A program made the translations under genes and the position numbers. Shown piece by piece: positions 1 through 64,000 of a stretch of DNA of 64,000 nucleotides; the stretch's first letter is position 1, and the number at the start of each line of letters is the position of its first letter. Location of the stretch: the NCBI GenBank assembly GCA_018399255.1, contig JAGYPA010000001.1, positions 1,019-65,018 of the forward strand, given 5' to 3'. Origin of the DNA: Spirochaetales bacterium. GTDB lineage: Bacteria; Spirochaetota; Spirochaetia; JABMQR01. The notes beneath the pieces are model-generated. The model did not search any database. It saw only the letters and a list, made by a program, of their open reading frames with translations, and was not told where the DNA came from.

Positions 1-1873
1 GAAACCTCTGAATATTTACCGGCAGCCCGTCTGACAATTGAGAAAGCCTTGTAGATAATGAAGGAATGGTTTGGGCAAAAGAAAGTCTGCAGCCTGATGC
101 TGCTGCATCCCTCAATAGAGTAAGCAGAAGAGTTTTTTCCGGGAGCCGGGTAAAGAGATCATAACCGGCAATTGCCTCAAACCTGATTCCGGAAGCAATG
201 AGCTTCTTTATGCCTTCAAGTTGATCAGCCTTGATGAGGACTGGTCGTTCTTCTTCAGCCAGACTTCCTATGCAGCGGTTCAGCAGATCATATTCCCGGG
301 ACGAATCGGTAAACCCATAGACTCCCCCTTCAGGGACTTGGCGGCAGGATTCCCAGAGAAGCAAACCGGAAGCTGTCTGGGGTATAAGAATTCTGGCATG
401 ACGGGGAAGGTCGAGGGCGGCAAAAATCCTTTCCCTGATATCAGCAAGGCGATTGCCTCTGCCGGAAATCAACCGCTGCAGCCATTGGGCCTTTTCGCTG
501 TCGGGAGGTGAAAAGGTGAGGATTTCCGCGGAGCGGGTCTGGTCACTGGCAGCCATCTGGGCTTCCCGCTTTCTGAGTACAGAATCCCGGATGTTCTTCT
601 CAAATCCCTGATCGGATGGACGGTAGAAAATTTTACCCTGAAGACCTGCTGGAAGATATTGCTGTGCAGTCCAATGGTCCCGATAGGCATGGGGATAGAG
701 ATACCCTTCCCCATGCCCGAATCCTTTTTTGTCACGACTGCCGTCCTTGAGGTGATTGGGGACTTCACTGTCCTCTTCAGTTTCAATAGCTTTGAGAGCA
801 TCAAAGAAACCAAGCGTACTATTTGATTTCGGGGCCGCAGCAAGATAGATCGCCGCCTGAGTTAAATGGAAGCGTCCCTCGGGAAGCCCGACCCTATCAA
901 AGGCAGCTGCAGCAGATTCAACGATTCCCAGAGCCTGCGGGTCAGCTATGCCTATATCCTCGCTTGCCGATATCAGCATCCTGCGGAATATGTAGCGCGG
1001 ATTCTCACCAGCCCTCACCATCCGGGCCAGCCAATAGAGAGCAGCATCCGGATCAGAACCCCGAATAGACTTGATAAAGGCACTGATTACATCAAAGTGA
1101 TAATCTCCCTCCTTATCATAGAGCACAACCTTTTGCTGAATACTTTCTTCTGCGGCATTGCGGGTTATCTGAAGAACCTGGCTGCCGGTCGGAGGGAATT
1201 CATCCGAAGCGGTTTCCACGGCGAGCTGAAGTGCGTTGAGGAGGCTTCTGGCATCGCCGTTAGCTATTTCTACCAAGTGTTCAAGTGCACCCTGTTCAAA
1301 TATAACCGTATAGTTGCCGTACCCTCTGTCAGAATCTGAAAGGGCCTGCTCCGCTATTTTCAGCAGATCATCTCCGGAGAGCTTTTTTAATTGAAAAATC
1401 CTGCTCCGGCTGACAAGGGCCGAATTTACTTCAAAATAGGGATTTTCCGTTGTAGCGCCAATCAGGATAACCATACCATTTTCAACCCAGGGCAGCAGCG
1501 CATCCTGCTGTGATTTGTTCCAGCGGTGAACCTCATCGATAAAGAGGATGGTGCGGGTTCCATGCAGATCCAGACGTTCCCGTGCCTGTTCAATTTCCGC
1601 ACGCAGCTCCTTGACTCCGGATAGCACAGCATTCAGCGTAATAAAGCGGCTGCGGGTGGTGTTGGCGATCACCCTGGCCAGAGTGGTTTTACCTGTCCCC
1701 GGAGGGCCGTAAAAAATGACTGATGAAAGCTGATCGGCCTGAATAGCCCGGCGAAGGAGTCGCCCTTTGCCGACAATATGATCCTGCCCGATATATTCAT
1801 CAAGGATTCGGGGACGCATGCGGTAGGCGAGCGGCTGGGTATGTGTCTGCTGGGCTTCTGAAAAAAGATTCAT
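1..1873 (-). CDS. rarA: Replication-associated recombination protein RarA/MgsA (AAA+ ATPase) fused in frame to a C-terminal extension of at least 190 aa. The 3' end lies beyond the window start. It is absent from the ORF track because there is no in-window stop.
   Basis: Own translation from the ATG at 1873 (complement). Walker A GPPGTGKTTLA, the IDEVHRWNKSQQD box, and the characteristic C-terminal block (KDGSRDKKGFGHGEGYLYPHAY...GKIFYRPSDQGFEKNI) are present. The reading frame continues without a stop to nt 1. Confidence 0.85.
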   Translation of the reverse strand, partial: MNLFSEAQQTHTQPLAYRMRPRILDEYIGQDHIVGKGRLLRRAIQADQLSSVIFYGPPGTGKTTLARVIANTTRSRFITLNAVLSGVKELRAEIEQARERLDLHGTRTILFIDEVHRWNKSQQDALLPWVENGMVILIGATTENPYFEVNSALVSRSRIFQLKKLSGDDLLKIAEQALSDSDRGYGNYTVIFEQGALEHLVEIANGDARSLLNALQLAVETASDEFPPTGSQVLQITRNAAEESIQQKVVLYDKEGDYHFDVISAFIKSIRGSDPDAALYWLARMVRAGENPRYIFRRMLISASEDIGIADPQALGIVESAAAAFDRVGLPEGRFHLTQAAIYLAAAPKSNSTLGFFDALKAIETEEDSEVPNHLKDGSRDKKGFGHGEGYLYPHAYRDHWTAQQYLPAGLQGKIFYRPSDQGFEKNIRDSVLRKREAQMAASDQTRSAEILTFSPPDSEKAQWLQRLISGRGNRLADIRERIFAALDLPRHARILIPQTASGLLLWESCRQVPEGGVYGFTDSSREYDLLNRCIGSLAEEERPVLIKADQLEGIKKLIASGIRFEAIAGYDLFTRLPEKTLLLTLLRDAAASGCRLSFAQTIPSLSTRLSQLSDGLPVNIQRF

Positions 1874-2009
1874 TTCTCGATTATAGATGAGCAGATTATA
1901 AAAAGCAATAATTTGAAAAAGACGATTGAACTCTTGACAAATTAGGCTATGAAAGCGATTTTATAGGTGATGACTGCTGATTCTGTATACTGCAGAAGGA
2001 GAGACTACA

Positions 2010-2717
2010 GTGACTCAAGAAATGAAACATGCCTTTCTTGCCAATCGGGTTGAACGTGAGAAGCATATATTACGAAATGTCTATTCCTGGATGACAGCCG
2101 GACTTGGTCTTACGGGGGTCGTCGCTTATGGGGTATCCCAGTCTCCGTCGGTTCTTCGCATACTATTCGGTACCCCCGGTCTTTTTTTTATGCTGATGAT
2201 AGCAGAGCTCGGTCTGGTGATCTATTTGTCGGCAAGACTGCAGAAGATGTCGGCACAAAGTGCTGTTCTGGCATTTTCCGGCTATGCCCTGCTGAACGGA
2301 CTGACCCTTTCTTCGATATTCATTGCCTATACGGGACTTGAGCTGACTCAGGCTTTTTTCTCAGCTGCGGCAGCTTTCGGGGGCATGAGTCTCTACGGCA
2401 TGACCACAAAAAAGGAGCTTTCAGGAATAGCGCATTATCTGATTATGGGACTCTGGGGTATAATTATTGCAAGTCTCATAAATTTATTTATCGGCAGTGA
2501 TTCTCTCTACTACTTGATTTCTTATGCGGGTGTAGCTGTATTTATGGGGCTTACCGCCTGGGATACCCAGGTGATCAAGCGCTGGAACAGTCAGTACGGT
2601 TCATCTTTGACCGAGGAAGAGTATGTCAAACTCTCAATTATGGGTGCTCTGAAGCTCTACCTTGATTTTATCAATATGTTTCTCTTTTTGCTGCGAATAT
2701 TTTCGCGGAGAAATTAG
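2010..2717 (+). CDS. Bax inhibitor-1/YccA family inner membrane protein. It uses a GTG start with an AGGAG RBS 8 nt upstream.
   Basis: 235 aa with seven hydrophobic segments, typical of the BI-1/YbhL/YccA family in length and pattern. Confidence 0.8.
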   Translation: MTQEMKHAFLANRVEREKHILRNVYSWMTAGLGLTGVVAYGVSQSPSVLRILFGTPGLFFMLMIAELGLVIYLSARLQKMSAQSAVLAFSGYALLNGLTLSSIFIAYTGLELTQAFFSAAAAFGGMSLYGMTTKKELSGIAHYLIMGLWGIIIASLINLFIGSDSLYYLISYAGVAVFMGLTAWDTQVIKRWNSQYGSSLTEEEYVKLSIMGALKLYLDFINMFLFLLRIFSRRN

Positions 2718-2797
2718 AAGCTGACTTGCAGGCGTCCCCTGTTTTCGGCCCCTGTTTTTTTGCAGGAGCCTCGATGCATAGTGAGATAACACCCATA

Positions 2798-3529
2798 TCA
2801 CCCATATCTCCTATATACAGAGGCTACATGACCATCCCTGAGAGCTGAGGAAAGGTTATCGAAGGTTGGTTCCGTATACCCGCTGATGAAAAATGATCGC
2901 CTTCCGATTGAAGCAGGATAATGAGCATCGGATCCAGTGATTACTGTATTACTGTATACCTCTGCTGTTGGCGGCAGAGAGAGTGATTCTACGGCACTGT
3001 AGGGTAAATCGGGAAGGAAGCCAAGCTGTGAAACAGCACCGTTGGCGGGTCGGTCGATATGAGCAGGTATAACCAGCCCCCCCCTGTCAAGAACCAGCGG
3101 GACAAGATCAAAAAACGAAATGGATGAACTGCTGAAAAGACTGACATCGACAAACCCCAGGACCTGTTCGTCGGGATCAACAATAACCTGATCTCCGAAA
3201 ATATCAGGATCATTGGCTATATCCGGCAGTGATGCTTCAATTAAATTCCCGAATTTTTCAGCCTGCCCCAGTTCTCTGAACAGGCAGACGACATGAACCT
3301 CTTCAAAGGTGTTAACCTCCAGTCCGAATACCGGCGTTATCCCGGCTCTGCGGCAGCAGACAGCAAAAGCCGGCAGGTTGCGGGTTGAGTTGTGGTCGGT
3401 AAGGGCAAGAATGTCAATACCCCTGGCAGCGGCTCCCTGAACCAGAACCTCCGGAGACATCTCGAGACTACCGCAGGGGCTGAGACAAGAATGGTTATGA
3501 AGGTCCGTACGGATCAGATTTCCGTTCAT
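2798..3529 (-). CDS. PHP-domain (polymerase/histidinol-phosphatase-like) metal-dependent phosphoesterase.
   Basis: N-terminal DLHNHS and TDHNS motifs followed by later HID and GSDAH motifs, as in PHP domains. Confidence 0.7.
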   Translation of the reverse strand: MNGNLIRTDLHNHSCLSPCGSLEMSPEVLVQGAAARGIDILALTDHNSTRNLPAFAVCCRRAGITPVFGLEVNTFEEVHVVCLFRELGQAEKFGNLIEASLPDIANDPDIFGDQVIVDPDEQVLGFVDVSLFSSSSISFFDLVPLVLDRGGLVIPAHIDRPANGAVSQLGFLPDLPYSAVESLSLPPTAEVYSNTVITGSDAHYPASIGRRSFFISGYTEPTFDNLSSALRDGHVASVYRRYG

Positions 3530-3540
3530 GCATCGGCCTT

Positions 3541-3912
3541 TCAGGATTTAGTAAGCAGCTCTGCTGTTTTCCAGGATGCAGTGAATTGGTTATCTCCAGT
3601 AGTGTAGAGGGCAATGGCGTGTTCTTCAGCCGCTGTGAGCATGTCCACCGGTACCTTTCTGCCGCTGCAAATGATTATTGCCCGTATGCCTGCCAAAGCA
3701 GCAACTGCGACACTGTTTCTGTGCGCCTGGATAGTTATCAGGACGCTGTCTTCTTCGGCATTTGCCATCACGTCACTCAGCAGATCTGAAGTAAATCCGC
3801 TGGTTATGATAACGTCTTCCCCGGGCAGAAAGATTTCCCTGTACCCCAGATGTTCTTTTATGCTTGATCCTTTCACCAGTCTCTCCTTCTTCGGGCATTT
3901 GCATTTTTTCAT
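3541..3912 (-). CDS. DRTGG-domain protein.
   Basis: 123 aa with a DRTGG-like core (ALYTTGDN ... AIIICSG). It sits between the CBS-GHKL and PHP genes, as in conserved CBS/DRTGG clusters. Confidence 0.65.
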   Translation of the reverse strand: MKKCKCPKKERLVKGSSIKEHLGYREIFLPGEDVIITSGFTSDLLSDVMANAEEDSVLITIQAHRNSVAVAALAGIRAIIICSGRKVPVDMLTAAEEHAIALYTTGDNQFTASWKTAELLTKS

Positions 3913-3961
3913 TGGCGCTGCATAGTTGCTGTCGCCGTTTTTATTATGTTTACTCGATATT

Positions 3962-4876
3962 TCATTTTAAAAGATAGATTACCGCAACGATAGCAGTCCC
4001 TTTCCCCATCTCAGAGGTGATGGTAAATTCATCTGAAACGCGTTTTACATTCGGGAGCCCCATACCTGCCCCGAATCCCAGGGAACGGATCCAGGAATTT
4101 GCGGTCGAGAATCCTTCTTCCATAGCGGCATCGATATCCGGTATCCCCGGACCTGTATCGGAAACCGTAAGCTTCAGTTTATTATCACCGTATTCCGTTG
4201 TTATAGTACCCCCTTCCGAGTGGACAACAAGATTTATTTCCAGCTCATAAGAGGCTACGGCTGCCCGGCGAATTGCGGCGGAATCGATATTCTCTGATTT
4301 CAGAAATTTTTTCAGCTCGGTGGAAGCGTATCCTGCATTCTCAAAATTATGCCGCAAAACGGTAAATGTCTGTTTTTTTACTATCGAATCATCATGAGAT
4401 ATATGTTTTGCAGCAGCCCGCTCAATGGCATCAACTTCACGATTTATTTCCAGAAGAAGTCTGGCAGATATATCGCGGGTAGTAACCATGCCGACCAGTT
4501 CCTTTTTTTTGCTGAGAACAGGAAACCGATGATAGGGGTAGGTATCAAAATACGTTATGGCAAATGATACCGGCATGTCATCTTCAAGCACCGTCAGATT
4601 CCGGGTCATATGTTTTTCTGCCGGCTCTTCAATATAGCCCAGATCGAGGGCTTGAATTATGTCATCCATGCTGACAAGCCCCAGCAGACGTTTTCCTTGA
4701 ACGATAGGAATACCGGTAACATTTTTATCCCGCATAAGCAGCTGAATCGAACGTAGAGTGGCAGATTTGTCAGCTGTTACCAGAGGAGTGCTCATGACAT
4801 CCTTTATTTTCAGTCGATAGATAAGCTCGAGGATAACTGTCGGTGAATTAATTGTATTGATAGGAATCGGTTTCAT
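3962..4876 (-). CDS. CBS-pair protein fused to a GHKL/HATPase_c domain (RsbW/SpoIIAB-like Ser kinase-type ATPase).
   Basis: Two CBS repeats (VMSTPLVTADKSATL...; HRFPVLSKKKELVGMVTTRDI) followed by a C-terminal G-box region (DTGPGIPD ... GFGAGMGL). Confidence 0.7.
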   Translation of the reverse strand: MKPIPINTINSPTVILELIYRLKIKDVMSTPLVTADKSATLRSIQLLMRDKNVTGIPIVQGKRLLGLVSMDDIIQALDLGYIEEPAEKHMTRNLTVLEDDMPVSFAITYFDTYPYHRFPVLSKKKELVGMVTTRDISARLLLEINREVDAIERAAAKHISHDDSIVKKQTFTVLRHNFENAGYASTELKKFLKSENIDSAAIRRAAVASYELEINLVVHSEGGTITTEYGDNKLKLTVSDTGPGIPDIDAAMEEGFSTANSWIRSLGFGAGMGLPNVKRVSDEFTITSEMGKGTAIVAVIYLLK

Positions 4877-5020
4877 TTTGCCAGTATAGTAGTTTACGCT
4901 GATTGATACAATCTTTATGATGGGTTAGGCTTTACGTTGCATCTGCACAATTCGTGGATATTTTTTTCCTTTGATTTGGCAGTATGCTTTACAAGTAAAA
5001 AGGAAAATCAGGAGCTGCAA

Positions 5021-6139
5021 ATGCGCGATATCCGTCACAGAAAGTTGGCTGAACTGCTGGTAAACTACTCAATAGCACTGAAAAAAGGGGAAAGCTGCCT
5101 CATTAATGCCGTCGACGTACCGTTGGAAATGGTGGAAGAACTTGTAGAGGCTGTCTATCGGGCCGGGGGATATCCCCTGGTCAACATCGATTTTGAACGC
5201 CTGCATCGTACGCTGACTGCTGGTGCATCAGCTGAAAGTCTCCAGCTCTTTGCCGACTGCGACCGCTATCGAATGGAAAGAGTTGATACGTTTATCGGTA
5301 TTCGCGGTCCGGCTAACAGTCGGGAGACCGGGGACCTGCCTGAAGAACAGAATTCGCTCTATATGAGAGAATATTACGAAGAAGTTCATTCAAAAGTCAG
5401 ACTGTCGCGAACCCGGTGGGTGGTTCTCCGTTACCCGACGGAGATTATGGCCTTCTCAGCGGGAATGTCTACCGTGGAATTTGAAAACTTCTACTATACC
5501 GTAACCACCGAAGTTGACTATAAAAGAATGTCACAGGCGATGAAGCCTGCGGTGGATTTTCTTGAACAGGCAAAGAGGGTCCGCATAACTGGACCGGGCA
5601 CGGATCTGCGATTCAGTATTGACGGAATGCCTGCAATACCCTGTGATGGAAAGATGAACATTCCAGATGGGGAAATATACACCTGTCCCGTTATAGACAG
5701 TGTCGAAGGAACCATAGCGTATAATACTCCATCCACGTATGACGGGTTTACCTATAACCACGTATCCTTGGATTTTTCCCGGGGAAAAATCGTGGAAGCC
5801 CGTGCCAATAATAGCAAGCGTATCAATGCGCTTCTCGATATTGATTCCGGTGCCCGCTATATCGGGGAATTTGCCCTCGGATGCAATCCCGTCGTCACCT
5901 TTCCCATGGATAACACCCTCTTTGATGAAAAGATAATGGGGTCATTTCATTTTACTCCGGGCAATGCATATGATGACTGTGATAACGGCAATCGAAGTGC
6001 CGTTCACTGGGACCTGGTGGCAATACAGACGCCGGAATACGGCGGCGGTGAGATCTGGATAGATGACGTTCTCATCCGAAAGGAGGGCCTGTTTGTTCAC
6101 CGGGCTTTTAAAGACCTCAATCCTGACAGTCTCCTGTAA
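5021..6139 (+). CDS. Aminopeptidase, M29 family (AmpS/PepS-type thermophilic metalloprotease). The start is called at MRDIRH, with an AGGAG RBS 6 nt upstream, rather than at the ORF-track start of 4937.
   Basis: Length and conserved blocks (GIRGPANS, GEFALGCNP, HWDLV) match peptidase M29. RBS placement supports the internal ATG. Confidence 0.75.
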   Translation: MRDIRHRKLAELLVNYSIALKKGESCLINAVDVPLEMVEELVEAVYRAGGYPLVNIDFERLHRTLTAGASAESLQLFADCDRYRMERVDTFIGIRGPANSRETGDLPEEQNSLYMREYYEEVHSKVRLSRTRWVVLRYPTEIMAFSAGMSTVEFENFYYTVTTEVDYKRMSQAMKPAVDFLEQAKRVRITGPGTDLRFSIDGMPAIPCDGKMNIPDGEIYTCPVIDSVEGTIAYNTPSTYDGFTYNHVSLDFSRGKIVEARANNSKRINALLDIDSGARYIGEFALGCNPVVTFPMDNTLFDEKIMGSFHFTPGNAYDDCDNGNRSAVHWDLVAIQTPEYGGGEIWIDDVLIRKEGLFVHRAFKDLNPDSLL

Positions 6140-6156
6140 TCTTCAGGCTCAAAAAG

Positions 6157-6390
6157 TCATTCCTGATTCATCAGGGAAAATTCGGGTTCTTCATTATCCC
6201 TCAGGTTGGGATTGGTGAGTATCTCGATCCGCTGCTCTGCCTCTTTCAGCTCCTTCTCAAGCTCGCGCGCAAGAACTACGCCTTCCTCGAAGAGAGCTAG
6301 TGATTGCTCCAAAGTGATTTCCGAACTTTTTACAGCTGTCTGTATCGCTTCCAACCTTGTGAGATTCTGTTCAAAATCTTTCATTGCCAT
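6157..6390 (-). CDS. xseB: Exodeoxyribonuclease VII small subunit.
   Basis: MAMKDFEQNLTRLEAIQTAVKSSEITLEQSLALFEEGVVLAREL matches the XseB helix-hairpin. A GGAGG RBS lies 9 nt upstream of the ATG at 6390. The gene overlaps the xseA stop. Confidence 0.8.
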   Translation of the reverse strand: MAMKDFEQNLTRLEAIQTAVKSSEITLEQSLALFEEGVVLARELEKELKEAEQRIEILTNPNLRDNEEPEFSLMNQE

Positions 6391-7618
6391 TACGTATTTC
6401 CTCCACTTGCGCACCTGTTCTGCCGTCTGAAAAGTCAATATACAGGTGCTGACCGGTCCGGGTCTGTTTACCGGAACGAATGAGTTTTCCCGTAGATGCG
6501 TCGGTAACTGCTGCATATCCTCGTTCAAGTATATTCCGGGGTGAATGAGCTTGAAGCAGGTTCTTCTGCATTTCCACTGTATGGGAAAGGTTGTGTATGT
6601 TATCATGAATGCTTCGTTCCATGGAGCTTCGCAAATCATCAAGCTTCAGACGGACAGGTTCGATATATCTGAAGAATCTGTCCTGCAGCTGTTCAGAAGA
6701 AAATGGCTGCAGAAGCGAACGGATGCGTGAAACCCGTCCAAGAGCGATACTCGTTATGAAATCCCGCTGCGAGCGTATTTTCTGAAGAAGGTCCATGGTC
6801 TGGGCTGTTACCAGTTCAGCGGCAGCCGAGGGAGTCGGAGCTCGGCGGTCGGCTGCATAATCGCACAAAGCCCAGTCAATCTCATGCCCCACTGCAGATA
6901 TAACCGGTATCCGGGATTCGGCAACGGCCCGGACAACCTGCTCGTCGGAAAAAGGCAAAAGATCCTCCAATGATCCGCCGCCGCGGCCGATAATTATTAC
7001 ATCGCCGAGATTAAACCGATTCGCAAGCTCCAGACCTCGTCTGAGTGCCGGTGCAGCATCGGCTCCCTGTACCGCAGCCGGAATAATCCGGACAACAGCG
7101 CCGGAATTTCTTCTGGAAAGCACTTGGAGAATATCCTTAAAGGCTGCCCCCGTGGGTGAAGAAATAACAACAATCTTTCCGGGAAATAACGGGACAGGTT
7201 TTTTTCTGTCAGCGTCGAATAAACCTTCTGCCGAAAACTTTCTTTTTCGCTCTTCCAGCATCGCCAGAATAGTACCTTCTCCGGCAGCCTGGATGGATGT
7301 ACAGATAATCTGATAGGTGCCGCGCTGTTCATACACCGAAATCGAACCTTTAACAATAACTTTCTGGCCGTCACGAGGCTTCACGCTGACTTGCATTTGA
7401 CGGTTTCTGAACATGACAGCTGAAATAGCAGCACGTTCATCCTTAAGGGTGAAATACCAGTGCCCGGAGCTTGCCGGACGAAAGTTGGAAATTTCCCCTT
7501 CAATGGTTATATGCATTAAAGTTGATTCAAGAACTTCTTTTACTAATGAGGTTATTTGGGAAACTGAAAAAATATGACTGTCAGATTCAGTTTGAAAAAA
7601 ATGATTGTTCATGTTCAC
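6371..7618 (-). CDS. xseA: Exodeoxyribonuclease VII large subunit. The ORF-track start is GTG; an ATG lies 2 codons downstream.
   Basis: OB-fold N-terminus followed by the catalytic core (GRGGGSLEDL, PVISAVGHEID). Confidence 0.9.
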   Translation of the reverse strand: MNMNNHFFQTESDSHIFSVSQITSLVKEVLESTLMHITIEGEISNFRPASSGHWYFTLKDERAAISAVMFRNRQMQVSVKPRDGQKVIVKGSISVYEQRGTYQIICTSIQAAGEGTILAMLEERKRKFSAEGLFDADRKKPVPLFPGKIVVISSPTGAAFKDILQVLSRRNSGAVVRIIPAAVQGADAAPALRRGLELANRFNLGDVIIIGRGGGSLEDLLPFSDEQVVRAVAESRIPVISAVGHEIDWALCDYAADRRAPTPSAAAELVTAQTMDLLQKIRSQRDFITSIALGRVSRIRSLLQPFSSEQLQDRFFRYIEPVRLKLDDLRSSMERSIHDNIHNLSHTVEMQKNLLQAHSPRNILERGYAAVTDASTGKLIRSGKQTRTGQHLYIDFSDGRTGAQVEEIRNGNERF

Positions 7619-7671
7619 CTGTTCAGAGTACAGAGTTTCCGGGAGCCATTCAAGAGAAATCCATAAATCAG

Positions 7672-7708
7672 GATAAAAAAAAGGCTGCCTTGAATAGGAG
7701 CCTTTTTT
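7672..7708 (-). terminator. Rho-independent terminator downstream of the ferredoxin gene. It is symmetric, with an A-run before and a T-run after the stem.
   Basis: aaaaaaaAGGCTgCC ttgaata GGAGCCTtttttt gives an 8-bp stem with a 1-nt bulge. On the minus strand it is followed by TTTTTTTT. Confidence 0.6.
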
Positions 7709-7763
7709 AATCCTTTTCTCTGGATCATGCAGTGCTCTACATAATCCGGTATCTGTTTAGAAG

Positions 7764-7931
7764 CTAACCGGCAATAATTGCTTCGGTAGGACATACATCT
7801 GCGCAAGCGCCGCAGTCAGTACACAGATCAGCATCGATTACATAGATGTCACCTTCAGAAATTGCATCTACGGGACATTCTGGAAGGCAGCTGCCGCATG
7901 CTATGCATGCATCAGTAATTTTGTAAGCCAT
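7764..7931 (-). CDS. Ferredoxin, 2x[4Fe-4S] clostridial type, 55 aa. It is absent from the ORF track because it is under 60 aa.
   Basis: Own translation: MAYKITDACIACGSCLPECPVDAISEGDIYVIDADLCTDCGACADVCPTEAIIAG, with two CxxCxxCxxxCP motifs. An AAGGAG RBS lies 6 nt upstream. Confidence 0.8.
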   Translation of the reverse strand: MAYKITDACIACGSCLPECPVDAISEGDIYVIDADLCTDCGACADVCPTEAIIAG

Positions 7932-8133
7932 GGAAGTCTCCTTATCATGAAATTATGTTTACCTGACTATATACCTCCTGCCAATGGCTAGTCAAGAAAC
8001 CGCCTGGAGAGAAAGCGGGAAATCAGGCAAGAGAAACCATCGAAAAAAAATATTATGTTTTTATAGTAACAATATGTTATTATCTGGACATTACGTTATT
8101 TTTGTTTTATTATAATTTCTAAGGAGTTTGATT

Positions 8134-8886
8134 GTGAAAATTGTCATAAACGGCTATGGAAGAATGGGAAAGCTTATCCGGCAAACCGCTCTTTCCCGCG
8201 GACACCAGATAACTGCGATCATCGACCCCGCTGAAGAACTTCCAGAAGTAACCGAAAAAGAACTTACCGCTGCAAGTATCAAGGATTCGGATGTGGTAAT
8301 TGATTTTACGGTACCCCAAACGGCAGTGAAGAATATTTCCGTTATTGCTGATGCCGGAGTCTCAGCAGTTATAGGAACCACCGGATGGTATGACCATGAA
8401 TCGGAAGTGAAAGCACTTGTTGAGCGCGCCGGCACCGGGCTCATCTGGTCAGGAAATTTCTCCCTCGGGGTGAATCTTCTTTTTCAGATCATCAGGGAAA
8501 CCGGGGCGATAATGAACAATTTTCCCGAATATGATGTGATGATACATGAGTTTCACCATGCTGGAAAAGCTGATAGTCCGTCAGGTACAGCAGAGATGCT
8601 CAGCACGTTCCTTATTGACGCCGTTGACCGTAAAAGTCGAAAAGTAACTGAGGCTCTTCAGCGACGGATAGAACCCGATGAACTGCATGTATCCTCAACC
8701 CGCGGCGGAAATATTCCTGGTACGCACACTATAGTATTTGACAGCAGTGAAGACACCATTGAAATTACTCATCGGGCAAGAAACAGAATGGGATTTGCCC
8801 TTGGAGCAGTTAAGGCTGCCGAATGGATAGCCGGCAAAACCGGTTATTATTCTCTAGATGATATGATGCACAGCATCCTTCAGTAA
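8134..8886 (+). CDS. dapB: 4-hydroxy-tetrahydrodipicolinate reductase. A GTG start 7 nt after AAGGAG is preferred over the TTG at 8128.
   Basis: N-terminal Rossmann motif VINGYGRMG and the EFHHAGKADSPSGTA active-site block. Confidence 0.9.
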   Translation: MKIVINGYGRMGKLIRQTALSRGHQITAIIDPAEELPEVTEKELTAASIKDSDVVIDFTVPQTAVKNISVIADAGVSAVIGTTGWYDHESEVKALVERAGTGLIWSGNFSLGVNLLFQIIRETGAIMNNFPEYDVMIHEFHHAGKADSPSGTAEMLSTFLIDAVDRKSRKVTEALQRRIEPDELHVSSTRGGNIPGTHTIVFDSSEDTIEITHRARNRMGFALGAVKAAEWIAGKTGYYSLDDMMHSILQ

Positions 8887-8915
8887 TAATAATTAAGATT
8901 GAGAGGAGATTGAAA

Positions 8916-9803
8916 ATGAATAGAGAATATCGCGGTGTATATACCGCTTTGATTACCCCCTTTACAAAGTACGGAAGTGTGGATGAGCTGGCGCTGGAAA
9001 AAACTATTGCTTATCAGATATCACAGGGAATAGATGGATTGGTCCCCTGTGGAACAACCGGAGAAAGTCCAACCCTTTCCCATGAAGAGCACGACCGGGT
9101 CATCGAGCTGACAGTAAAGTTTGCTGCCGGTAAAGTGCCGGTAATAGCAGGAACCGGCAGCAATGCAACCTCCGAAGCGATAAGGCTTTCCCGTCATGCC
9201 CAGACTGCCGGGGTTGATGCGGTTCTGCTTGTAAGTCCATATTATAACAAGCCAACCCAGAAAGGACTGTACCTTCATTTCAAGGCCATTGCAGATGCGG
9301 TTACGATACCCTGCATCATCTACAATATTCAGGGAAGAACTGGCGTAAACATTGAAACAGATACCCTTGTGCGATTAATGCATGACTGTCCAAATATAAC
9401 GGTTGTTAAAGAGGCCTCCGGCAATCTGGACCAGATGAAGGAAGTCATCAGCCGTCGTAAGGATAACTTCTCCGTTCTTTCCGGTGATGACAATATCTGT
9501 ATGAGCCTGATAAAAGCAGGAGGAGACGGAGTAATCTCAGTTGCTTCAAACCTTGTTCCCGGCATGATGGTAAAAATGGTTCATCTGGCTCTGGAGGGGA
9601 AATACGAAGAGGCAGAAGCAATCGAGAACAGGCTGAAGCCCTTTTTCACAGCTTGCTTTGTAGAGACAAACCCGATTCCCATAAAAACAGCCATGGCTGC
9701 AAAAGGGTGGTGTGAAGAAGTCTTTCGACTGCCGCTCTGTTCGCTTTCCTCGGATGAACACCGGAAAGTGGTAGAAGAAGCATTAGTCGGTCTCGATTTT
9801 TGA
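8916..9803 (+). CDS. dapA: 4-hydroxy-tetrahydrodipicolinate synthase.
   Basis: GTTGESPTLS, the conserved Lys region (VKEASG) and the overall DapA/DHDPS pattern. An AGGAG RBS lies 7 nt upstream of the ATG at 8916. Confidence 0.9.
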   Translation: MNREYRGVYTALITPFTKYGSVDELALEKTIAYQISQGIDGLVPCGTTGESPTLSHEEHDRVIELTVKFAAGKVPVIAGTGSNATSEAIRLSRHAQTAGVDAVLLVSPYYNKPTQKGLYLHFKAIADAVTIPCIIYNIQGRTGVNIETDTLVRLMHDCPNITVVKEASGNLDQMKEVISRRKDNFSVLSGDDNICMSLIKAGGDGVISVASNLVPGMMVKMVHLALEGKYEEAEAIENRLKPFFTACFVETNPIPIKTAMAAKGWCEEVFRLPLCSLSSDEHRKVVEEALVGLDF

Positions 9804-9848
9804 GAGCTTGCTAATCCATTTTAACTATGTAAGGAGTCTACAGACAGT

Positions 9849-11078
9849 ATGGCAACAATAAACAGTAATTACAGAAAGCTGTCAGCAGGATATTTGTTTC
9901 CCGAGATTGGGCGCAGAACCCGGGAATTTCAGAAGAATAACCCCGAGGCTCGACTGATGCGCCTGGGAATCGGAAACACTACAGAGCCGCTTACCCCGAC
10001 TATTATAGGGGGACTGCATACGGGAACGAAAAAACTTGCTGATGTTGAAACTTACACCGGATATGGTGATGAACAGGGAAATACCGCCTTGCGTGAAGCC
10101 CTTGCTGCTTTCTATGCTGCACGGGGTGTGAGCATATCGCCGGAGGATATTTTTGTAAGTGATGGGGCGAAGCCTGATTCCAGCAACATCCAGTCAATTT
10201 TCGGTCCAAATGATGTGATAGCGGTTCAGGATCCGGCCTATCCAGTCTATGTCGATTCCAATGTAATTGCCGGCAGAGCGGGGCAGTACGACAAGGAACA
10301 GGCAAAATATTCTGATCTGGTGTATATGGACTGCAGCGAGGAAAACGGGTTTTTTCCCGAAGTGCCCGACCGGAAAGTTGATGTACTGTATCTTTGCAGC
10401 CCTAACAATCCTACAGGAGCTGTTGCTGATAGACATCAGCTGAAAAGTTTTGTAGATTATGCCCGCAGAAACAAGGCTGTGATCATTTTTGATGCATCGT
10501 ACTCGGAGTATATATCAGATCCTGAACTTCCCCGTTCTATCTATGAAATTGAAGGTGCTGAGGAATGTTCCATAGAAATTAACAGTTTTTCCAAGTTTGC
10601 CGGTTTTACCGGGGTGCGTCTTGGTTGGAGCATAGTTCCGGAAAAACTGACCGTGGAAGATTCGAAACCTGGAGAGCTGCGGAGCATGTGGTTCAGACGG
10701 CAGACCACATTCTTCAACGGAGCTTCGAATATTGTTCAGGATGGTGGATTGGCGGTTCTGTCCCCAGAAGGCCTGGCAGAGTGCCAGGAAGTCATCGACT
10801 ATTATATGGAAAATGCCCGCATAATCAGAAGCGGTTTACAGTCAATCGGGCTCACGGTTTTCGGCGGCGATAATGCACCCTATTTATGGCTCAAAACTCC
10901 CGGCAGCATGACTTCATGGGAGTTTTTTGATAAACTTCTGCAGGAAGCCTGGGTTATCGGTACTCCCGGTTCAGGCTTCGGACCAGGGGGAGAAGGATAC
11001 TTTCGCTTAAGTGCCTTCGGCCATCGTGAAGACATACAAGCAGCGGTTAGCCAGATAGTTACTCGTCTGCAGCTGTAA
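9849..11078 (+). CDS. dapL: LL-diaminopimelate aminotransferase (DapL-type, PLP-dependent).
   Basis: 409 aa aminotransferase class I. The N-terminal NYRKLSAGYLFPEIGRR... motif and the SFSKFAGFTGVRLGW Lys region are typical of DapL. Confidence 0.85.
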   Translation: MATINSNYRKLSAGYLFPEIGRRTREFQKNNPEARLMRLGIGNTTEPLTPTIIGGLHTGTKKLADVETYTGYGDEQGNTALREALAAFYAARGVSISPEDIFVSDGAKPDSSNIQSIFGPNDVIAVQDPAYPVYVDSNVIAGRAGQYDKEQAKYSDLVYMDCSEENGFFPEVPDRKVDVLYLCSPNNPTGAVADRHQLKSFVDYARRNKAVIIFDASYSEYISDPELPRSIYEIEGAEECSIEINSFSKFAGFTGVRLGWSIVPEKLTVEDSKPGELRSMWFRRQTTFFNGASNIVQDGGLAVLSPEGLAECQEVIDYYMENARIIRSGLQSIGLTVFGGDNAPYLWLKTPGSMTSWEFFDKLLQEAWVIGTPGSGFGPGGEGYFRLSAFGHREDIQAAVSQIVTRLQL

Positions 11079-11118
11079 TTCAGTGCAAAATTATTAATTT
11101 AATTCAGGAGATAAACAT

Positions 11119-12381
11119 ATGAGCTCAGCCCCGCTTGCCCTGACCCTCAGTCAGCTGGAAAAGATTTGTGAGACCTTCCCTACACCGTTTCACCTATATG
11201 ATGAGAAACGGATTCGTGAAAACGCCCGCGCGATGAAAGATGCATTCAGCTGGATTTCCGGCTTTAAAAACTATTTTGCCGTAAAAGCATGCCCGAATCT
11301 CGCAATTATGGAAATCCTGCGGGAAGAAGGATTCGGGGCGGACTGCAGTTCATTGCCTGAACTCCTTCTGGCAGAAAAGACAGGAATTACGGGCGAAGAC
11401 ATCATGTTCACATCTAATGACACTCCCGAAGAAGAATTTATTGAAGCAGCCCGACTGGGGGCCGTCCTGAACCTCGATGACATTACCCACATTGAAACCA
11501 TGGAAAAATCTGTCGGTATCCCTGAACTTGTCAGCTTCAGATATAATCCTGGAGAAGCAAGAACCGGTAATGCAATCATCGGTCACCCTTCGGAAGCAAA
11601 ATACGGAGTAACTTCTGTGCAGATTCTGGATGCCTATCGCCTAATGAAAGAGAAGGGTGTCAAGCGATTCGGTCTGCATACGATGGTCGCCTCGAATGAA
11701 CTTAACGGAGACTACTTCATTGAGACCGCTCGCATGCTCTTTACCCTGGCAGCAGATATCTATAAAAAAACTGGTGTCAGGATAGAGTTTATCAATATGG
11801 GCGGAGGAATCGGGATTCCTTATAAACCTGAGGATGAAGCTGTCAGTCTTTCTCACATATCAGACGGAATGAAAGAACTGTATGAGCAGATTCTGGTTCC
11901 TTCCGGACTTGATCCGATGCGCATCGTTTTTGAATGCGGACGCATGGTTACCGGACCCTATGGATATCTGGTGAGCAGAGTACGGCATATAGCAGCGAAA
12001 TATAAAACTTATGCCGGACTGGATGCTTCCATGGCGAATCTGATGCGGCCCGCTCTTTATGGAGCCTATCACCATATCAGTGTTCCGGGAAAGGAGAATT
12101 TCCCTTCAGAAACTATTTACGATGTAACCGGATCGCTGTGTGAAAATAATGATAAATTTGCGATTGATCGTGCTCTTCCCAAGCTTGACCCCGGTGACCT
12201 GGTTGTTATTCACGATACCGGTGCCCACGGGTATTCAATGGGCTTCAACTACAACGGCAAGCTGCGTTCAAGCGAACTGCTCCTGCAGGAAAACGGACAG
12301 GTGCGATTGATTCGACGTGCGGAGCGCATCGAAGACTATTTTGCAACGCTTTCCTTTGACGAAGAGACTATAAATCTCTAA
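11119..12381 (+). CDS. lysA: Diaminopimelate decarboxylase.
   Basis: PLP fold-III decarboxylase motifs (YFAVKACPN, GGGIGIPY, the CENNDKF region), 420 aa. An AGGAG RBS lies 8 nt upstream. Confidence 0.9.
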   Translation: MSSAPLALTLSQLEKICETFPTPFHLYDEKRIRENARAMKDAFSWISGFKNYFAVKACPNLAIMEILREEGFGADCSSLPELLLAEKTGITGEDIMFTSNDTPEEEFIEAARLGAVLNLDDITHIETMEKSVGIPELVSFRYNPGEARTGNAIIGHPSEAKYGVTSVQILDAYRLMKEKGVKRFGLHTMVASNELNGDYFIETARMLFTLAADIYKKTGVRIEFINMGGGIGIPYKPEDEAVSLSHISDGMKELYEQILVPSGLDPMRIVFECGRMVTGPYGYLVSRVRHIAAKYKTYAGLDASMANLMRPALYGAYHHISVPGKENFPSETIYDVTGSLCENNDKFAIDRALPKLDPGDLVVIHDTGAHGYSMGFNYNGKLRSSELLLQENGQVRLIRRAERIEDYFATLSFDEETINL

Positions 12382-12399
12382 TACTGCCGCAAGAAAGGT

Positions 12400-12426
12400 G
12401 AGGCTGCCGGGAAACCCGGCAGCCTC
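12400..12426. terminator. GC-rich perfect hairpin between the convergent lysA and glnN genes; likely a transcription terminator/insulator.
   Basis: GAGGCTGCCGGG aaa CCCGGCAGCCTC forms a 12-bp perfect stem. A weak U-run (CUUUCUU) follows on the minus strand. Confidence 0.55.
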
Positions 12427-12451
12427 GGTGCAAAGCATATACAGATAAAAG

Positions 12452-14575
12452 CTAGAGGCGAAAAAGCATGTCCTCATACGAGGGATACGGCCAGCAGCTT
12501 TTATCAGTTATTTTTTCAAGTGAATCACCCTCCATGCGCAGCTTGGCCATAGCGGGTACAACATTATTGCGGTAGGCGGTTGCCTGGGCAATGACATCAT
12601 GTTCCAGTTCAAGTGCTTTACCGATCTCTTCTTCAAGAAGGTCCGATTTCTTGAACAGTTTATTGATGTGAAAAGAGAGTTCCTTAGCCAGTTTCTCCTG
12701 GCCGGGAGTTTTAAAACCTGACTCTTTCTGGGATGAGATAGAATTGAGCACTTCCTGGAGATAACGGGTGGTCGCGGGTGCTATCAGGCGCTTAGCCATC
12801 TCCACCATCACACCAGCTTCAATATTTATCTGTTTACTGTAGGTTTCCAGATAGATTTCCAGGCGTGATTCGAGCTCAGCCCGGGTAAAGACTTTCTGCT
12901 TTTCAAAGAGATTTACACAGGTGTCTGACACCATTTCCTGTAAAGCTTCAACCGTTGATGTAAGATTCGGCAGACCCCTCCTGGCAGCTTCCTCGACCCA
13001 TTCTTCAGAATAGCCGTTTCCATTAAAGACGACCCGCCTGTGCCGACTGTAGTATTCTTTGACAATCAGCTTGATTTCAGCCAGCTTGTCCTCGGCTTGT
13101 TCAAGTCTTTCCGAAAATTCATCCAGTATTTCCGCAATAGTTGTATTGATCATAACATTAGGGCCGGCAAGTGATTGGGATGACCCGACCATTCTGAATT
13201 CAAACTTGTTGCCGGTAAAGGCAAAGGGTGAAGTCCGGTTGCGGTCGGTCATATCGCGTGGGAAAGTCGGCAGTGTGGTAACGCCAACCTCCAGCACCTG
13301 CCCATCTCTCTTTTTGTAGATTGTATCTTCAGCCAGGGCATCAAGAATCTCAGTCAGCTGATCCCCGAGAAATATTGAGATGATGGCTGGAGGAGCTTCG
13401 TTGGCCCCAAGCCGGTGATCATTACCGGAGTTTGCTGCTGACAGGCGCAGATAGGGTGCATAGCGGTCTACGGCTGTCACAACAGCCGTCAGGAAAAGGA
13501 GAAACTGAGCATTGTCTTCCGGACTGTCTCCGGGCTGCAGCAAATTCTGTCCGTCATCGGTAGATATTGACCAGTTATTGTGCTTCCCGGATCCGTTAAC
13601 GCCGGCAAAAGGTTTTTCATGGAGGAGGGCTGCCATGCCGTGACGATTTGCAACGGCTTTTAAAGTTTCCATTACCAGCTGATTGTTATCAGTTGAAAGG
13701 TTTGAGGTTGAAAAGATTGATGCAAGCTCAAACTGGTTGGGAGCTACTTCGTTGTGCTGAGTTTTCGCAGAAATACCCAGTCTCCAGAGTTCGTAGTTGA
13801 GTTCCTGCATGAAAATTCCAACCCGCTCTTTAATAGCCCCGAAATAGTGGTCGTCAAGTTCCTGTCCCTTTGCACTCATTGTTCCAAATACTGTTCTTCC
13901 GGTAAGCAGCAAGTCTGGACGTTTTTGAAACAGTCCCTCATCAACTAAAAAGTATTCCTGTTCCGGTCCGACCGTTGATGTTACCCTGGTTGTTGTTGTA
14001 TTTCCCAGAGCGCGGAGCAGACGTACCGATGATTTGTTTACTGCTTCCATAGAACGGAGCAGGGGAACTTTTTTATCCAGAGCTTCTCCGGTATAGGAGA
14101 TGAAAGCCGTAGGAATTGTCAAAGTCTTCACCCCTCCCTGGTCTTTTATGAAAGCGGGAGAAGTGGTATCCCAAGCTGTATATCCGCGAGCTTCGAATGT
14201 TGCCCGCAGCCCGCCGTTAGGGAAGGAAGATGCATCCGGCTCTCCCTGAATAAGCTCCTTTCCCGAAAACTCCAATAAAACAGTACCATCAGAATTTGGA
14301 CTTATGAAAGAATCGTGCTTTTCAGCCGTTAGTCCGGTGAGAGGCTGAAACCAGTGAGTATAATGGGTTGCGCCCTTATCTATTGCCCAATCTTTCATGG
14401 AGTTGGCTACAATCTCTGCAATGTCTTTGGTGAGATTTGCTTTTCCTGCCTGCACCAGTTTAAGTTCTGCATAAGCATCAACAGGAAGACGCTCTTTCAT
14501 AACTGCATCACTGAAGCAGTTTTCACCGTAAATTTCCGTGAGCGGTTTTTTTAAAAAATCAATATGCTTTGCCAT
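12452..14575 (-). CDS. glnN: Glutamine synthetase type III (GSIII, GlnN). The start is revised to the ATG at 14575 (MAKHIDF), with AGGAG 6 nt upstream; the ORF-track TTG at 14590 overlaps that RBS.
   Basis: About 707 aa with the GSIII signature regions (VGPEQEYFLVD, NGSGKHNNWS, the HRLGANEAPP region). Confidence 0.9.
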   Translation of the reverse strand: MAKHIDFLKKPLTEIYGENCFSDAVMKERLPVDAYAELKLVQAGKANLTKDIAEIVANSMKDWAIDKGATHYTHWFQPLTGLTAEKHDSFISPNSDGTVLLEFSGKELIQGEPDASSFPNGGLRATFEARGYTAWDTTSPAFIKDQGGVKTLTIPTAFISYTGEALDKKVPLLRSMEAVNKSSVRLLRALGNTTTTRVTSTVGPEQEYFLVDEGLFQKRPDLLLTGRTVFGTMSAKGQELDDHYFGAIKERVGIFMQELNYELWRLGISAKTQHNEVAPNQFELASIFSTSNLSTDNNQLVMETLKAVANRHGMAALLHEKPFAGVNGSGKHNNWSISTDDGQNLLQPGDSPEDNAQFLLFLTAVVTAVDRYAPYLRLSAANSGNDHRLGANEAPPAIISIFLGDQLTEILDALAEDTIYKKRDGQVLEVGVTTLPTFPRDMTDRNRTSPFAFTGNKFEFRMVGSSQSLAGPNVMINTTIAEILDEFSERLEQAEDKLAEIKLIVKEYYSRHRRVVFNGNGYSEEWVEEAARRGLPNLTSTVEALQEMVSDTCVNLFEKQKVFTRAELESRLEIYLETYSKQINIEAGVMVEMAKRLIAPATTRYLQEVLNSISSQKESGFKTPGQEKLAKELSFHINKLFKKSDLLEEEIGKALELEHDVIAQATAYRNNVVPAMAKLRMEGDSLEKITDKSCWPYPSYEDMLFRL

Positions 14576-14613
14576 TTGAATCTCCTGCAAAAATTTAGAG
14601 TATAAAAAACTTA

Positions 14614-14629
14614 TGCAAATAGTATGCCA
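14614..14629 (-). promoter_or_regulatory. Sigma54 (-24/-12) promoter for glnN.
   Basis: The minus strand reads TGGCAT-actat-TTGCA with GG-N10-GC spacing exact. The predicted TSS is about 14603, about 28 nt upstream of the ATG. Confidence 0.7.
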
Positions 14630-14742
14630 TATATGGAACCTGATTAGGAATGATTAAATCATAAGCTTATAGAGTAAAGATTTACTTACTATTTGCAAGT
14701 AATATTTCCGAAATGTCAGTATGATCTTCAGTCTGTAAATAA

Positions 14743-14784
14743 TACATATATGTAGGTTAAAAATTCATAAACTACATATATGTA
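14743..14784. promoter_or_regulatory. Pair of perfect 12-bp palindromes TACATATATGTA, spaced 30 bp start-to-start. Predicted enhancer/UAS for the GAF-type sigma54 activator.
   Basis: Copies at 14743-14754 and 14773-14784. They lie 115-155 bp upstream of the glnN -24 element. The same architecture recurs upstream of amt. Confidence 0.55.
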
Positions 14785-14789
14785 ACTAT

Positions 14790-15131
14790 TTAGCCTATGG
14801 CAGTCTTACCTGAATCACCATTTCTTATTCGGATAACTTCTTCTATCGGCATTACAAATATTTTTCCGTCCCCGATAGTATCCGTTCTAGCTCCCGAAAT
14901 AATGCCTTCTATAGTTGGTTTTACATATTCATCATTGACAGCGATCTCGATCCGTACCTTTTTCAGTAAATTCACCTCAATCTCAACCCCCCTGTATGTT
15001 TCCGTGAACCCTTTCTGCTGACCGCACCCAAGGGCATTGGTTACCGATATCTTGTAAATCTTTCGTTTATATAATTCCTGCTTAACAAAGTTAAGCTTTC
15101 CCGGCTGTATGTAAGCAATTATTAATTTCAT
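14790..15131 (-). CDS. glnB: Nitrogen regulatory protein P-II (GlnB/GlnK). The start is revised to MKLIIAY, with AAGGAG 6 nt upstream.
   Basis: 113 aa from the revised start. The T-loop region (QKGFTETYRGVEI) and C-terminal PII signature are present. It sits 25 bp downstream of amt, the classic amt-glnK pairing. Confidence 0.9.
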   Translation of the reverse strand: MKLIIAYIQPGKLNFVKQELYKRKIYKISVTNALGCGQQKGFTETYRGVEIEVNLLKKVRIEIAVNDEYVKPTIEGIISGARTDTIGDGKIFVMPIEEVIRIRNGDSGKTAIG

Positions 15132-15156
15132 ATCTATCTCCTTGTCTTGCAGAATC

Positions 15157-16479
15157 CTACATGGTGGTGAAAATCTGGAATCCGTTATATGATTCAGATC
15201 CGTGTTCACTTATATCAAGCCCGGAAAGTTCCTCATCCTCAGATACTCTGAGACCGGTTATCTTCTTTATTGTCAGAAACAGCATAAGAGAAGCGGCAGA
15301 TGCCCAGACGAATACCGCGGCTGCCCCGATAATCTGCACCAGCAGCTGAGAAAAACCGCCTCCGTAAAACAGTCCCTTAATATCATCTGTATTTGCAAAT
15401 AAACCGACAGCAATAGTACCCCAGGCTCCGCATACACCATGTACCGATATCGCTCCGACAGGATCATCAATGTGCAGAATTTTATCAAAAAACTCTACCG
15501 ACAATACAACCAGTAATCCTGCAGCGGCTCCAATAATGAGTGCTCCAAAAGGGGTTACCACGGCCGTAGGTGCTGTTATACCTACCAATCCGGCAAGAGC
15601 GCCGTTCATGGTCATAGAAATATCCGGCTTACCGAACATCATCCAGGACAGAGCCATAGCTCCGATTCCTCCAGCTGAGGCACCGAGGGTAGTTGTTACC
15701 GCAATAGAGGCTATGGAAAGATCAGTACCGCTGAGAGTGGATCCGGCATTGAATCCATACCAGCCAAACCAGAGAATAAATACTCCAAGGCTTGCCAGCG
15801 GGAGATTATGCCCTGGAATCGCCTTTACCGTTGTTGAACCATCCACTTTGATATATTTCCCTGTTCGGGGTCCCAGAACGAGAGCTCCGATCATAGCAGC
15901 CCAGCCTCCGACAGAATGCACTACCGTAGAACCGGCAAAGTCGTGGAATCCCATCCCGGCCAGCCAGCCGCCTCCCCAGATCCAATGACCGGAAATTGGA
16001 TAAATCAGGCCGGATATAAACACCGTGTAGATCAAATACGATGAAAACTTGGTTCTTTCGGCCATTGCTCCGGAAACAATAGTTGCTGCAGTAGCCGCAA
16101 ATACTACCTGAAACATCCAGTCGCGAAACATAGCCGGACCAGCGCCGCGTATAAAAAACTGTGATGTTCCCACAAGACCTGAAACTGAGGCCCCGTACAT
16201 AAACGCCCATCCCACAGCCCAGAAAACTACAGCTCCGGTACAGAAATCCATGAGATTCTTCATAATGATATTGCTGGCATTCTTTGCCCTTGTAAGACCG
16301 GTCTCCACCATAGCAAAACCCGCCTGCATAAAGAAAACCAATGATGCGGCAAGAATGAGCCAGATCATGTCCATGGAATTCTGGTGAAGCACCAATACCT
16401 CTTCAACGGTTTCTGCAAAGAGCGTGCCTGGACCAATACATCCAATCGCAGACGCCAGTAAAGCAGTTTTTTTCTTCAT
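15157..16479 (-). CDS. amt: Ammonium transporter (Amt/MEP family). The start is revised to MKKKTALLA, which has a signal peptide and AGGAG 6 nt upstream.
   Basis: Multiple TM segments and conserved Amt motifs ([13 protein letters not shown], the twin-His region). Confidence 0.9.
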
Positions 16480-16516
16480 ATCTTTCTCCTGGATGAGTGT
16501 GTGTTGGGAAAGTCTA

Positions 16517-16532
16517 TGCAGTAACCATGCCA
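16517..16532 (-). promoter_or_regulatory. Sigma54 (-24/-12) promoter for amt-glnB.
   Basis: The minus strand reads TGGCAT-ggtta-CTGCA with GG-N10-GC exact. It lies inside the ORF-track N-terminal extension, which supports the shorter start at 16479. Confidence 0.65.
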
Positions 16533-16654
16533 AAATGCTGTGAGGAATAGCAAAAGCAATCATTGATTGGATAAATAGTGAGAGCTGCTGAAGGTATTCA
16601 GATGGTTTTTTTAAGGATGGAAAAAAAATTCAGGATGAGCAACCAGAATAAAGC

Positions 16655-16696
16655 TTCAATTATGTAGGATATCTGCTTATGAGTTACAATTATGCA
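16655..16696. promoter_or_regulatory. Pair of near-palindromes TTCAATTATGTA and TACAATTATGCA, spaced 30 bp. Predicted enhancer/UAS for the amt-glnB sigma54 promoter.
   Basis: Same TACA-N4-TGTA family and same 30-bp spacing as the glnN pair. They lie 125-165 bp upstream of the -24 element and end just downstream of the regulator gene's stop codon. Confidence 0.5.
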
Positions 16697-16698
16697 GC

Positions 16699-18240
16699 TT
16701 ATACGTTTCCAGATTTGTACTTTTCAGGATTGATATGATACTTATCCACACGCAGTCCCATTATTCGTTCTGATATACCCAAAGTTCTGGCTGCTTTAGC
16801 ACGGTTTCCCCGGGCTGATTTAAGCGCATCGGCGATTATCTCACGTTCAAAATCATCGAGCGCCTGCGCCAAAGTCTCTGAAAACTGAGTATTGGAAGAT
16901 TCAGCCGACTGCAGGCTGGGGGGGAGGTGATACCCGTGAATTACATTATCATTACTCAGCAGAACAGCTCGTTCAATGCAGTTCTCCAATTCACGAACAT
17001 TCCCCGGCCAATGATAGCTCATAAGAAGATCAATGGCTGCACTGGTAATTCTTTTAACGCTTCGGTGATTTCGTTTGTTATATTTTTCGATAAAATGGTC
17101 ACAAAGAAGCATAATATCACTCTTACGCTGACGAAGCGGCGGAATATGAATAGGGAATACATGCAGACGATAATAGAGATCTTCACGGAATTTCCCCTTC
17201 GTAATCCCCTCTTCGAGATTACGATTTGTTGCGGTAATCAGCCGCACATTCACTTTTATTGTTTTATTGCCGCCAACCCGTTCAAATTCCTGCTCCTGAA
17301 GCACCCGCAGCAGCTTTACTTGCATCTGCGGCGATAATTCCCCGATCTCATCAAGAAAAAGAGTGCCCTGATCGGCAAGTTCAAAACGCCCCTTCCGGGC
17401 TGCCACCGCTCCGGTAAAAGCCCCTTTCTCATGTCCGAAAAGCTCACTCTCAATAATGCTTTCCGGGAGGGCGGCACAGTTCACCTTGACAAACGGCTTG
17501 TCAGCTCTGAAGCTGTTATAGTGGATTTCATAAGCAACGAGCTCTTTACCCGTACCGCTTTCACCCCGAATCATCACAGTTGCTTCACTTTTGCACACCT
17601 GACCGATCAGTTCAAACGTCTCCTGAATCGCCTGTGCTTTTCCAATGATATTTGCCGGCTGAAACCTCTCTTTGAGTTCCCGGAGCAGACGGTCATTCTC
17701 CGCCTGGAGCCGCTCCTTTTCTTCGCGGATTTCCTGTCGAAGCTTGACAGCCCTGGCAATCATTGATGAGATAATCGAAAGCAGCTTAATATACACAGAA
17801 AGATCGAAGGACTCATGATTCCGGCAGGTGACATTCAGGGTTCCGATGGTACTGTTGCCAATTTTGATGGGAACCGACAGAAAAGCTGTTCTGACATCGG
17901 TCTTCTGTTCGTTCAGTTCAGCCCCGGTTCGATTTATAAGAGTCTGACTATGGGCTATATCAGGGATAATAATAGGTTTACCGGTTTTTACCACCTGGCC
18001 CGTTATACCTTCCCCTAATTGATAGCGACCCCTCTTTTGCTGTTTTTCTGTAAGTCCATAGGATGATTCAATAAGAATCTCATCAGTTTCCCGGTTAAGA
18101 AGCGTTATGGCTCCGCGAATCATAGGACTGTGTTCGGCAAGTGCCGTCAGAATAGGGGCAATTATCTGTTTAAGATCCTCGGAATCGTCAAGGATTTTGC
18201 TGATAGTCAGAAGCAGTGGAAGCTCTTCTACGTCTTTCAT
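16699..18240 (-). CDS. Sigma54-dependent transcriptional activator, NifA-type architecture (GAF, AAA+, Fis-type HTH). It has no receiver domain.
   Basis: N-terminal GAF domain, then Walker A GESGTGKE, the GAFTGA motif (EKGAFTGA) and the ELEN/VRELEN arginine finger, and a C-terminal HTH ([22 protein letters not shown]). Confidence 0.9.
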
Positions 18241-18250
18241 ATATCAATGC

Positions 18251-18262
18251 TACAATATTGTA
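18251..18262. promoter_or_regulatory. Single perfect palindrome TACAATATTGTA. It lies 11-22 bp upstream of the activator's own start codon; predicted autoregulatory operator.
   Basis: Fifth member of the TACA-N4-TGTA family in this window. It overlaps the expected promoter/RBS region of the regulator gene. Confidence 0.45.
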
Positions 18263-18294
18263 GGATTATTTTCAAGCGGTAACTTAGAACGCCA

Positions 18295-20301
18295 TTACTC
18301 CCTGCCGGCACCAAGCCTGGCTCTGATTCCGGCAAAATAGTCGGAAGCCGCAGATGAATCGGCAATGGTATCTTCCTTGACCTTCCCGATAACATCTTTC
18401 GGCAGCTCTTCAAGAAACCTTGAAGGCTGGGAATCCGTCTGTTCCCGCAGCACCTTTCTTGTCCGGGCACTGGTCATAAAAAGATTTTCCCTGGCCCTGG
18501 TTATGGCGACATAGAATAAGCGCCGTTCCTCCTCGATGCTTTCAGGGTTTTCTTCAATCGCCCGTTTGTGCGGGATAATATGGTCTTCCACACCTGCAAG
18601 AAAAACCGTTTGAAATTCCAGCCCTTTAGAAGCATGGATTGTCATCAGATTTACTTTTCCGCGCTCCTGGTCAGGTTCACTCTTTCCTTTGAGAGAAATT
18701 GAATTCAAAAAATCATACAATCCTTTCTTCATTGAATCAGGATTGTTTTCCCAGTTATTAATAATGTTGATGAAGATATCAATATTTTTCATTTTCCATT
18801 GGGCCAGATTTTCATTACCCGGATGTTCCGCAATAATATGATTTTTATAGGAAATAGAGGAAAGCATATCTGATACCACTGGACCAAACTTTTTGCTTGA
18901 AAATACTAATCGTCTATAATTCTCAATATGATCAACTAATTCAGACACTTTTATCCGGATTGATTCCCGTATGCTTATATCAGCGGCATGACTCACGGCA
19001 GTCATAGCCGAAAACAGGGAATAGTTGTGATTCTCAGAAAGACCCCTCAAATATTCTAATGTAGATTTGCCGATCCCTCGTCTAGGGGTATTGATAACCC
19101 TCAGCAGGCTCATATCGTCATCAGGATTAGCAAGTATGCGCAGATAGGAAATAATATCCTTTATCTCTTTACGTTGGAAAAAACTTTGCCCCCCGGAAAC
19201 CTTGTAGGGTATAGAAGCCGCAAGGAAAGCCCTTTCGATTCCGGTAATAAGGTTGTTTGTGCGAACCAGTACACCAAAGTTATCATACCTCAACTGATGA
19301 CGGATAAGCAGTTCACGAATTTTATCGCCTATAAAATCTGCCTCTTCCTGCTCATCTTCAGGATGGAAAAGCGCGATAATTCCATTATTTCCCGTTCCTG
19401 TCCAGAGATTCTTATCCTTCCTGTTGGTGTTGTTGCTAATCAGGCTGTTGGCAATTTTGATAATTGAACCGGTAGAGCGGTAGTTCTGTTCCAGCTTGAT
19501 TTCGCGGCACTCAGGAAAATCCTCTTCAAACTTGACAATATTTCGATAGTCGGCTCCCCGCCAGGAATAGATAGACTGATCATCATCACCGACGACACAA
19601 ATATTACGGTGTTTTTCAGCCAGCTGTTTTACCACTGCATACTGCTGCAGGGAAGTGTCCTGAAACTCATCAACCAGTATATACTGGAACTTCTTACGGT
19701 AGTATTCGAGAACCTCCGGATGCTTTGCAAAAAGAGCGAGAGGCTGCATGATCAGATCATCAAAATCAACGGCATTGTAGAGCTTGAGATGAGCATTGTA
19801 TTCTTCAAATATCGGCCTGACCGAAAGGGTTTCACCTGAAAATTGAGTGCGGCCGGTTTTAACAGCCGAAATAGTCCCGGCAAGCTCGTAAAGATCAGTC
19901 TCTTTCGGATCTATCTTGAGCTCGGTGAGAACTGCCTTGAGCATACTCATCTGGTCCTGCTGATCATAAATCGTAAAGCGGGGGGCATATCCAAGTAATG
20001 TTCCATGCTTCTTGAGTACCGAAAGTCCAAAAGCATGAAAGGTAGATGCGGTAAGCTTTTTCAGAGATCGGCCAGTAACAAGCTGTATTCTTTCAGCCAT
20101 TTCCTCGGCAGCTTTATTGGTAAACGTCAGTGCAAGAATCTCGGATTGCGGAATCCCCTGTTCAAGCATATAGGCTATCCGATAGGTAATCATGCGGGTT
20201 TTTCCAGAACCCGCTCCCGCAATAATGAGAAGCGGTCCATGAATCGCCGCTGCGGCATCCGCCTGTTCAGGATTCAATTCTTCAGTAAGCTGCAGTGCCA
20301 T
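18295..20301 (-). CDS. pcrA: ATP-dependent DNA helicase, UvrD/PcrA/Rep family (SF1).
   Basis: Motif I AGAGSGKT, motif II VDEFQDT, plus motifs III-VI (YRST, VRTN, TIHASKGLEF). Confidence 0.9.
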   Translation of the reverse strand: MALQLTEELNPEQADAAAAIHGPLLIIAGAGSGKTRMITYRIAYMLEQGIPQSEILALTFTNKAAEEMAERIQLVTGRSLKKLTASTFHAFGLSVLKKHGTLLGYAPRFTIYDQQDQMSMLKAVLTELKIDPKETDLYELAGTISAVKTGRTQFSGETLSVRPIFEEYNAHLKLYNAVDFDDLIMQPLALFAKHPEVLEYYRKKFQYILVDEFQDTSLQQYAVVKQLAEKHRNICVVGDDDQSIYSWRGADYRNIVKFEEDFPECREIKLEQNYRSTGSIIKIANSLISNNTNRKDKNLWTGTGNNGIIALFHPEDEQEEADFIGDKIRELLIRHQLRYDNFGVLVRTNNLITGIERAFLAASIPYKVSGGQSFFQRKEIKDIISYLRILANPDDDMSLLRVINTPRRGIGKSTLEYLRGLSENHNYSLFSAMTAVSHAADISIRESIRIKVSELVDHIENYRRLVFSSKKFGPVVSDMLSSISYKNHIIAEHPGNENLAQWKMKNIDIFINIINNWENNPDSMKKGLYDFLNSISLKGKSEPDQERGKVNLMTIHASKGLEFQTVFLAGVEDHIIPHKRAIEENPESIEEERRLFYVAITRARENLFMTSARTRKVLREQTDSQPSRFLEELPKDVIGKVKEDTIADSSAASDYFAGIRARLGAGRE

Positions 20302-20336
20302 AGTGCTCAGTTCCTACATGTTTGTTTGTATGAGAA

Positions 20337-20819
20337 TTAATGGACATTTTTAATAAAGAGAGACCAGGATCCCTTGCCTGCCAGAAGCAGCAGCGAAATA
20401 ACCAGACCTGATATGACAACCCCGCCGACAGCCGCCAGAATTGTTTTTTTTCGATCGAGGCCGAGAATCCAGGCTCCAAGGGTACCAGTATAGGCGCCAG
20501 TGATGGGAAGGGGCACAGCAACAAAAAACATGACGCCCAAATACCCGAAACGTGCTATTTTCGGCTCCATTTTTCTTCTTGCCCGGGAAACTGTCCGGTC
20601 AAAAATATTCCTGTATATTCCCCAGCGATAGAAAAGCAGGTGAAATGTATCGAGAAAGAAAAAAACGAGGGGGGCAACCAGTGCATTGGCTCCCACAGCG
20701 ATAGCATAGGCAGCTAAAAGGGGAATCCCATTGAAAAATGCATACGGAATGGCCCCTCTCAGTTCCGAGATGGGAAGAAGCGATAAAAATATCGTTGTCA
20801 ATAGGTAAGATGCTTTCAT
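20337..20819 (-). CDS. Small integral membrane protein of the COG2426 'putative small multidrug export' type.
   Basis: 160 aa with 4-5 TM segments and an N-terminal ISELRGAIPYA motif typical of that family. It overlaps the upstream DUF362 gene by 4 bp. Confidence 0.55.
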   Translation of the reverse strand: MKASYLLTTIFLSLLPISELRGAIPYAFFNGIPLLAAYAIAVGANALVAPLVFFFLDTFHLLFYRWGIYRNIFDRTVSRARRKMEPKIARFGYLGVMFFVAVPLPITGAYTGTLGAWILGLDRKKTILAAVGGVVISGLVISLLLLAGKGSWSLFIKNVH

Positions 20820-21958
20820 TTACGTCTCCCTTGTTCTATGGTTATTGCATCGACCGGGCATATTTCATGACAGCAATAACATCTGATGCATTTGTTATAG
20901 TCAGCAACAGCAAATTCATGCTCGATTCCTTTAATTATAAGAGCGTCAGCAGGACAAATCTCCACACATTGGCCGCAGCCGATGCATCGTTCCTGATCAA
21001 ATATCGGTTTAGCCGCGGGTGTCGGCTTAATTATCCTGTTCTTAATAAAACCCAATGCAGTTTTTGCCAGACTGCTCCGGGATTCCTGGGAAATCCTCAG
21101 AAAGGAATCATCTCTGAACTCCTCAGGAGTCCCCTGAACAAAGGATATCTGATTCAGGCCGTCAGCGGTCAGCAGTTTTCTCTTTATTGCCTGCTGAATT
21201 ACTGGTATCGAAGCATAGTTATACCCCATAATATGAGCAGCTGCAAGGTCTAAAGCAATCCCGTCAGCTGAAGCCAGGATTAAGCCCATATACTTTGGGA
21301 TTCCGCTGTTCGGCCCGGGCCCTTCCATAGCGACAACTCCGTCCATGAGAGAAAAAACCGGTGCGGCAATTTCATAAAGATCAAGCAGCATGTCAGCAAA
21401 ACTGCTGCGATCTGGATAACGAAGGTGATAGGGACTTTTTCCCAGACCCGGAATAAGACCGAATAGATTTTTCACCGCGCCGGTCATGTACATTAATTGA
21501 TGAGTTTTCATCTTGGGAAGCGAAATGATGACATCACAATCACGTACTGCACTAGTTACCGTGAAGCTTCTTTTGACAGTAGATGAAGATGAAAATGAGG
21601 ATGATATTTTTACAGTTTTCTTTGAGAAATCTATCCATTCTGCACCGGATTCCTCACAAACCGTGCGCAGACCGGATTTTTTCCCCGTAAAAGAGGCGAG
21701 GTGAAGAGCAGGGGAATCTCCGACATACGGTACTCCCCCCAGCTGCCTGACAAAAGCAATTACCGCCAGCAGAATTTCCGGATGAGTAGTTACAGCCTGT
21801 TCAGGGGGAACGTCTGAGAGTATATTTGGTTTAATCAGGACTTTCTTGCCTCTGACATTTGGAAATCCAGCCTCAAAGCAGGCGGATTTAACTGCTTCAG
21901 ACACATGCAGGGGATCGTACGATTCACATTTCTGTAAGGCTACATATTTTCCCGCCAT
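20816..21958 (-). CDS. DUF362-domain iron-sulfur protein with a C-terminal 2x[4Fe-4S] ferredoxin domain.
   Basis: C-terminal CIGCGQCVEICP and CIRCYCCHEICP motifs. The N-terminal roughly 300 aa resemble DUF362. A start at MAGKYV is preferred. Confidence 0.7.
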   Translation of the reverse strand: MAGKYVALQKCESYDPLHVSEAVKSACFEAGFPNVRGKKVLIKPNILSDVPPEQAVTTHPEILLAVIAFVRQLGGVPYVGDSPALHLASFTGKKSGLRTVCEESGAEWIDFSKKTVKISSSFSSSSTVKRSFTVTSAVRDCDVIISLPKMKTHQLMYMTGAVKNLFGLIPGLGKSPYHLRYPDRSSFADMLLDLYEIAAPVFSLMDGVVAMEGPGPNSGIPKYMGLILASADGIALDLAAAHIMGYNYASIPVIQQAIKRKLLTADGLNQISFVQGTPEEFRDDSFLRISQESRSSLAKTALGFIKNRIIKPTPAAKPIFDQERCIGCGQCVEICPADALIIKGIEHEFAVADYNKCIRCYCCHEICPVDAITIEQGRRK

Positions 21959-22095
21959 CCGATTATCCTCCTCCAAGTATACAGTCCCGATCAGATTGAG
22001 ATAAGCCTACTGGAAAAATGCAATCTTGTCATGTAATCTGGCATTAATCTGGATTTGTATTGACATAATACCAAGAGGTGGCATAGAGTTTATTA

Positions 22096-22827
22096 ATGGA
22101 AAAAAACAGTGATTTTAAATTGATGTATGATCAGACATCTGAACAGGTTTCAGCAGTTGTGTTTGATCTGGATGGGACTTTGCTGAATACCATACCAGAT
22201 ATTGCACGGGCTTTTAACACGGTATTCAGCAAAAACGGACTGCCTGAGCATCCCCGGCAGGATTATAAGCATTTTGTAGGAAAGGGGCTGATGAATGCCC
22301 TGAAAAAAGCATTACCGGCTGATAGAACCTTATCTGCACCGGTATTGGAACAAATACTGCAGGAAATCCTTGTTGAATACCAGAAATATCCGCATTTAGA
22401 GACGATACCCTATCCTGGAATCCCTGAACTGCTGAAGGATCTGAATGCTGCGGGTATTCCCCTGGCTGTCCTTTCTAACAAGGATCATGTCCTGACTGTT
22501 CCGATAACAAAAGAATGTCTTCCGGGAGTTGATTTTGCTGTTGTTCAGGGTAAATCCGATGATTATCCATTGAAACCCCATCCAGGGTCGGCAATAGCCA
22601 TAATTGACATTCTCAGCAGCACCCCAGGTCAGACTATGATGATTGGAGATTCTATCGTAGATTATCAGACTGCTCAGAATTCAGGCATGCAGCCGGTTCT
22701 GGTAGAGTGGGGATTCTCCGGGCGAGAGACACTGGTTTCTGAAGGCTGCAGTCCAATCGCTTCAACCGTAGATGAGCTGCGTGATGTAATTTTCAGCAGA
22801 CTCCGAAAAAAAGAAACCGTTTTTTAG
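22096..22827 (+). CDS. HAD-superfamily hydrolase, subfamily IA (phosphoglycolate-phosphatase-like).
   Basis: Motif I VVFDLDGTLLNT, motif II SNK, motif IV GDSIVD. Confidence 0.8.
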   Translation: MEKNSDFKLMYDQTSEQVSAVVFDLDGTLLNTIPDIARAFNTVFSKNGLPEHPRQDYKHFVGKGLMNALKKALPADRTLSAPVLEQILQEILVEYQKYPHLETIPYPGIPELLKDLNAAGIPLAVLSNKDHVLTVPITKECLPGVDFAVVQGKSDDYPLKPHPGSAIAIIDILSSTPGQTMMIGDSIVDYQTAQNSGMQPVLVEWGFSGRETLVSEGCSPIASTVDELRDVIFSRLRKKETVF

Positions 22828-22850
22828 ACCTTAATTAATTGGGGGAATCT

Positions 22851-24575
22851 ATGGATGATAAAAAAATTATGCTGTCTGCTTCCGAATATCTATCTCAGGA
22901 AACTGACGACCGTTTCACGGCCGAACTGAAAACCGTCTTGGAAAAAGATGATATTCATGAACTTCATGACCGATTCTATACCTCCCTGAAATTCGGAACA
23001 GCTGGAATGCGTGGGATTATTGGAGGCGGATTTAACAGGATCAACCCTCTGATAGTCAGGAAGGTCACGCAGGGTCTGGCTGACTACATAAAAAGTCATA
23101 ATACAGAGAATCCGGACAAAGTAGTCATTGCTTATGATTCCAGAAATTTTTCCCGTGAGTTTGCTGAGGCTGCTGCTGGAGTTCTGTGCGGCAATGGAAT
23201 AAAGGTATTTCTCTATTATGCGATTCGCCCTGTTCCCATGCTTTCTTTTGCGGTCAGGAAACTTGACGCACAGGCAGGCATAGTGATAACTGCCAGCCAC
23301 AATCCTCCTGCCTATAATGGGTATAAAGTCTACTGGTCAGATGGTGCCCAGGTGACCCCTCCCCATGATGACGGAATAGCAGAAAGTGCAGGCAGAATAT
23401 CATCTCCTGACATGATTTCCGAAATAAGTCTTTCAGCTGCCGAGGATAAAGGGGTGCTGGTCTGGCTGAATGAGGAATTTGATGAGCATTATTATACCAT
23501 GGTAAAAAAAACGCTTGTTCATCCGGAATTATTCAGTGACCGCAGTCTCACAGAAAAATATGCCGTTGTCTATACTCCTCTCCATGGTTCGGGTAGTGTT
23601 CCGGTGCAGAAAATTTGCGGTGATCTGGGAATCAGCTTGCACGTTGTAACCGAACAGGATGATGCTGACGGCAACTTCCCAACAGTTGAGCTGCCAAATC
23701 CTGAAGATCCGGGTGCTATGAAAATGGCTCTGGATCTGGGAGAAAAGGTTGGAGCGTCATTAATTATGGGTACGGATCCCGATGCTGACCGGTTGGGAAT
23801 AGCGGTTCCTTCCAGCAATGATAATGGCGGCTTTATTCTCCTTACCGGAAACCAGATAGCTTCCCTGCTCTGTGATTACATGATTGAACGGCTTAACTTG
23901 CCTGAAGGAGACAACAGCTCTTTTTACTGCGTAAAAAGTCTTGTTACTACCGACTTGTTTCGTAATATTGCAGAAAAACAGGGGGTGAAATGCATAGACA
24001 CCCTGACTGGTTTTAAATACATAGCTGAAGAGATAGCCAGAGGAGACCTTGCTGACGAGCGCTTTATTTGCGGAGCAGAAGAAAGCTTCGGATATCTGAC
24101 CAACAGTTCGGTTCGTGATAAAGATGCTGTATCAACCGTCGTTATTGTCATAGAAATGATGCTCTGGTATGCAAAAAATGGTTTTACTATTATTGAACGA
24201 CTTGAGGAGCTTTGGCGTAGATATGGCCGGTATGACGAGTCAGTGGTATCTAAAACACTCTCCGGGGCAAGCGGACTGAAAAAAATCGAGTCTATCCTGG
24301 AGAATATGCGAAAAGATCCTCCCGCTGAATTCGGGGGAATGGCGGTGACCGAATTTACCGATTTAGCACAAGGAACATCCGAGCTCCCAAAATCAAATGT
24401 ACTGATAATGCGGTTGGAAGGCGGCAGTAAACTGGTTGTACGTCCCAGCGGAACAGAGCCGAAAATAAAGTTTTATATTTTCTCTTATTGTGCCCCGGGG
24501 ACGGAGCATGCTGCTGAGATGAATCAGAAGAACACGCTGGCCATACAGCGTGCCATCGAGCACCTGCTTTATTGA
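22851..24575 (+). CDS. Phosphoglucomutase/phosphomannomutase family sugar mutase. An ATG start is preferred over the ORF-track TTG at 22839.
   Basis: Active-site Ser loop [17 protein letters not shown], metal-binding loop GTDPDADR, and the sugar-binding region CGAEESFG. Confidence 0.85.
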
Positions 24576-25387
24576 ACCTGACCCTGGCCGGTTCTTTTCT
24601 CTTCACGGCATGTTCTGCGGAAAACAATGAGAGAACCTCCATGCCTGATAACATCCAGGCGGATACCATATAATTCAAACAACGTTTCACTTGTAAGAAT
24701 CTCTTCAGGAGGTCCGGCAGCGAAAATGCTGCCTTGATTGAGCATAACTGTAAAATCTGCGACCTGGGCTGCAGCAGACGGATCATGAGTTGAAAATAGA
24801 ACGGTTAACCCCCTGGAAGCCAGTACTGAAAGAATATCCAGAACCTTGCCAGTATTTGCTGGATCCAGATTGCTTGTCGGTTCGTCCAGCAAAATAATAT
24901 CAGGTTCCTGAGCCAGAGAACGTGCGAGTAAGACAAGCTGCCGCTCCCCGCTGCTCAGCGAAGTTACACTTCTATTACAAAAACTCTTCAAACCGACGGC
25001 ATGTAACGCCTCCATAGCGATTCTGGTATCAATTTCCCCCGGAATACCAATCTGGGGCAGGTAGGGTGCCCGGCCGAACATGACATAATCAAGAGTTGTA
25101 AAAGCAAATTGTACTGGTTCATTTTGAGGTACCAGACTTACCGTCCGACTGCGTTCCCGTTTATTCAACAATTGAATGCTTCTCCCATTAAGGGAAACCG
25201 TACCGCTGTCAGGAACCCTCCATCCAAGAAAAAGATCGAGAAGGGTGGTTTTTCCAGAACCGTTAGGTCCCAGTAAGGCCGTTACCGTTTTTCGCGGAAT
25301 AGCCACAGAAGCATCATTCAATGCTTTTTTGTTGGAAAATGGGTAGGTATATGATGCATGAACAACGGAAGCGGCGCTAGCGTTCAT
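24569..25387 (-). CDS. ABC transporter ATP-binding protein (FepC/FecE/BtuD-like; iron-chelate/cobalamin class).
   Basis: Walker [12 protein letters not shown], signature LSSGERQ, Walker B ILLLDEP. Confidence 0.85.
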
Positions 25388-26403
25388 AATGATTCACCTA
25401 ATCCTCTTGGAGAAGTAAGAATTACCATAAAAAGCAGGGCGCCGGTAATACTGGTAATAATACCAAGCGGAAGCTCTCCAGAAAGTAGAGTACGGCCTGC
25501 TGTATCGCTGAGAACTAAATACAAAGACCCTGTCAGCATAGTCAGGGGAAGTGCCTGTCTGGAGTTAGCCCCGATTATTCTTCGAGCAATATGTGGAACA
25601 ATCAGTCCTATCCATCCAACAAGCCCGATTACAGAAATTGCGGCAGCTGTCCCGGCTGTAGCCGTCAGCAGAATAAAGCGCTTTTCCCATTTAGGGGATA
25701 TCCCAGAAGAAAAAGCCGTTCTATCATCGAGCGAGAGAATATTTATTCTCCACCTGAATAAAAACATGATAATCAAACTGGCAGAACAGACAGGCAGAAT
25801 GCTGAAAAATGTTTGCCAGTCTGCATTCCACAATCCTCCTAGAAGCCAGAAGGTTATATCCTGAAGCTGGCTGAGGGGATCTGCCATATATTTTATAAAA
25901 CCAAGCCCGGAAGAAAAAATAGCTGATACGGCAATGCCGGCAAGAACCAGACGTAGAATCCATCCTCCAAAATGAAAATGAGAAGCTAAATACAGGGAAA
26001 GGATAAGACCGGCTAAAGCAAAAAAGAAAGCACTTGTCTGAATAATTGCAGGAGAATAACCGAATAGAAGAATTGACCCGGCAGCTCCAAATGCAGCTCC
26101 CTGAGAAACACCAAGGAATCCCGGTTCAACAAGCGGGTTCGCAAACAGCATCTGAAAGACAAATCCAGATGCTGCCAGAACCGCCCCTGTAAGCACCGCC
26201 GTAAGAATTCTCGGCATTCTTATTAGCGTAATGATTTTCAGCAGTAACGTGTTTTCTGGTTGAAACGCTGCGAAAGAAATTCCCGGTACCGGGTATCTCC
26301 CCGTAAAGAGAGCCAGAAACATGCTGAGAATCAGGACTGCTGCGATTACTGCAAAAGTGCGCACGGTAGAATTATACCGTTGAAAGCGCTTATGATGCCC
26401 CAT
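25384..26403 (-). CDS. ABC transporter permease, FecCD/BtuC family.
   Basis: 339 aa with about 9-10 TM segments. Its 4-bp overlaps place it in an operon between the ATPase and the binding protein. Confidence 0.8.
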   Translation of the reverse strand: MGHHKRFQRYNSTVRTFAVIAAVLILSMFLALFTGRYPVPGISFAAFQPENTLLLKIITLIRMPRILTAVLTGAVLAASGFVFQMLFANPLVEPGFLGVSQGAAFGAAGSILLFGYSPAIIQTSAFFFALAGLILSLYLASHFHFGGWILRLVLAGIAVSAIFSSGLGFIKYMADPLSQLQDITFWLLGGLWNADWQTFFSILPVCSASLIIMFLFRWRINILSLDDRTAFSSGISPKWEKRFILLTATAGTAAAISVIGLVGWIGLIVPHIARRIIGANSRQALPLTMLTGSLYLVLSDTAGRTLLSGELPLGIITSITGALLFMVILTSPRGLGESL

Positions 26404-26405
26404 AA

Positions 26406-27569
26406 TTACTCGATTGTTTTCAATGAGCTGCTGAAACGGGAAAGCAGCTCTTCAATAATGGCTGGATCATCTATATTATATAAATCTCGGTAAAAAGATG
26501 ATACTTGTGCCTCAATCTGCAAGTCGGCAAACAGTTCCGGGTGAAGATTCTTGGCAAGCCACTGCAGCCCGAGTATCCATCTGGTGTCAGGCTGGGCCCA
26601 ATTATGGAAATCAGCCGGAAACGTTGAAATATATCCATTTCTATAAGCAGAAAGGTTTTCCCACAATGAAGACTGCTGTATCTCCTCAAGGTATACAGCA
26701 GCCGGCTTGTTGTAGCTGATAATATAGATGCGATCAGGGTCCCATGCCGATATCTGTTCAAAGCTTACCAGCTGCCAATTATTGGTTACTGCCGAATCTG
26801 CCCAGACAGGATTTCCGCCGGCCTCTCTGGTTATGAATGTCTGAATCCAGGCTGCCGGAGGAATCTGGAAAGATGTAATACCGTCTGATGAATTTGCATA
26901 GAGCAGCAGAATATCTTCTTTTTCTTCAGGAGAGAGCAGCTCAATGCGACTTGAAACGGTTTCCAGCCAGCTTTCATATAACTGTACGATGTTCCGGGCA
27001 GTCTCCTGTTCAGAAAAAAGATTGCCAAGCTCTATAATTTCATCAATATAATCCTCAGGGTTTTCGAGAGACATAGCGAATACCGGTATTCCGAGTTTTT
27101 CAAGTTGTTTGCCAATGGAATTGTAATTACGATCTTTAATGATTACCAGATCCGGAGAAGTCCCGGCAATCTCCTCAGCGCTTACGGTGTGGGGCATCCG
27201 GTCTTGCACATTAGACAGATACAATGTATAAAAATCTCCCAGACCCTGATTTGTAATCCCTAATGCCTTAATACTCTTATTGTAAGATTCAAAAAGAACT
27301 ACTGCATCTGCGGGGATCAATGTTGCTTTACCTGCTATAACAATCGATTCAGGTCGTTTTTTCAGCGTAACCTGATTCCCCAAAGAATCGATGCCGGAAT
27401 AGATTCTGCTGTCATTCTCAACCGATGCGGAAACAGGGGAAGTGGAAGCTTCTGCTGTCCCGCCGGCAAAAGCAGACATCGATAGAAGTATTCCGATTAT
27501 TCCTGTCAAAAGGGATAGAGTCTTTTTCCCGAGCCTGAAATTTAAAACCATTTTTGAATGATGCTGCAT
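26406..27569 (-). CDS. Periplasmic substrate-binding protein (class III, iron-siderophore/heme/cobalamin type) with a signal peptide or lipobox.
   Basis: N-terminal hydrophobic signal (LLTGIIGILLSMSAFAGG). It is the first gene of the SBP-permease-ATPase operon. Confidence 0.7.
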   Translation of the reverse strand: MQHHSKMVLNFRLGKKTLSLLTGIIGILLSMSAFAGGTAEASTSPVSASVENDSRIYSGIDSLGNQVTLKKRPESIVIAGKATLIPADAVVLFESYNKSIKALGITNQGLGDFYTLYLSNVQDRMPHTVSAEEIAGTSPDLVIIKDRNYNSIGKQLEKLGIPVFAMSLENPEDYIDEIIELGNLFSEQETARNIVQLYESWLETVSSRIELLSPEEKEDILLLYANSSDGITSFQIPPAAWIQTFITREAGGNPVWADSAVTNNWQLVSFEQISAWDPDRIYIISYNKPAAVYLEEIQQSSLWENLSAYRNGYISTFPADFHNWAQPDTRWILGLQWLAKNLHPELFADLQIEAQVSSFYRDLYNIDDPAIIEELLSRFSSSLKTIE

Positions 27570-27749
27570 AAAGAAGCTCCTCTTTGAAAATAAATGAGTA
27601 TTGGATCAGTTGGTAGAATCCTGACCATCCTATCATTATACATACAGAAACACAATGGGAAAATTATAATAAAATCCATGATTCCTCCGCAGATTACCCG
27701 GAATTCCTTGATTGCAAAAAAAAGTGATAACCTGTACTCTCTATAAACC

Positions 27750-29123
27750 ATGTTTGGTATTTTGTGCATTAAAAAAGATGAACGGAGCCCTGTCGTGATA
27801 AAAACAGAACTGGCCAACAGCTTGGAGCAAGTCAAAGCCAACCAGAAAATTCTGGCAGTATCAAGCAGAGAGGATAGAGATGCTTATCTGTCTGCAGTCG
27901 CCGAAAGTCTCAGAAATAGAGGCGAAGCAGTATTCGAAGCAAACAGAAAGGATATTGAACGAGCTGAGAAAGAACACATCGCTGAACCCCTGATTAAGCG
28001 CCTGTTATTTGATAAAGTTAAAATGGATTCAGTTCTGGCCGGAATAGACCAGGTAATCAGTTTACCCGATCCAAACAATAGGATTCTTGAAGCCCGGGAA
28101 CTGGATGAGGGACTGATATTAAAGCGGGTCAGCTGCCCGATAGGCGTAATCGGCATGATCTTTGAATCCCGGCCAGATGCCCTCATACAGATAGCCTCTC
28201 TTTGCATAAAAAGCGGCAATGGAATTGTTCTCAAGGGAGGGTCTGAGGCTGCAGAAACAAACAGGATGCTGGCATCCATATTTCAGGAAACTGCTGCAGC
28301 CAAAACAGGAGGAAGCATTCCTCAAGACTGGATGTATCTTCTGGAAACCAGAGATCAGGTTAAGGAAATGCTGACTTTGGATACTTTCATAGACCTCCTC
28401 ATTCCCCGCGGTTCTAATGAATTTGTAAGATATATAATGGATAATACAACGATCCCTGTGCTTGGCCACGCAGAAGGTATCTGTCACAGTTATATCGATG
28501 CTGATGCGGACATTCATAAAGCGGTACGCATAACGATAGATGCAAAAAGCCAGTATCCAGCCGTCTGCAATGCTCTTGAAACCCTGCTGGTGAATCGTCA
28601 GATCGCTCCGGAATTTTTACCTCCGCTGGCTGAAGCGATGAAGAAGGTCGGAGTCGAACTTCGTGGAGATGCAGCCGTATGCTCCATTATTGACTGCCTG
28701 CCTGCTGTAGAATCTGATTGGAGTACCGAGTATCTTGACCTGATTCTCTCGATAAAAATTGTCGACAGCTTTGAGGATGCCGTAAATCACATTCATACGT
28801 ACGGATCGGGCCATACCGATTCAATCATAACTGAATCACTGGCTCAGGCAGAGCTGTTTATGCAGACTGTTGACTCTGCTGATGTCATGTGGAACTGCAG
28901 CACCCGATTTTCCGATGGCTTCCGCTATGGACTTGGGGCTGAAGTCGGTATCAGTACGTTGAAAATCCATGCACGGGGACCGGTCGGCCTGGAGGGCCTC
29001 ATGAGCTATAAATGGAAGCTCTACGGCAGCGGGCAAATTGCCGCTGACTATACAGGTCAAAATCCACGGAAATTTACCCATAAAAACATTCTTCAGGAGC
29101 AGGGGCGTGGATCGCAGGATTGA
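27750..29123 (+). CDS. proA: Gamma-glutamyl phosphate reductase. The true start is probably the GTG near 27795 (VIKTELANSL), with GGAG 7 nt upstream; the N-terminal 15 aa of the ORF-track call are doubtful.
   Basis: Aldehyde-dehydrogenase-fold ProA blocks (PIGVIGMIFESRPDA, the catalytic Cys region CNALETLL). Confidence 0.85.
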   Translation: MFGILCIKKDERSPVVIKTELANSLEQVKANQKILAVSSREDRDAYLSAVAESLRNRGEAVFEANRKDIERAEKEHIAEPLIKRLLFDKVKMDSVLAGIDQVISLPDPNNRILEARELDEGLILKRVSCPIGVIGMIFESRPDALIQIASLCIKSGNGIVLKGGSEAAETNRMLASIFQETAAAKTGGSIPQDWMYLLETRDQVKEMLTLDTFIDLLIPRGSNEFVRYIMDNTTIPVLGHAEGICHSYIDADADIHKAVRITIDAKSQYPAVCNALETLLVNRQIAPEFLPPLAEAMKKVGVELRGDAAVCSIIDCLPAVESDWSTEYLDLILSIKIVDSFEDAVNHIHTYGSGHTDSIITESLAQAELFMQTVDSADVMWNCSTRFSDGFRYGLGAEVGISTLKIHARGPVGLEGLMSYKWKLYGSGQIAADYTGQNPRKFTHKNILQEQGRGSQD

Positions 29124-30213
29124 ATACAGCAAACGGGTAACGATTAAGATAGGAACCAATCTCCTGAGCATGGGAACCGGTATCAACCTTGATTTTCTGG
29201 AGGATATTTCCAGGCAGATAGAGCAGCTTCGCTCTCGAGGTGTGGACGTGCTGCTTGTCAGTTCAGGAGCCATCGGCATGGGAGCTGGTGAACTGGGCAT
29301 TACCGAAAAAGTAAAATCCATTCCGCTGCGCCAGGCATGCGCCTCAATCGGGCAGCCCCTTCTTTTGCACCACTACCGGGAAATTTTTCGCCGCAGAAAT
29401 ATTATCATTTCCCAGATTCTTCTTACAAGGGAAGTCCTCGATAATCGCCAGAGCTATCTCAATTTACAGAATTCTGTTGAGACCCTGCTGGAAATGGGGG
29501 TAATGCCGGTATTTAATGAAAACGACAGCGTTTCCACTGCAGAGATTGGATCAGCTTTCGGCGATAATGATACCCTCAGTGCATTAATTGCCAGTAAAAC
29601 AGATTCAGATCTCCTGATTATCCTTACCGATATTGATGGTTTATACAATAAGGACCCGGTCCGGTATAATGATGCTGTAATCATTCCCTATGTAGAGGAA
29701 GTTACAGATGAAGTAAAAAGTTGGGCCGGCACTGGAACTGGCGGCAGCACTTTCAGTACCGGCGGTATGCAGACAAAAATTCAGGCAGCCCAGATAGCTT
29801 CCGGGGCAGGCTGTTCCAGCGTTATCGCTCATGGAATGGAGAACAATATTCTTGTACGTCTTTTTGACGGTGAGCACCTCGGAACATATTTTGAAGCAAA
29901 AGATAAAATGCCTCAGCGTATCCGCTGGATACTCCACACACAGCCTTCCGGCACTATCTATATAGATGCAGGTGCTGAGGAGGCAATAAGGAAGCGGAAA
30001 AGCCTATTACCGGTAGGAGTTATTAAAGTTGAAGGTATTTTTGCAAAAGGAGCGGTAGTTATGATTAATGACGTAGCAAAGGCTGTTACTTCCCTTACAA
30101 GTGAAGAAATTCGCAGCAGCATCGGGTACAGCAGCAGTGATATACGCACTAAGACAGGTATGAAAGGTAAAGTACTCATTGCAAGACCGGAAGAAATTGT
30201 TTTTTTGCAATAG
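29107..30213 (+). CDS. proB: Glutamate 5-kinase with a C-terminal PUA domain. The GTG start overlaps the proA end by 17 nt.
   Basis: RVTIKIGTNLL, VSSGAIGMG, and the PUA region (GTIYIDAGAEEAI..LLPVGVIKVEGIFAKG). Confidence 0.85.
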   Translation: MDRRIEYSKRVTIKIGTNLLSMGTGINLDFLEDISRQIEQLRSRGVDVLLVSSGAIGMGAGELGITEKVKSIPLRQACASIGQPLLLHHYREIFRRRNIIISQILLTREVLDNRQSYLNLQNSVETLLEMGVMPVFNENDSVSTAEIGSAFGDNDTLSALIASKTDSDLLIILTDIDGLYNKDPVRYNDAVIIPYVEEVTDEVKSWAGTGTGGSTFSTGGMQTKIQAAQIASGAGCSSVIAHGMENNILVRLFDGEHLGTYFEAKDKMPQRIRWILHTQPSGTIYIDAGAEEAIRKRKSLLPVGVIKVEGIFAKGAVVMINDVAKAVTSLTSEEIRSSIGYSSSDIRTKTGMKGKVLIARPEEIVFLQ

Positions 30214-30224
30214 GCAGCAGATAC

Positions 30225-31151
30225 ATGCAGTATAACAGTAAGCGATCGGCATATACAGTGAAGAGAATCCCGAATCAGCCATCTCCGGCCATTCCTGATA
30301 TCGGTGTTGTACTCCTCCACAGAAAGGGGGAATTGACAATTTATCAGGCGGTAAAAAAACTTGAGCCATATCAGCTCTTTGAATGTGCGGTACTTGTTCA
30401 TGCTGATGATTTGCCTGATCCGCTTGAAGACCTGATGCGCACTTGCCCCTGGGTTACTTTTATTGTCTTTACCGGCAGTTCTCTGCCAGGAACCAGACTA
30501 TATGCTGCTGCAAATGAAATATCTTCTGATTATTTTTTTGTATTCTGGGACGATATGACGGTCATATCAGGACCCGATCCTCGTCTTGTTCAATGGATGA
30601 AGGTCAATAAACCCATTTGTGCGACACCAATTCTGACCTATGAAAATGAACTGCTTCCGGTTGTTCATATGCCGGTTCAGCATAGCGGCAGATTTTCCGT
30701 CTGGTCATTTCCACCTTTTATGGATAAGACTCCAAATTTATTCCCTTTTGACTATTGCGGGATCTACGATCGCACAGCACTCCAGCGCCTTGGAGGCTTT
30801 TGTCCGGATTTCAATCTTCCCTATTGGCAGTTGGTAGATTCAGGTATCAGAAGCTGGCTGGGCGATTGGAAAATTCTCACTTGCAATGGCCTGAATTTAT
30901 CCTATGAAGGAGAGCGTCCCTGTATTGATACAACTGAAAACGATGACTACCCTCTGTTCATGATAAGGAATGCAGGGTTCAGCTGCAGCAGCGGTAAAAT
31001 CAAGGTTAAGAAATCTATCAGCGGTTTGCGCATAAGTCGGTTGGCACGGGAAGAAATTAAGGAAATACAGCATTGGGCCAGGCAGGATATGGAAACATTA
31101 CTGCGAAATTGGAAAATTCCTGAGGACGGGAACAATGAATCAGCCGGTTAG
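30225..31151 (+). CDS. Hypothetical protein, 308 aa. It may have a GT-A-like fold (acidic DxD-like motifs), but function is unknown.
   Basis: Long ORF in the proB-amidase gene string, with VHADDLPD and FVFWDDM motifs. No recognisable signature. Confidence 0.4.
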   Translation: MQYNSKRSAYTVKRIPNQPSPAIPDIGVVLLHRKGELTIYQAVKKLEPYQLFECAVLVHADDLPDPLEDLMRTCPWVTFIVFTGSSLPGTRLYAAANEISSDYFFVFWDDMTVISGPDPRLVQWMKVNKPICATPILTYENELLPVVHMPVQHSGRFSVWSFPPFMDKTPNLFPFDYCGIYDRTALQRLGGFCPDFNLPYWQLVDSGIRSWLGDWKILTCNGLNLSYEGERPCIDTTENDDYPLFMIRNAGFSCSSGKIKVKKSISGLRISRLAREEIKEIQHWARQDMETLLRNWKIPEDGNNESAG

Positions 31152-31944
31152 GAAAGCACTGGCTGCGACAGGGTGGCTTTTCTTACTTTTTTTCTCTCTT
31201 TCTGCATCAACTCCTGCCGAGCATGGGGTGTTCCTGCAGGAGGTTGGAGTAATTATTCTTGATCCCGGTCATGGCGGCAGCGATCCCGGAGCCGTGGGAA
31301 CCCTGAGAACTGCAGAAGGTTCTCAGACGATATTTGAAAAAGATATAAATCTTTCTGTTGCCTTGCAAATAGCTGAGAGGCTTGCCGCAGCTTGTCCTGA
31401 TACGGACATAATCCTTACCAGAAAAGATGACTCTGCAGTTTCCCTGCAGCAGCGTACTCATATAGCTAATGCAGCGGAAGTCGGGGAGGGGAAGAGCAAG
31501 ATTTTTGTCTCTATTCACGCGAATTCAATTGGCGGGGCAGGAGCTGATGCCGTGTACGGCTACGAGTTGTGGCAGCGGTTTCGCAGTCAGCGGTATGATT
31601 TTCTTTCGGCCGCTATTCCTGAGACTGCAGTAGAGAAAAGAGTTGCCTTGACCAACGCTGAATTGAATAGGGAATTTGATCGGGCCGATGAACTGCTTTC
31701 CGAAAGTCTCCTTATGGCTCTTGACGCATCGCTCTCCCACAAAACAAAAAGCAGGGGTATCAAAGAAGCCGGTTTTTATGTCCTTATGCACAGCTATATG
31801 CCATCTGTTCTAGTTGAAATGGGGTTTATGTCAAATGAGTCGGAGCTGGTCAAGCTTACCGACCCTGGATATCAGGAAGTATTGGCTGAATCAATAGTCC
31901 GGGGTCTGCTTTTTTACTGCAGCCTGCTTCAGAATAGTCAATAA
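31135..31944 (+). CDS. N-acetylmuramoyl-L-alanine amidase (Amidase_3 family) with a signal peptide.
   Basis: ILDPGHGGSDPGA, SIHANS and VLVEMGFMSN are the zinc-ligand blocks of Amidase_3. An N-terminal hydrophobic signal is present. Confidence 0.85.
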   Translation: MNQPVRKALAATGWLFLLFFSLSASTPAEHGVFLQEVGVIILDPGHGGSDPGAVGTLRTAEGSQTIFEKDINLSVALQIAERLAAACPDTDIILTRKDDSAVSLQQRTHIANAAEVGEGKSKIFVSIHANSIGGAGADAVYGYELWQRFRSQRYDFLSAAIPETAVEKRVALTNAELNREFDRADELLSESLLMALDASLSHKTKSRGIKEAGFYVLMHSYMPSVLVEMGFMSNESELVKLTDPGYQEVLAESIVRGLLFYCSLLQNSQ

Positions 31945-31987
31945 GAATGAAGCAGCAGCATATCTGCATATTAACTGATACGATTCA

Positions 31988-33424
31988 TCAGTCTCCTCGA
32001 AAAGAGCTTATCAACTGCTGTTTAAGATTTTTAAGCTCTGGAGTAAGGGAGACCTTGAAAACATGGGGGTTAATTAAACGTTTGTATGTTTTGTGGAGAG
32101 TTGCCAACTCTTTTTGAACCGTATCCTGCAGGGCGTGGACACCAGGATCTGCGATGGTGCGTTTTCCGTTGGATATTTTTTTCACCAGCAGCGGTCTGAT
32201 TTCCGCGTACCTGCCCGAGTTCATGAAAAAACGGTCGGTACTGTTATAGGGATGCAGAAAAACATAATCGTTACCGCCTGACACATCTTCTTTCTCCAGA
32301 GCAATCAGATCTGCTATGGCATTGTACTGCGCATCATAGAATCGATACACCTGCTTGATGCCCGGATCGGTTGTTTTTAAAAGGGTATTTGATACCTTCA
32401 TAGTCGGTTCATATATGCCTGCAGTATTTTGTTTTGCAGACAGCTTATATACGCCATTCATCGATGACTGCCTGCCGCCGGTAACCAGGTGGGTTCCAAT
32501 TCCCCAGACATCGATGGGAGCCTGATCTGCCACCAGCAAAGTAATTATTTCTTCGTTCAAATCGTTTGAAACAACAATTTTTGCATCCTCAAGCCCAGCT
32601 GCATCAAGCCGGTCGCGAACACTTCTGCTGAGATAGCTGAGGTCGCCGCTGTCTATTCTTACTCCGATAGTCTTTCCCTGTTCCTGCAATTCACGTCCAA
32701 CGATAATGGCATTCTCTATTCCCGAACCTAATGTGTCATATGTATCAATAAGCAGGGTGCAGGTGTCAGGATAAATGTCCGCAAATACCCTGAAGGATTC
32801 AAGTTCACTCGGAAAAGCCATTACCCAAGAATGGGCCATCGTTCCACTTACCGGTATCCCAAATTTCTTTCCGGCTAAGGTGTTTGATGTTGCAAAGGCT
32901 CCCCCGATATAAGCCGCCCGGGAAGCGGAAAGTGCACCGTCAATACCCTGTGCTCTCCGAAGTCCGAATTCAAGTATTTTTCCATAATTTGAAGCATGAA
33001 ATACATGCGACATCTTGGTTGCAATAAGAGTTTGAAAATTAATGGTATTGAGGAGTATGCTCTCGATGAGCTGGGATTCAATCAAATTGCCGTGAATTCG
33101 CATAAGCGGTTCCCCAGGGAAAGCTACCGTACCCTCATTCATGGCATACATATCTCCCTTGAAGCGGAAGGTTGAAAGAAAATCAAGAAATGAGCGGTGA
33201 AACATACCGGTTGTTTCCAGATAGTCAATATCTTCCCGGGAAAAGTGAAAATTCTCGATTATATCAATTAAATCATTCAGCCCGCAGAAAACAGAAAATC
33301 CTCCGTTAAAAGGCTGAGAACGAAAAAACATATCAAAAACAACCTGAGGGTTCTTTTGCTGCAGAAAAAAACCCTGAGCCATCGTGAGTTCGTAGAAATC
33401 CGTCAGTAGGGCCGAAGTTTTCAT
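31988..33424 (-). CDS. pncB: Nicotinate phosphoribosyltransferase.
   Basis: LTDFYELTMAQGFF N-terminus, GTMAHSWVMAF and the overall NAPRTase pattern, 478 aa. Confidence 0.85.
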   Translation of the reverse strand: MKTSALLTDFYELTMAQGFFLQQKNPQVVFDMFFRSQPFNGGFSVFCGLNDLIDIIENFHFSREDIDYLETTGMFHRSFLDFLSTFRFKGDMYAMNEGTVAFPGEPLMRIHGNLIESQLIESILLNTINFQTLIATKMSHVFHASNYGKILEFGLRRAQGIDGALSASRAAYIGGAFATSNTLAGKKFGIPVSGTMAHSWVMAFPSELESFRVFADIYPDTCTLLIDTYDTLGSGIENAIIVGRELQEQGKTIGVRIDSGDLSYLSRSVRDRLDAAGLEDAKIVVSNDLNEEIITLLVADQAPIDVWGIGTHLVTGGRQSSMNGVYKLSAKQNTAGIYEPTMKVSNTLLKTTDPGIKQVYRFYDAQYNAIADLIALEKEDVSGGNDYVFLHPYNSTDRFFMNSGRYAEIRPLLVKKISNGKRTIADPGVHALQDTVQKELATLHKTYKRLINPHVFKVSLTPELKNLKQQLISSFRGD

Positions 33425-33435
33425 GTGTCACTCGC

Positions 33436-34713
33436 TTATGTTCGGTCAATTACTGAAAAACCTGTGTAGGGAATGAGTTTTTCAGGGATCCGGATGGATC
33501 CGTCTTCCTGCTGATGATTTTCCATTACCGCAATGAGAGCCCGGGAAAGGGCTACTGCGGTACCATTAAGCATATGCACGTATTGAATTTTTCCTTCATC
33601 TGAACGATAGCGTACCCCTAGTCTGCGGGCTTGGTAATCAGTGCAGTTGGATGTGCTGGTTACTTCTCCCCACTCACCACTGTCGCCGCGGCCCGGCATC
33701 CAGGCTTCAATATCAAACTTGCGATAGGCAGGTGATCCAAGATCACCGGTGCAGGTATCCACTACTCTATAGGGTATTTCAAGTCCTTGGAAAATTTCTT
33801 CTTCTATGGCAAGCAGCTGGTCATGAATCTGCTCAGAATCTTCTGGAAGAGCGTATATAAACATTTCCAATTTTGTAAACTGATGAACTCTATAGAGTCC
33901 CTTGGAATATTGCCCGGCTGCGCCAGCTTCCCGCCGGAAACAGTGGGACAGACCTGCAAGTTTAATCGGGAGCCGTTCCCTGGCTATGATTTCTCCAGCA
34001 TGATATCCTCCGAGGGTGATTTCTGCGGTTCCCACCAGACAAGTATCTGTATGCTCTATAGTGTAAATATTGCTTTCGGGACCGCGAGGGTTGAAGCCGA
34101 TGCCTTCAACAATAGATTCTTTGGCAATGTCGGGTGTTATAGTCAGGGTGAAATCATATTTCAGCAGAATATCCAGTGCGTAGCGCTGCAGAGCAAGGTC
34201 CAGCAGCACTGCTTTATTCTTCAAATAATAAAATTTTGCTCCGGAAACTCTGGCAGCTGTCTCAAAATCAATTAAATCCAGCTCCGCTCCCAGTTCAACA
34301 TGATCTCTAATTGGAAAACCAAATGAAGCCGGGGTGCCGGATCGTTTTATTTCCAGATTATCCTTGTCCTCTTTTCCCACCGGAGCATCAGGATGCGCGT
34401 AATTCGGGATTGCGGCAGCTGCGGTAAAGTACTTTTGTTCAACGTCGGAAAGTGCTGCTTCCTTTTCAGATATGGCATCTTTCAGTTCTTTTCCTTCGGT
34501 TATAAGCCTTGCTCGTTCGTCATTTGAAAGTTTGGCTTTCATTTTCTTTGCATTTTCATTCCGACGGTTTCTCAACTGATCATTTGCAGCGATCAGGGCA
34601 GCCCGCTGGTCCTGTAAAATAATTACTTCATCAATATCAACATGCATGCTTCGGTTAATAATGTTCTGAGCTATTTCAGCTTTTCGTGCTTTAAGTTCTT
34701 TTAAGTCAATCAT
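33436..34713 (-). CDS. serS: Seryl-tRNA synthetase.
   Basis: N-terminal coiled-coil arm and class II motifs 2 and 3 (FRREAGAAGQ, GLYRVHQFTKLE). Confidence 0.9.
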   Translation of the reverse strand: MIDLKELKARKAEIAQNIINRSMHVDIDEVIILQDQRAALIAANDQLRNRRNENAKKMKAKLSNDERARLITEGKELKDAISEKEAALSDVEQKYFTAAAAIPNYAHPDAPVGKEDKDNLEIKRSGTPASFGFPIRDHVELGAELDLIDFETAARVSGAKFYYLKNKAVLLDLALQRYALDILLKYDFTLTITPDIAKESIVEGIGFNPRGPESNIYTIEHTDTCLVGTAEITLGGYHAGEIIARERLPIKLAGLSHCFRREAGAAGQYSKGLYRVHQFTKLEMFIYALPEDSEQIHDQLLAIEEEIFQGLEIPYRVVDTCTGDLGSPAYRKFDIEAWMPGRGDSGEWGEVTSTSNCTDYQARRLGVRYRSDEGKIQYVHMLNGTAVALSRALIAVMENHQQEDGSIRIPEKLIPYTGFSVIDRT

Positions 34714-34733
34714 CTTATTCCTCAGTTGTTAAT

Positions 34734-35534
34734 TTATGCCTTTTTCTCTTCAAGGTATACAGCTTTCTGCGAAGCTGCCCGGACAGCCTGCATAACAGCT
34801 GCATTAAATCCACCGTTTTCAAGTGCCAGCAGCCCTTCAATAGTCGTTCCAGCGGCAGAAGAGACCGAAGTAACGAGCTCCTGGGGCTTGGTTCCGGTTA
34901 TTTTCATCAGTTCAAGAGCTCCGGAAAAGGTTTCAGAAGCAATAGAAATTGATTGCTGATAGGGGATTCCTTCCAAGGTTCCTCCCATAGCCACTGCATG
35001 AAGAAACTGATAGAAAAAAGCGATAGCCGACCCCGAAATGCCGATGAATGCCGGAAACAGGGATTCATCAAGAGGGTAGAAAGTGCCGCAAGCCTCGGCG
35101 ATTTCCTGAGCTTTCTGCACAAACCCGGCGTCTGCTTCCGGGGATGCTGCAGCAGCAGTTACAGCCTTGGAAACTGAAGCCGCAATATTAGGCATAAAAC
35201 GGATAATCTTTTTTGAATCAAGACCTTTCGATAGTGTGTCAATAGTAACACCGGCAGCAATGGATATATAGGGATGGTCTTTCTTCGCTGCTGCCAGACT
35301 CGGGTAGATAGCAGGAAGAATCTGAGGCTTGACAGCAAGAATGGTAATGTCTGTCTGAGTAACAATTTCTACAGCTGTATTCAAGGCATGACCTGACAAT
35401 TCTGCCGCAAGAGCCGAGCTTCTTTGGCTGTCTGTGTCATAAAAGAAGAGCTTGACAGTATCGGATTTCGCAAAGAGAGCCCGCGCAATGGCTGATCCCA
35501 TATTACCGCATCCAACAAAACCAATTCGATCCAT
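34734..35534 (-). CDS. proC: Pyrroline-5-carboxylate reductase. The start is revised to MDRIGFVGCGNMG, with GGAGGTG 6 nt upstream.
   Basis: Rossmann GxGxxG N-terminus and the C-terminal P5CR dimerisation block (SSAAGTTIEGL). Confidence 0.85.
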   Translation of the reverse strand: MDRIGFVGCGNMGSAIARALFAKSDTVKLFFYDTDSQRSSALAAELSGHALNTAVEIVTQTDITILAVKPQILPAIYPSLAAAKKDHPYISIAAGVTIDTLSKGLDSKKIIRFMPNIAASVSKAVTAAAASPEADAGFVQKAQEIAEACGTFYPLDESLFPAFIGISGSAIAFFYQFLHAVAMGGTLEGIPYQQSISIASETFSGALELMKITGTKPQELVTSVSSAAGTTIEGLLALENGGFNAAVMQAVRAASQKAVYLEEKKA

Positions 35535-35620
35535 ACAATGCACCTCCAGCAAACGACGCTATACCATACTAGTTATTTTATCGAACCTGTGCAACCTTTT
35601 TGCGGGGTTATGGATAATCA

Positions 35621-35690
35621 GTTTCAGGTTTCAGGGGATCAGGGGATCAGGGGATCAGGGGATCAAGTTTCAGGGGATCAAAGTTTCCTT
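35621..35690. repeat. Short tandem repeat: TCAGGGGA repeated 4 times, plus a degenerate GTTTCAGGGGATCA copy. It spans the trmL stop codon and the trmL-proC intergenic space.
   Basis: Directly visible as gtttcaggtt TCAGGGGA TCAGGGGA TCAGGGGA TCAGGGGA tcaagttt CAGGGGA tcaaagtttcc. Each unit contains GATC. Confidence 0.8.
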
Positions 35691-36206
35691 TGAAGGCCAT
35701 GCCAGGCGGTGCAGAGCTCCCCTTTTTTCCATTCCCCGAAATTGATGCTGGCGCAAATATTCATAGGCTGCTACCGCAGCTGCATTGGACAGGTTGAGAG
35801 ATCTGGCACTGCTGATCATTGGTATCCTTACTGCGGACTGAGGATATCGGACGAGCAATTCTTCAGGCAGTCCGCGTGATTCCTTGCCGAACAAGAGATA
35901 GGAAGTTTCTGGATATAGGAATTCTGTATAAAGCTTCTCAGCTTTGGTAGTAAAAAGAGCCAGAGAGCCGGTTTCAGAAACTGCTGCGGCAGGATTACGA
36001 GCGAAGAATTCATCAATACTCTCATATACAAAACTATTCAGCAGGTTCCAGTAGTCAAGTCCGGCACGTTTCAGATGCTTATCATCTATAGAGAATCCCA
36101 AAGGTTTGATTAAATGAAGATCTGCCTGAACGGCAGCACAGGTTCGGGCAATATTCCCCGTATTTTGAGGAATTTCCGGTTCCAACAGAACAATATTCAG
36201 CGGCAT
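35670..36206 (-). CDS. trmL: tRNA (cytidine/uridine-2'-O)-methyltransferase TrmL (SpoU/TrmH class). Its roughly 20-aa C-terminal tail runs into the repeat.
   Basis: LLEPEIPQNTGNIARTCAA and FGKESRGLP motifs of SPOUT TrmL. Confidence 0.8.
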   Translation of the reverse strand: MPLNIVLLEPEIPQNTGNIARTCAAVQADLHLIKPLGFSIDDKHLKRAGLDYWNLLNSFVYESIDEFFARNPAAAVSETGSLALFTTKAEKLYTEFLYPETSYLLFGKESRGLPEELLVRYPQSAVRIPMISSARSLNLSNAAAVAAYEYLRQHQFRGMEKRGALHRLAWPSKETLIP

Positions 36207-36210
36207 ACTG

Positions 36211-37416
36211 CTACGGTTTCCTTTTTGATGAGTTTTTTCTGCCTAACAGACTCGATGCTTTAACTACATGCATTCCTGAACTCTGCATAGTGTGGACAGC
36301 TTTTTCCAGCTGGTGCTTTCTTGTATACTCAGATTCGAAGAGTTCGTTCTGCACAGCATGTCCAGAATCTTCAATCGAACTGATTCCGGCTCCAATTAAT
36401 CGTACGGGGCGTCGATCCCATTTTTTATTGAATAGCTCCCATGCTGCAGAAAATAGTTCTTCTGCCGAAAGAAAGGGAGAATCATTGCTTTTCTGAGCTG
36501 AAACCGAAGAAAAATCTGTATATTTTATTTTTATGAAAGCGGTTCTGCCAGTTACGGAATCGCCCAGGGTTCGGAAGTAAACCTGATGACTGAGGTCGAA
36601 TATCAGCTGTCTCAGGGTCTCAATGTCTGACACATCATGCGAAAGGGTTAATTCATTACTGACCGAACGGCTTTTTGTATCACCGGTAAATATTCCAGGA
36701 TCGATCCCGCGGGATATGGCATAGTAAAAAGAGCCTGAAGATTGACCGAAAAGTCTTTTGAGAGCTAATTCATCAAAGATTCTCAACTGTTTTACCGAGG
36801 TTATTCCCTTTGAAGCCAGGGCAGTCTCAGCCTTGGGACCTATTCCCCAGACGTCTTTAATACGGCAGCTGTCAATAAAATCTATCTCTCTGCCTGGCAA
36901 AACCCTAAAAAGCCCATCTGGTTTGCTTTTTGCCGATGCCATCTTGGCAATAAACTTCGAAGCTCCTATGCCAATTGAAATTGTGAGCTGGGTTTGATTT
37001 CTGATAGCCGACTTTATGGTTCCGGCGGCTGCTTCGGGAGGTCCCATCAGCAATTCTGTTCCGGTCATGTCAAGAAAAGCCTCATCAATTGAAATCTGCT
37101 GAATAACAGGAGCGTGCTGCTTAAGAATATCCATTATCATGCTGCTCATATCAAGATATCTGTTCATGCGGACAGGCAGGTAGCAACCATCAGGGCAGAG
37201 CTTACGAGCCTGGAATATGGGCATAGCTGAGTGAATGCCAAATTTCCTCGCCTCATATGAGCAGGCGGATACCACTCCTCGACCTGACGTTCCTCCGACA
37301 ATCACCGGTTTCCCTATAAGGTCTGGATTATCAGCCTGTTCCACCGATGCATAGAACGCATCCATGTCTACATGAAAAAAACAGGTCTCAATCATCTGCC
37401 GCATTCCATCTTGCAT
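36211..37416 (-). CDS. dinB: DNA polymerase IV (Y-family translesion polymerase).
   Basis: HVDMDAFYASVE, SIDEAFLD, and the little-finger domain. It overlaps ddl by 29 bp. Confidence 0.9.
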   Translation of the reverse strand: MQDGMRQMIETCFFHVDMDAFYASVEQADNPDLIGKPVIVGGTSGRGVVSACSYEARKFGIHSAMPIFQARKLCPDGCYLPVRMNRYLDMSSMIMDILKQHAPVIQQISIDEAFLDMTGTELLMGPPEAAAGTIKSAIRNQTQLTISIGIGASKFIAKMASAKSKPDGLFRVLPGREIDFIDSCRIKDVWGIGPKAETALASKGITSVKQLRIFDELALKRLFGQSSGSFYYAISRGIDPGIFTGDTKSRSVSNELTLSHDVSDIETLRQLIFDLSHQVYFRTLGDSVTGRTAFIKIKYTDFSSVSAQKSNDSPFLSAEELFSAAWELFNKKWDRRPVRLIGAGISSIEDSGHAVQNELFESEYTRKHQLEKAVHTMQSSGMHVVKASSLLGRKNSSKRKP

Positions 37417-38497
37417 TCAGTTCTTTTTCAGCTGTCCCTATGAGTTCTTCCATCAGACTGTTCCAGTCAAAACCGCCGGATTTGACAAGCTGCATATACA
37501 TGCTTGTTTCGGTAAATCCCGGTATCGTATTAATCTCATTTAAATAGACGTCTCCGGAATCCCTGTCAAAAAACATGTCTGCACGGGCTAACCCACTGCA
37601 GTATAGGGCCCGATATCCAGCTTCAGCAAGATTTCTGATATTCAAAGCTGCCTCAGGCGTCAGATCGGCAGGAATTGTGATGCGGGCAGCATTTTTTTTT
37701 GACGAATATTTATACTCATAATTGTAAAACTGGCCGGGGGCTGCTATTTCTCCCGGCTGAGAGACGAAAATATTGGTACCGCTGTCAAATATGCTGCATT
37801 CAATTTCGCGACAATTAATCGCTTTTTCAATCAGAACCCGTCTGGAGGCCTTTGCCGCTTTTTCAAGCGCTGGATATATGTCAGATAGCCTTTCTACTCT
37901 GGTAATACCAATTGATGAACCTGAACTTTCCGGTTTTATGTAAACGGGAAGTCCCAAAACTGCAGAAATCTCATGAATCAGTTTGTCGGTTGAAGGTAAT
38001 GCTGAAGAAAATCCATCATGGGTAAAACTGTCAGCACAGATATAGTCAACTACCGGCAGACCGGCTCTTTCCCAGTAGAGCTTGGCAGTATATTTGGAAA
38101 AACCGATAAAGGAGCTGCTGAAACTGCTGCCGATATAGGGAAGCGGCAGAAAATCCAGCATGCCCTGAAGCCGACCATCCTCTCCATAGGTGCCATGGGT
38201 GAGGGGAAATAAAATACCGTCAGCAATAAGATCGCTGCCGCAGGACAATCCTTTGCCGGGAACTATTGCTATAGAAAGCTGCTCATTCTCCTCGATTACA
38301 GCCTTGAGAGCCTGTGAAAAATCATCCCATATAAGGGCAGGTTTCTGAAGATACATCCGATTTTTTCTGGTAATGCCGATGCACATAACAGGAAAGCCGA
38401 TATTGATCAGAGATTGATAAACAGATGCCGCAGAGACGCAGGAAACCGAATGTTCCGGTGAATTGCCGCCGTAAAGCAGTATGATAGTTTTACGCAT
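37388..38497 (-). CDS. ddl: D-alanine--D-alanine ligase.
   Basis: N-terminal LYGGNSPEHSVS and the ATP-grasp blocks. Confidence 0.85.
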   Translation of the reverse strand: MRKTIILLYGGNSPEHSVSCVSAASVYQSLINIGFPVMCIGITRKNRMYLQKPALIWDDFSQALKAVIEENEQLSIAIVPGKGLSCGSDLIADGILFPLTHGTYGEDGRLQGMLDFLPLPYIGSSFSSSFIGFSKYTAKLYWERAGLPVVDYICADSFTHDGFSSALPSTDKLIHEISAVLGLPVYIKPESSGSSIGITRVERLSDIYPALEKAAKASRRVLIEKAINCREIECSIFDSGTNIFVSQPGEIAAPGQFYNYEYKYSSKKNAARITIPADLTPEAALNIRNLAEAGYRALYCSGLARADMFFDRDSGDVYLNEINTIPGFTETSMYMQLVKSGGFDWNSLMEELIGTAEKELNARWNAADD

Positions 38498-40046
38498 GCG
38501 GTTTTCTCCTGACTGCGCTTAATGCTTCACGCACAACCGCCTCCTCATCCCAGGGAACAGAGTGATTCCTACGCTCGATTGTTCTTTCATGTCCTTTTCC
38601 AAGAAGCAGTACGCATGTTTCAAGAGCTGAGTTTTTCAGAGCTTTTACAATAGCGCTGCGGCGATCGGTATCAATCAAAATTGTACCCTTGTAGGTATCG
38701 GGGATTCCACTCTTGATTTCCTCAATAATTACTGTTGTATCCTCACTCCTCGAATCATCTTCAGTAAGGATGATTATATCACAATATTCGGCCGCTATCC
38801 TGCCTAGATTGTCGCGCTTGGAAGCATCGCGTTCTCCGGGACTTCCAAATACCGTTATGAAACGATTATCAGGATACAGACAGCGCATATCAGAAAAAAT
38901 ACTCAAAAAAGCATGTTCGGTATGGGCAAAATCCAAAAGAATTGTACCGTTTTCTCCTGCAGGTATTAATTTGAATCGGCCTTTGACAGTTTCCAAGTTA
39001 GTAAGATTGAGTGTTTTCAGCGGGATTCTGTATGAGGAAAATTCCAGGAAAGCAAGCAGAGCTGCAGCAAAGTTTTTCACTTGTGCTGAGAAAACAAAGG
39101 GAAGTACGCAGTCATAGCTGGTTTTTTCTGTTGTTATAGAAACATGCATGCCTGTAAGGCTGAATTTTTCAATGACGATAGTAAGATCAGGTTTACAGAT
39201 TGGCTTTTCAACATGATTGTCGGGCAGTTCCACAGACCATGTTCTGATCTTTTGCGTATCAACGGCAATAGCGTCGAGGGCAGGACGCCAGTCAGCATGA
39301 TCAGGAACCACAGCCGAACCACCGGCAGCCAGTTGGCGAATAATATTCATTTTTGTATCGATATACGCAGCTCTGGAACCATGAAAATCCAAGTGATCTG
39401 AAGTAATTTCGGTACTTACTGCCATTGAAAATGAAATATCCAGCAATCTTCCGGTTGCAGGAGAAAGCCCATGAGAACTGGCTTCTATGACTGCAGTTTT
39501 ACAGCCGTTAGTTACTGCTTCTGATAGAAACTTATGCATTTCTATTGCATCAGGTGTGGTTAAATGAGAACTGTTTTCACTAATTCCCTTTCCGGAGTCC
39601 TTCCAGACTGAGCTGAACAAAGCCGGTTTGTATTCATTACTTTTTAAAAGCTGGTAGAGGAAAAAACAGGTGCTGCTTTTTCCGTCGGTACCGGTAACAC
39701 CGATAACCGGAATTTTTCCTGAGGGGCTATCATAAAACTCAGCGCTTAAGCATGACATCGCACGCTTGATGTCCATAAGCTGAATAAAGCAGATTCCTTT
39801 CGCAAAGGCAGCCATATGCTCTGTATGGATGATAACCACGGCTCCGTTAGCTATAGCCATGTCAATAAAATCATGCCCATTTACATGATATCCGTCTACA
39901 GCAAAAAAAATAAAACCGGGTTTGCAGGTTCTGGAATCATGAGACAATCCAGAAATTTTTCTTTCAGAAAATCCATGCATAACCATATAATCAATGGACC
40001 CCAGAAGCCGGGATAGTAAAAAGAATTGGTCATTTTTTACTGTCAT
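38490..40046 (-). CDS. murE: UDP-N-acetylmuramoyl-tripeptide ligase (Mur ligase, MurE-like). The ATG at 40046 is preferred over the TTG at 40061.
   Basis: GVTGTDGKSST P-loop, DHLDFHG, and a C-terminal Mur ligase domain. Confidence 0.8.
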   Translation of the reverse strand: MTVKNDQFFLLSRLLGSIDYMVMHGFSERKISGLSHDSRTCKPGFIFFAVDGYHVNGHDFIDMAIANGAVVIIHTEHMAAFAKGICFIQLMDIKRAMSCLSAEFYDSPSGKIPVIGVTGTDGKSSTCFFLYQLLKSNEYKPALFSSVWKDSGKGISENSSHLTTPDAIEMHKFLSEAVTNGCKTAVIEASSHGLSPATGRLLDISFSMAVSTEITSDHLDFHGSRAAYIDTKMNIIRQLAAGGSAVVPDHADWRPALDAIAVDTQKIRTWSVELPDNHVEKPICKPDLTIVIEKFSLTGMHVSITTEKTSYDCVLPFVFSAQVKNFAAALLAFLEFSSYRIPLKTLNLTNLETVKGRFKLIPAGENGTILLDFAHTEHAFLSIFSDMRCLYPDNRFITVFGSPGERDASKRDNLGRIAAEYCDIIILTEDDSRSEDTTVIIEEIKSGIPDTYKGTILIDTDRRSAIVKALKNSALETCVLLLGKGHERTIERRNHSVPWDEEAVVREALSAVRRKPHA

Positions 40047-40080
40047 GCTGCATCGTAGCAAAAGTATTCTGATTTTACCA

Positions 40081-40111
40081 CAAGAAAAATAAAAAAAGCG
40101 GCAGGTTCAAC
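40081..40111 (-). terminator. Rho-independent terminator (bidirectional type) ending the hflK-hflC operon.
   Basis: aaaaaaa GCGGCAG gttcaa CTGCCGC tttt. The minus strand reads stem plus TTTTTTT. Confidence 0.75.
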
Positions 40112-40143
40112 TGCCGCTTTTGCTTAACAATGAAAATTTCTTG

Positions 40144-41133
40144 CTATTTAGCACCTTCCACGTTGTACAGATAGTCAAAATAGTCAAGTTCTGTTGACAA
40201 TACCTTATCAAGATCAGGTACTGTTTGTTTGTAGGATTCCAGCGTCAGCCAGAATTCAAAAAATTCAGGGTCTGCAGAATAGGAATCTGCATATACTTTG
40301 GTTGCCGTAGCGTCAGCCGCACCTTTAATATCTTCAGATTTTGCATACGCTTCAGAAAGTATTTTCTTCTTGTCATTTTCCTGCTTGCCCAGCCACTCAG
40401 CTTTCTTTCCTTCGCCGAAAGAACGGTAAGCCTCAGCAATCTGATTTCTTTCCTTAATCATACGATCGTACACACTCGCAGTCAGGTCATCAGAATAGCG
40501 AATCTGGCGAATCAGGATATCTATCAGCTCTATACCGTATTCTTCCCGGGTAATAGGCGCGGCAAGGGCAAACATTTCAGCTGAAAGCTCTTCACGCCCT
40601 TTACTTACAGGATCTGATCTAATTGTCGTTTCAGTAAGGTCGCGGAGGCTTTCTGCTTCCTCTTCGTCCTCAAGTGACTGAACCTGTTCCGTAACGATAA
40701 TCTCGAGAATCCGGTTGGAATTTCTGACCGCTTCGTTGAGAAAGTTCTCGGCAATGATCGTACGGACGGTAGAATCTACAATATCATCGAGGCGGGCATA
40801 CCCCTGTTCTACAGTATTAACAGCCTCATAAAACTTCAGCGGATCAACAATTTTCCAGCGGGCGGTCGTATCGACCCAGATAAACTGGTTTTCTTTGGTA
40901 GGGATCCTTTGAGAATCACCATCCCAGGAGAGAACCCTCTTGGAATATTTAACGACGTTGTCAATAAACGGCACCTTGAACTTCAGGCCGGCCTCTGTCT
41001 GCGTGTTCACTATCGCCCCGAAACGGGTAATGACGGCCTGTTCGCCCTCATACAATATATAAAAAGGACCGAGAATGACAAGAATAATTACCAGCACTAA
41101 AATCACGACCAGGGTAGTAATAAGCTTTTTCAT
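40144..41133 (-). CDS. hflC: Protease modulator HflC (SPFH/band-7).
   Basis: N-terminal TM segment followed by an SPFH domain. It lies immediately downstream of hflK. Confidence 0.85.
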   Translation of the reverse strand: MKKLITTLVVILVLVIILVILGPFYILYEGEQAVITRFGAIVNTQTEAGLKFKVPFIDNVVKYSKRVLSWDGDSQRIPTKENQFIWVDTTARWKIVDPLKFYEAVNTVEQGYARLDDIVDSTVRTIIAENFLNEAVRNSNRILEIIVTEQVQSLEDEEEAESLRDLTETTIRSDPVSKGREELSAEMFALAAPITREEYGIELIDILIRQIRYSDDLTASVYDRMIKERNQIAEAYRSFGEGKKAEWLGKQENDKKKILSEAYAKSEDIKGAADATATKVYADSYSADPEFFEFWLTLESYKQTVPDLDKVLSTELDYFDYLYNVEGAK

Positions 41134-42140
41134 CAGTTTGTTCCCCCTCCTGTTATGACTTCAACGCCTTGGGTTCCGATGCTCTGAATGGGCAGGAAAT
41201 TTTCAAGATGTTTGTCTATGATAGTTATTGAACCATTAGATCCCGGCTGCAGAATCTGCTCGATGGTTTCAATATAGAGCCGGGTTGCGGTAACCTCAGG
41301 ATCTGCAGCATATGCTTCTCTAACCGCGTTAAAACGGGCAACATCACCTATAGCTTCATTTGTTCTCTCAACAGCGTATCCTTCGGCTATCTGAATCAGC
41401 TGGAGCGCTTCTCCCTGAGCCTTGGGAATTTCTTTATTGTAGGCCTGCTTTCCTTCGTTTATCAACCGGTTCATATCCTGTACCGATTTGTTTACATCCT
41501 CAAAGGCATCCTGAACTTCACCGACCGGCGGAATAATGTTTCTCAGCTTTACGGTGACCACCTGAATGCCGAGGCCATAAGAATCCAGGACTTTCTGCAT
41601 GCGCTGCTGGGCTTCGTATTCAATAGTTATTCTTTCAGATCCCATAACAGCCAGAATAGCGAGATCGCCTACCAGCTGGTTAATAACAGACTGACTTATG
41701 TCTCGAATAGTTTTTTCCCGGTCAAGGACATTGAAAAGCCAGGCATAGGGATCGTTAATACGATACTGCAGGGTCCATTCAATATCTATAATATTCAGAT
41801 CTCCGGTAAGCATGACTGATTCTTCGGGAAAATCATTTCTGGCAAAAGTTGATGAAACTCCTGCCTGTTCAGTACGGAAACCGAAGCTCATCGTCTGAAC
41901 CACCTCAGTCGGCACATTGTAGTTTTTCTCTAAGCCGAAAGGAAGCTTCCACTGCAGTCCGGCTCCCACAATTCGATCAAACTGGCCGAATCTGAGGACC
42001 ACTCCCTTTTCTGTCTGGTCAACAACGAAGAAGCTGCTAAGTCCAAGAACAATCAGAATAATAACTGCAATAATTACTATGATGATTTTCGGTTGAACTG
42101 TGAACTGCTTCGGAGTTGAATTGGCGTTACGTTCCAGCAT
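41133..42140 (-). CDS. hflK: Protease modulator HflK (SPFH/band-7).
   Basis: TM segment plus SPFH domain, paired with hflC. Confidence 0.85.
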   Translation of the reverse strand: MLERNANSTPKQFTVQPKIIIVIIAVIILIVLGLSSFFVVDQTEKGVVLRFGQFDRIVGAGLQWKLPFGLEKNYNVPTEVVQTMSFGFRTEQAGVSSTFARNDFPEESVMLTGDLNIIDIEWTLQYRINDPYAWLFNVLDREKTIRDISQSVINQLVGDLAILAVMGSERITIEYEAQQRMQKVLDSYGLGIQVVTVKLRNIIPPVGEVQDAFEDVNKSVQDMNRLINEGKQAYNKEIPKAQGEALQLIQIAEGYAVERTNEAIGDVARFNAVREAYAADPEVTATRLYIETIEQILQPGSNGSITIIDKHLENFLPIQSIGTQGVEVITGGGTN

Positions 42141-42276
42141 AACTCCTCCTCGAAATATACATTCACCATTAAGTTAATCCGATACCATGCTATAGTCAAG
42201 GTATACCGGCTATTCTTATCAAATCTATTAGCTGAACGGATTGAACAGAGCTGTTCTAATCGCTATATTAGGGGAT

Positions 42277-44520
42277 ATGGAAAAACACAAACGACGTCTG
42301 ATAACCTCAGCCTTGCCCTATGTCAACAACATACCTCACCTCGGGAACCTTATCCAGGTGCTTTCGGCCGATGTTTTTGCCAGGTTCTGCCGGATACGCG
42401 GGTATGAAACCCTCTATGTGTGCGGAACTGATGAATATGGTACAGCAACCGAAACCCGCGCCCTGCAGGAGGGAATAACCCCGCAGGAGCTTTGTGATCA
42501 CTACAATGCAATACATACCGAAATATATGACTGGTTCACCATCGCTTTCGACCGGTTTGGAAGGACTTCGACCCCCAGGCAGACTGAAATAGTCCAGGAT
42601 ATTTTTTCCAAAGCTGATGCTGCAGGCTATATAGTCGAGCGTGAGATTGATCAGCTTTTCTGTCATTCCTGCGACCGCTTTCTTGCAGATCGTTTTGTCA
42701 ATGGAATCTGTCCGCATTGCGGCTATGAAGATGCCAGAGGTGATCAGTGTGAACATTGCGGGAAACTGCTGGATCCCACCGAACTCTCTCACCCGAAGTG
42801 CGGCGTTTGCGGAAGCGAGCCGGAACTGCGCTCGACAAAACACCTCTATCTGGATCTTCCCGGGGTGCTTCCCTTGCTTGAAAGTTGGATAGATAAAGCT
42901 TCAGTCGAAGGGTTCTGGGCCAGGAATGCCGTTCAGATGACAAAAAGCTGGATCAGAGACGGCTTAAAGGAACGCTGCATAACCCGTGACCTGAAATGGG
43001 GAATTCCGGTTCCCAAGGAAGGGTACGAAGGGAAAGTTTTTTATGTCTGGTTTGATGCTCCCATCGGATATATATCCATTTCAGCCAATCATACAGACGA
43101 CTGGGAATCGTGGTGGAAAAATCCGGATGAGGTGGAACTCTTTCAATTTATTGGAAAGGATAATATTCCGTTTCATACCGTTATTTTTCCCAGCTCACTG
43201 CTTGCAAGCGGCGACAACTGGACGCTTCTGCACCATATGTCATCAACAGAATATTTGAACTATGAAAACGGCAAATTTTCGAAAAGCAAAGGAATAGGCG
43301 TGTTTGGTACCGATGCCCGGGATACCGGAATTCCGGCTGACGTCTGGCGTTTCTACATCTACTATAATCGTCCTGAAAAAGCTGATGCTCAGTTTACCTG
43401 GGCTGATTTTCAGGAAAAGGTGAACGGCGAACTGATCGGTAATCTTGGTAATCTGGTTAACCGGACGATTTCCTTTATCAATCGGTTTTATGACAGCAGT
43501 GTCCCTGAAGGTGCTGCAGATGCCGAATTTCTGAGCGAAGTAAAAGAACGTGAAGCTGAAGTGACCCTGCATCTTGAGCGGGCTGAGCTCAGGGATGGTC
43601 TCAGGAAAATTTTTGCTCTTTCTTCATTCGGCAATAGGACTTTTCAGGCTGGTGAACCATGGAAAAGCCGCAAAGAACAGCCGGAAGCAGCAGCCGGACT
43701 GATCAGAAGCCTGGCTTATCTGATCAGGGATCTTGGAATTATGATAGAACCGTATCTTCCGGGAACGTCCAGACGTATTCTCGGGTTTTTCGGGATTAAT
43801 GAGATAGCCTGGGATCAGTTAGGAATCTTTACCGGTCTTGATTCTGTTGGTAAGGCCGAAATTCTTTTTGATAAGCTTGAAGATGAGACAATTGCCGTAC
43901 TTCGTGACAAATTTTCGGGAACCCAGGATGATCGCAAGCTCGAAGCTGCAAAGGATTCAAAGGAGATGGAGATGGAGATGGAAGAATCTATAATTGTGCA
44001 GCCGCAGGAAGTATCTGCCGGAATACGGTTTAATGAGACTGCAGACTTGAGGGCAGCCAGAATAACCGCTGTAGAACGGCATCCTGAAGCAGATAAGCTC
44101 TATATTGAAACCCTTGATGTCGGTGAGAGCGAACCGCGTACGATAGTTTCCGGACTGGTTCCTTTTTATTCCGAAGATGAGCTGCTGGGAAGGACAATCA
44201 TTCTCGTATATAATTTAAAGCCCGCTAAGCTTAGAGGGGTTAAAAGTAACGGGATGCTGCTTGCTGCAAGCCGTAATGGTGCTGACGGAGGAAAGGAAGA
44301 AGTAGAGGTCCTGTTTGCCGACTGGGCAGAGCCGGGGCAGCGGATTTCTGTCGGCGATCTTGAAATTCCAGCCGAAGACAGGAAGAGAATTACGGTTGAT
44401 ACGTTCTTCTCCATCCCCCTTTCTGTTTCCGATCACGAGGTGAAAGTCGATAATCTATCTCTGTCAGCAGCAGGAAAATCTATTCGGACTGCTAGAATTT
44501 CACATGGAGATGTTGGTTAG
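42277..44520 (+). CDS. metG: Methionyl-tRNA synthetase with a C-terminal tRNA-binding (EMAP/Trbp111-like) domain. The start is called at MEKHKRRLITSALPYVNN.
   Basis: HIGH motif (PYVNNIPHLGN), Zn knuckle CPHCG..CEHCG, KMSKS (KFSKSKG), and a C-terminal OB-fold domain. Confidence 0.9.
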   Translation: MEKHKRRLITSALPYVNNIPHLGNLIQVLSADVFARFCRIRGYETLYVCGTDEYGTATETRALQEGITPQELCDHYNAIHTEIYDWFTIAFDRFGRTSTPRQTEIVQDIFSKADAAGYIVEREIDQLFCHSCDRFLADRFVNGICPHCGYEDARGDQCEHCGKLLDPTELSHPKCGVCGSEPELRSTKHLYLDLPGVLPLLESWIDKASVEGFWARNAVQMTKSWIRDGLKERCITRDLKWGIPVPKEGYEGKVFYVWFDAPIGYISISANHTDDWESWWKNPDEVELFQFIGKDNIPFHTVIFPSSLLASGDNWTLLHHMSSTEYLNYENGKFSKSKGIGVFGTDARDTGIPADVWRFYIYYNRPEKADAQFTWADFQEKVNGELIGNLGNLVNRTISFINRFYDSSVPEGAADAEFLSEVKEREAEVTLHLERAELRDGLRKIFALSSFGNRTFQAGEPWKSRKEQPEAAAGLIRSLAYLIRDLGIMIEPYLPGTSRRILGFFGINEIAWDQLGIFTGLDSVGKAEILFDKLEDETIAVLRDKFSGTQDDRKLEAAKDSKEMEMEMEESIIVQPQEVSAGIRFNETADLRAARITAVERHPEADKLYIETLDVGESEPRTIVSGLVPFYSEDELLGRTIILVYNLKPAKLRGVKSNGMLLAASRNGADGGKEEVEVLFADWAEPGQRISVGDLEIPAEDRKRITVDTFFSIPLSVSDHEVKVDNLSLSAAGKSIRTARISHGDVG

Positions 44521-45589
44521 GCCTGCCTCTCTGCAGGCGCTCGAAAATGCAGAAAATCCTTTCCAGTCCAGGTTCTGGGCAGAAATAAAGAAATCGAACG
44601 GATGGGATCCGCATGCATTTGACCTCTCTTTTTCAAAAGCTCGATTACCAGGCAGCTCCGACTGCATTGACAAGACCAGCGTTTTGCTGGTCTTGTCAAA
44701 AAATATTTTCCCGGGAGCTGGCATAGCCTATGTCCCTTTTGGGCCTGACCTGCCGCAAGGGAACATTGACGCTTCAGACTTGAAGCAATTAACCTTTCAA
44801 CTGAAAAAATTAATAAAAAAAAATCTTTTTCTTGTAAGATTCGACTTCCCATGGAACTCAGTTATTACTCAGAGGAAAACTGACAGCAATACGAACCCCG
44901 TTCGTACCAGGCTGCTGCCTCGTCGACTATCCTATGCTATTCAGCCTGAAGCAACATTGCTTCTCGATTTAGCACCCCCTGTGGAAAGTATCTATGATAA
45001 TTTCAGGAAACGGGCTAAGCGGCACATTGTCCGGGGGATGCAGTCTCTCGTTACGGAAACGTTTACTAATCCAGTTCCTGAAGAAGTTTTTTCCGACTGG
45101 TATGATATATACAGAATAACTGCCCGACGGGACGGCTTTCATCCACGTTCATCGGAATACCTTCAGAAAATGCTGAGTTTGTCACAGAATGATAATAAAT
45201 CAACGGGATGCATGCTTACTGCAGCCCGACAGCACGGTCGCATGGTTGCCGGCAGCATAACCCTCAGATCCAGAAACATTGCTGTCTATTTGTTTGGCGC
45301 TTCTCTGCGGGAAGAGGGTCAAAAATCCAGTCCCTCATATCTTGTACAGTGGCAGGCCATTCAGGAAGCCAGGCGGCTGGGGTGCAGGGTGTATGATTTT
45401 TTTGGCATCTCTCCTGCTGATGCTGCTTCGGGAAAATCTCACCATCTTCAGAGTCTCGCCCAGTTTAAGCGGTCATTTGGCGGGATGTATGCTGAAAGGC
45501 CTGGAACCTGGGATGTACCGCTGCGTCCGTTGACCTATAAGTTGTTCACAATAGCGGAAAAGTACCGGATACATGCAGCCCGTTCATAA
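44504..45589 (+). CDS. FemAB-family (FemX/MurM-like) aminoacyl-tRNA-dependent peptidyltransferase candidate.
   Basis: 361 aa with two GNAT-like halves and an FGG/FK(R/K)xFGG C-terminal block typical of FemABX. It overlaps the metG end by 17 nt. Confidence 0.6.
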   Translation: MEMLVRPASLQALENAENPFQSRFWAEIKKSNGWDPHAFDLSFSKARLPGSSDCIDKTSVLLVLSKNIFPGAGIAYVPFGPDLPQGNIDASDLKQLTFQLKKLIKKNLFLVRFDFPWNSVITQRKTDSNTNPVRTRLLPRRLSYAIQPEATLLLDLAPPVESIYDNFRKRAKRHIVRGMQSLVTETFTNPVPEEVFSDWYDIYRITARRDGFHPRSSEYLQKMLSLSQNDNKSTGCMLTAARQHGRMVAGSITLRSRNIAVYLFGASLREEGQKSSPSYLVQWQAIQEARRLGCRVYDFFGISPADAASGKSHHLQSLAQFKRSFGGMYAERPGTWDVPLRPLTYKLFTIAEKYRIHAARS

Positions 45590-45625
45590 AACATGTTTGC
45601 TTCCTGAGAAATAATCCAGCAGATA

Positions 45626-47002
45626 CTAATAAGTAGTATCCATAAGGGGCTGCGTATTGGCCAATGAACGAAAGCGGTTTCCTCTGTCAAATTCATGAAG
45701 AAACAGCTCAAAAGAAGAGGCTCCCGGAGAGAGCAGGACACAGCAGGTTATACCCTTGGCTGCATCATTTACAGCGGGTTCTCTGGCAGCATGAAAAGCT
45801 GCTTCCATGGAAGGGTGGGGGCCTGAAAATTGAATTTGTTCAGCAGCCAAAAGAGGAATGAGTTTTCGCGTAAGTGAGCCGTCTAGAAGATGAACCGAAG
45901 CGGACCTCCTGCATGCTTCAACCAGCTTATCCAGTACGAGGTTTTTATCAGTTCCGCCGGCAATAAGGTGAACTTTCTGATTGCTGAAGGTATAAACCGC
46001 AAATAGTGATGCTTCCGGAACAGTTGCGGCGCTGTCATTAATATAGGTGATTCTGCTAGTTCCATAGAATTGTACCGCTGCAGCCTCTTGTCGGTGAGGG
46101 ATACCGGGAAAATCTTTCAGTCTTTTTACAATCATATCGCGGGGGATACCCCAGGCTGAGCAGGCCGCTGCTGCCGGAATCAATTCATATGAAACATCAG
46201 TTAATGGAAAAAATGAGGTTAGAGGAGGAATTGAGGTCTGGGGATTAATGGATAAATGATTTGCCTGGAAATAGTGTATCTCAGGGGCTTCCGCTGCATA
46301 AGAATTGATAATATGCCTGACTTCCGCCGGAGCGACCGCTTTCCCGTGGGGCTTTAAAAAATTGAATATTTTAAATTTATCGGAAAAATAGTCTTTTTGG
46401 GAGGTATAAGCGTTGAGATGGTCTGGAAATAATGATGTTAGCACAATCAGAGACAAGTATTTACCGGTTGTTGAGCTATACAGAGCAGCATCGCGAAGCT
46501 GCCATGAAGACATTTCTGCTACGAGCACGGTTTTCTTTTTTTCTTCAGCAGTCATGGCCTCAGTTTGTTCGAGCACAGCAAAAGGTGAAATTCCCATATT
46601 GCCCATCAGGATTGGATGTAAATCAGCCTTTTCCAATATATAGGCTATTGCAGAAGCAGTGGTTGATTTACCTTTTGTTCCGGTAATGCCGATTACAGGA
46701 AGTCGGAACAAGGGGAGGGTATACGAAAAATCACTCTGTATGTTTCTGCATCCGTCAAGGATGGGAATATCAGGTGCTGCTGCAGGGCTTTTTATTATCA
46801 AGTCAGCAGAATGTACTGCATGTTCAGGATGGCTTCCTAAATAGTAGGTAATAGGGTAGTCCTTCAGCTGGTCTATAGAATTTGACAAACATGATTGTTC
46901 TGCCAAATCGGTAACAGCTACTGAATGTCCTGCTTTTGCAAAATAAGCTGCTGCTCCTGTTCCGCCGCCATGCTGTCCCAATCCGAATATTAAAACCTTC
47001 AT
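45626..47002 (-). CDS. murD: UDP-N-acetylmuramoylalanine--D-glutamate ligase.
   Basis: N-terminal Rossmann (IFGLGQHGGG), GITGTKGKSTT P-loop, and Mur ligase C-domain. Confidence 0.85.
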   Translation of the reverse strand: MKVLIFGLGQHGGGTGAAAYFAKAGHSVAVTDLAEQSCLSNSIDQLKDYPITYYLGSHPEHAVHSADLIIKSPAAAPDIPILDGCRNIQSDFSYTLPLFRLPVIGITGTKGKSTTASAIAYILEKADLHPILMGNMGISPFAVLEQTEAMTAEEKKKTVLVAEMSSWQLRDAALYSSTTGKYLSLIVLTSLFPDHLNAYTSQKDYFSDKFKIFNFLKPHGKAVAPAEVRHIINSYAAEAPEIHYFQANHLSINPQTSIPPLTSFFPLTDVSYELIPAAAACSAWGIPRDMIVKRLKDFPGIPHRQEAAAVQFYGTSRITYINDSAATVPEASLFAVYTFSNQKVHLIAGGTDKNLVLDKLVEACRRSASVHLLDGSLTRKLIPLLAAEQIQFSGPHPSMEAAFHAAREPAVNDAAKGITCCVLLSPGASSFELFLHEFDRGNRFRSLANTQPLMDTTY

Positions 47003-47118
47003 GCTTTATATGGCTGCTCCTGTGTCCATAAATTGGTTTGATTCATGATTTCCTGTCCATTTTTCCTGTCCATTATAGTAGGCGAAATCAATATTTACAA
47101 TAATTATTAGTGGTCCCC

Positions 47119-47147
47119 TTGACCTCAATAAGCTTAATCGGCATAAT
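47119..47147 (+). promoter_or_regulatory. Sigma70-type promoter: TTGACC, 17-bp spacer, CATAAT.
   Basis: Near-consensus -35/-10 with exact 17-bp spacing, about 34 nt upstream of the AAGGAG RBS of the 29-codon ORF. Confidence 0.6.
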
Positions 47148-47180
47148 ATGCGAGACTTTGAATAAGTAAGGAGCTTAACT

Positions 47181-47270
47181 GTGCCCTGTGGAAAAAAAAG
47201 AAAAAGACATAAAATTGCAACTCACAAAAGAAAGAAAAAACTGAGAAAGAATAGACATAAGAAAAAATAA
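47181..47270 (+). CDS. Tiny, extremely basic 29-aa peptide; a candidate bS22-like (AURKAIP1/COX24-type) small ribosomal protein. It is not in the ORF track.
   Basis: Own translation: (V/M)PCGKKRKRHKIATHKRKKKLRKNRHKKK. It has a GTG start 7 nt after AAGGAG, its own promoter, and a hairpin plus T-run immediately downstream. Confidence 0.5.
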   Translation: MPCGKKRKRHKIATHKRKKKLRKNRHKKK

Positions 47271-47279
47271 AAGGTAATT

Positions 47280-47300
47280 TCAGAAAATTTCTGATTTTTT
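47280..47300 (+). terminator. Small hairpin plus U-run directly after the peptide ORF.
   Basis: TCAGAAAATTTCTGA palindrome followed by TTTTTT. Confidence 0.4.
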
Positions 47301-47355
47301 GAATTGTCAGGTTTTTACAGATTGATATTATAGTTTTACTGACGCTTTGCTTAAA

Positions 47356-47402
47356 AGCTGTTCCCTATAAAATACTTACAAGTAAGGGGAACGGCTTTTT
47401 TC
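47356..47402. terminator. Long imperfect stem-loop followed by TTTTTT. Terminator-like, and could serve both strands.
   Basis: AGCTGTTCCC ... GGGAACGGCT (10 bp including one G-U pair), then tttttt. Confidence 0.5.
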
Positions 47403-47493
47403 TGTCTTTATTCTGTGTATGCTAGACATAGCCTGATTATAGGCTCAGATCAGTACTGCTGAGGTCTGTTTTTGTACCGCTGCTTGCACTTGG

Positions 47494-49038
47494 TCACACT
47501 TCTATCGGTTCAGGCACCCATTTCCCTTCTGCAAGTCGCATTCCATACGTATGCTCAAGTAAATTATGCAGCCCGCCCTGCATGGCTAAACTGAGATTGC
47601 AAAATTCTTTGTAGGAACTGTCGTGAGAAAGCAGCCGCGGTGCTATTTCATCAGCCCGCGATGTCAAAAGCATCTCTGAAAGCATTTTAGCCGCAAGAAA
47701 GCGTTTCGGCTTATCTACTGCCAGAATCAGCGGATGGGGTATCATTTCAAGAACTTCCCAGGTTATCTGTTCGGCTTGAGCATATTTGCCGGCATCCTTG
47801 TCCTGTTCACTTATACGTACGGGAAGTTTCTCTATTATTACATCCAGACTCTTTGAAAGATACCGTAAATCAAAAATGCCGGATGCGCAATTGAAAAGTA
47901 TTTCTTTACCTTGTTTTTCTGCCTCATTGACTGACGAGACCGGGATAGCGACTCCGATATCAGCACAAGCGAAACGACCTGATGCTGAATGCTCAACAAG
48001 AATACCCCCTTTAACATCGACCGGAGTTTTGCGGGAGAATTCAAATGAGGCCTGGGATCCATTGAGCACTGTCAGAGCAATATGAACCGGGTCCGGTACA
48101 TTGCCGAGATTGTCAATATTAACCAGGGTACTTAAATAATAACCGTCGGAAAACAGTTTTTCGTAGAGAGGCCGAAGCACTGAAAAATTCTGGCCGTGTC
48201 CCCCGGGCAGCGGCAGAAGGGTGTCTCGCTTTCCGTAGGCTTCGGTAAATACTTTACGAGGAAAACCGTCATCTTTATGGGTCAAGGCAGCAAGCAGCGG
48301 CTGGGTTTCACTTTGAACCTTTGTTATATCAAAATCAAGATGTGCAATGAGGTCGGTAAGCAGCGGAGAACTGCTGAAAGATGTATATGCAGATTCAAGG
48401 GAATATGCAGTAGATGGGTTTCTCATTTCAAAAATCGGGATTCTGATTTTTTTACCGGTATTTTTTTCTGCTTCAAGCATCAACAGCAGCAATGCCCGCA
48501 TTTTGAGTTCAATGAATGAAAATCCGGGAGAGCCGTCTGGATTGACATAGGCTGGCACCAGTGCTTTGGGCTTATCGATGCAGCACCCGGCATTATCCTG
48601 ATAAGATTTTCCAAGAATTGAAAAGAGCGGAGGGAGATAGGAGCTGTTACGCTTTTCATCTATATAGCTTGTTGCCGACCCGCCGTTAAGAATCCCGTAA
48701 GCTGTTACTCCAAGAAGGTTCAGTCCCAGTTTACGTAAATTCTTATATTCAAAAGTGACATCGTATTTACCATTTGGCCTGCAGTAGAGATCAATTGCAA
48801 GGTCGGGGAGCAGCGAAAGAACTCGTTCAACAGCATTCTTCCTGGGCAAAGTTAATGAGATGCTGTCAGAAGGGTATGCTATGGAAGGAGAACGGGTGTC
48901 AGGAATGAAAAACTGGTTATTCTTATCCTGTTCAGTCTGAGACTCAGCATTAGCTTTTCTCAGGATATCCAAGGTTGCTTGCTTATCTATATGATAATTG
49001 CTGTAGGGTAAGTCGGCGATCTCAATATGTTTTTGCAT
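47494..49038 (-). CDS. UDPGP-family nucleotidyltransferase (UTP--hexose-1-phosphate uridylyltransferase-like).
   Basis: LNGGSATSY and PGGHGQ blocks resemble the UDPGP (UGPase/UAP) family. Confidence 0.55.
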   Translation of the reverse strand: MQKHIEIADLPYSNYHIDKQATLDILRKANAESQTEQDKNNQFFIPDTRSPSIAYPSDSISLTLPRKNAVERVLSLLPDLAIDLYCRPNGKYDVTFEYKNLRKLGLNLLGVTAYGILNGGSATSYIDEKRNSSYLPPLFSILGKSYQDNAGCCIDKPKALVPAYVNPDGSPGFSFIELKMRALLLLMLEAEKNTGKKIRIPIFEMRNPSTAYSLESAYTSFSSSPLLTDLIAHLDFDITKVQSETQPLLAALTHKDDGFPRKVFTEAYGKRDTLLPLPGGHGQNFSVLRPLYEKLFSDGYYLSTLVNIDNLGNVPDPVHIALTVLNGSQASFEFSRKTPVDVKGGILVEHSASGRFACADIGVAIPVSSVNEAEKQGKEILFNCASGIFDLRYLSKSLDVIIEKLPVRISEQDKDAGKYAQAEQITWEVLEMIPHPLILAVDKPKRFLAAKMLSEMLLTSRADEIAPRLLSHDSSYKEFCNLSLAMQGGLHNLLEHTYGMRLAEGKWVPEPIEV

Positions 49039-49247
49039 ATGTAATAATACTCTGCAGAGAGACTAAAAATCAAGTTTTCTTTTCAGATAAAAAAAACGAA
49101 ATTGTCGTGCACCTTTTCAGATAACGAATAATGTTTAGTTACTGCAGAAGCAAAGCCGGGTTGTTGACAATTGCATAACTCTATGGTAGTTTGCTTTGAC
49201 CTCTTTATCCGCAGTCAGCGGATCATTATAGTCCACAAGGAGGGAAT

Positions 49248-49529
49248 ATGAGAACCTACGAATTTACTGTTATTCTTCGGGCAGAAGAAGATGCAGCCGC
49301 AAAAGGAAAAGAACTTGTCAAGAAGGAACTGGCCAATGCAAATGCAGCTATCCTTAAAGAAGAAGATCTTGGCATACGAGTTCTCGCATACCCAATCAAG
49401 AAAGAAGAAAAGGGACGCTATCTCTACATAGAAATTCAGGCTGATCCAGCTGTCATTTCAGTAATTGAGAAAAACTGTCTCTTAATGAATCCCGTGCTCA
49501 AATTCTTGTTTGTTAAAAAAGAATCATAA
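49248..49529 (+). CDS. rpsF: 30S ribosomal protein S6.
   Basis: MRTYEFTVILR N-terminus, 93 aa, heading the rpsF-ssb-rpsR cluster. Confidence 0.9.
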   Translation: MRTYEFTVILRAEEDAAAKGKELVKKELANANAAILKEEDLGIRVLAYPIKKEEKGRYLYIEIQADPAVISVIEKNCLLMNPVLKFLFVKKES

Positions 49530-49547
49530 ATATCGGAGAACAATTTT

Positions 49548-50027
49548 ATGGCAAACGATATTAACATGGTCGTTTTGGTTGGACGGCTTACGCGTGATGC
49601 TGAGCTCAGGTATACCAATTCGGGTACAGCTGTCTGCAAATTTTCTCTTGCCGTTAACCGAAAAAAGAGGTCGGGAGACACATGGGAAGATGAGGTAAGT
49701 TTTTTCGATATTGTTGTATGGGGAAAACAGGGAGAAGCAGTAAGCCGGTACCTGGAAAAGGGAAAACAAGTCTCCGTAGCAGGAGAGCTGCGCCAGAATC
49801 GATGGGAGCAGGACGGGCAGCCCCGCAGCAAAGTGGAAGTCGTTGTGACTAATCTGCAGCTGCTCGGCGGAGGAGGATCTGCAGGGACAGGGCAGGGCAT
49901 TCCGCAAGGAAGAGCTGCTGCAGCGGGAGTAAACACGCAAAAACCAGAACCTGCCAGATCATCAGGATCCGGAAATGATTATTCTTATTCAGGACCTGAG
50001 CAATTTGATGACGACATACCTTTTTAA
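49548..50027 (+). CDS. ssb: Single-stranded DNA-binding protein.
   Basis: OB-fold (VVLVGRLTRDAELRYT), Gly-rich linker, acidic tail DDDIPF. Confidence 0.9.
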   Translation: MANDINMVVLVGRLTRDAELRYTNSGTAVCKFSLAVNRKKRSGDTWEDEVSFFDIVVWGKQGEAVSRYLEKGKQVSVAGELRQNRWEQDGQPRSKVEVVVTNLQLLGGGGSAGTGQGIPQGRAAAAGVNTQKPEPARSSGSGNDYSYSGPEQFDDDIPF

Positions 50028-50051
50028 GAGGATTGAGGAGAAATTGTAACA

Positions 50052-50429
50052 ATGAGTGAAGAAGCAAAAGCACCTGCTGCAGCTAGTCCCAATACGAGAC
50101 CGGCTCCGCAGCGGCAGAATGATACCAGAAGCTATGGCGGCGGGGACAACCGTGATCGTGACGGACGGGATAGTCGTGACAGGAGAAGAGGTCCGGGTGG
50201 TCCCAGACGTCCGGGCGGCGGCATGTTCAGAAAGAAAGTATGCCGATTCTGCACACAGAATCTGAAGGCTGATTATAAGGATTTTGACGGCCTTCGAAGA
50301 TTTATAACTGAAAGAGGCAAGATATTGCCAAGAAGAATTACCGGGACTTGTGCAAAGCACCAGAGAACCCTCTCTACAGAAATCAAGAAAGCACGGGTAC
50401 TGGCATATTTACCGTTTGAAAAGAAATAG
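50052..50429 (+). CDS. rpsR: 30S ribosomal protein S18 with an N-terminal RG/RD-rich extension of about 57 aa. The canonical S18 start, [10 protein letters not shown], lies at about 50223.
   Basis: KVCRFCTQN...[22 protein letters not shown] core, preceded by low-complexity [21 protein letters not shown]. Confidence 0.85.
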
Positions 50430-50447
50430 ATACAGATAGCTTATCTA

Positions 50448-51431
50448 ATGGACAATATACGTAGCCATACATATTATCAATTGGTTGTTTACAGCATTGC
50501 AGTAATAGTACTGTCAAGGTTTGGTCTTTTATTTTATTTTTGTATGGTTCCGTTGCATTTACTGTACAGGTCTTACCCTGCATCTGTTTTTTTCAAGACC
50601 GCAGGGGTATTGACAGCAGGAATTGTTCTTTGGGATTTACTGAAGTATGCCAGCCTTGGTCTATCAGGATCTGCCTATTTACTTGCTGCCATCGGTATGT
50701 TTTATCCTGCAGTGCTGCTGATGAGCACCATGGTTTATTATCTTCCGGCAGTCAGCAGCCGGCAGATCAGGATGGGAATTGCTTCTTTACTGCCGGCTGC
50801 CGCTGGAACGATTATTATTGTCCTGCTTAACGGGGACAGTCCGGCAGCCGGAGATGTTCTTGATTTTTATTCCCGGATTTTCTCGGAAATCCTAACATCA
50901 GCAATGCCGGGAGCACAGGAACTTGGATCAGCAGACTTTCTTTTCCTGCTGGCATTGGAAATAATGAAGGCAACATTTCTGCCTTTCTGGTTTATTGTTT
51001 TCGGGGCAGGAGTTTTACTGAGTGAGATAGCTGTTCAGAAGAAATTAAATACAGTAGGACCTGTAAAAACCTTTCTTGATAATTTTTCAGTTTCCGATCA
51101 GCTGCTTTGGCCGTTTATTGCAAGCTGGATGTTTGTTTTGCTGGATATAGTATTCGGATTAGGAGCTTTTGGCGACTTGATCTGGAATGTCGCTCTTGTT
51201 TTCCTTCTTTTTTACGGTACGGCAGGAATCTCAATCTTGTCATACTGGAGCAGGAAAAAACATTTAAGAATGCACCCGCTTTCGTGGGTTGTACTGGCAA
51301 TTTTTTTGCTGTTTATACCGGGTATAAATGTTATTTTGATTATAGCGGTTCCTGTACTGGGATTATCCGAACATTGGATCCACTACAGGTTAGCGTCGAA
51401 GGAGAAGATAGATGAAAATAATACTGAATGA
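50448..51431 (+). CDS. DUF2232/YybS-like polytopic membrane protein.
   Basis: 327 aa with about 8 TM segments, positioned between rpsR and rplI exactly as yybS is in the Firmicutes rpsF operon. Confidence 0.6.
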   Translation: MDNIRSHTYYQLVVYSIAVIVLSRFGLLFYFCMVPLHLLYRSYPASVFFKTAGVLTAGIVLWDLLKYASLGLSGSAYLLAAIGMFYPAVLLMSTMVYYLPAVSSRQIRMGIASLLPAAAGTIIIVLLNGDSPAAGDVLDFYSRIFSEILTSAMPGAQELGSADFLFLLALEIMKATFLPFWFIVFGAGVLLSEIAVQKKLNTVGPVKTFLDNFSVSDQLLWPFIASWMFVLLDIVFGLGAFGDLIWNVALVFLLFYGTAGISILSYWSRKKHLRMHPLSWVVLAIFLLFIPGINVILIIAVPVLGLSEHWIHYRLASKEKIDENNTE

Positions 51432-52041
51432 AGATGTGTACAATCTGGGAGAAGAAGGCGACGTCTGTACTGTAGCCGACGGTTATGCGAGAAATTTTCT
51501 GCTTCCAAAAAAGTTAGCTGTTCTTTTCAACAATACTAATGTTGCTTATTTCAAGAGCCGTGAAGCTTCAATAAAAAAGAAAAAAGAAGAAAAGCGAAAA
51601 AGCGCGCTCTCCTTTAAAGAGTCTATTGAGGAAATGTCTTTGGAACTACGCGTTTCAGCCGGGGAATCAGGCAAGCTTTTTGGAGCCGTTACGGCTGCAA
51701 CCATAACTGAAGCCCTGGCAAAAAAAGGGGTGCATATTGAAAAGAAAAAAATTGATGTACCCTCTCATTCCATAAAAATGGTTGGAACTTACTCCATTAA
51801 AGTAAGACTCTACGAGAGTGAAACAGCTGATTTGAAAATCGAGATCGTTAACGAAAGAGCAGCCGAATTACGGGATAAGGAAGCTGCTGCAGCTGCAAAG
51901 GCTGCTTCCAAAGCAGCTGCAAAATCTTCTCCTGAATCTGCAAAGGAAGAAGTAGTTCAAAAAGAACCAGTCGATGAGATTATCGGTTATGGTGATACGG
52001 AATTTGCTGATGAGGAAGAAGACGAAGACGAGGATCTGTAA
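51412..52041 (+). CDS. rplI: 50S ribosomal protein L9 with an acidic C-terminal extension of about 60 aa.
   Basis: MKIILNEDVYNLGEEGDVCTVADGYARNFLLPKKLA is canonical L9. It ends ...ADEEEDEDEDL. Confidence 0.9.
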   Translation: MKIILNEDVYNLGEEGDVCTVADGYARNFLLPKKLAVLFNNTNVAYFKSREASIKKKKEEKRKSALSFKESIEEMSLELRVSAGESGKLFGAVTAATITEALAKKGVHIEKKKIDVPSHSIKMVGTYSIKVRLYESETADLKIEIVNERAAELRDKEAAAAAKAASKAAAKSSPESAKEEVVQKEPVDEIIGYGDTEFADEEEDEDEDL

Positions 52042-52046
52042 AGAAT

Positions 52047-53408
52047 ATGATGCCGGCCGGAAATTTCGGAAATTTCGGTAGAGTTCCTCCACATAGTGAA
52101 GATGTTGAAAAAGCTGTTCTCGGGGCTATACTTCTTTCAAGTGAAGCCCTTGAGAAGGCTTTGGAAATACTACGGCCGGAAGATTTTTATAAAACATCCC
52201 ACAAACTGATTTTTGAGTCTATTCAGCATCTATCGAACAGCCAGAATACGGCAGACTTGATAAGTCTCACTGATATGCTGCGACAGCGAGATCATCTGGA
52301 TAAATCCGGCGGCCCTTCGTATATTGCCGCTCTTACCTCTGATGTTCCAACAACCGCTAATGTCGATTACTATGCAAAAATAATCCGCAATAACAGTTTC
52401 CGTCGTAAACTGATAGCTATCTCAAGTGAACTTACCTCAAGGGCATATGATGAATCAGAAGATACCCAGGAACTGATAGCAGAAGCTGAAAAGAAAATAT
52501 TTGAGATTCTGGACAATTCCAGCATGTCAAATCAATATCAGGATGCAGGAACAATCGTAACCGAAACGGTTAATGTAATCGAGAAGCTGTACCACGCCGG
52601 TGGAGACTATACTGGGGTGCCTTCAGGATTTCCTGAGCTTGATCAGTTTACCAGCGGCTTCCAGAATTCGGAATATATTGTAATTGGAGCCCGCCCATCA
52701 GTTGGTAAAACAGCATTAGCACTTACCATGGCCTCCTATATGGCAGTTCAGAAGAAAATTCCTATTGGTTTTTTTACCCTTGAGATGTCAGGCAAGTCAT
52801 TAATGCAGCGATTGCTTTCAGCTGAGGCTAAAATCGATTCAAGCAGAATTCGAAACGGCATGCTTAAGCATTCTGATTTCAGCAAGCTGACTGAAGCTGC
52901 CGGCAGACTGTACGAATCGCCTCTCTACATAGAAGATACCCCGAACATAAAGCTGCTGGAACTAAGAGCCCAGGCCCGGAGAATGAAAAAGAATGAAAAA
53001 ATCCGCGCATTGTTTATTGATTATATTGGTTTAATAGAAGCAGAAAGCAAAAATAACATTCCACGCCATGAGCAGGTTGCAGAAATTTCACGCTCGCTTA
53101 AATCTCTGGCAAGAGAACTTGATATTCCTGTCATCGCACTATCACAGGTCGGAAGACAGTCGGAAGGTAAAGAGCCAACCCTCGCAGATCTCCGTGAATC
53201 AGGGTCTATCGAACAGGATGCTGATGTCGTCATGTTCATTCATAAACAGCGGGAAACCGACAAAGAGCTTGATCATAATGCAAAAACAACGATTGAAACT
53301 GATTTAATTCTTGCAAAACAGAGAAATGGACCTGTCGGTACGTGTAAACTGGTTTTCATACCCCGATTTACCAGATTTGAGTCTCTTGCCAAAGGCGGCA
53401 AACCCTGA
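52047..53408 (+). CDS. dnaB: Replicative DNA helicase.
   Basis: DnaB N-domain, Walker A GARPSVGKTA, and RecA-like core. Confidence 0.9.
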   Translation: MMPAGNFGNFGRVPPHSEDVEKAVLGAILLSSEALEKALEILRPEDFYKTSHKLIFESIQHLSNSQNTADLISLTDMLRQRDHLDKSGGPSYIAALTSDVPTTANVDYYAKIIRNNSFRRKLIAISSELTSRAYDESEDTQELIAEAEKKIFEILDNSSMSNQYQDAGTIVTETVNVIEKLYHAGGDYTGVPSGFPELDQFTSGFQNSEYIVIGARPSVGKTALALTMASYMAVQKKIPIGFFTLEMSGKSLMQRLLSAEAKIDSSRIRNGMLKHSDFSKLTEAAGRLYESPLYIEDTPNIKLLELRAQARRMKKNEKIRALFIDYIGLIEAESKNNIPRHEQVAEISRSLKSLARELDIPVIALSQVGRQSEGKEPTLADLRESGSIEQDADVVMFIHKQRETDKELDHNAKTTIETDLILAKQRNGPVGTCKLVFIPRFTRFESLAKGGKP

Positions 53409-53426
53409 TTCTGACAACGTGATTCG

Positions 53427-54803
53427 CTATCCCAGAAAGTATCTTATGTCATTAAATACGGTAAAGAAAAGCAGAGTAAAAAGAATTCCAAACCCCACAA
53501 TCTGTATAATATAGTATTTTCGCGGAGAAATTTGCCTTCTGGTGAGTCCCTCAGCTGCTGCAAGAACCATCTGACCTCCATCCAATGCAGGTATAGGCAG
53601 TAAATTTGCGAAACCTAAAGCGACACTCACAAATCCCAGCAGCTGCAGTAACGTACGAATTCCCGTGACAAAACTTTCTCTGAATCCTGCAGCAGCAGCC
53701 TCACCTACCAGGTAGGTAATTTTTATTGGTCCCGCCATTGCCTCTTCCAGATCCAAACCTTTAAAAAGCATTCCGATACTTTTAAAGGTGAGAGAAAAGG
53801 TAGAGGCCGTTTCCGTAATTCCCTTGCCAAAGGCATCTATGAGTGATTCAGCTTTATGAGTTATCGTCAGCGATGGAAACCCTATTTGAATCGAAACTGT
53901 ACCGTCGTCAGCCTTCTCCGGGATGTAGGTAAGAACAGTTTGCTGATTGTCTCTTGCCACAGTAACTTCGAATTTGTTACTGATACTCTGGGAAATGCTG
54001 TTGTAAAAACCCAGGGCATGGGTAACCGGCTCTTTCCCGACGCTCTTTATCAGGTCGCCAGTTTGAAAACCTGCAGCTTCTTCCGGAGATCCGGGAGGAA
54101 AGGATGTAATGATTGGCTCTATCCAGGCATAAATCCCGATTATTCCGGAACCCGTTTTTCGATCTATTTCCGGTGTAATTATAGTTGTATATTCAGTTCC
54201 GTCACGCTTATAGACAAGGGGGAGTTCTTTATCGGCATTCGTCATAAGGGCATCCTGAATATCAGAAAAATTAGAGATAAGATAATCACCAATTCTGATA
54301 ATATAATCTCCGGACTGCAGACCTGCGCTGGCAGCTGGACTCTCCTGTGATTCATCTAAGCCGTACAGTACCGGGAATTCAGAAACTAGAATTATCCGAT
54401 TAGAATAGGTTGGATATTCATAGCCAATTGCCCAGACGCAGGAAAAAAGGATTACAGCAAATATCAAGTTAAAAACAGGACCAGCAGCATACGTAAGAAA
54501 ACGTCTTAGGGGTGTAACAGAAAACAGTGATCCAGGCTCCTTGGGAAAAGTTGAAGATTTAGTATCAAGAGCTTTACGAAAAGCCTCTTCACCCTTAAGC
54601 TTGCAATAACCTCCGACAGGAAACAAATTAAGCTTGTATTGAGTGTTTTTATGGGTGAATTGCTTCAGGGTTTTTCCCCAACCTACAGCGAAGGCCTCAA
54701 CCTCAATCCCTGATAATCTGGCAGCCAGCAAGTGGCCGTATTCATGGACAATAATCACAATGCCCAACCCGAACAAACCCAAAAGGATTGTAATTATAAT
54801 CAT
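53427..54803 (-). CDS. rseP: RIP site-2 metalloprotease RseP (M50) with a PDZ domain.
   Basis: HEYGH motif in TM1, PDZ region, and a C-terminal LDGG motif. Confidence 0.85.
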   Translation of the reverse strand: MIIITILLGLFGLGIVIIVHEYGHLLAARLSGIEVEAFAVGWGKTLKQFTHKNTQYKLNLFPVGGYCKLKGEEAFRKALDTKSSTFPKEPGSLFSVTPLRRFLTYAAGPVFNLIFAVILFSCVWAIGYEYPTYSNRIILVSEFPVLYGLDESQESPAASAGLQSGDYIIRIGDYLISNFSDIQDALMTNADKELPLVYKRDGTEYTTIITPEIDRKTGSGIIGIYAWIEPIITSFPPGSPEEAAGFQTGDLIKSVGKEPVTHALGFYNSISQSISNKFEVTVARDNQQTVLTYIPEKADDGTVSIQIGFPSLTITHKAESLIDAFGKGITETASTFSLTFKSIGMLFKGLDLEEAMAGPIKITYLVGEAAAAGFRESFVTGIRTLLQLLGFVSVALGFANLLPIPALDGGQMVLAAAEGLTRRQISPRKYYIIQIVGFGILFTLLFFTVFNDIRYFLG

Positions 54804-55960
54804 AATAATTTAATCAGCTCCCTGCTTTTTCGACGAATAGCTTCATCTATGGCGAAAACATCATCAAAGTCTGCAGGGTTTTGTGACCAGTCAAGCTGCA
54901 GAACTCTGTCAGTCAGTTCAGCAATCTGCAGAAAGGAGATGGTGCCTTTAGAAAATTCCTCAACAGCTATCTCATTAGCAGCATTATACGCAATTGTATA
55001 TGAACCTTTTGCGGTCAATGCCTGATAGGCAAATTTCAGCATTGGAAATTTCTGAGTATCCGGATTCTCAAAGGTAAGCGTGTGACCTACAATATCAAAG
55101 GGAACTACAGTTCTTTCAGAAATATCAGGATAGCATAAGGCATTTATTATTGGGATTTTCATGTCAGTAGTGCTTAATTGGGCATACAGGCATCCGTCAG
55201 TTGTAGCAATCATCGAATGAACGATACTTTGCGGATGCACAACAACTTGTATTTTATCAGCAGGGGTACCAAAAAACATCTGAGTCTCTATTACCTCGAG
55301 CCCTTTGTTTGCGAGAGTTGCCGAATCAATAGATATTTTGCTTCCCATGTTCCAAGTAGGATGCTTAAGGGCATCCTGCAGCGTTATCGAAGAAAACGTC
55401 TCATAAGGTCTGGTACGAAAAGGACCGCCTGATGCAGTGAGAATAATTGAATCTATGAATTTTTTTGGTCTGAATCGGGTAAGCTGGAGAATAGCCGAAT
55501 GTTCTGAATCAACAGGAATTATTTGGCAGTTATGCTTTTCAGCAAGAGGAAAGATCAGATGGCCAGCCATTACAACCGTTTCTTTATTGGCTAGAACCAG
55601 ATCTTTCCCGGATTCCAAAGCTGCTATGGAAGGACCCAGGCCGGCTGCTCCTGCAATGGCATTAACCACAATATCAGCATCTGATACGCTGATCATTTCC
55701 AGAAGACCATCTCTTCCATAATAGGTAAACTGTCTGGAATCAGCAGCTGAAGATTCAGAAATGCTTGTATCTGCAGAATTTCCTGAAAAAGCAGTCACTA
55801 CTGAATTTCCGAACTGTTTCTGCAGTTCCAGCAGCTTTTCTCCGTTAGTATGAGTCGATAATCCTGCAATTTCAAATCTGTCAGCAAAAGCAGCAGCAAT
55901 ATCCAGAGTGCTGCCGCCAATTGAACCAGTGCTTCCGAGTAGTAATATTTTTTTCTTCAT
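54800..55960 (-). CDS. dxr: 1-deoxy-D-xylulose 5-phosphate reductoisomerase.
   Basis: LGSTGSIG N-terminus and the conserved NKE, PVDSEH, and HPQS blocks. Confidence 0.9.
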   Translation of the reverse strand: MKKKILLLGSTGSIGGSTLDIAAAFADRFEIAGLSTHTNGEKLLELQKQFGNSVVTAFSGNSADTSISESSAADSRQFTYYGRDGLLEMISVSDADIVVNAIAGAAGLGPSIAALESGKDLVLANKETVVMAGHLIFPLAEKHNCQIIPVDSEHSAILQLTRFRPKKFIDSIILTASGGPFRTRPYETFSSITLQDALKHPTWNMGSKISIDSATLANKGLEVIETQMFFGTPADKIQVVVHPQSIVHSMIATTDGCLYAQLSTTDMKIPIINALCYPDISERTVVPFDIVGHTLTFENPDTQKFPMLKFAYQALTAKGSYTIAYNAANEIAVEEFSKGTISFLQIAELTDRVLQLDWSQNPADFDDVFAIDEAIRRKSRELIKLL

Positions 55961-55963
55961 GGA

Positions 55964-56815
55964 TTACCCCGTTTGCATTACTGTAACAAAAATATAGAAA
56001 AATGGGGCGGAAAAGACAATGGAATCGATTGAGTCAAGAATTCCACCACGACCAGGCATAAGCACTCCTGAATCTTTTGATTTTGCGGAACGTTTTAAAA
56101 CAGACTCAAAAAGATCTCCGATATTTGAGGTTACTGAAACCAGGAGAAAAAGAAGTGCCTCAAGCCACCATGTTCGTGTCGGGAAAATTGAAGGGATGAA
56201 GGCCAGGTATATAAACCCTATAACGACAGTCATGACAGTACCGCCGATGAATCCAGCGGTGCTTTTTCCCGGACTGACTTTGAATATATTTCGAGATGTT
56301 TTTCCAAAACTCATACCGAAAAGATAGGCAAATACATCATTTGAGAAAATCAGTAGAAACAGCATCACAAGAAGCCAGCCCGCATATTCCAGACTGGTCA
56401 GTTTAATGAGAAAGATAACAAAAAGGGCAGGGTAAAAAGCGACGATGAGATTGGAGCCTACTCTTGCCGCAGACCCTGAAAAATTATCAATATGGCCAGT
56501 AAGAATTTCATCTCCGCAAATCATAAGAACAATTACCAGAAAAACCAATTCGAGAATCGGAAATTCTGGAAAATAAAAAATACCTGAATGGGATGCAATG
56601 GGTATGAGGATGGTAATCCATGGAGGAAAACGAAGCGTAAGTCCGGTATTTGCATGCACCATCAATGAATGAGTCTCTTTGGATCCCAGAAGGGTGAAGG
56701 CAATAATAACAATCATGAAAGCAGCGTAGTTGAAATGATGAAGAAAGAAGATAACACTTAAAATCAGGGGAATTCCAATAACAGTAATAAGAATCCTCTT
56801 AAGAACCGTTTTCAA
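55964..56815 (-). CDS. cdsA: Phosphatidate cytidylyltransferase.
   Basis: Membrane protein with the C-terminal CDS signature (PGRGGILDSIDS). Confidence 0.85.
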   Translation of the reverse strand: MKTVLKRILITVIGIPLILSVIFFLHHFNYAAFMIVIIAFTLLGSKETHSLMVHANTGLTLRFPPWITILIPIASHSGIFYFPEFPILELVFLVIVLMICGDEILTGHIDNFSGSAARVGSNLIVAFYPALFVIFLIKLTSLEYAGWLLVMLFLLIFSNDVFAYLFGMSFGKTSRNIFKVSPGKSTAGFIGGTVMTVVIGFIYLAFIPSIFPTRTWWLEALLFLLVSVTSNIGDLFESVLKRSAKSKDSGVLMPGRGGILDSIDSIVFSAPFFYIFVTVMQTG

Positions 56816-57555
56816 TTATCAATTCCCCCGTAATTACGTTTTCTGTTTCGGAAGTCGACTAAAGCATTGTCCAGATCACCGGCTTTCCAATCCGGCCAAA
56901 GTTTATCACTAAAAAAAAGTTCTGAATAGGCACTCTGCCAAAGGAGAAAGTTACTTAACCGTTTCTCTCCAGCTGTGCGGATGATTAGATCCGGATCAGG
57001 TATATCAGGATTATCTAAAAAGTTACGAAAAGAATTTTCAAGAGCATGTCGGTCAGAACCAGCTGCAGAATCAGCAATAGCGTGCAGTTTGAATGCCTTT
57101 TCCATGCCCCTGACTATTTCATTCCTTCCACCGTAATTAATGGCAAGACATACTGTCAGTCCGGTATGTGAGGCCGTGTATGCAGCTGCTTCGTCAATAA
57201 CATTTGTAACCTTTTCAGGAAGACCACTGCGGTCACCAGTATGCAGGATTCTGATATTTTGTTCTCTATAAAAGGGATACTCTTTCTTTATGTAGGTTGA
57301 TATGAGGCCCATAAGAAATGAAACCTCCTGCTCTGATCGTTTCCAGTTTTCCGTAGAAAAGGCATAGAGCGTTAAAAAAGAAATATTTCTTACAACAGCA
57401 GCCCGTATGATTCTTTTTGCCGCTTTAAGTCCTTCAAGGTGCCCTGAAGTCCTGGGCATCTTACGGAAATTTGCCCAGCGCCCATTACCATCCATAATGA
57501 TGCCAACATGCTGCGGTATGGAAGGATTTGGGAATTGTTTTTTCCGGGCTTCCAT
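56812..57555 (-). CDS. uppS: Isoprenyl transferase (undecaprenyl diphosphate synthase).
   Basis: HVGIIMDGNGRWA and the FSTENW motifs. Confidence 0.9.
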   Translation of the reverse strand: MEARKKQFPNPSIPQHVGIIMDGNGRWANFRKMPRTSGHLEGLKAAKRIIRAAVVRNISFLTLYAFSTENWKRSEQEVSFLMGLISTYIKKEYPFYREQNIRILHTGDRSGLPEKVTNVIDEAAAYTASHTGLTVCLAINYGGRNEIVRGMEKAFKLHAIADSAAGSDRHALENSFRNFLDNPDIPDPDLIIRTAGEKRLSNFLLWQSAYSELFFSDKLWPDWKAGDLDNALVDFRNRKRNYGGIDN

Positions 57556-58109
57556 TAAACTTCCATAATTTCCTGTTCTTTTTTATCGAGCAGAACATTA
57601 ATATCTGCAACAAACGTGTCCGTAATTTTTTGAATTGAATCCTGACCCTGCTTAAGGTCATCCTCAGTAATAGTTTTTTGCTTCTCGAGCTTTTTCAGTT
57701 CATCAATAGCATCGCGTCTGATATTTCTCACGGCTACACGGCTGTTTTCAGCAATATTCTTAGCAAGTTTTACAAGTTCTTTACGCCTGTCCTCGGTAAG
57801 GGGCGGTATATTAATCCTGATGAGTTTTCCGTCATTATTAGGATTCAGAGAGAGTTCTGATTTAAGGAGTGCCCGTTCAATTGGTGCCAGGAGAGATTTA
57901 TCCCAAGGCTGAATTACAACAAGCCTCGCTTCAGGTACTGAAATGCTGGCTACCTGACTGAGAGGAGTCTCCTGTCCATAGTAATCAACTTTTATTTTAT
58001 CAAAAAGTGCAGTTGAAGCCCTGCCTGACCTTAGTGTGTTATACTCATTCTCAAGGGCTGTGATGCTTTTCTGCATTCGCTCTTCCATGCTGCTGATAAC
58101 AGATTTCAT
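57555..58109 (-). CDS. frr: Ribosome recycling factor.
   Basis: 184 aa; canonical RRF N-terminus and the conserved central RRD region. Confidence 0.9.
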   Translation of the reverse strand: MKSVISSMEERMQKSITALENEYNTLRSGRASTALFDKIKVDYYGQETPLSQVASISVPEARLVVIQPWDKSLLAPIERALLKSELSLNPNNDGKLIRINIPPLTEDRRKELVKLAKNIAENSRVAVRNIRRDAIDELKKLEKQKTITEDDLKQGQDSIQKITDTFVADINVLLDKKEQEIMEV

Positions 58110-58154
58110 AGTAACTCTCCATCAATTTAGGCTTAGTATTGCACAGTAAATAAT

Positions 58155-58186
58155 AACAGGCCATAAGTAAAAATGCTTACGGCCTG
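58155..58186 (-). other. Structured hairpin in the tsf-frr intergenic gap; a possible attenuator or processing site.
   Basis: ACAGGCCaTAAG taaaaatg CTTAcGGCCTGT forms a 12-bp stem with one mismatch. Confidence 0.4.
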
Positions 58187-58200
58187 TCATATTTCAACGG

Positions 58201-59043
58201 TTATGCTTCTTCTCCAACCTTAAAGTATCTGTAGTCTGTAATTTCCAGCTTTGTACCAACTTCTTTCGCTAACGCAGCGAGTACCTGGGATACACTTGAT
58301 TTATCATCTTTAACAAAGGGCTGCTGGAGAAAGCATATTTCAGAAAAATGCTTATTTATTTTTCCTTTCACGATATTTTCTACAACATTAGCCGGTTTAT
58401 CCATTGCGGCTACCTGTTTTGTAAAAATGTCCTTCTGCTCCTCGAGATATTCGTCATCAACAAGGTCACTGGAAAGATATGAAGGGCTGAAAGCTGCAAT
58501 ATGCAGGGCACAGTTAAAGAGAAATTCCTTAACAGCTTCAGATTCAAGAACTGCAGGATTTTCCGCTTTAATTTTAACGAGGACACCTAATGCACCTTCT
58601 CCATGAATATAGTCAGCAGCCATTTCATTATCAGCAAGTTCAAGGATAGAAAATCTTTTAATAGTCATGTTTTCCTTGATCGTGCTAATCAGATCTTTAA
58701 CCATATTTTCTAATTCTTCATCAATTTCCGATTTGTTTTTCTCGAAAACAGCAGCAAGGAGGGCCTCACCTAAGGCAATAAAATCTTTATTCCTGGCTAC
58801 AAAATCAGTTTCACATGCAATCTCGAGAATCCCTGCCCGGTCTGAGGTGATTTTTGTTGAGATACGTCCATTATTTGTTGCCCGACCGCTTCTTTTTGCA
58901 GCCGCAGCAAGTCCAAGTTCTTTAAGCTTTTTTTCTGCCTGCTGGAAATTTCCATCGGTTTCTACCAGGGCTTTTTTACAGTCAAGCATACCGGCACCGG
59001 TTTTTTCACGCAATTTTTTTACGTCTGATGCTTTTATTGTCAC
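58201..59043 (-). CDS. tsf: Elongation factor Ts. GTG start.
   Basis: N-terminal UBA-like KLREKTGAGMLDCKKAL, 280 aa. Confidence 0.9.
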   Translation of the reverse strand: MTIKASDVKKLREKTGAGMLDCKKALVETDGNFQQAEKKLKELGLAAAAKRSGRATNNGRISTKITSDRAGILEIACETDFVARNKDFIALGEALLAAVFEKNKSEIDEELENMVKDLISTIKENMTIKRFSILELADNEMAADYIHGEGALGVLVKIKAENPAVLESEAVKEFLFNCALHIAAFSPSYLSSDLVDDEYLEEQKDIFTKQVAAMDKPANVVENIVKGKINKHFSEICFLQQPFVKDDKSSVSQVLAALAKEVGTKLEITDYRYFKVGEEA

Positions 59044-59085
59044 TCTGTTCTCCTTATACTCATTCTTTATATTATCGAAGAAGGT

Positions 59086-59106
59086 ACTTGTCTTAACATG
59101 ACAAGT
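59086..59106 (-). other. Hairpin 10 nt downstream of the rpsB stop, in the rpsB-tsf spacer; a candidate attenuator.
   Basis: ACTTGTC ttaacat GACAAGT. Confidence 0.35.
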
Positions 59107-59115
59107 AACGATCTA

Positions 59116-60042
59116 CTACTCTTCGTACAGTGTTTCCTCATCAACAAGCTTAGCGGCCTCTTCATCAACAACGCCCTCAAGGACAGGGTTTTTTACGGGA
59201 GCGTCAACTTTTTCTTCGGCAGGATTGAAATCCGCATAGTCATCTTCCGAATACTCAGTTTCTTCATTAACCGGCACGTCCTCGCTTTCGTCAAAAGAAG
59301 AATCTTCACTCTCCTCAGAGCCGTCCAGCATTTCAAAACCGATTTCGTTATCTGCATCTACTACCGCATTTGCAATTATCTCTGTAAACAATGAAATTGC
59401 ACGAATTGCATCATCATTGCCCGGAATGGGAAAATCAATATCTGTTGGATCGCAATTTGTATCAACAACAGCTACTATAGGGATGCCGAGTCTTTTAGCT
59501 TCCGCAACCGCTATGGTCTCTTTTCGTGTGTCGATGATGAAAATTGCTCCTGGAAGATCCTTCATTTCCTTAATCCCGCCAAGGTTCTTCTCGAGCTTAG
59601 CCCGTTCCCGGTTCAGTTTGGCAATTTCTTTCTTGGTCAGGCTTTCAAAAGTTCCATCAATTTCCATCTTCTCAATTTTCTTAAGACGATGAATTGATTT
59701 TTTTATTGTTGAAAAGTTTGTGAGCATTCCGCCAAGCCATCGGTTGTTGACGTACGGCATGCCGCAGCGCTTAGCTTCATCTTCAATTGCCTGCTGAGCC
59801 TGTTTTTTTGTTCCAATAAATAAAATTGATTTGCCGTTCTTAACCTGCTCCCTGATTAAGTCATACGCTTCTTTGATGCATACTGTCGTTTTTTGCAGGT
59901 CAATGATGTGAATTCCATTACGTTCGGAAAAGATGAATTTCTTCATCTTGGGATTCCATCGTTTGGTCTGATGACCAAAGTGCACGCCTGACTCGAGCAG
60001 GCTTTTCATACTAACTACTGCCAAAATATTCCTCCATAACAC
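59116..60042 (-). CDS. rpsB: 30S ribosomal protein S2 with an acidic C-terminal extension of about 60 aa.
   Basis: [20 protein letters not shown]-terminus; ends in a D/E-rich tail. Confidence 0.9.
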
Positions 60043-60135
60043 GTGGTACGCAGCTATTAACTTAATTATAGCTGTTCATCGCACCTGCCTTCTCTGATTC
60101 TCACCTGACGGTGGAAATTTTGAGTACCTACATAC

Positions 60136-60759
60136 TCAATTTATTGGGGGGAAATAAAAACCCCGCTCTCGTAATATGCCAAATATTTCATGGATTGGCA
60201 AGCCTGCGACCGTAAAATAACTTCCTTTAATCGAAGAAATTAAGCACATCCCGATTCCCTGTATTCGATAGGCGCCGGCAGCCTGATCCCATTCCCCGCT
60301 TTGCAGGTACTCTTCTATCTCTTTTTTAGTTAAGGAAAAAAACGAAATATCCGCCCGATCCCAACCTGAATACGTAATTTGATCATCCGGAAAATATACC
60401 GCATATCCCGAGTATACAGAATGGGTATTCCCGGATAAAGCTGACAGCATGGCATAGGCTTCCCGATAGTTTTCAGGCTTGCCGAAAATCTCATCATTAA
60501 AAACTACCATTGTATCAGCTGTTAAAATTGGTATTGCTGTATCCGCGGGCATTTTATCACTTTCTAACATAACAGAAAGCTTATGCTTTGCAAGATGCTC
60601 AACTGAATCGCCGGGGAAAGCATGGACAAGTTCTTCATCAGCAAAGGTCGGGATAACGGAAACTCGAAATCCCGCCTGCTCGAGAATTCTCTTTCTGGCT
60701 GGTGATGCTGAAGCAAGAATGATCTTTCCCGTAAATGGTTTTTCTGGATCAGGATTCAT
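60136..60759 (-). CDS. maf: Maf-family nucleoside triphosphate pyrophosphatase. The start is revised to MNPDPEK, with GAGGAG 7 nt upstream.
   Basis: ILASASPARKRIL N-terminal motif and the conserved Maf core. Confidence 0.8.
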   Translation of the reverse strand: MNPDPEKPFTGKIILASASPARKRILEQAGFRVSVIPTFADEELVHAFPGDSVEHLAKHKLSVMLESDKMPADTAIPILTADTMVVFNDEIFGKPENYREAYAMLSALSGNTHSVYSGYAVYFPDDQITYSGWDRADISFFSLTKKEIEEYLQSGEWDQAAGAYRIQGIGMCLISSIKGSYFTVAGLPIHEIFGILRERGFYFPPIN

Positions 60760-62764
60760 GTTCGAGCTCCTCAAGTTCCTGATGTGTTTCTTCCCAGATA
60801 CCGAACTCTTTTTCTAACAAGCTTTCCATATCTGTTCTATCTGATGTAAGTTTTTTCATGATTTCACCGTTCTGGTAGTTTTCTGGATCTGCCATCTGCA
60901 AATTGACCCTTTTTATTCGGTTCTCAATTTCCTCAATCTCTTCCATGCTCTGGACGGCCTGTTTTTGAAGAGATTTTATTCTATTTCTTACAGCATTCTG
61001 GTTTTTGTAGGATGTACTGTTTTTATCGAGTCCCGAAGCAGGGCGAAATCCGCTTTTTGATCTGTCTGTCCTCTTAATTTCCTCATTCTGATGGTTTTGT
61101 TCATTTGTTTGAGAACTGGATTCAATATATTGATTTCTTTTCTCGAGCACCCAGGCAAAATATTCATACTCACCTTCAAATATCTCCATTCCGGATTCCG
61201 ACATGTAAAATATACGATTGGCAAGATTCCTGATGAAATAACTGTCATGCGAAACAAATATAAGGGTACCGGTAAAAGATTTCAGGGCTTCAAGCAGTAC
61301 ATCCTTGGCCGATAAATCAAGATGATTAGTAGGCTCATCAAGTACCAGGACATTATAGGGTTTCAACAGCAGCTTCAGAAGGGCAAGCCGGCTCTTTTCT
61401 CCTCCGCTTAAGATGGAAACTGATTTGTAAATATCATCACCCCTGAACAAAAAAGAGCCAAGATAAGATCTGAGCTTTGGAATGAGCTCAGTGGGCGCCT
61501 CTTTTTCAAGTTCCTCGTATACTGTCAAGTCTCCCGTAAGACTTTTATCAGAATCCTGCGCGAAATATCCTACAGACACCCCGGCCCCTTCACGCAATTC
61601 ACCGTCAAAAGCGGGATCTGCTCCGGCAAGAATTCTCAAAAGCGTCGATTTTCCGGCGCCGTTCTTCCCTGAGACTGCAATCCGGTCCCCTTTGACTATG
61701 GAAAAATTCAAGTTTGATAAAACCGGCTCAGCACCATAGGATTTGGTTAAGGATTCAGCATTGAATATAAGATTTCCTGAATGCTTTCCTGGCGGAAACG
61801 AAAAATGAATTTTTTTCAGATTTTCAGGAAGTTCTATCCTCTCAATTTTTTCAAGCATGGAAACCCTGCTTTGAACCTGGCGGGCTTTGGACTCCTTGTA
61901 CCTGAATCGTTCGATAAACTGTTCTATACGCTGAATCTCATTCTGCTGCTGTTCATAGAGCTTAATCAACTGTTCATTGCGCTGCTCCCGCTGTTTTTCA
62001 AAGGAAGAGTAATTTCCTGCATAGCGGGTCAGGGAACCCTGAAATATCTCTTCGACAGAATTTACCGTATCATCCAGAAAATCGCGATCGTGGGATACAA
62101 CGAGAATCCCCCCCCTGTAGCGTGATATATAATTTTTCAGCCATATCCGCGCTTCAACATCGAGATAATTCGTCGGCTCATCCAGCAGGAGAAAATCAGC
62201 CTGTTCCAGAAGCACTTTTGCGAGAGCTATCCGCATTTGCCACCCTCCCGAGAACTCCCTGCATGAACGCATAATATCAGATAATGAAAAACCCAGACCC
62301 TGAAGCACATGATAGATACGCGCTTCACGCTGGAAATACCCGGAGGTCAGAAGATGTTCATTCAGGTGGTGATGTTCAAGCAGAAGCGGCTCAAGCGATC
62401 CGGCATTACCTGACCCCGAATGATCGGCTGCCTGCCGTGATATTATATTTTCAAGATTCCGTACTGCATCCTGCATGGCATGATAATAGGTAAAAGCCTC
62501 ATCAGCAGCAGCATACACACTTGTATCGGGCAGAATATAATCTGATTGCGGAAGATAGGTTATCCTTGCTCCCCGCGAAATATGTATGGTACCCGAATCT
62601 GGCTTGATCAAGCCGCTGATGATTTTCATCAAGGTTGATTTTCCGCTGCCGTTAGCTCCGGCAAGAGCCGTACGGCTATTCTCGGAAAGATGTAAAGATG
62701 CCGAGCTGAGAATATCCCTGTCTCCAAACGCTAATGATACTGATTCCAGCTGCAATGTCGGCAC
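60749..62764 (-). CDS. ABC-F family ATPase (two tandem ABC domains, no TM domain; EttA/Uup/YheS-like).
   Basis: Two Walker A motifs (GANGSGKST; GKNGAGKST), two signature motifs (LSGGWQ; LSGGEKSR), an inter-domain linker, and a C-terminal coiled coil. Confidence 0.85.
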   Translation of the reverse strand: MPTLQLESVSLAFGDRDILSSASLHLSENSRTALAGANGSGKSTLMKIISGLIKPDSGTIHISRGARITYLPQSDYILPDTSVYAAADEAFTYYHAMQDAVRNLENIISRQAADHSGSGNAGSLEPLLLEHHHLNEHLLTSGYFQREARIYHVLQGLGFSLSDIMRSCREFSGGWQMRIALAKVLLEQADFLLLDEPTNYLDVEARIWLKNYISRYRGGILVVSHDRDFLDDTVNSVEEIFQGSLTRYAGNYSSFEKQREQRNEQLIKLYEQQQNEIQRIEQFIERFRYKESKARQVQSRVSMLEKIERIELPENLKKIHFSFPPGKHSGNLIFNAESLTKSYGAEPVLSNLNFSIVKGDRIAVSGKNGAGKSTLLRILAGADPAFDGELREGAGVSVGYFAQDSDKSLTGDLTVYEELEKEAPTELIPKLRSYLGSFLFRGDDIYKSVSILSGGEKSRLALLKLLLKPYNVLVLDEPTNHLDLSAKDVLLEALKSFTGTLIFVSHDSYFIRNLANRIFYMSESGMEIFEGEYEYFAWVLEKRNQYIESSSQTNEQNHQNEEIKRTDRSKSGFRPASGLDKNSTSYKNQNAVRNRIKSLQKQAVQSMEEIEEIENRIKRVNLQMADPENYQNGEIMKKLTSDRTDMESLLEKEFGIWEETHQELEELEHES

Positions 62765-63015
62765 AAGCTATCTCCTGAATCTCCTGAATTTCCTGCATTC
62801 TTTATGCATACTACCTATCATAATCCGATTCGATTTTCAATAGAGAGAGTATTCCGGTGTCTTCTTCATTGCAGCTGAATAATTAAGAATAATGCTTCTT
62901 TTAAAAATATTGATTGTTTATTACCTATAAAATAGAATAGGGATAATACTCAGATCGGAACAATGGAAAGTTATTTTCTGAATGTCTGATTGTCGACTGC
63001 TCCTGGAGAAATAAT

Positions 63016-64000
63016 ATGCTCTGTCTTACGTTAACAGAAACCAGCCTTGAAAAAGATCTTCTTCAGTTTCAAAAAAACCGGGATCTCATTGATATGGCAG
63101 AGCTGAGAATAGACCTGCTGGGATCGGAAATCTCAGTTGATGCCCTACGGAGATTTCCCTCGCTTTGCGAAAAGCCGGTAATTCTGACTTGCCGACGAAA
63201 AAAAGATGGTGGATTGTTTTCACAAAGTGAAAGAGTTCGGGTCAATCTTTTGAAAAGACTAGCCTCCGGAAATTTTGCGTACTGCGACCTGGAGGATGAA
63301 CTGCCCAGGGGGGAAATTGACCAGGCTTTCAGGGAAAAGGGCACAACCATAATTCGATCATTTCATGACATGACGGCAGTACCGGGAAATCTGTTTACAC
63401 GAATGCAGAAAATCGCTGACCAGGGTGAGATCCCGAAAGCTGCGGTTATGCCGAATTCATTTGCAGACACTGCCCGCATCTTTGAGTCAAAGAATGCGCT
63501 TCGGGAAATTGAGCGGAAAATCATCATTGGAATGGGAAATTATGGGGTTCCTACCAGAATTTTATATAAAAAAACAGGCTCATTTCTCACCTTCTGCTCA
63601 GCTCCCGGAAGCAGTCCCGGAGCTCCCGGACATCTGAATACCGAAAGTCTCCGAAAACTTTACCGTGCTGACCAGATCACCGATGAGACATCAATCTACG
63701 GTATCATCGGAAATCCGGTAATGCATTCAGCATCCCCTGCTATTCATAATCCAGGGTATCATCGTCTTGGTATTGATGCTGTATATGTTCCGTTCATGGT
63801 TGATTCGGTACGCACTTTTTTTCCTTTTGCAGAGTGGTTCGGGATAAAGGGTTTTTCCGTGACAGTTCCGCACAAGCAGAATGTTCTGCCGTATCTTGGA
63901 ACCATATCTCGTGAAGTAAAGCAGATAGGAAGCTGCAATACTGTAGTAAGAACAAAAAAGCTTTGGAAGGGCATCAACACCGATTATTACGGATTTCTTC
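63016..64000 (+). CDS. aroDE: Bifunctional 3-dehydroquinate dehydratase (type I, AroD) / shikimate dehydrogenase (AroE) fusion. It is partial (the 3' end lies beyond the window) and is absent from the ORF track.
   Basis: Own translation shows the AroD-I blocks (AELRIDLL, ILTCRRKKDGG, IIRSFHDMTAVP, AAVMPNSFADT, IIIGMGNYGVPTRI, SAPGHL) followed by the AroE N-terminus (IYGIIGNPVMHSASPAIHN..GFSVTVPHKQNV). GGAG lies 7 nt upstream of the ATG. Confidence 0.8.
   Translation, partial: MLCLTLTETSLEKDLLQFQKNRDLIDMAELRIDLLGSEISVDALRRFPSLCEKPVILTCRRKKDGGLFSQSERVRVNLLKRLASGNFAYCDLEDELPRGEIDQAFREKGTTIIRSFHDMTAVPGNLFTRMQKIADQGEIPKAAVMPNSFADTARIFESKNALREIERKIIIGMGNYGVPTRILYKKTGSFLTFCSAPGSSPGAPGHLNTESLRKLYRADQITDETSIYGIIGNPVMHSASPAIHNPGYHRLGIDAVYVPFMVDSVRTFFPFAEWFGIKGFSVTVPHKQNVLPYLGTISREVKQIGSCNTVVRTKKLWKGINTDYYGFL

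Follow-up and report, generated by a model that had tools for sequence, protein, structure and literature searches.

The window, a stretch of 64,000 nucleotides, carries on its minus strand the nitrogen genes glnN (12452 to 14575), encoding a type III glutamine synthetase of 707 amino acids with GSIII_N, Gln-synt_C, and Gln-synt_C-ter domains; glnB/glnK (14790 to 15131), encoding a PII signal protein of 113 amino acids; and amt (15157 to 16479), encoding an ammonium transporter of 440 amino acids whose start at 16479 has GGAGAAAGAT just before it. The adjacent gene (16699 to 18240, minus strand) encodes an enhancer-binding protein (EBP) of 513 amino acids with GAF, sigma-54 AAA+, and HTH_8 domains and the recognition helix SERIMGLR. 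It is the only GAFTGA protein encoded in the window and so is indeed the sole EBP there, as had been proposed in the preliminary description. The domain search gave no Response_reg match for this protein, and its N terminus is the GAF domain. The EBP scored 552.3 bits against the NifA model TIGR01817 (cutoff, 528.85; model positions 7 to 445 of 534) and 351 bits against the NtrC model TIGR01818 (cutoff, 558.6). Its automatic name, "nif-specific NifA," is doubtful; neither the window nor any of 12 spirochaete loci showed nif genes next to the EBP gene, and none were found behind the ~60 motif-associated promoters examined.

Sigma-54 -24/-12 promoters, both on the minus strand and both exact matches to the consensus (TGGCA-N6-YTGCA), precede glnN (14614 to 14629; TGGCATACTATTTGCA) and amt-glnB (16517 to 16532; TGGCATGGTTACTGCA). 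No other exact match in the window is intergenic; a third one, at 45403, lies within a FemAB-family gene (44504 to 45589) and was set aside. A search of the regulatory regions for the integration host factor (IHF) consensus (WATCAANNNNTTR) was negative, and scans of the window against Rfam and for tRNAs returned nothing.

All five of the 12-mer palindromes claimed in the preliminary description are present. Upstream of glnN, TACATATATGTA occurs twice, as a promoter-proximal site (14743 to 14754) and a distal site (14773 to 14784). Upstream of amt-glnB, the proximal site (16655 to 16666; TTCAATTATGTA) and the distal site (16685 to 16696; TACAATTATGCA) have one mismatch each, and the latter lies 3 nucleotides beyond the EBP stop codon. 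The fifth palindrome (18251 to 18262; TACAATATTGTA) is single. In both pairs the start-to-start distance is exactly 30 bp, as had been claimed, and such pairing (spacing, 29 to 32 bp) was seen twice in the window and never in 1,000 shuffles of local composition. Nor do the sites occur at background frequency when judged by shuffling within the window: exact TACAWWWWTGTA was observed 3 times (0.03 expected; 0 of 100 shuffles), and sequences with at most one mismatch to the motif were observed 7 times (2.1 expected; 0 of 100 shuffles). The extra one-mismatch sites, at 33866 and 39346, lie inside the seryl-tRNA synthetase and Mur ligase genes and look like background.

Measured from the GG of the -24 element, the centers of the sites lie 120 and 150 bp upstream for glnN and 129 and 159 bp upstream for amt, within the range of 115 to 165 bp proposed earlier; relative to the inferred transcription starts, they lie at approximately -145 and -175 (glnN) and -154 and -184 (amt). 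Upstream activating sequences (UASs) of EBPs are generally expected to be dyad symmetric, to precede a -24/-12 promoter by ~80 to 200 bp, and to be helically phased both with one another and with that promoter, and both pairs have this arrangement.

Conservation and distribution of the paired palindromes

The orthologous intergenic regions of related spirochaetes, a comparison that the preliminary description had suggested, retain the pairs and the promoters, and the remaining spacer has diverged. In an alignment of the glnN upstream regions of six spirochaete loci, where the EBPs of the five relatives are 68 to 82% identical to that of the window, mean column identity was 45% and the TACA and TGTA arms were invariant. 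Pairs together with TGGCA-N6-TTGC promoters were found upstream of amt and glnN in loci L002, L006, L081, L083, L084, L209, and L210. The site at 14743 is kept at the homologous position in L083, L084, L209, L210, and L081, promoters orthologous to the glnN sigma-54 promoter were seen in related loci, and pairs orthologous to the one upstream of amt-glnB were found in L084, L210, L002, and L006. The extended spirochaete consensus is CC-TACA-W4-TGTA-GG. Only one weak site was found in the orthologous region of S. thermophila.

The association with sigma-54 promoters was also recovered metagenome-wide when the motif pair alone (TACAW4TGTA-N18/19-TACAW4TGTA) was used as the query. The scan returned 120 loci, and a sigma-54 promoter scoring 9 or more out of 11 was present within 260 bp in 46 of the 117 nontandem loci; the background, calculated for scores of at least 10, is ~0.01 per 250 bp per strand. 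The genes behind these promoters were amt, glnB/K, glnN, glnA, gltB, glnD, and those for outer membrane porins. Sites were spaced by 30 bp in 37 cases and by 31 bp in 22 (together, 59 of 70), and the distance from the proximal center to the GG of the -24 element fell into clusters one helical turn apart (83 to 86, 95 to 100, 107 to 110, 117 to 120, and 129 to 133 bp), classes that include the window values of 120 and 129 bp.

At least 28 of the contigs selected by the motif encode an EBP with a recognition helix of the type (S/T)ER-x-x-G/N-(L/Y)-(R/K), and in L085 the site precedes the EBP gene although no nitrogen genes adjoin it. As a control, 80 loci surrounding the genes for other EBPs and for proteobacterial NifA were inspected; the only ones with pairs were L002, L003, and L006, whose EBPs have this type of helix. 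This set of unrelated EBP loci came from a contig search swamped by the generic AAA+ peptide VLQEQEFE, in which only L001, L002, and L006 (spirochaetes) and L003 to L005 and L007 were relevant. The bases flanking the palindrome covary with the helix class, CC being found with ERxMGLR, T with xRIxNYK, and TT with DVU1949 (see below). The motif system was also found with EBPs of Planctomycetota and Calditrichota and is therefore not lineage specific.

The palindrome preceding the activator gene

The preliminary description had placed the fifth copy next to the start of the EBP gene and grouped it with the enhancer sites. Its position holds, but an enhancer role does not fit. The EBP gene has a conserved sigma-70-like promoter (18247 to 18275, minus strand; TTGAAA-17-TAGCAT) that ends 6 nucleotides before the ATG, and this palindrome fills the spacer between its two elements. 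The arrangement TTGnnn-17-TAnnnT-6/8-ATG is conserved at the EBP gene in six loci, and in five loci the palindrome is inside the spacer of TTGnnn-17-TAnnnT-6-ATG. The same offset, 10 nucleotides before the ATG, is seen in L081, L083, L084, and L209. In L210, where the upstream gene is divergent, the EBP promoter is kept and the palindrome has degenerated. The location of the palindrome within the promoter spacer suggests that the EBP represses its own gene. The EBP transcript is possibly leaderless, a reading weakened by the finding that in three of five loci TGTAGGA could be not a -10 box but a Shine-Dalgarno site.

A predicted enhancer function and its alternatives

It is very likely, judging from the sequence comparisons, that the two pairs act as UASs (enhancers) for the adjacent EBP and that the fifth palindrome is a site for repression of the EBP's own promoter. 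The GAF-type EBP would probably switch on the ammonium assimilation genes through these candidate sites. The conservation of the sites, their association with sigma-54 promoters, and their co-occurrence with the EBP support the earlier proposal that the palindromes are upstream activating sites tied to the neighboring activator. The sites, promoters, and genes, their conservation and phasing, and the association with the EBP family were observed directly; physical binding by the EBP, the nature of the signal, and the sign of the autoregulation are predictions.

In the proposed mechanism, each 16-bp palindrome would be bound by one EBP dimer through its Fis-type HTH, and two dimers, placed on the same face of the DNA three helical turns apart, would nucleate the active AAA+ hexamer. 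Looping of the AT-rich spacer could then bring the hexamer into contact with sigma-54 RNA polymerase, predicted to wait in the closed state at the glnN and amt-glnB -24/-12 promoters, whose opening would be driven by ATP hydrolysis. The NifA-like GAF domain may control the ATPase in response to nitrogen status (2-oxoglutarate or PII), possibly joined in this by the PII protein encoded in the regulon. At the fifth palindrome, within the sigma-70-type spacer, the EBP would repress its own, possibly leaderless, transcript.

Three other explanations were considered. The palindromes could be bound by a different nitrogen-responsive factor, CRP/NtcA-like or MerR/GlnR-like, encoded elsewhere, with the EBP using other sites. 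NtcA of cyanobacteria is a CRP family activator of sigma-70 promoters that binds at about -41; its box is GTA-N8-TAC, and its regulon includes glnA, glnN, amt, and glnB. The TGTA/TACA half-sites resemble those of NtcA, and the targets are shared, the visible portion of the genome amounts to 64 kb, and binding of the EBP to the palindromes is a prediction. However, the order and spacing of the half-sites are unlike those of NtcA (reversed order, with a spacing of 4 instead of 8) and GlnR, and a helically phased location 85 to 185 bp upstream of sigma-54 promoters is the geometry of an EBP and not that of class I or class II sigma-70 activation. Moreover, the motif shares short contigs with the EBP family and precedes the EBP gene, its flanks covary with the EBP recognition helix, and no further conserved element was seen between the pair and the promoter in the six-locus alignment. 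We therefore regard such a factor as improbable. Another explanation, that the palindromes are functionless chance sequences in AT-rich intergenic DNA, finds some support in the composition of the intergenic regions (64 to 72% AT versus 55% for the whole window) and in the ~70 of 120 metagenome loci that have no sigma-54 promoter, several of which are simple repeats. Against this, the observed counts were reached in none of the 100 or 1,000 shuffles, homologous positions are conserved across divergent spacers, and sigma-54 promoters and nitrogen genes are strongly enriched beside the pairs; the conservation and association tests effectively refute this reading, the least probable of the three.

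The palindromes might instead function mainly as RNA hairpins that terminate or stabilize the EBP and amt-glnB mRNAs, and not as DNA sites for a protein. Each pair begins shortly past a stop codon. For the glnB-glnN junction, the folding energy is -19.8 kcal/mol (z = -5.2) in the window and between -17 and -29 kcal/mol (z between -3 and -7) in L083, L084, L209, and L210. The pair upstream of amt in the window (z = +0.85) and the L081 sequence, however, fold no better than shuffled sequences, and the predicted structures are nonhomologous, pairing the two sites with each other in some loci and being confined to a single site in others. The hairpins are not followed by a U-tract, the terminator scan made no call there, and in many cases the central W4 lacks self-complementarity. 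The fold test itself favors any protein-binding palindrome over shuffled sequence. In addition, pairs also occur between divergent promoters that have no upstream transcript (L091 and L135), and hairpins would have no need of helical phasing to a downstream promoter. Because folding is inconsistent across sites and loci, we reject RNA structure as the main explanation and consider it slightly less probable still than the binding of another factor. The stable hairpins at the glnB-glnN junction nevertheless make a secondary role possible for the pairs there, namely, as a terminator. The reading of the pairs as protein-bound enhancers, which we prefer, makes the locus a compact and directly testable model with one regulator, two sigma-54 promoters, four activating sites, and one auto-operator, all as predicted here and arranged by clear rules of geometry.

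Relationship to known nitrogen regulators

The window EBP shares with NifA the GAF-AAA+-HTH_8 architecture and a score above the TIGR01817 cutoff, and the sites of both are 16 bp long and precede a -24/-12 promoter by more than 100 bp. The UAS of NifA is reportedly TGT-N10-ACA (Buck et al. 1986), a half-site order opposite to that of the ACA-N4-TGT core of the window sites. TGT-N10-ACA is absent from all three regulatory regions (upstream of glnN, amt, and the EBP gene), in agreement with the earlier statement that the motif differs from that of NifA. The targets also differ, being amt, glnB, glnN, glnA, gltB, and glnD for the window type, whereas NifA is a nif-specific activator. Proteobacterial NifA proteins form a separate clade in the neighbor-joining (NJ) tree, and the paired motif is missing from their loci. 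The name "nif-specific transcriptional activator NifA" is borne by hundreds of proteins that adjoin amt, glnB, glnN, and gltBD and are accompanied by a non-NifA operator. This constitutes a systematic annotation problem, as such names mislead when taken as markers of diazotrophy or nif regulation.

In layout the locus resembles enteric glnAp2, where NtrC occupies two strong dimer sites ~three helical turns apart at about -110 to -140 from the sigma-54 promoter, drives the genes for glutamine synthetase and ammonium assimilation, and represses a sigma-70 promoter via an overlapping site. Paired sites are found in both, and repression of the EBP's own sigma-70 promoter is predicted in the window. 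NtrC, however, is a receiver domain response regulator that is phosphorylated by NtrB and binds TGCACC-N5-GGTGCA, whereas the window EBP has a GAF sensor, no receiver domain, and a different motif.

We know of essentially no experimental basis for nitrogen control in free-living spirochaetes, Planctomycetota, or Calditrichota. On balance we lean, by a narrow margin, toward a GAF-type EBP family, sister to proteobacterial NifA and routinely misnamed nif-specific NifA, being the master activator of ammonium assimilation in at least four phyla with one conserved enhancer grammar. This family may in effect take the place of NtrC in Spirochaetota, Planctomycetota (Sedimentisphaerales), Calditrichota, and Desulfobacterota. 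The shared grammar may consist of a pair of ACA-N4-TGT palindromes of 16 bp each, separated by three helical turns and in phase with the -24 element; their lineage-specific flanks may coevolve with the recognition helix. If this is true, nif-specific NifA could be a derived specialist of an older general nitrogen regulator.

The closest counterpart is DVU1949, a single-component EBP of Desulfovibrionales for which TTTACA-W4-TGTAAA was predicted computationally (Kazakov et al. 2015, BMC Genomics 16:919; PMC4641369). Its predicted targets, behind sigma-54 promoters, are amt-glnB-glnD, glnN (GS III), glnA, and gltB-like genes; its sites (for example, GTTACATTTTTGTAAT and TTTACAATTATGTAAC) are often paired at 30 to 32, ~42, or ~52 bp; and autoregulation was predicted, a site preceding the regulator's own operon (PMC4641369). 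The operator had been called probably undescribed in the preliminary description, which does not stand: the same 16-bp ACA-N4-TGT palindrome was predicted in 2015 with the same target genes, and the window thus extends a known kind of operator and does not reveal a new one. A literature search on spirochaete NifA, sigma-54 regulation of glnN, and DVU1949 yielded nothing beyond that study.

Both regulators are single-component sigma-54 EBPs, and the window has the features of the DVU1949 regulon, namely, a 16-bp palindrome with an ACA-W4-TGT core, amt-glnB and glnN as sigma-54 targets, and a site preceding the gene for the regulator itself. Desulfovibrionales sites are flanked by TT...AA and spirochaete sites by CC...GG, and the recognition helices, TPRQMGYR in DVU1949 and SERIMGLR in the window EBP, have R-x-M-G-x-R in common. 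The DNA-binding domains are only ~38% identical over the 42 amino acids of DVU1949 compared, and that of DVU1949 looks more like proteobacterial NifA. DVU1949 is cotranscribed with ior genes and does not adjoin amt. A search with its 42-amino-acid domain returned only two fragments. In the NJ tree, which carries no support values, the window's clade has as its basal branch L007, whose domain is DVU1949-like; by way of this proxy, the window EBP may be an ortholog of DVU1949. The spirochaete sites support and broaden a regulon that was formerly only a computational prediction in Desulfovibrionales.

Palindromes, promoters, and genes in the window

All five TACA-W4-TGTA palindromes placed by the preliminary description at 14743, 14773, 16655, 16685, and 18251 were found there. 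Exact TACAWWWWTGTA occurs three times in the window (0.03 expected), and copies with at most one mismatch occur seven times (2.1 expected), the two additional 1-mismatch matches lying within the genes for seryl-tRNA synthetase and a Mur ligase. Two palindrome pairs spaced 29 to 32 bp were observed versus none in 1,000 local shuffles; these shuffles and the conservation in relatives rule out a chance origin. The row of minus-strand genes comprises a UvrD-like helicase gene (18295-20301), the gene for a 513-aa enhancer-binding protein (EBP) with GAF, sigma-54 AAA+, and HTH_8 domains (16699-18240), amt (15157-16479), glnB (14790-15131), and glnN, encoding a type III glutamine synthetase (12452-14575). 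The -24/-12 promoters claimed downstream of both pairs proved to be exact TGGCAY-N5-YTGCW matches on the minus strand (14614-14629 and 16517-16532), the only exact intergenic matches in the whole 64 kb. The site centers lie 120 and 150 bp upstream of the -24 GG of the former promoter and 129 and 159 bp upstream of that of the latter, i.e., at about -145/-175 and -154/-184 relative to the inferred transcription starts. The EBP is the single GAFTGA protein encoded in the window, as had also been claimed. Together, the palindromes and promoters form a real, conserved, and well-structured predicted sigma-54 enhancer system for ammonium assimilation.

Two 2-mismatch copies were also identified. One, tccTACATGTTTGTT (20315-20326), has the typical tcc flank and lies within the 35-bp gap preceding the gene for the UvrD-like helicase; it may be either a single weak site or a chance match. 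The other, at 7839, lies in a 509-bp gap (7619-8127) ahead of the lysine biosynthesis row dapB-dapA-aminotransferase-lysA (7619-12381), which is syntenic in loci L081, L083, and L084; no lysine riboswitch or other Rfam RNA family was found in this gap.

Conservation and spacing of the paired motif

Palindrome pairs 30 to 31 bp apart, each followed by a TGGCA-N6-TTGC promoter, were found upstream of amt and/or glnN in loci L002, L006, L081/L082, L083, L084, L209, and L210. In a six-sequence alignment of the glnN upstream region, each site had an invariant TACA arm and an invariant TGTA arm although mean column identity was 45%; orthologous intergenic regions have thus kept the pairs and promoters. 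In Spirochaeta thermophila, a GC-rich thermophile, the region upstream of amt (L207, 11576-11770) retains the sigma-54 promoter but has just one weak palindrome (TACAGAAATGTG), perhaps because of motif drift or because the sites are positioned elsewhere. With its flanks included, the motif becomes a 16-bp palindrome, CC-TACA-W4-TGTA-GG, with C at -1 in 71% and at -2 in 62% of half-sites. This extent sets the half-site centers about one helical turn apart, fitting a Fis-type HTH dimer.

Metagenome contigs were scanned by the paired motif alone (TACAW4TGTA-N18/19-TACAW4TGTA), which gave at least 120 loci. Among the matches listed, 46 of the 117 non-tandem loci had a sigma-54 promoter scoring 9 or more out of 11 within 260 bp; scores of 10 or more have a background rate of ~0.01 per 250 bp per strand. 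The first gene behind these promoters was amt at 12 of the loci listed, glnN or glnA at 11, and glnB/K at 4, with glnD, gltB, and a BBP2 porin gene as further cases and no nif genes among these matches. The predicted association with sigma-54 promoters and nitrogen genes therefore holds among the loci listed. Spacing within the listed pairs was 30 bp in 37 cases and 31 bp in 22. Distances from the proximal site center to the -24 GG cluster at 83 to 86, 95 to 100, 107 to 110, 117 to 120, and 129 to 133 bp, separated by about one helical turn, and the window distances of 120 and 129 bp belong to these classes. Such clustering is the face-of-helix geometry typical of EBPs.

In two cases, gltB was divergent from a glutamine synthetase gene and shared one pair with it: glnN in L091 (pair 2970-3012, divergent sigma-54 promoters on either side at 51 and 53 bp) and glnA in L135 (pair 620-661, at 95 and 104 bp). 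One pair between divergent promoters at near-symmetrical distances suggests a bidirectional enhancer. Another recurrent first gene (L116, L138, L142, L168, L177, L190, and L194) encodes a secreted family of ~260 to 275 aa with a conserved FGKYIWRGQ motif and either no Pfam match or a subthreshold Gcw_chp match. It is probably an outer-membrane beta-barrel and may be a porin for ammonium or nitrogen compounds.

The probable regulator and possible alternative roles of the palindromes

Several independent observations link the motif to this EBP family. Of the contigs selected by motif, at least 28 also encode an EBP with a recognition helix of the type (S/T)ER-x-x-(G/N)-(L/Y)-(R/K) (SERIMGLR in the window); many of these contigs are just a few kb in length. 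In L085, a site precedes the EBP gene although this gene is not beside nitrogen genes. Among 80 loci around other EBPs and proteobacterial NifA, pairs were restricted to L002, L003 (Calditrichaceae), and L006, all with this helix type. The unselected flank bases covary with helix class: CC with ERxMGLR, a weaker C with ERIxGYK (ERILGYK in Planctomycetota, Sedimentisphaerales), T with xRIxNYK, and TT with DVU1949, a single-component EBP of Desulfovibrionales. In a neighbor-joining tree without support values, the motif-linked EBPs form one clade separate from proteobacterial NifA. That another transcription factor occupies the palindromes is argued against by the geometry, by the co-occurrence of motif and EBP, and by the flank covariation.

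The palindromes might instead act in RNA, as hairpins or terminators. Stable folds are predicted at the glnB-glnN junction of the window and of four relatives (L083, L084, L209, and L210; z, -3 to -7). In the window, pairing between the two identical glnN sites could form a hairpin directly 3' of the glnB stop codon (14725-14795, minus strand; -19.8 kcal/mol; z, -5.2). However, neither the window pair upstream of amt nor L081 has a stable fold, the predicted folds are non-homologous from locus to locus, and no U-tract follows the hairpins. An RNA role is at most secondary to that of enhancer; the junction folds may double as a terminator or stabilizer for amt-glnB. Separately, a strong GC-rich hairpin of 12 pairs, GAGGCTGCCGGG-TTT-CCCGGCAGCCTC (12400-12426), between glnN and the convergent lysA-like gene is probably a shared bidirectional terminator.

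The fifth site differs in setting, being a single copy at the EBP gene start. In minus-strand order, 18241-18275 reads TTGAAA, ATAATCC, the palindrome TACAATATTGTA, GCAT, and TGATAT, followed by the ATG. The final two palindrome bases and GCAT form the -10 hexamer of a sigma-70-like promoter, TTGAAA-17-TAGCAT, whose spacer is filled by the palindrome. The layout TTGnnn-17-TAnnnT-6-ATG is common to L081, L083, L084, and L209, and L210 keeps it with an 8-nt gap, a decayed palindrome, and a divergent upstream gene. A distance of 6 nt separates the -10 box from the start codon, and no Shine-Dalgarno sequence is present in 18241-18275, implying a leaderless mRNA, although TGTAGGA could serve as a ribosome-binding site in three of the five loci. 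We infer, with moderate confidence, that the EBP negatively autoregulates its own, possibly leaderless, transcript.

Relation to NifA, DVU1949, and NtrC

The EBP passes TIGR01817 (552 bits; cutoff, 528.85). It shares 98% identity with a protein from a Spirochaetia metagenome-assembled genome, and hundreds of relatives at 63 to 82% identity occur in free-living Spirochaetota, including S. thermophila, S. cellobiosiphila, Marispirochaeta, and Salinispira; the majority of those named are auto-named "nif-specific transcriptional activator NifA." In the spirochaete loci compared, the EBP gene neighbors amt, glnB, glnN, and gltBD, and in none of them nif genes. Across Spirochaetota and Planctomycetota, hundreds of homologs carry the NifA auto-name and pass TIGR01817, yet the NifA UAS is absent and their genes adjoin amt, glnB, glnN, and gltBD, which points to systematic overannotation. 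The predicted regulator is a GAF-type NifA relative for which the "nif-specific" name is probably wrong.

The suggestion that the operator was undescribed did not stand, since the motif core had been predicted earlier in Desulfovibrionales, in an entirely computational study that assigned a 16-bp motif to DVU1949 (Kazakov et al. 2015, PMC4641369); a literature search found nothing further on DVU1949. Its listed sites, e.g., GTTACATTTTTGTAAT and TTTACAATTATGTAAC, have the TACA-W4-TGTA core in common with the window sites and are often spaced by 30 to 32, ~42, or ~52 bp, and its predicted, autoregulated regulon includes amt-glnB-glnD, glnN, glnA, gltB-like genes, and amino acid transporters (PMC4641369). 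The DNA-binding domains of DVU1949 and the window EBP, compared alone, share ~38% identity and R-x-M-G-x-R, making orthology plausible. Three points are new here: the motif also occurs in spirochaetes and further phyla, it has a variant with CC/GG flanks, and its pairs follow a strict grammar of spacing and phase. The predicted enhancer system of the window would work like the NtrC enhancer at glnAp2.
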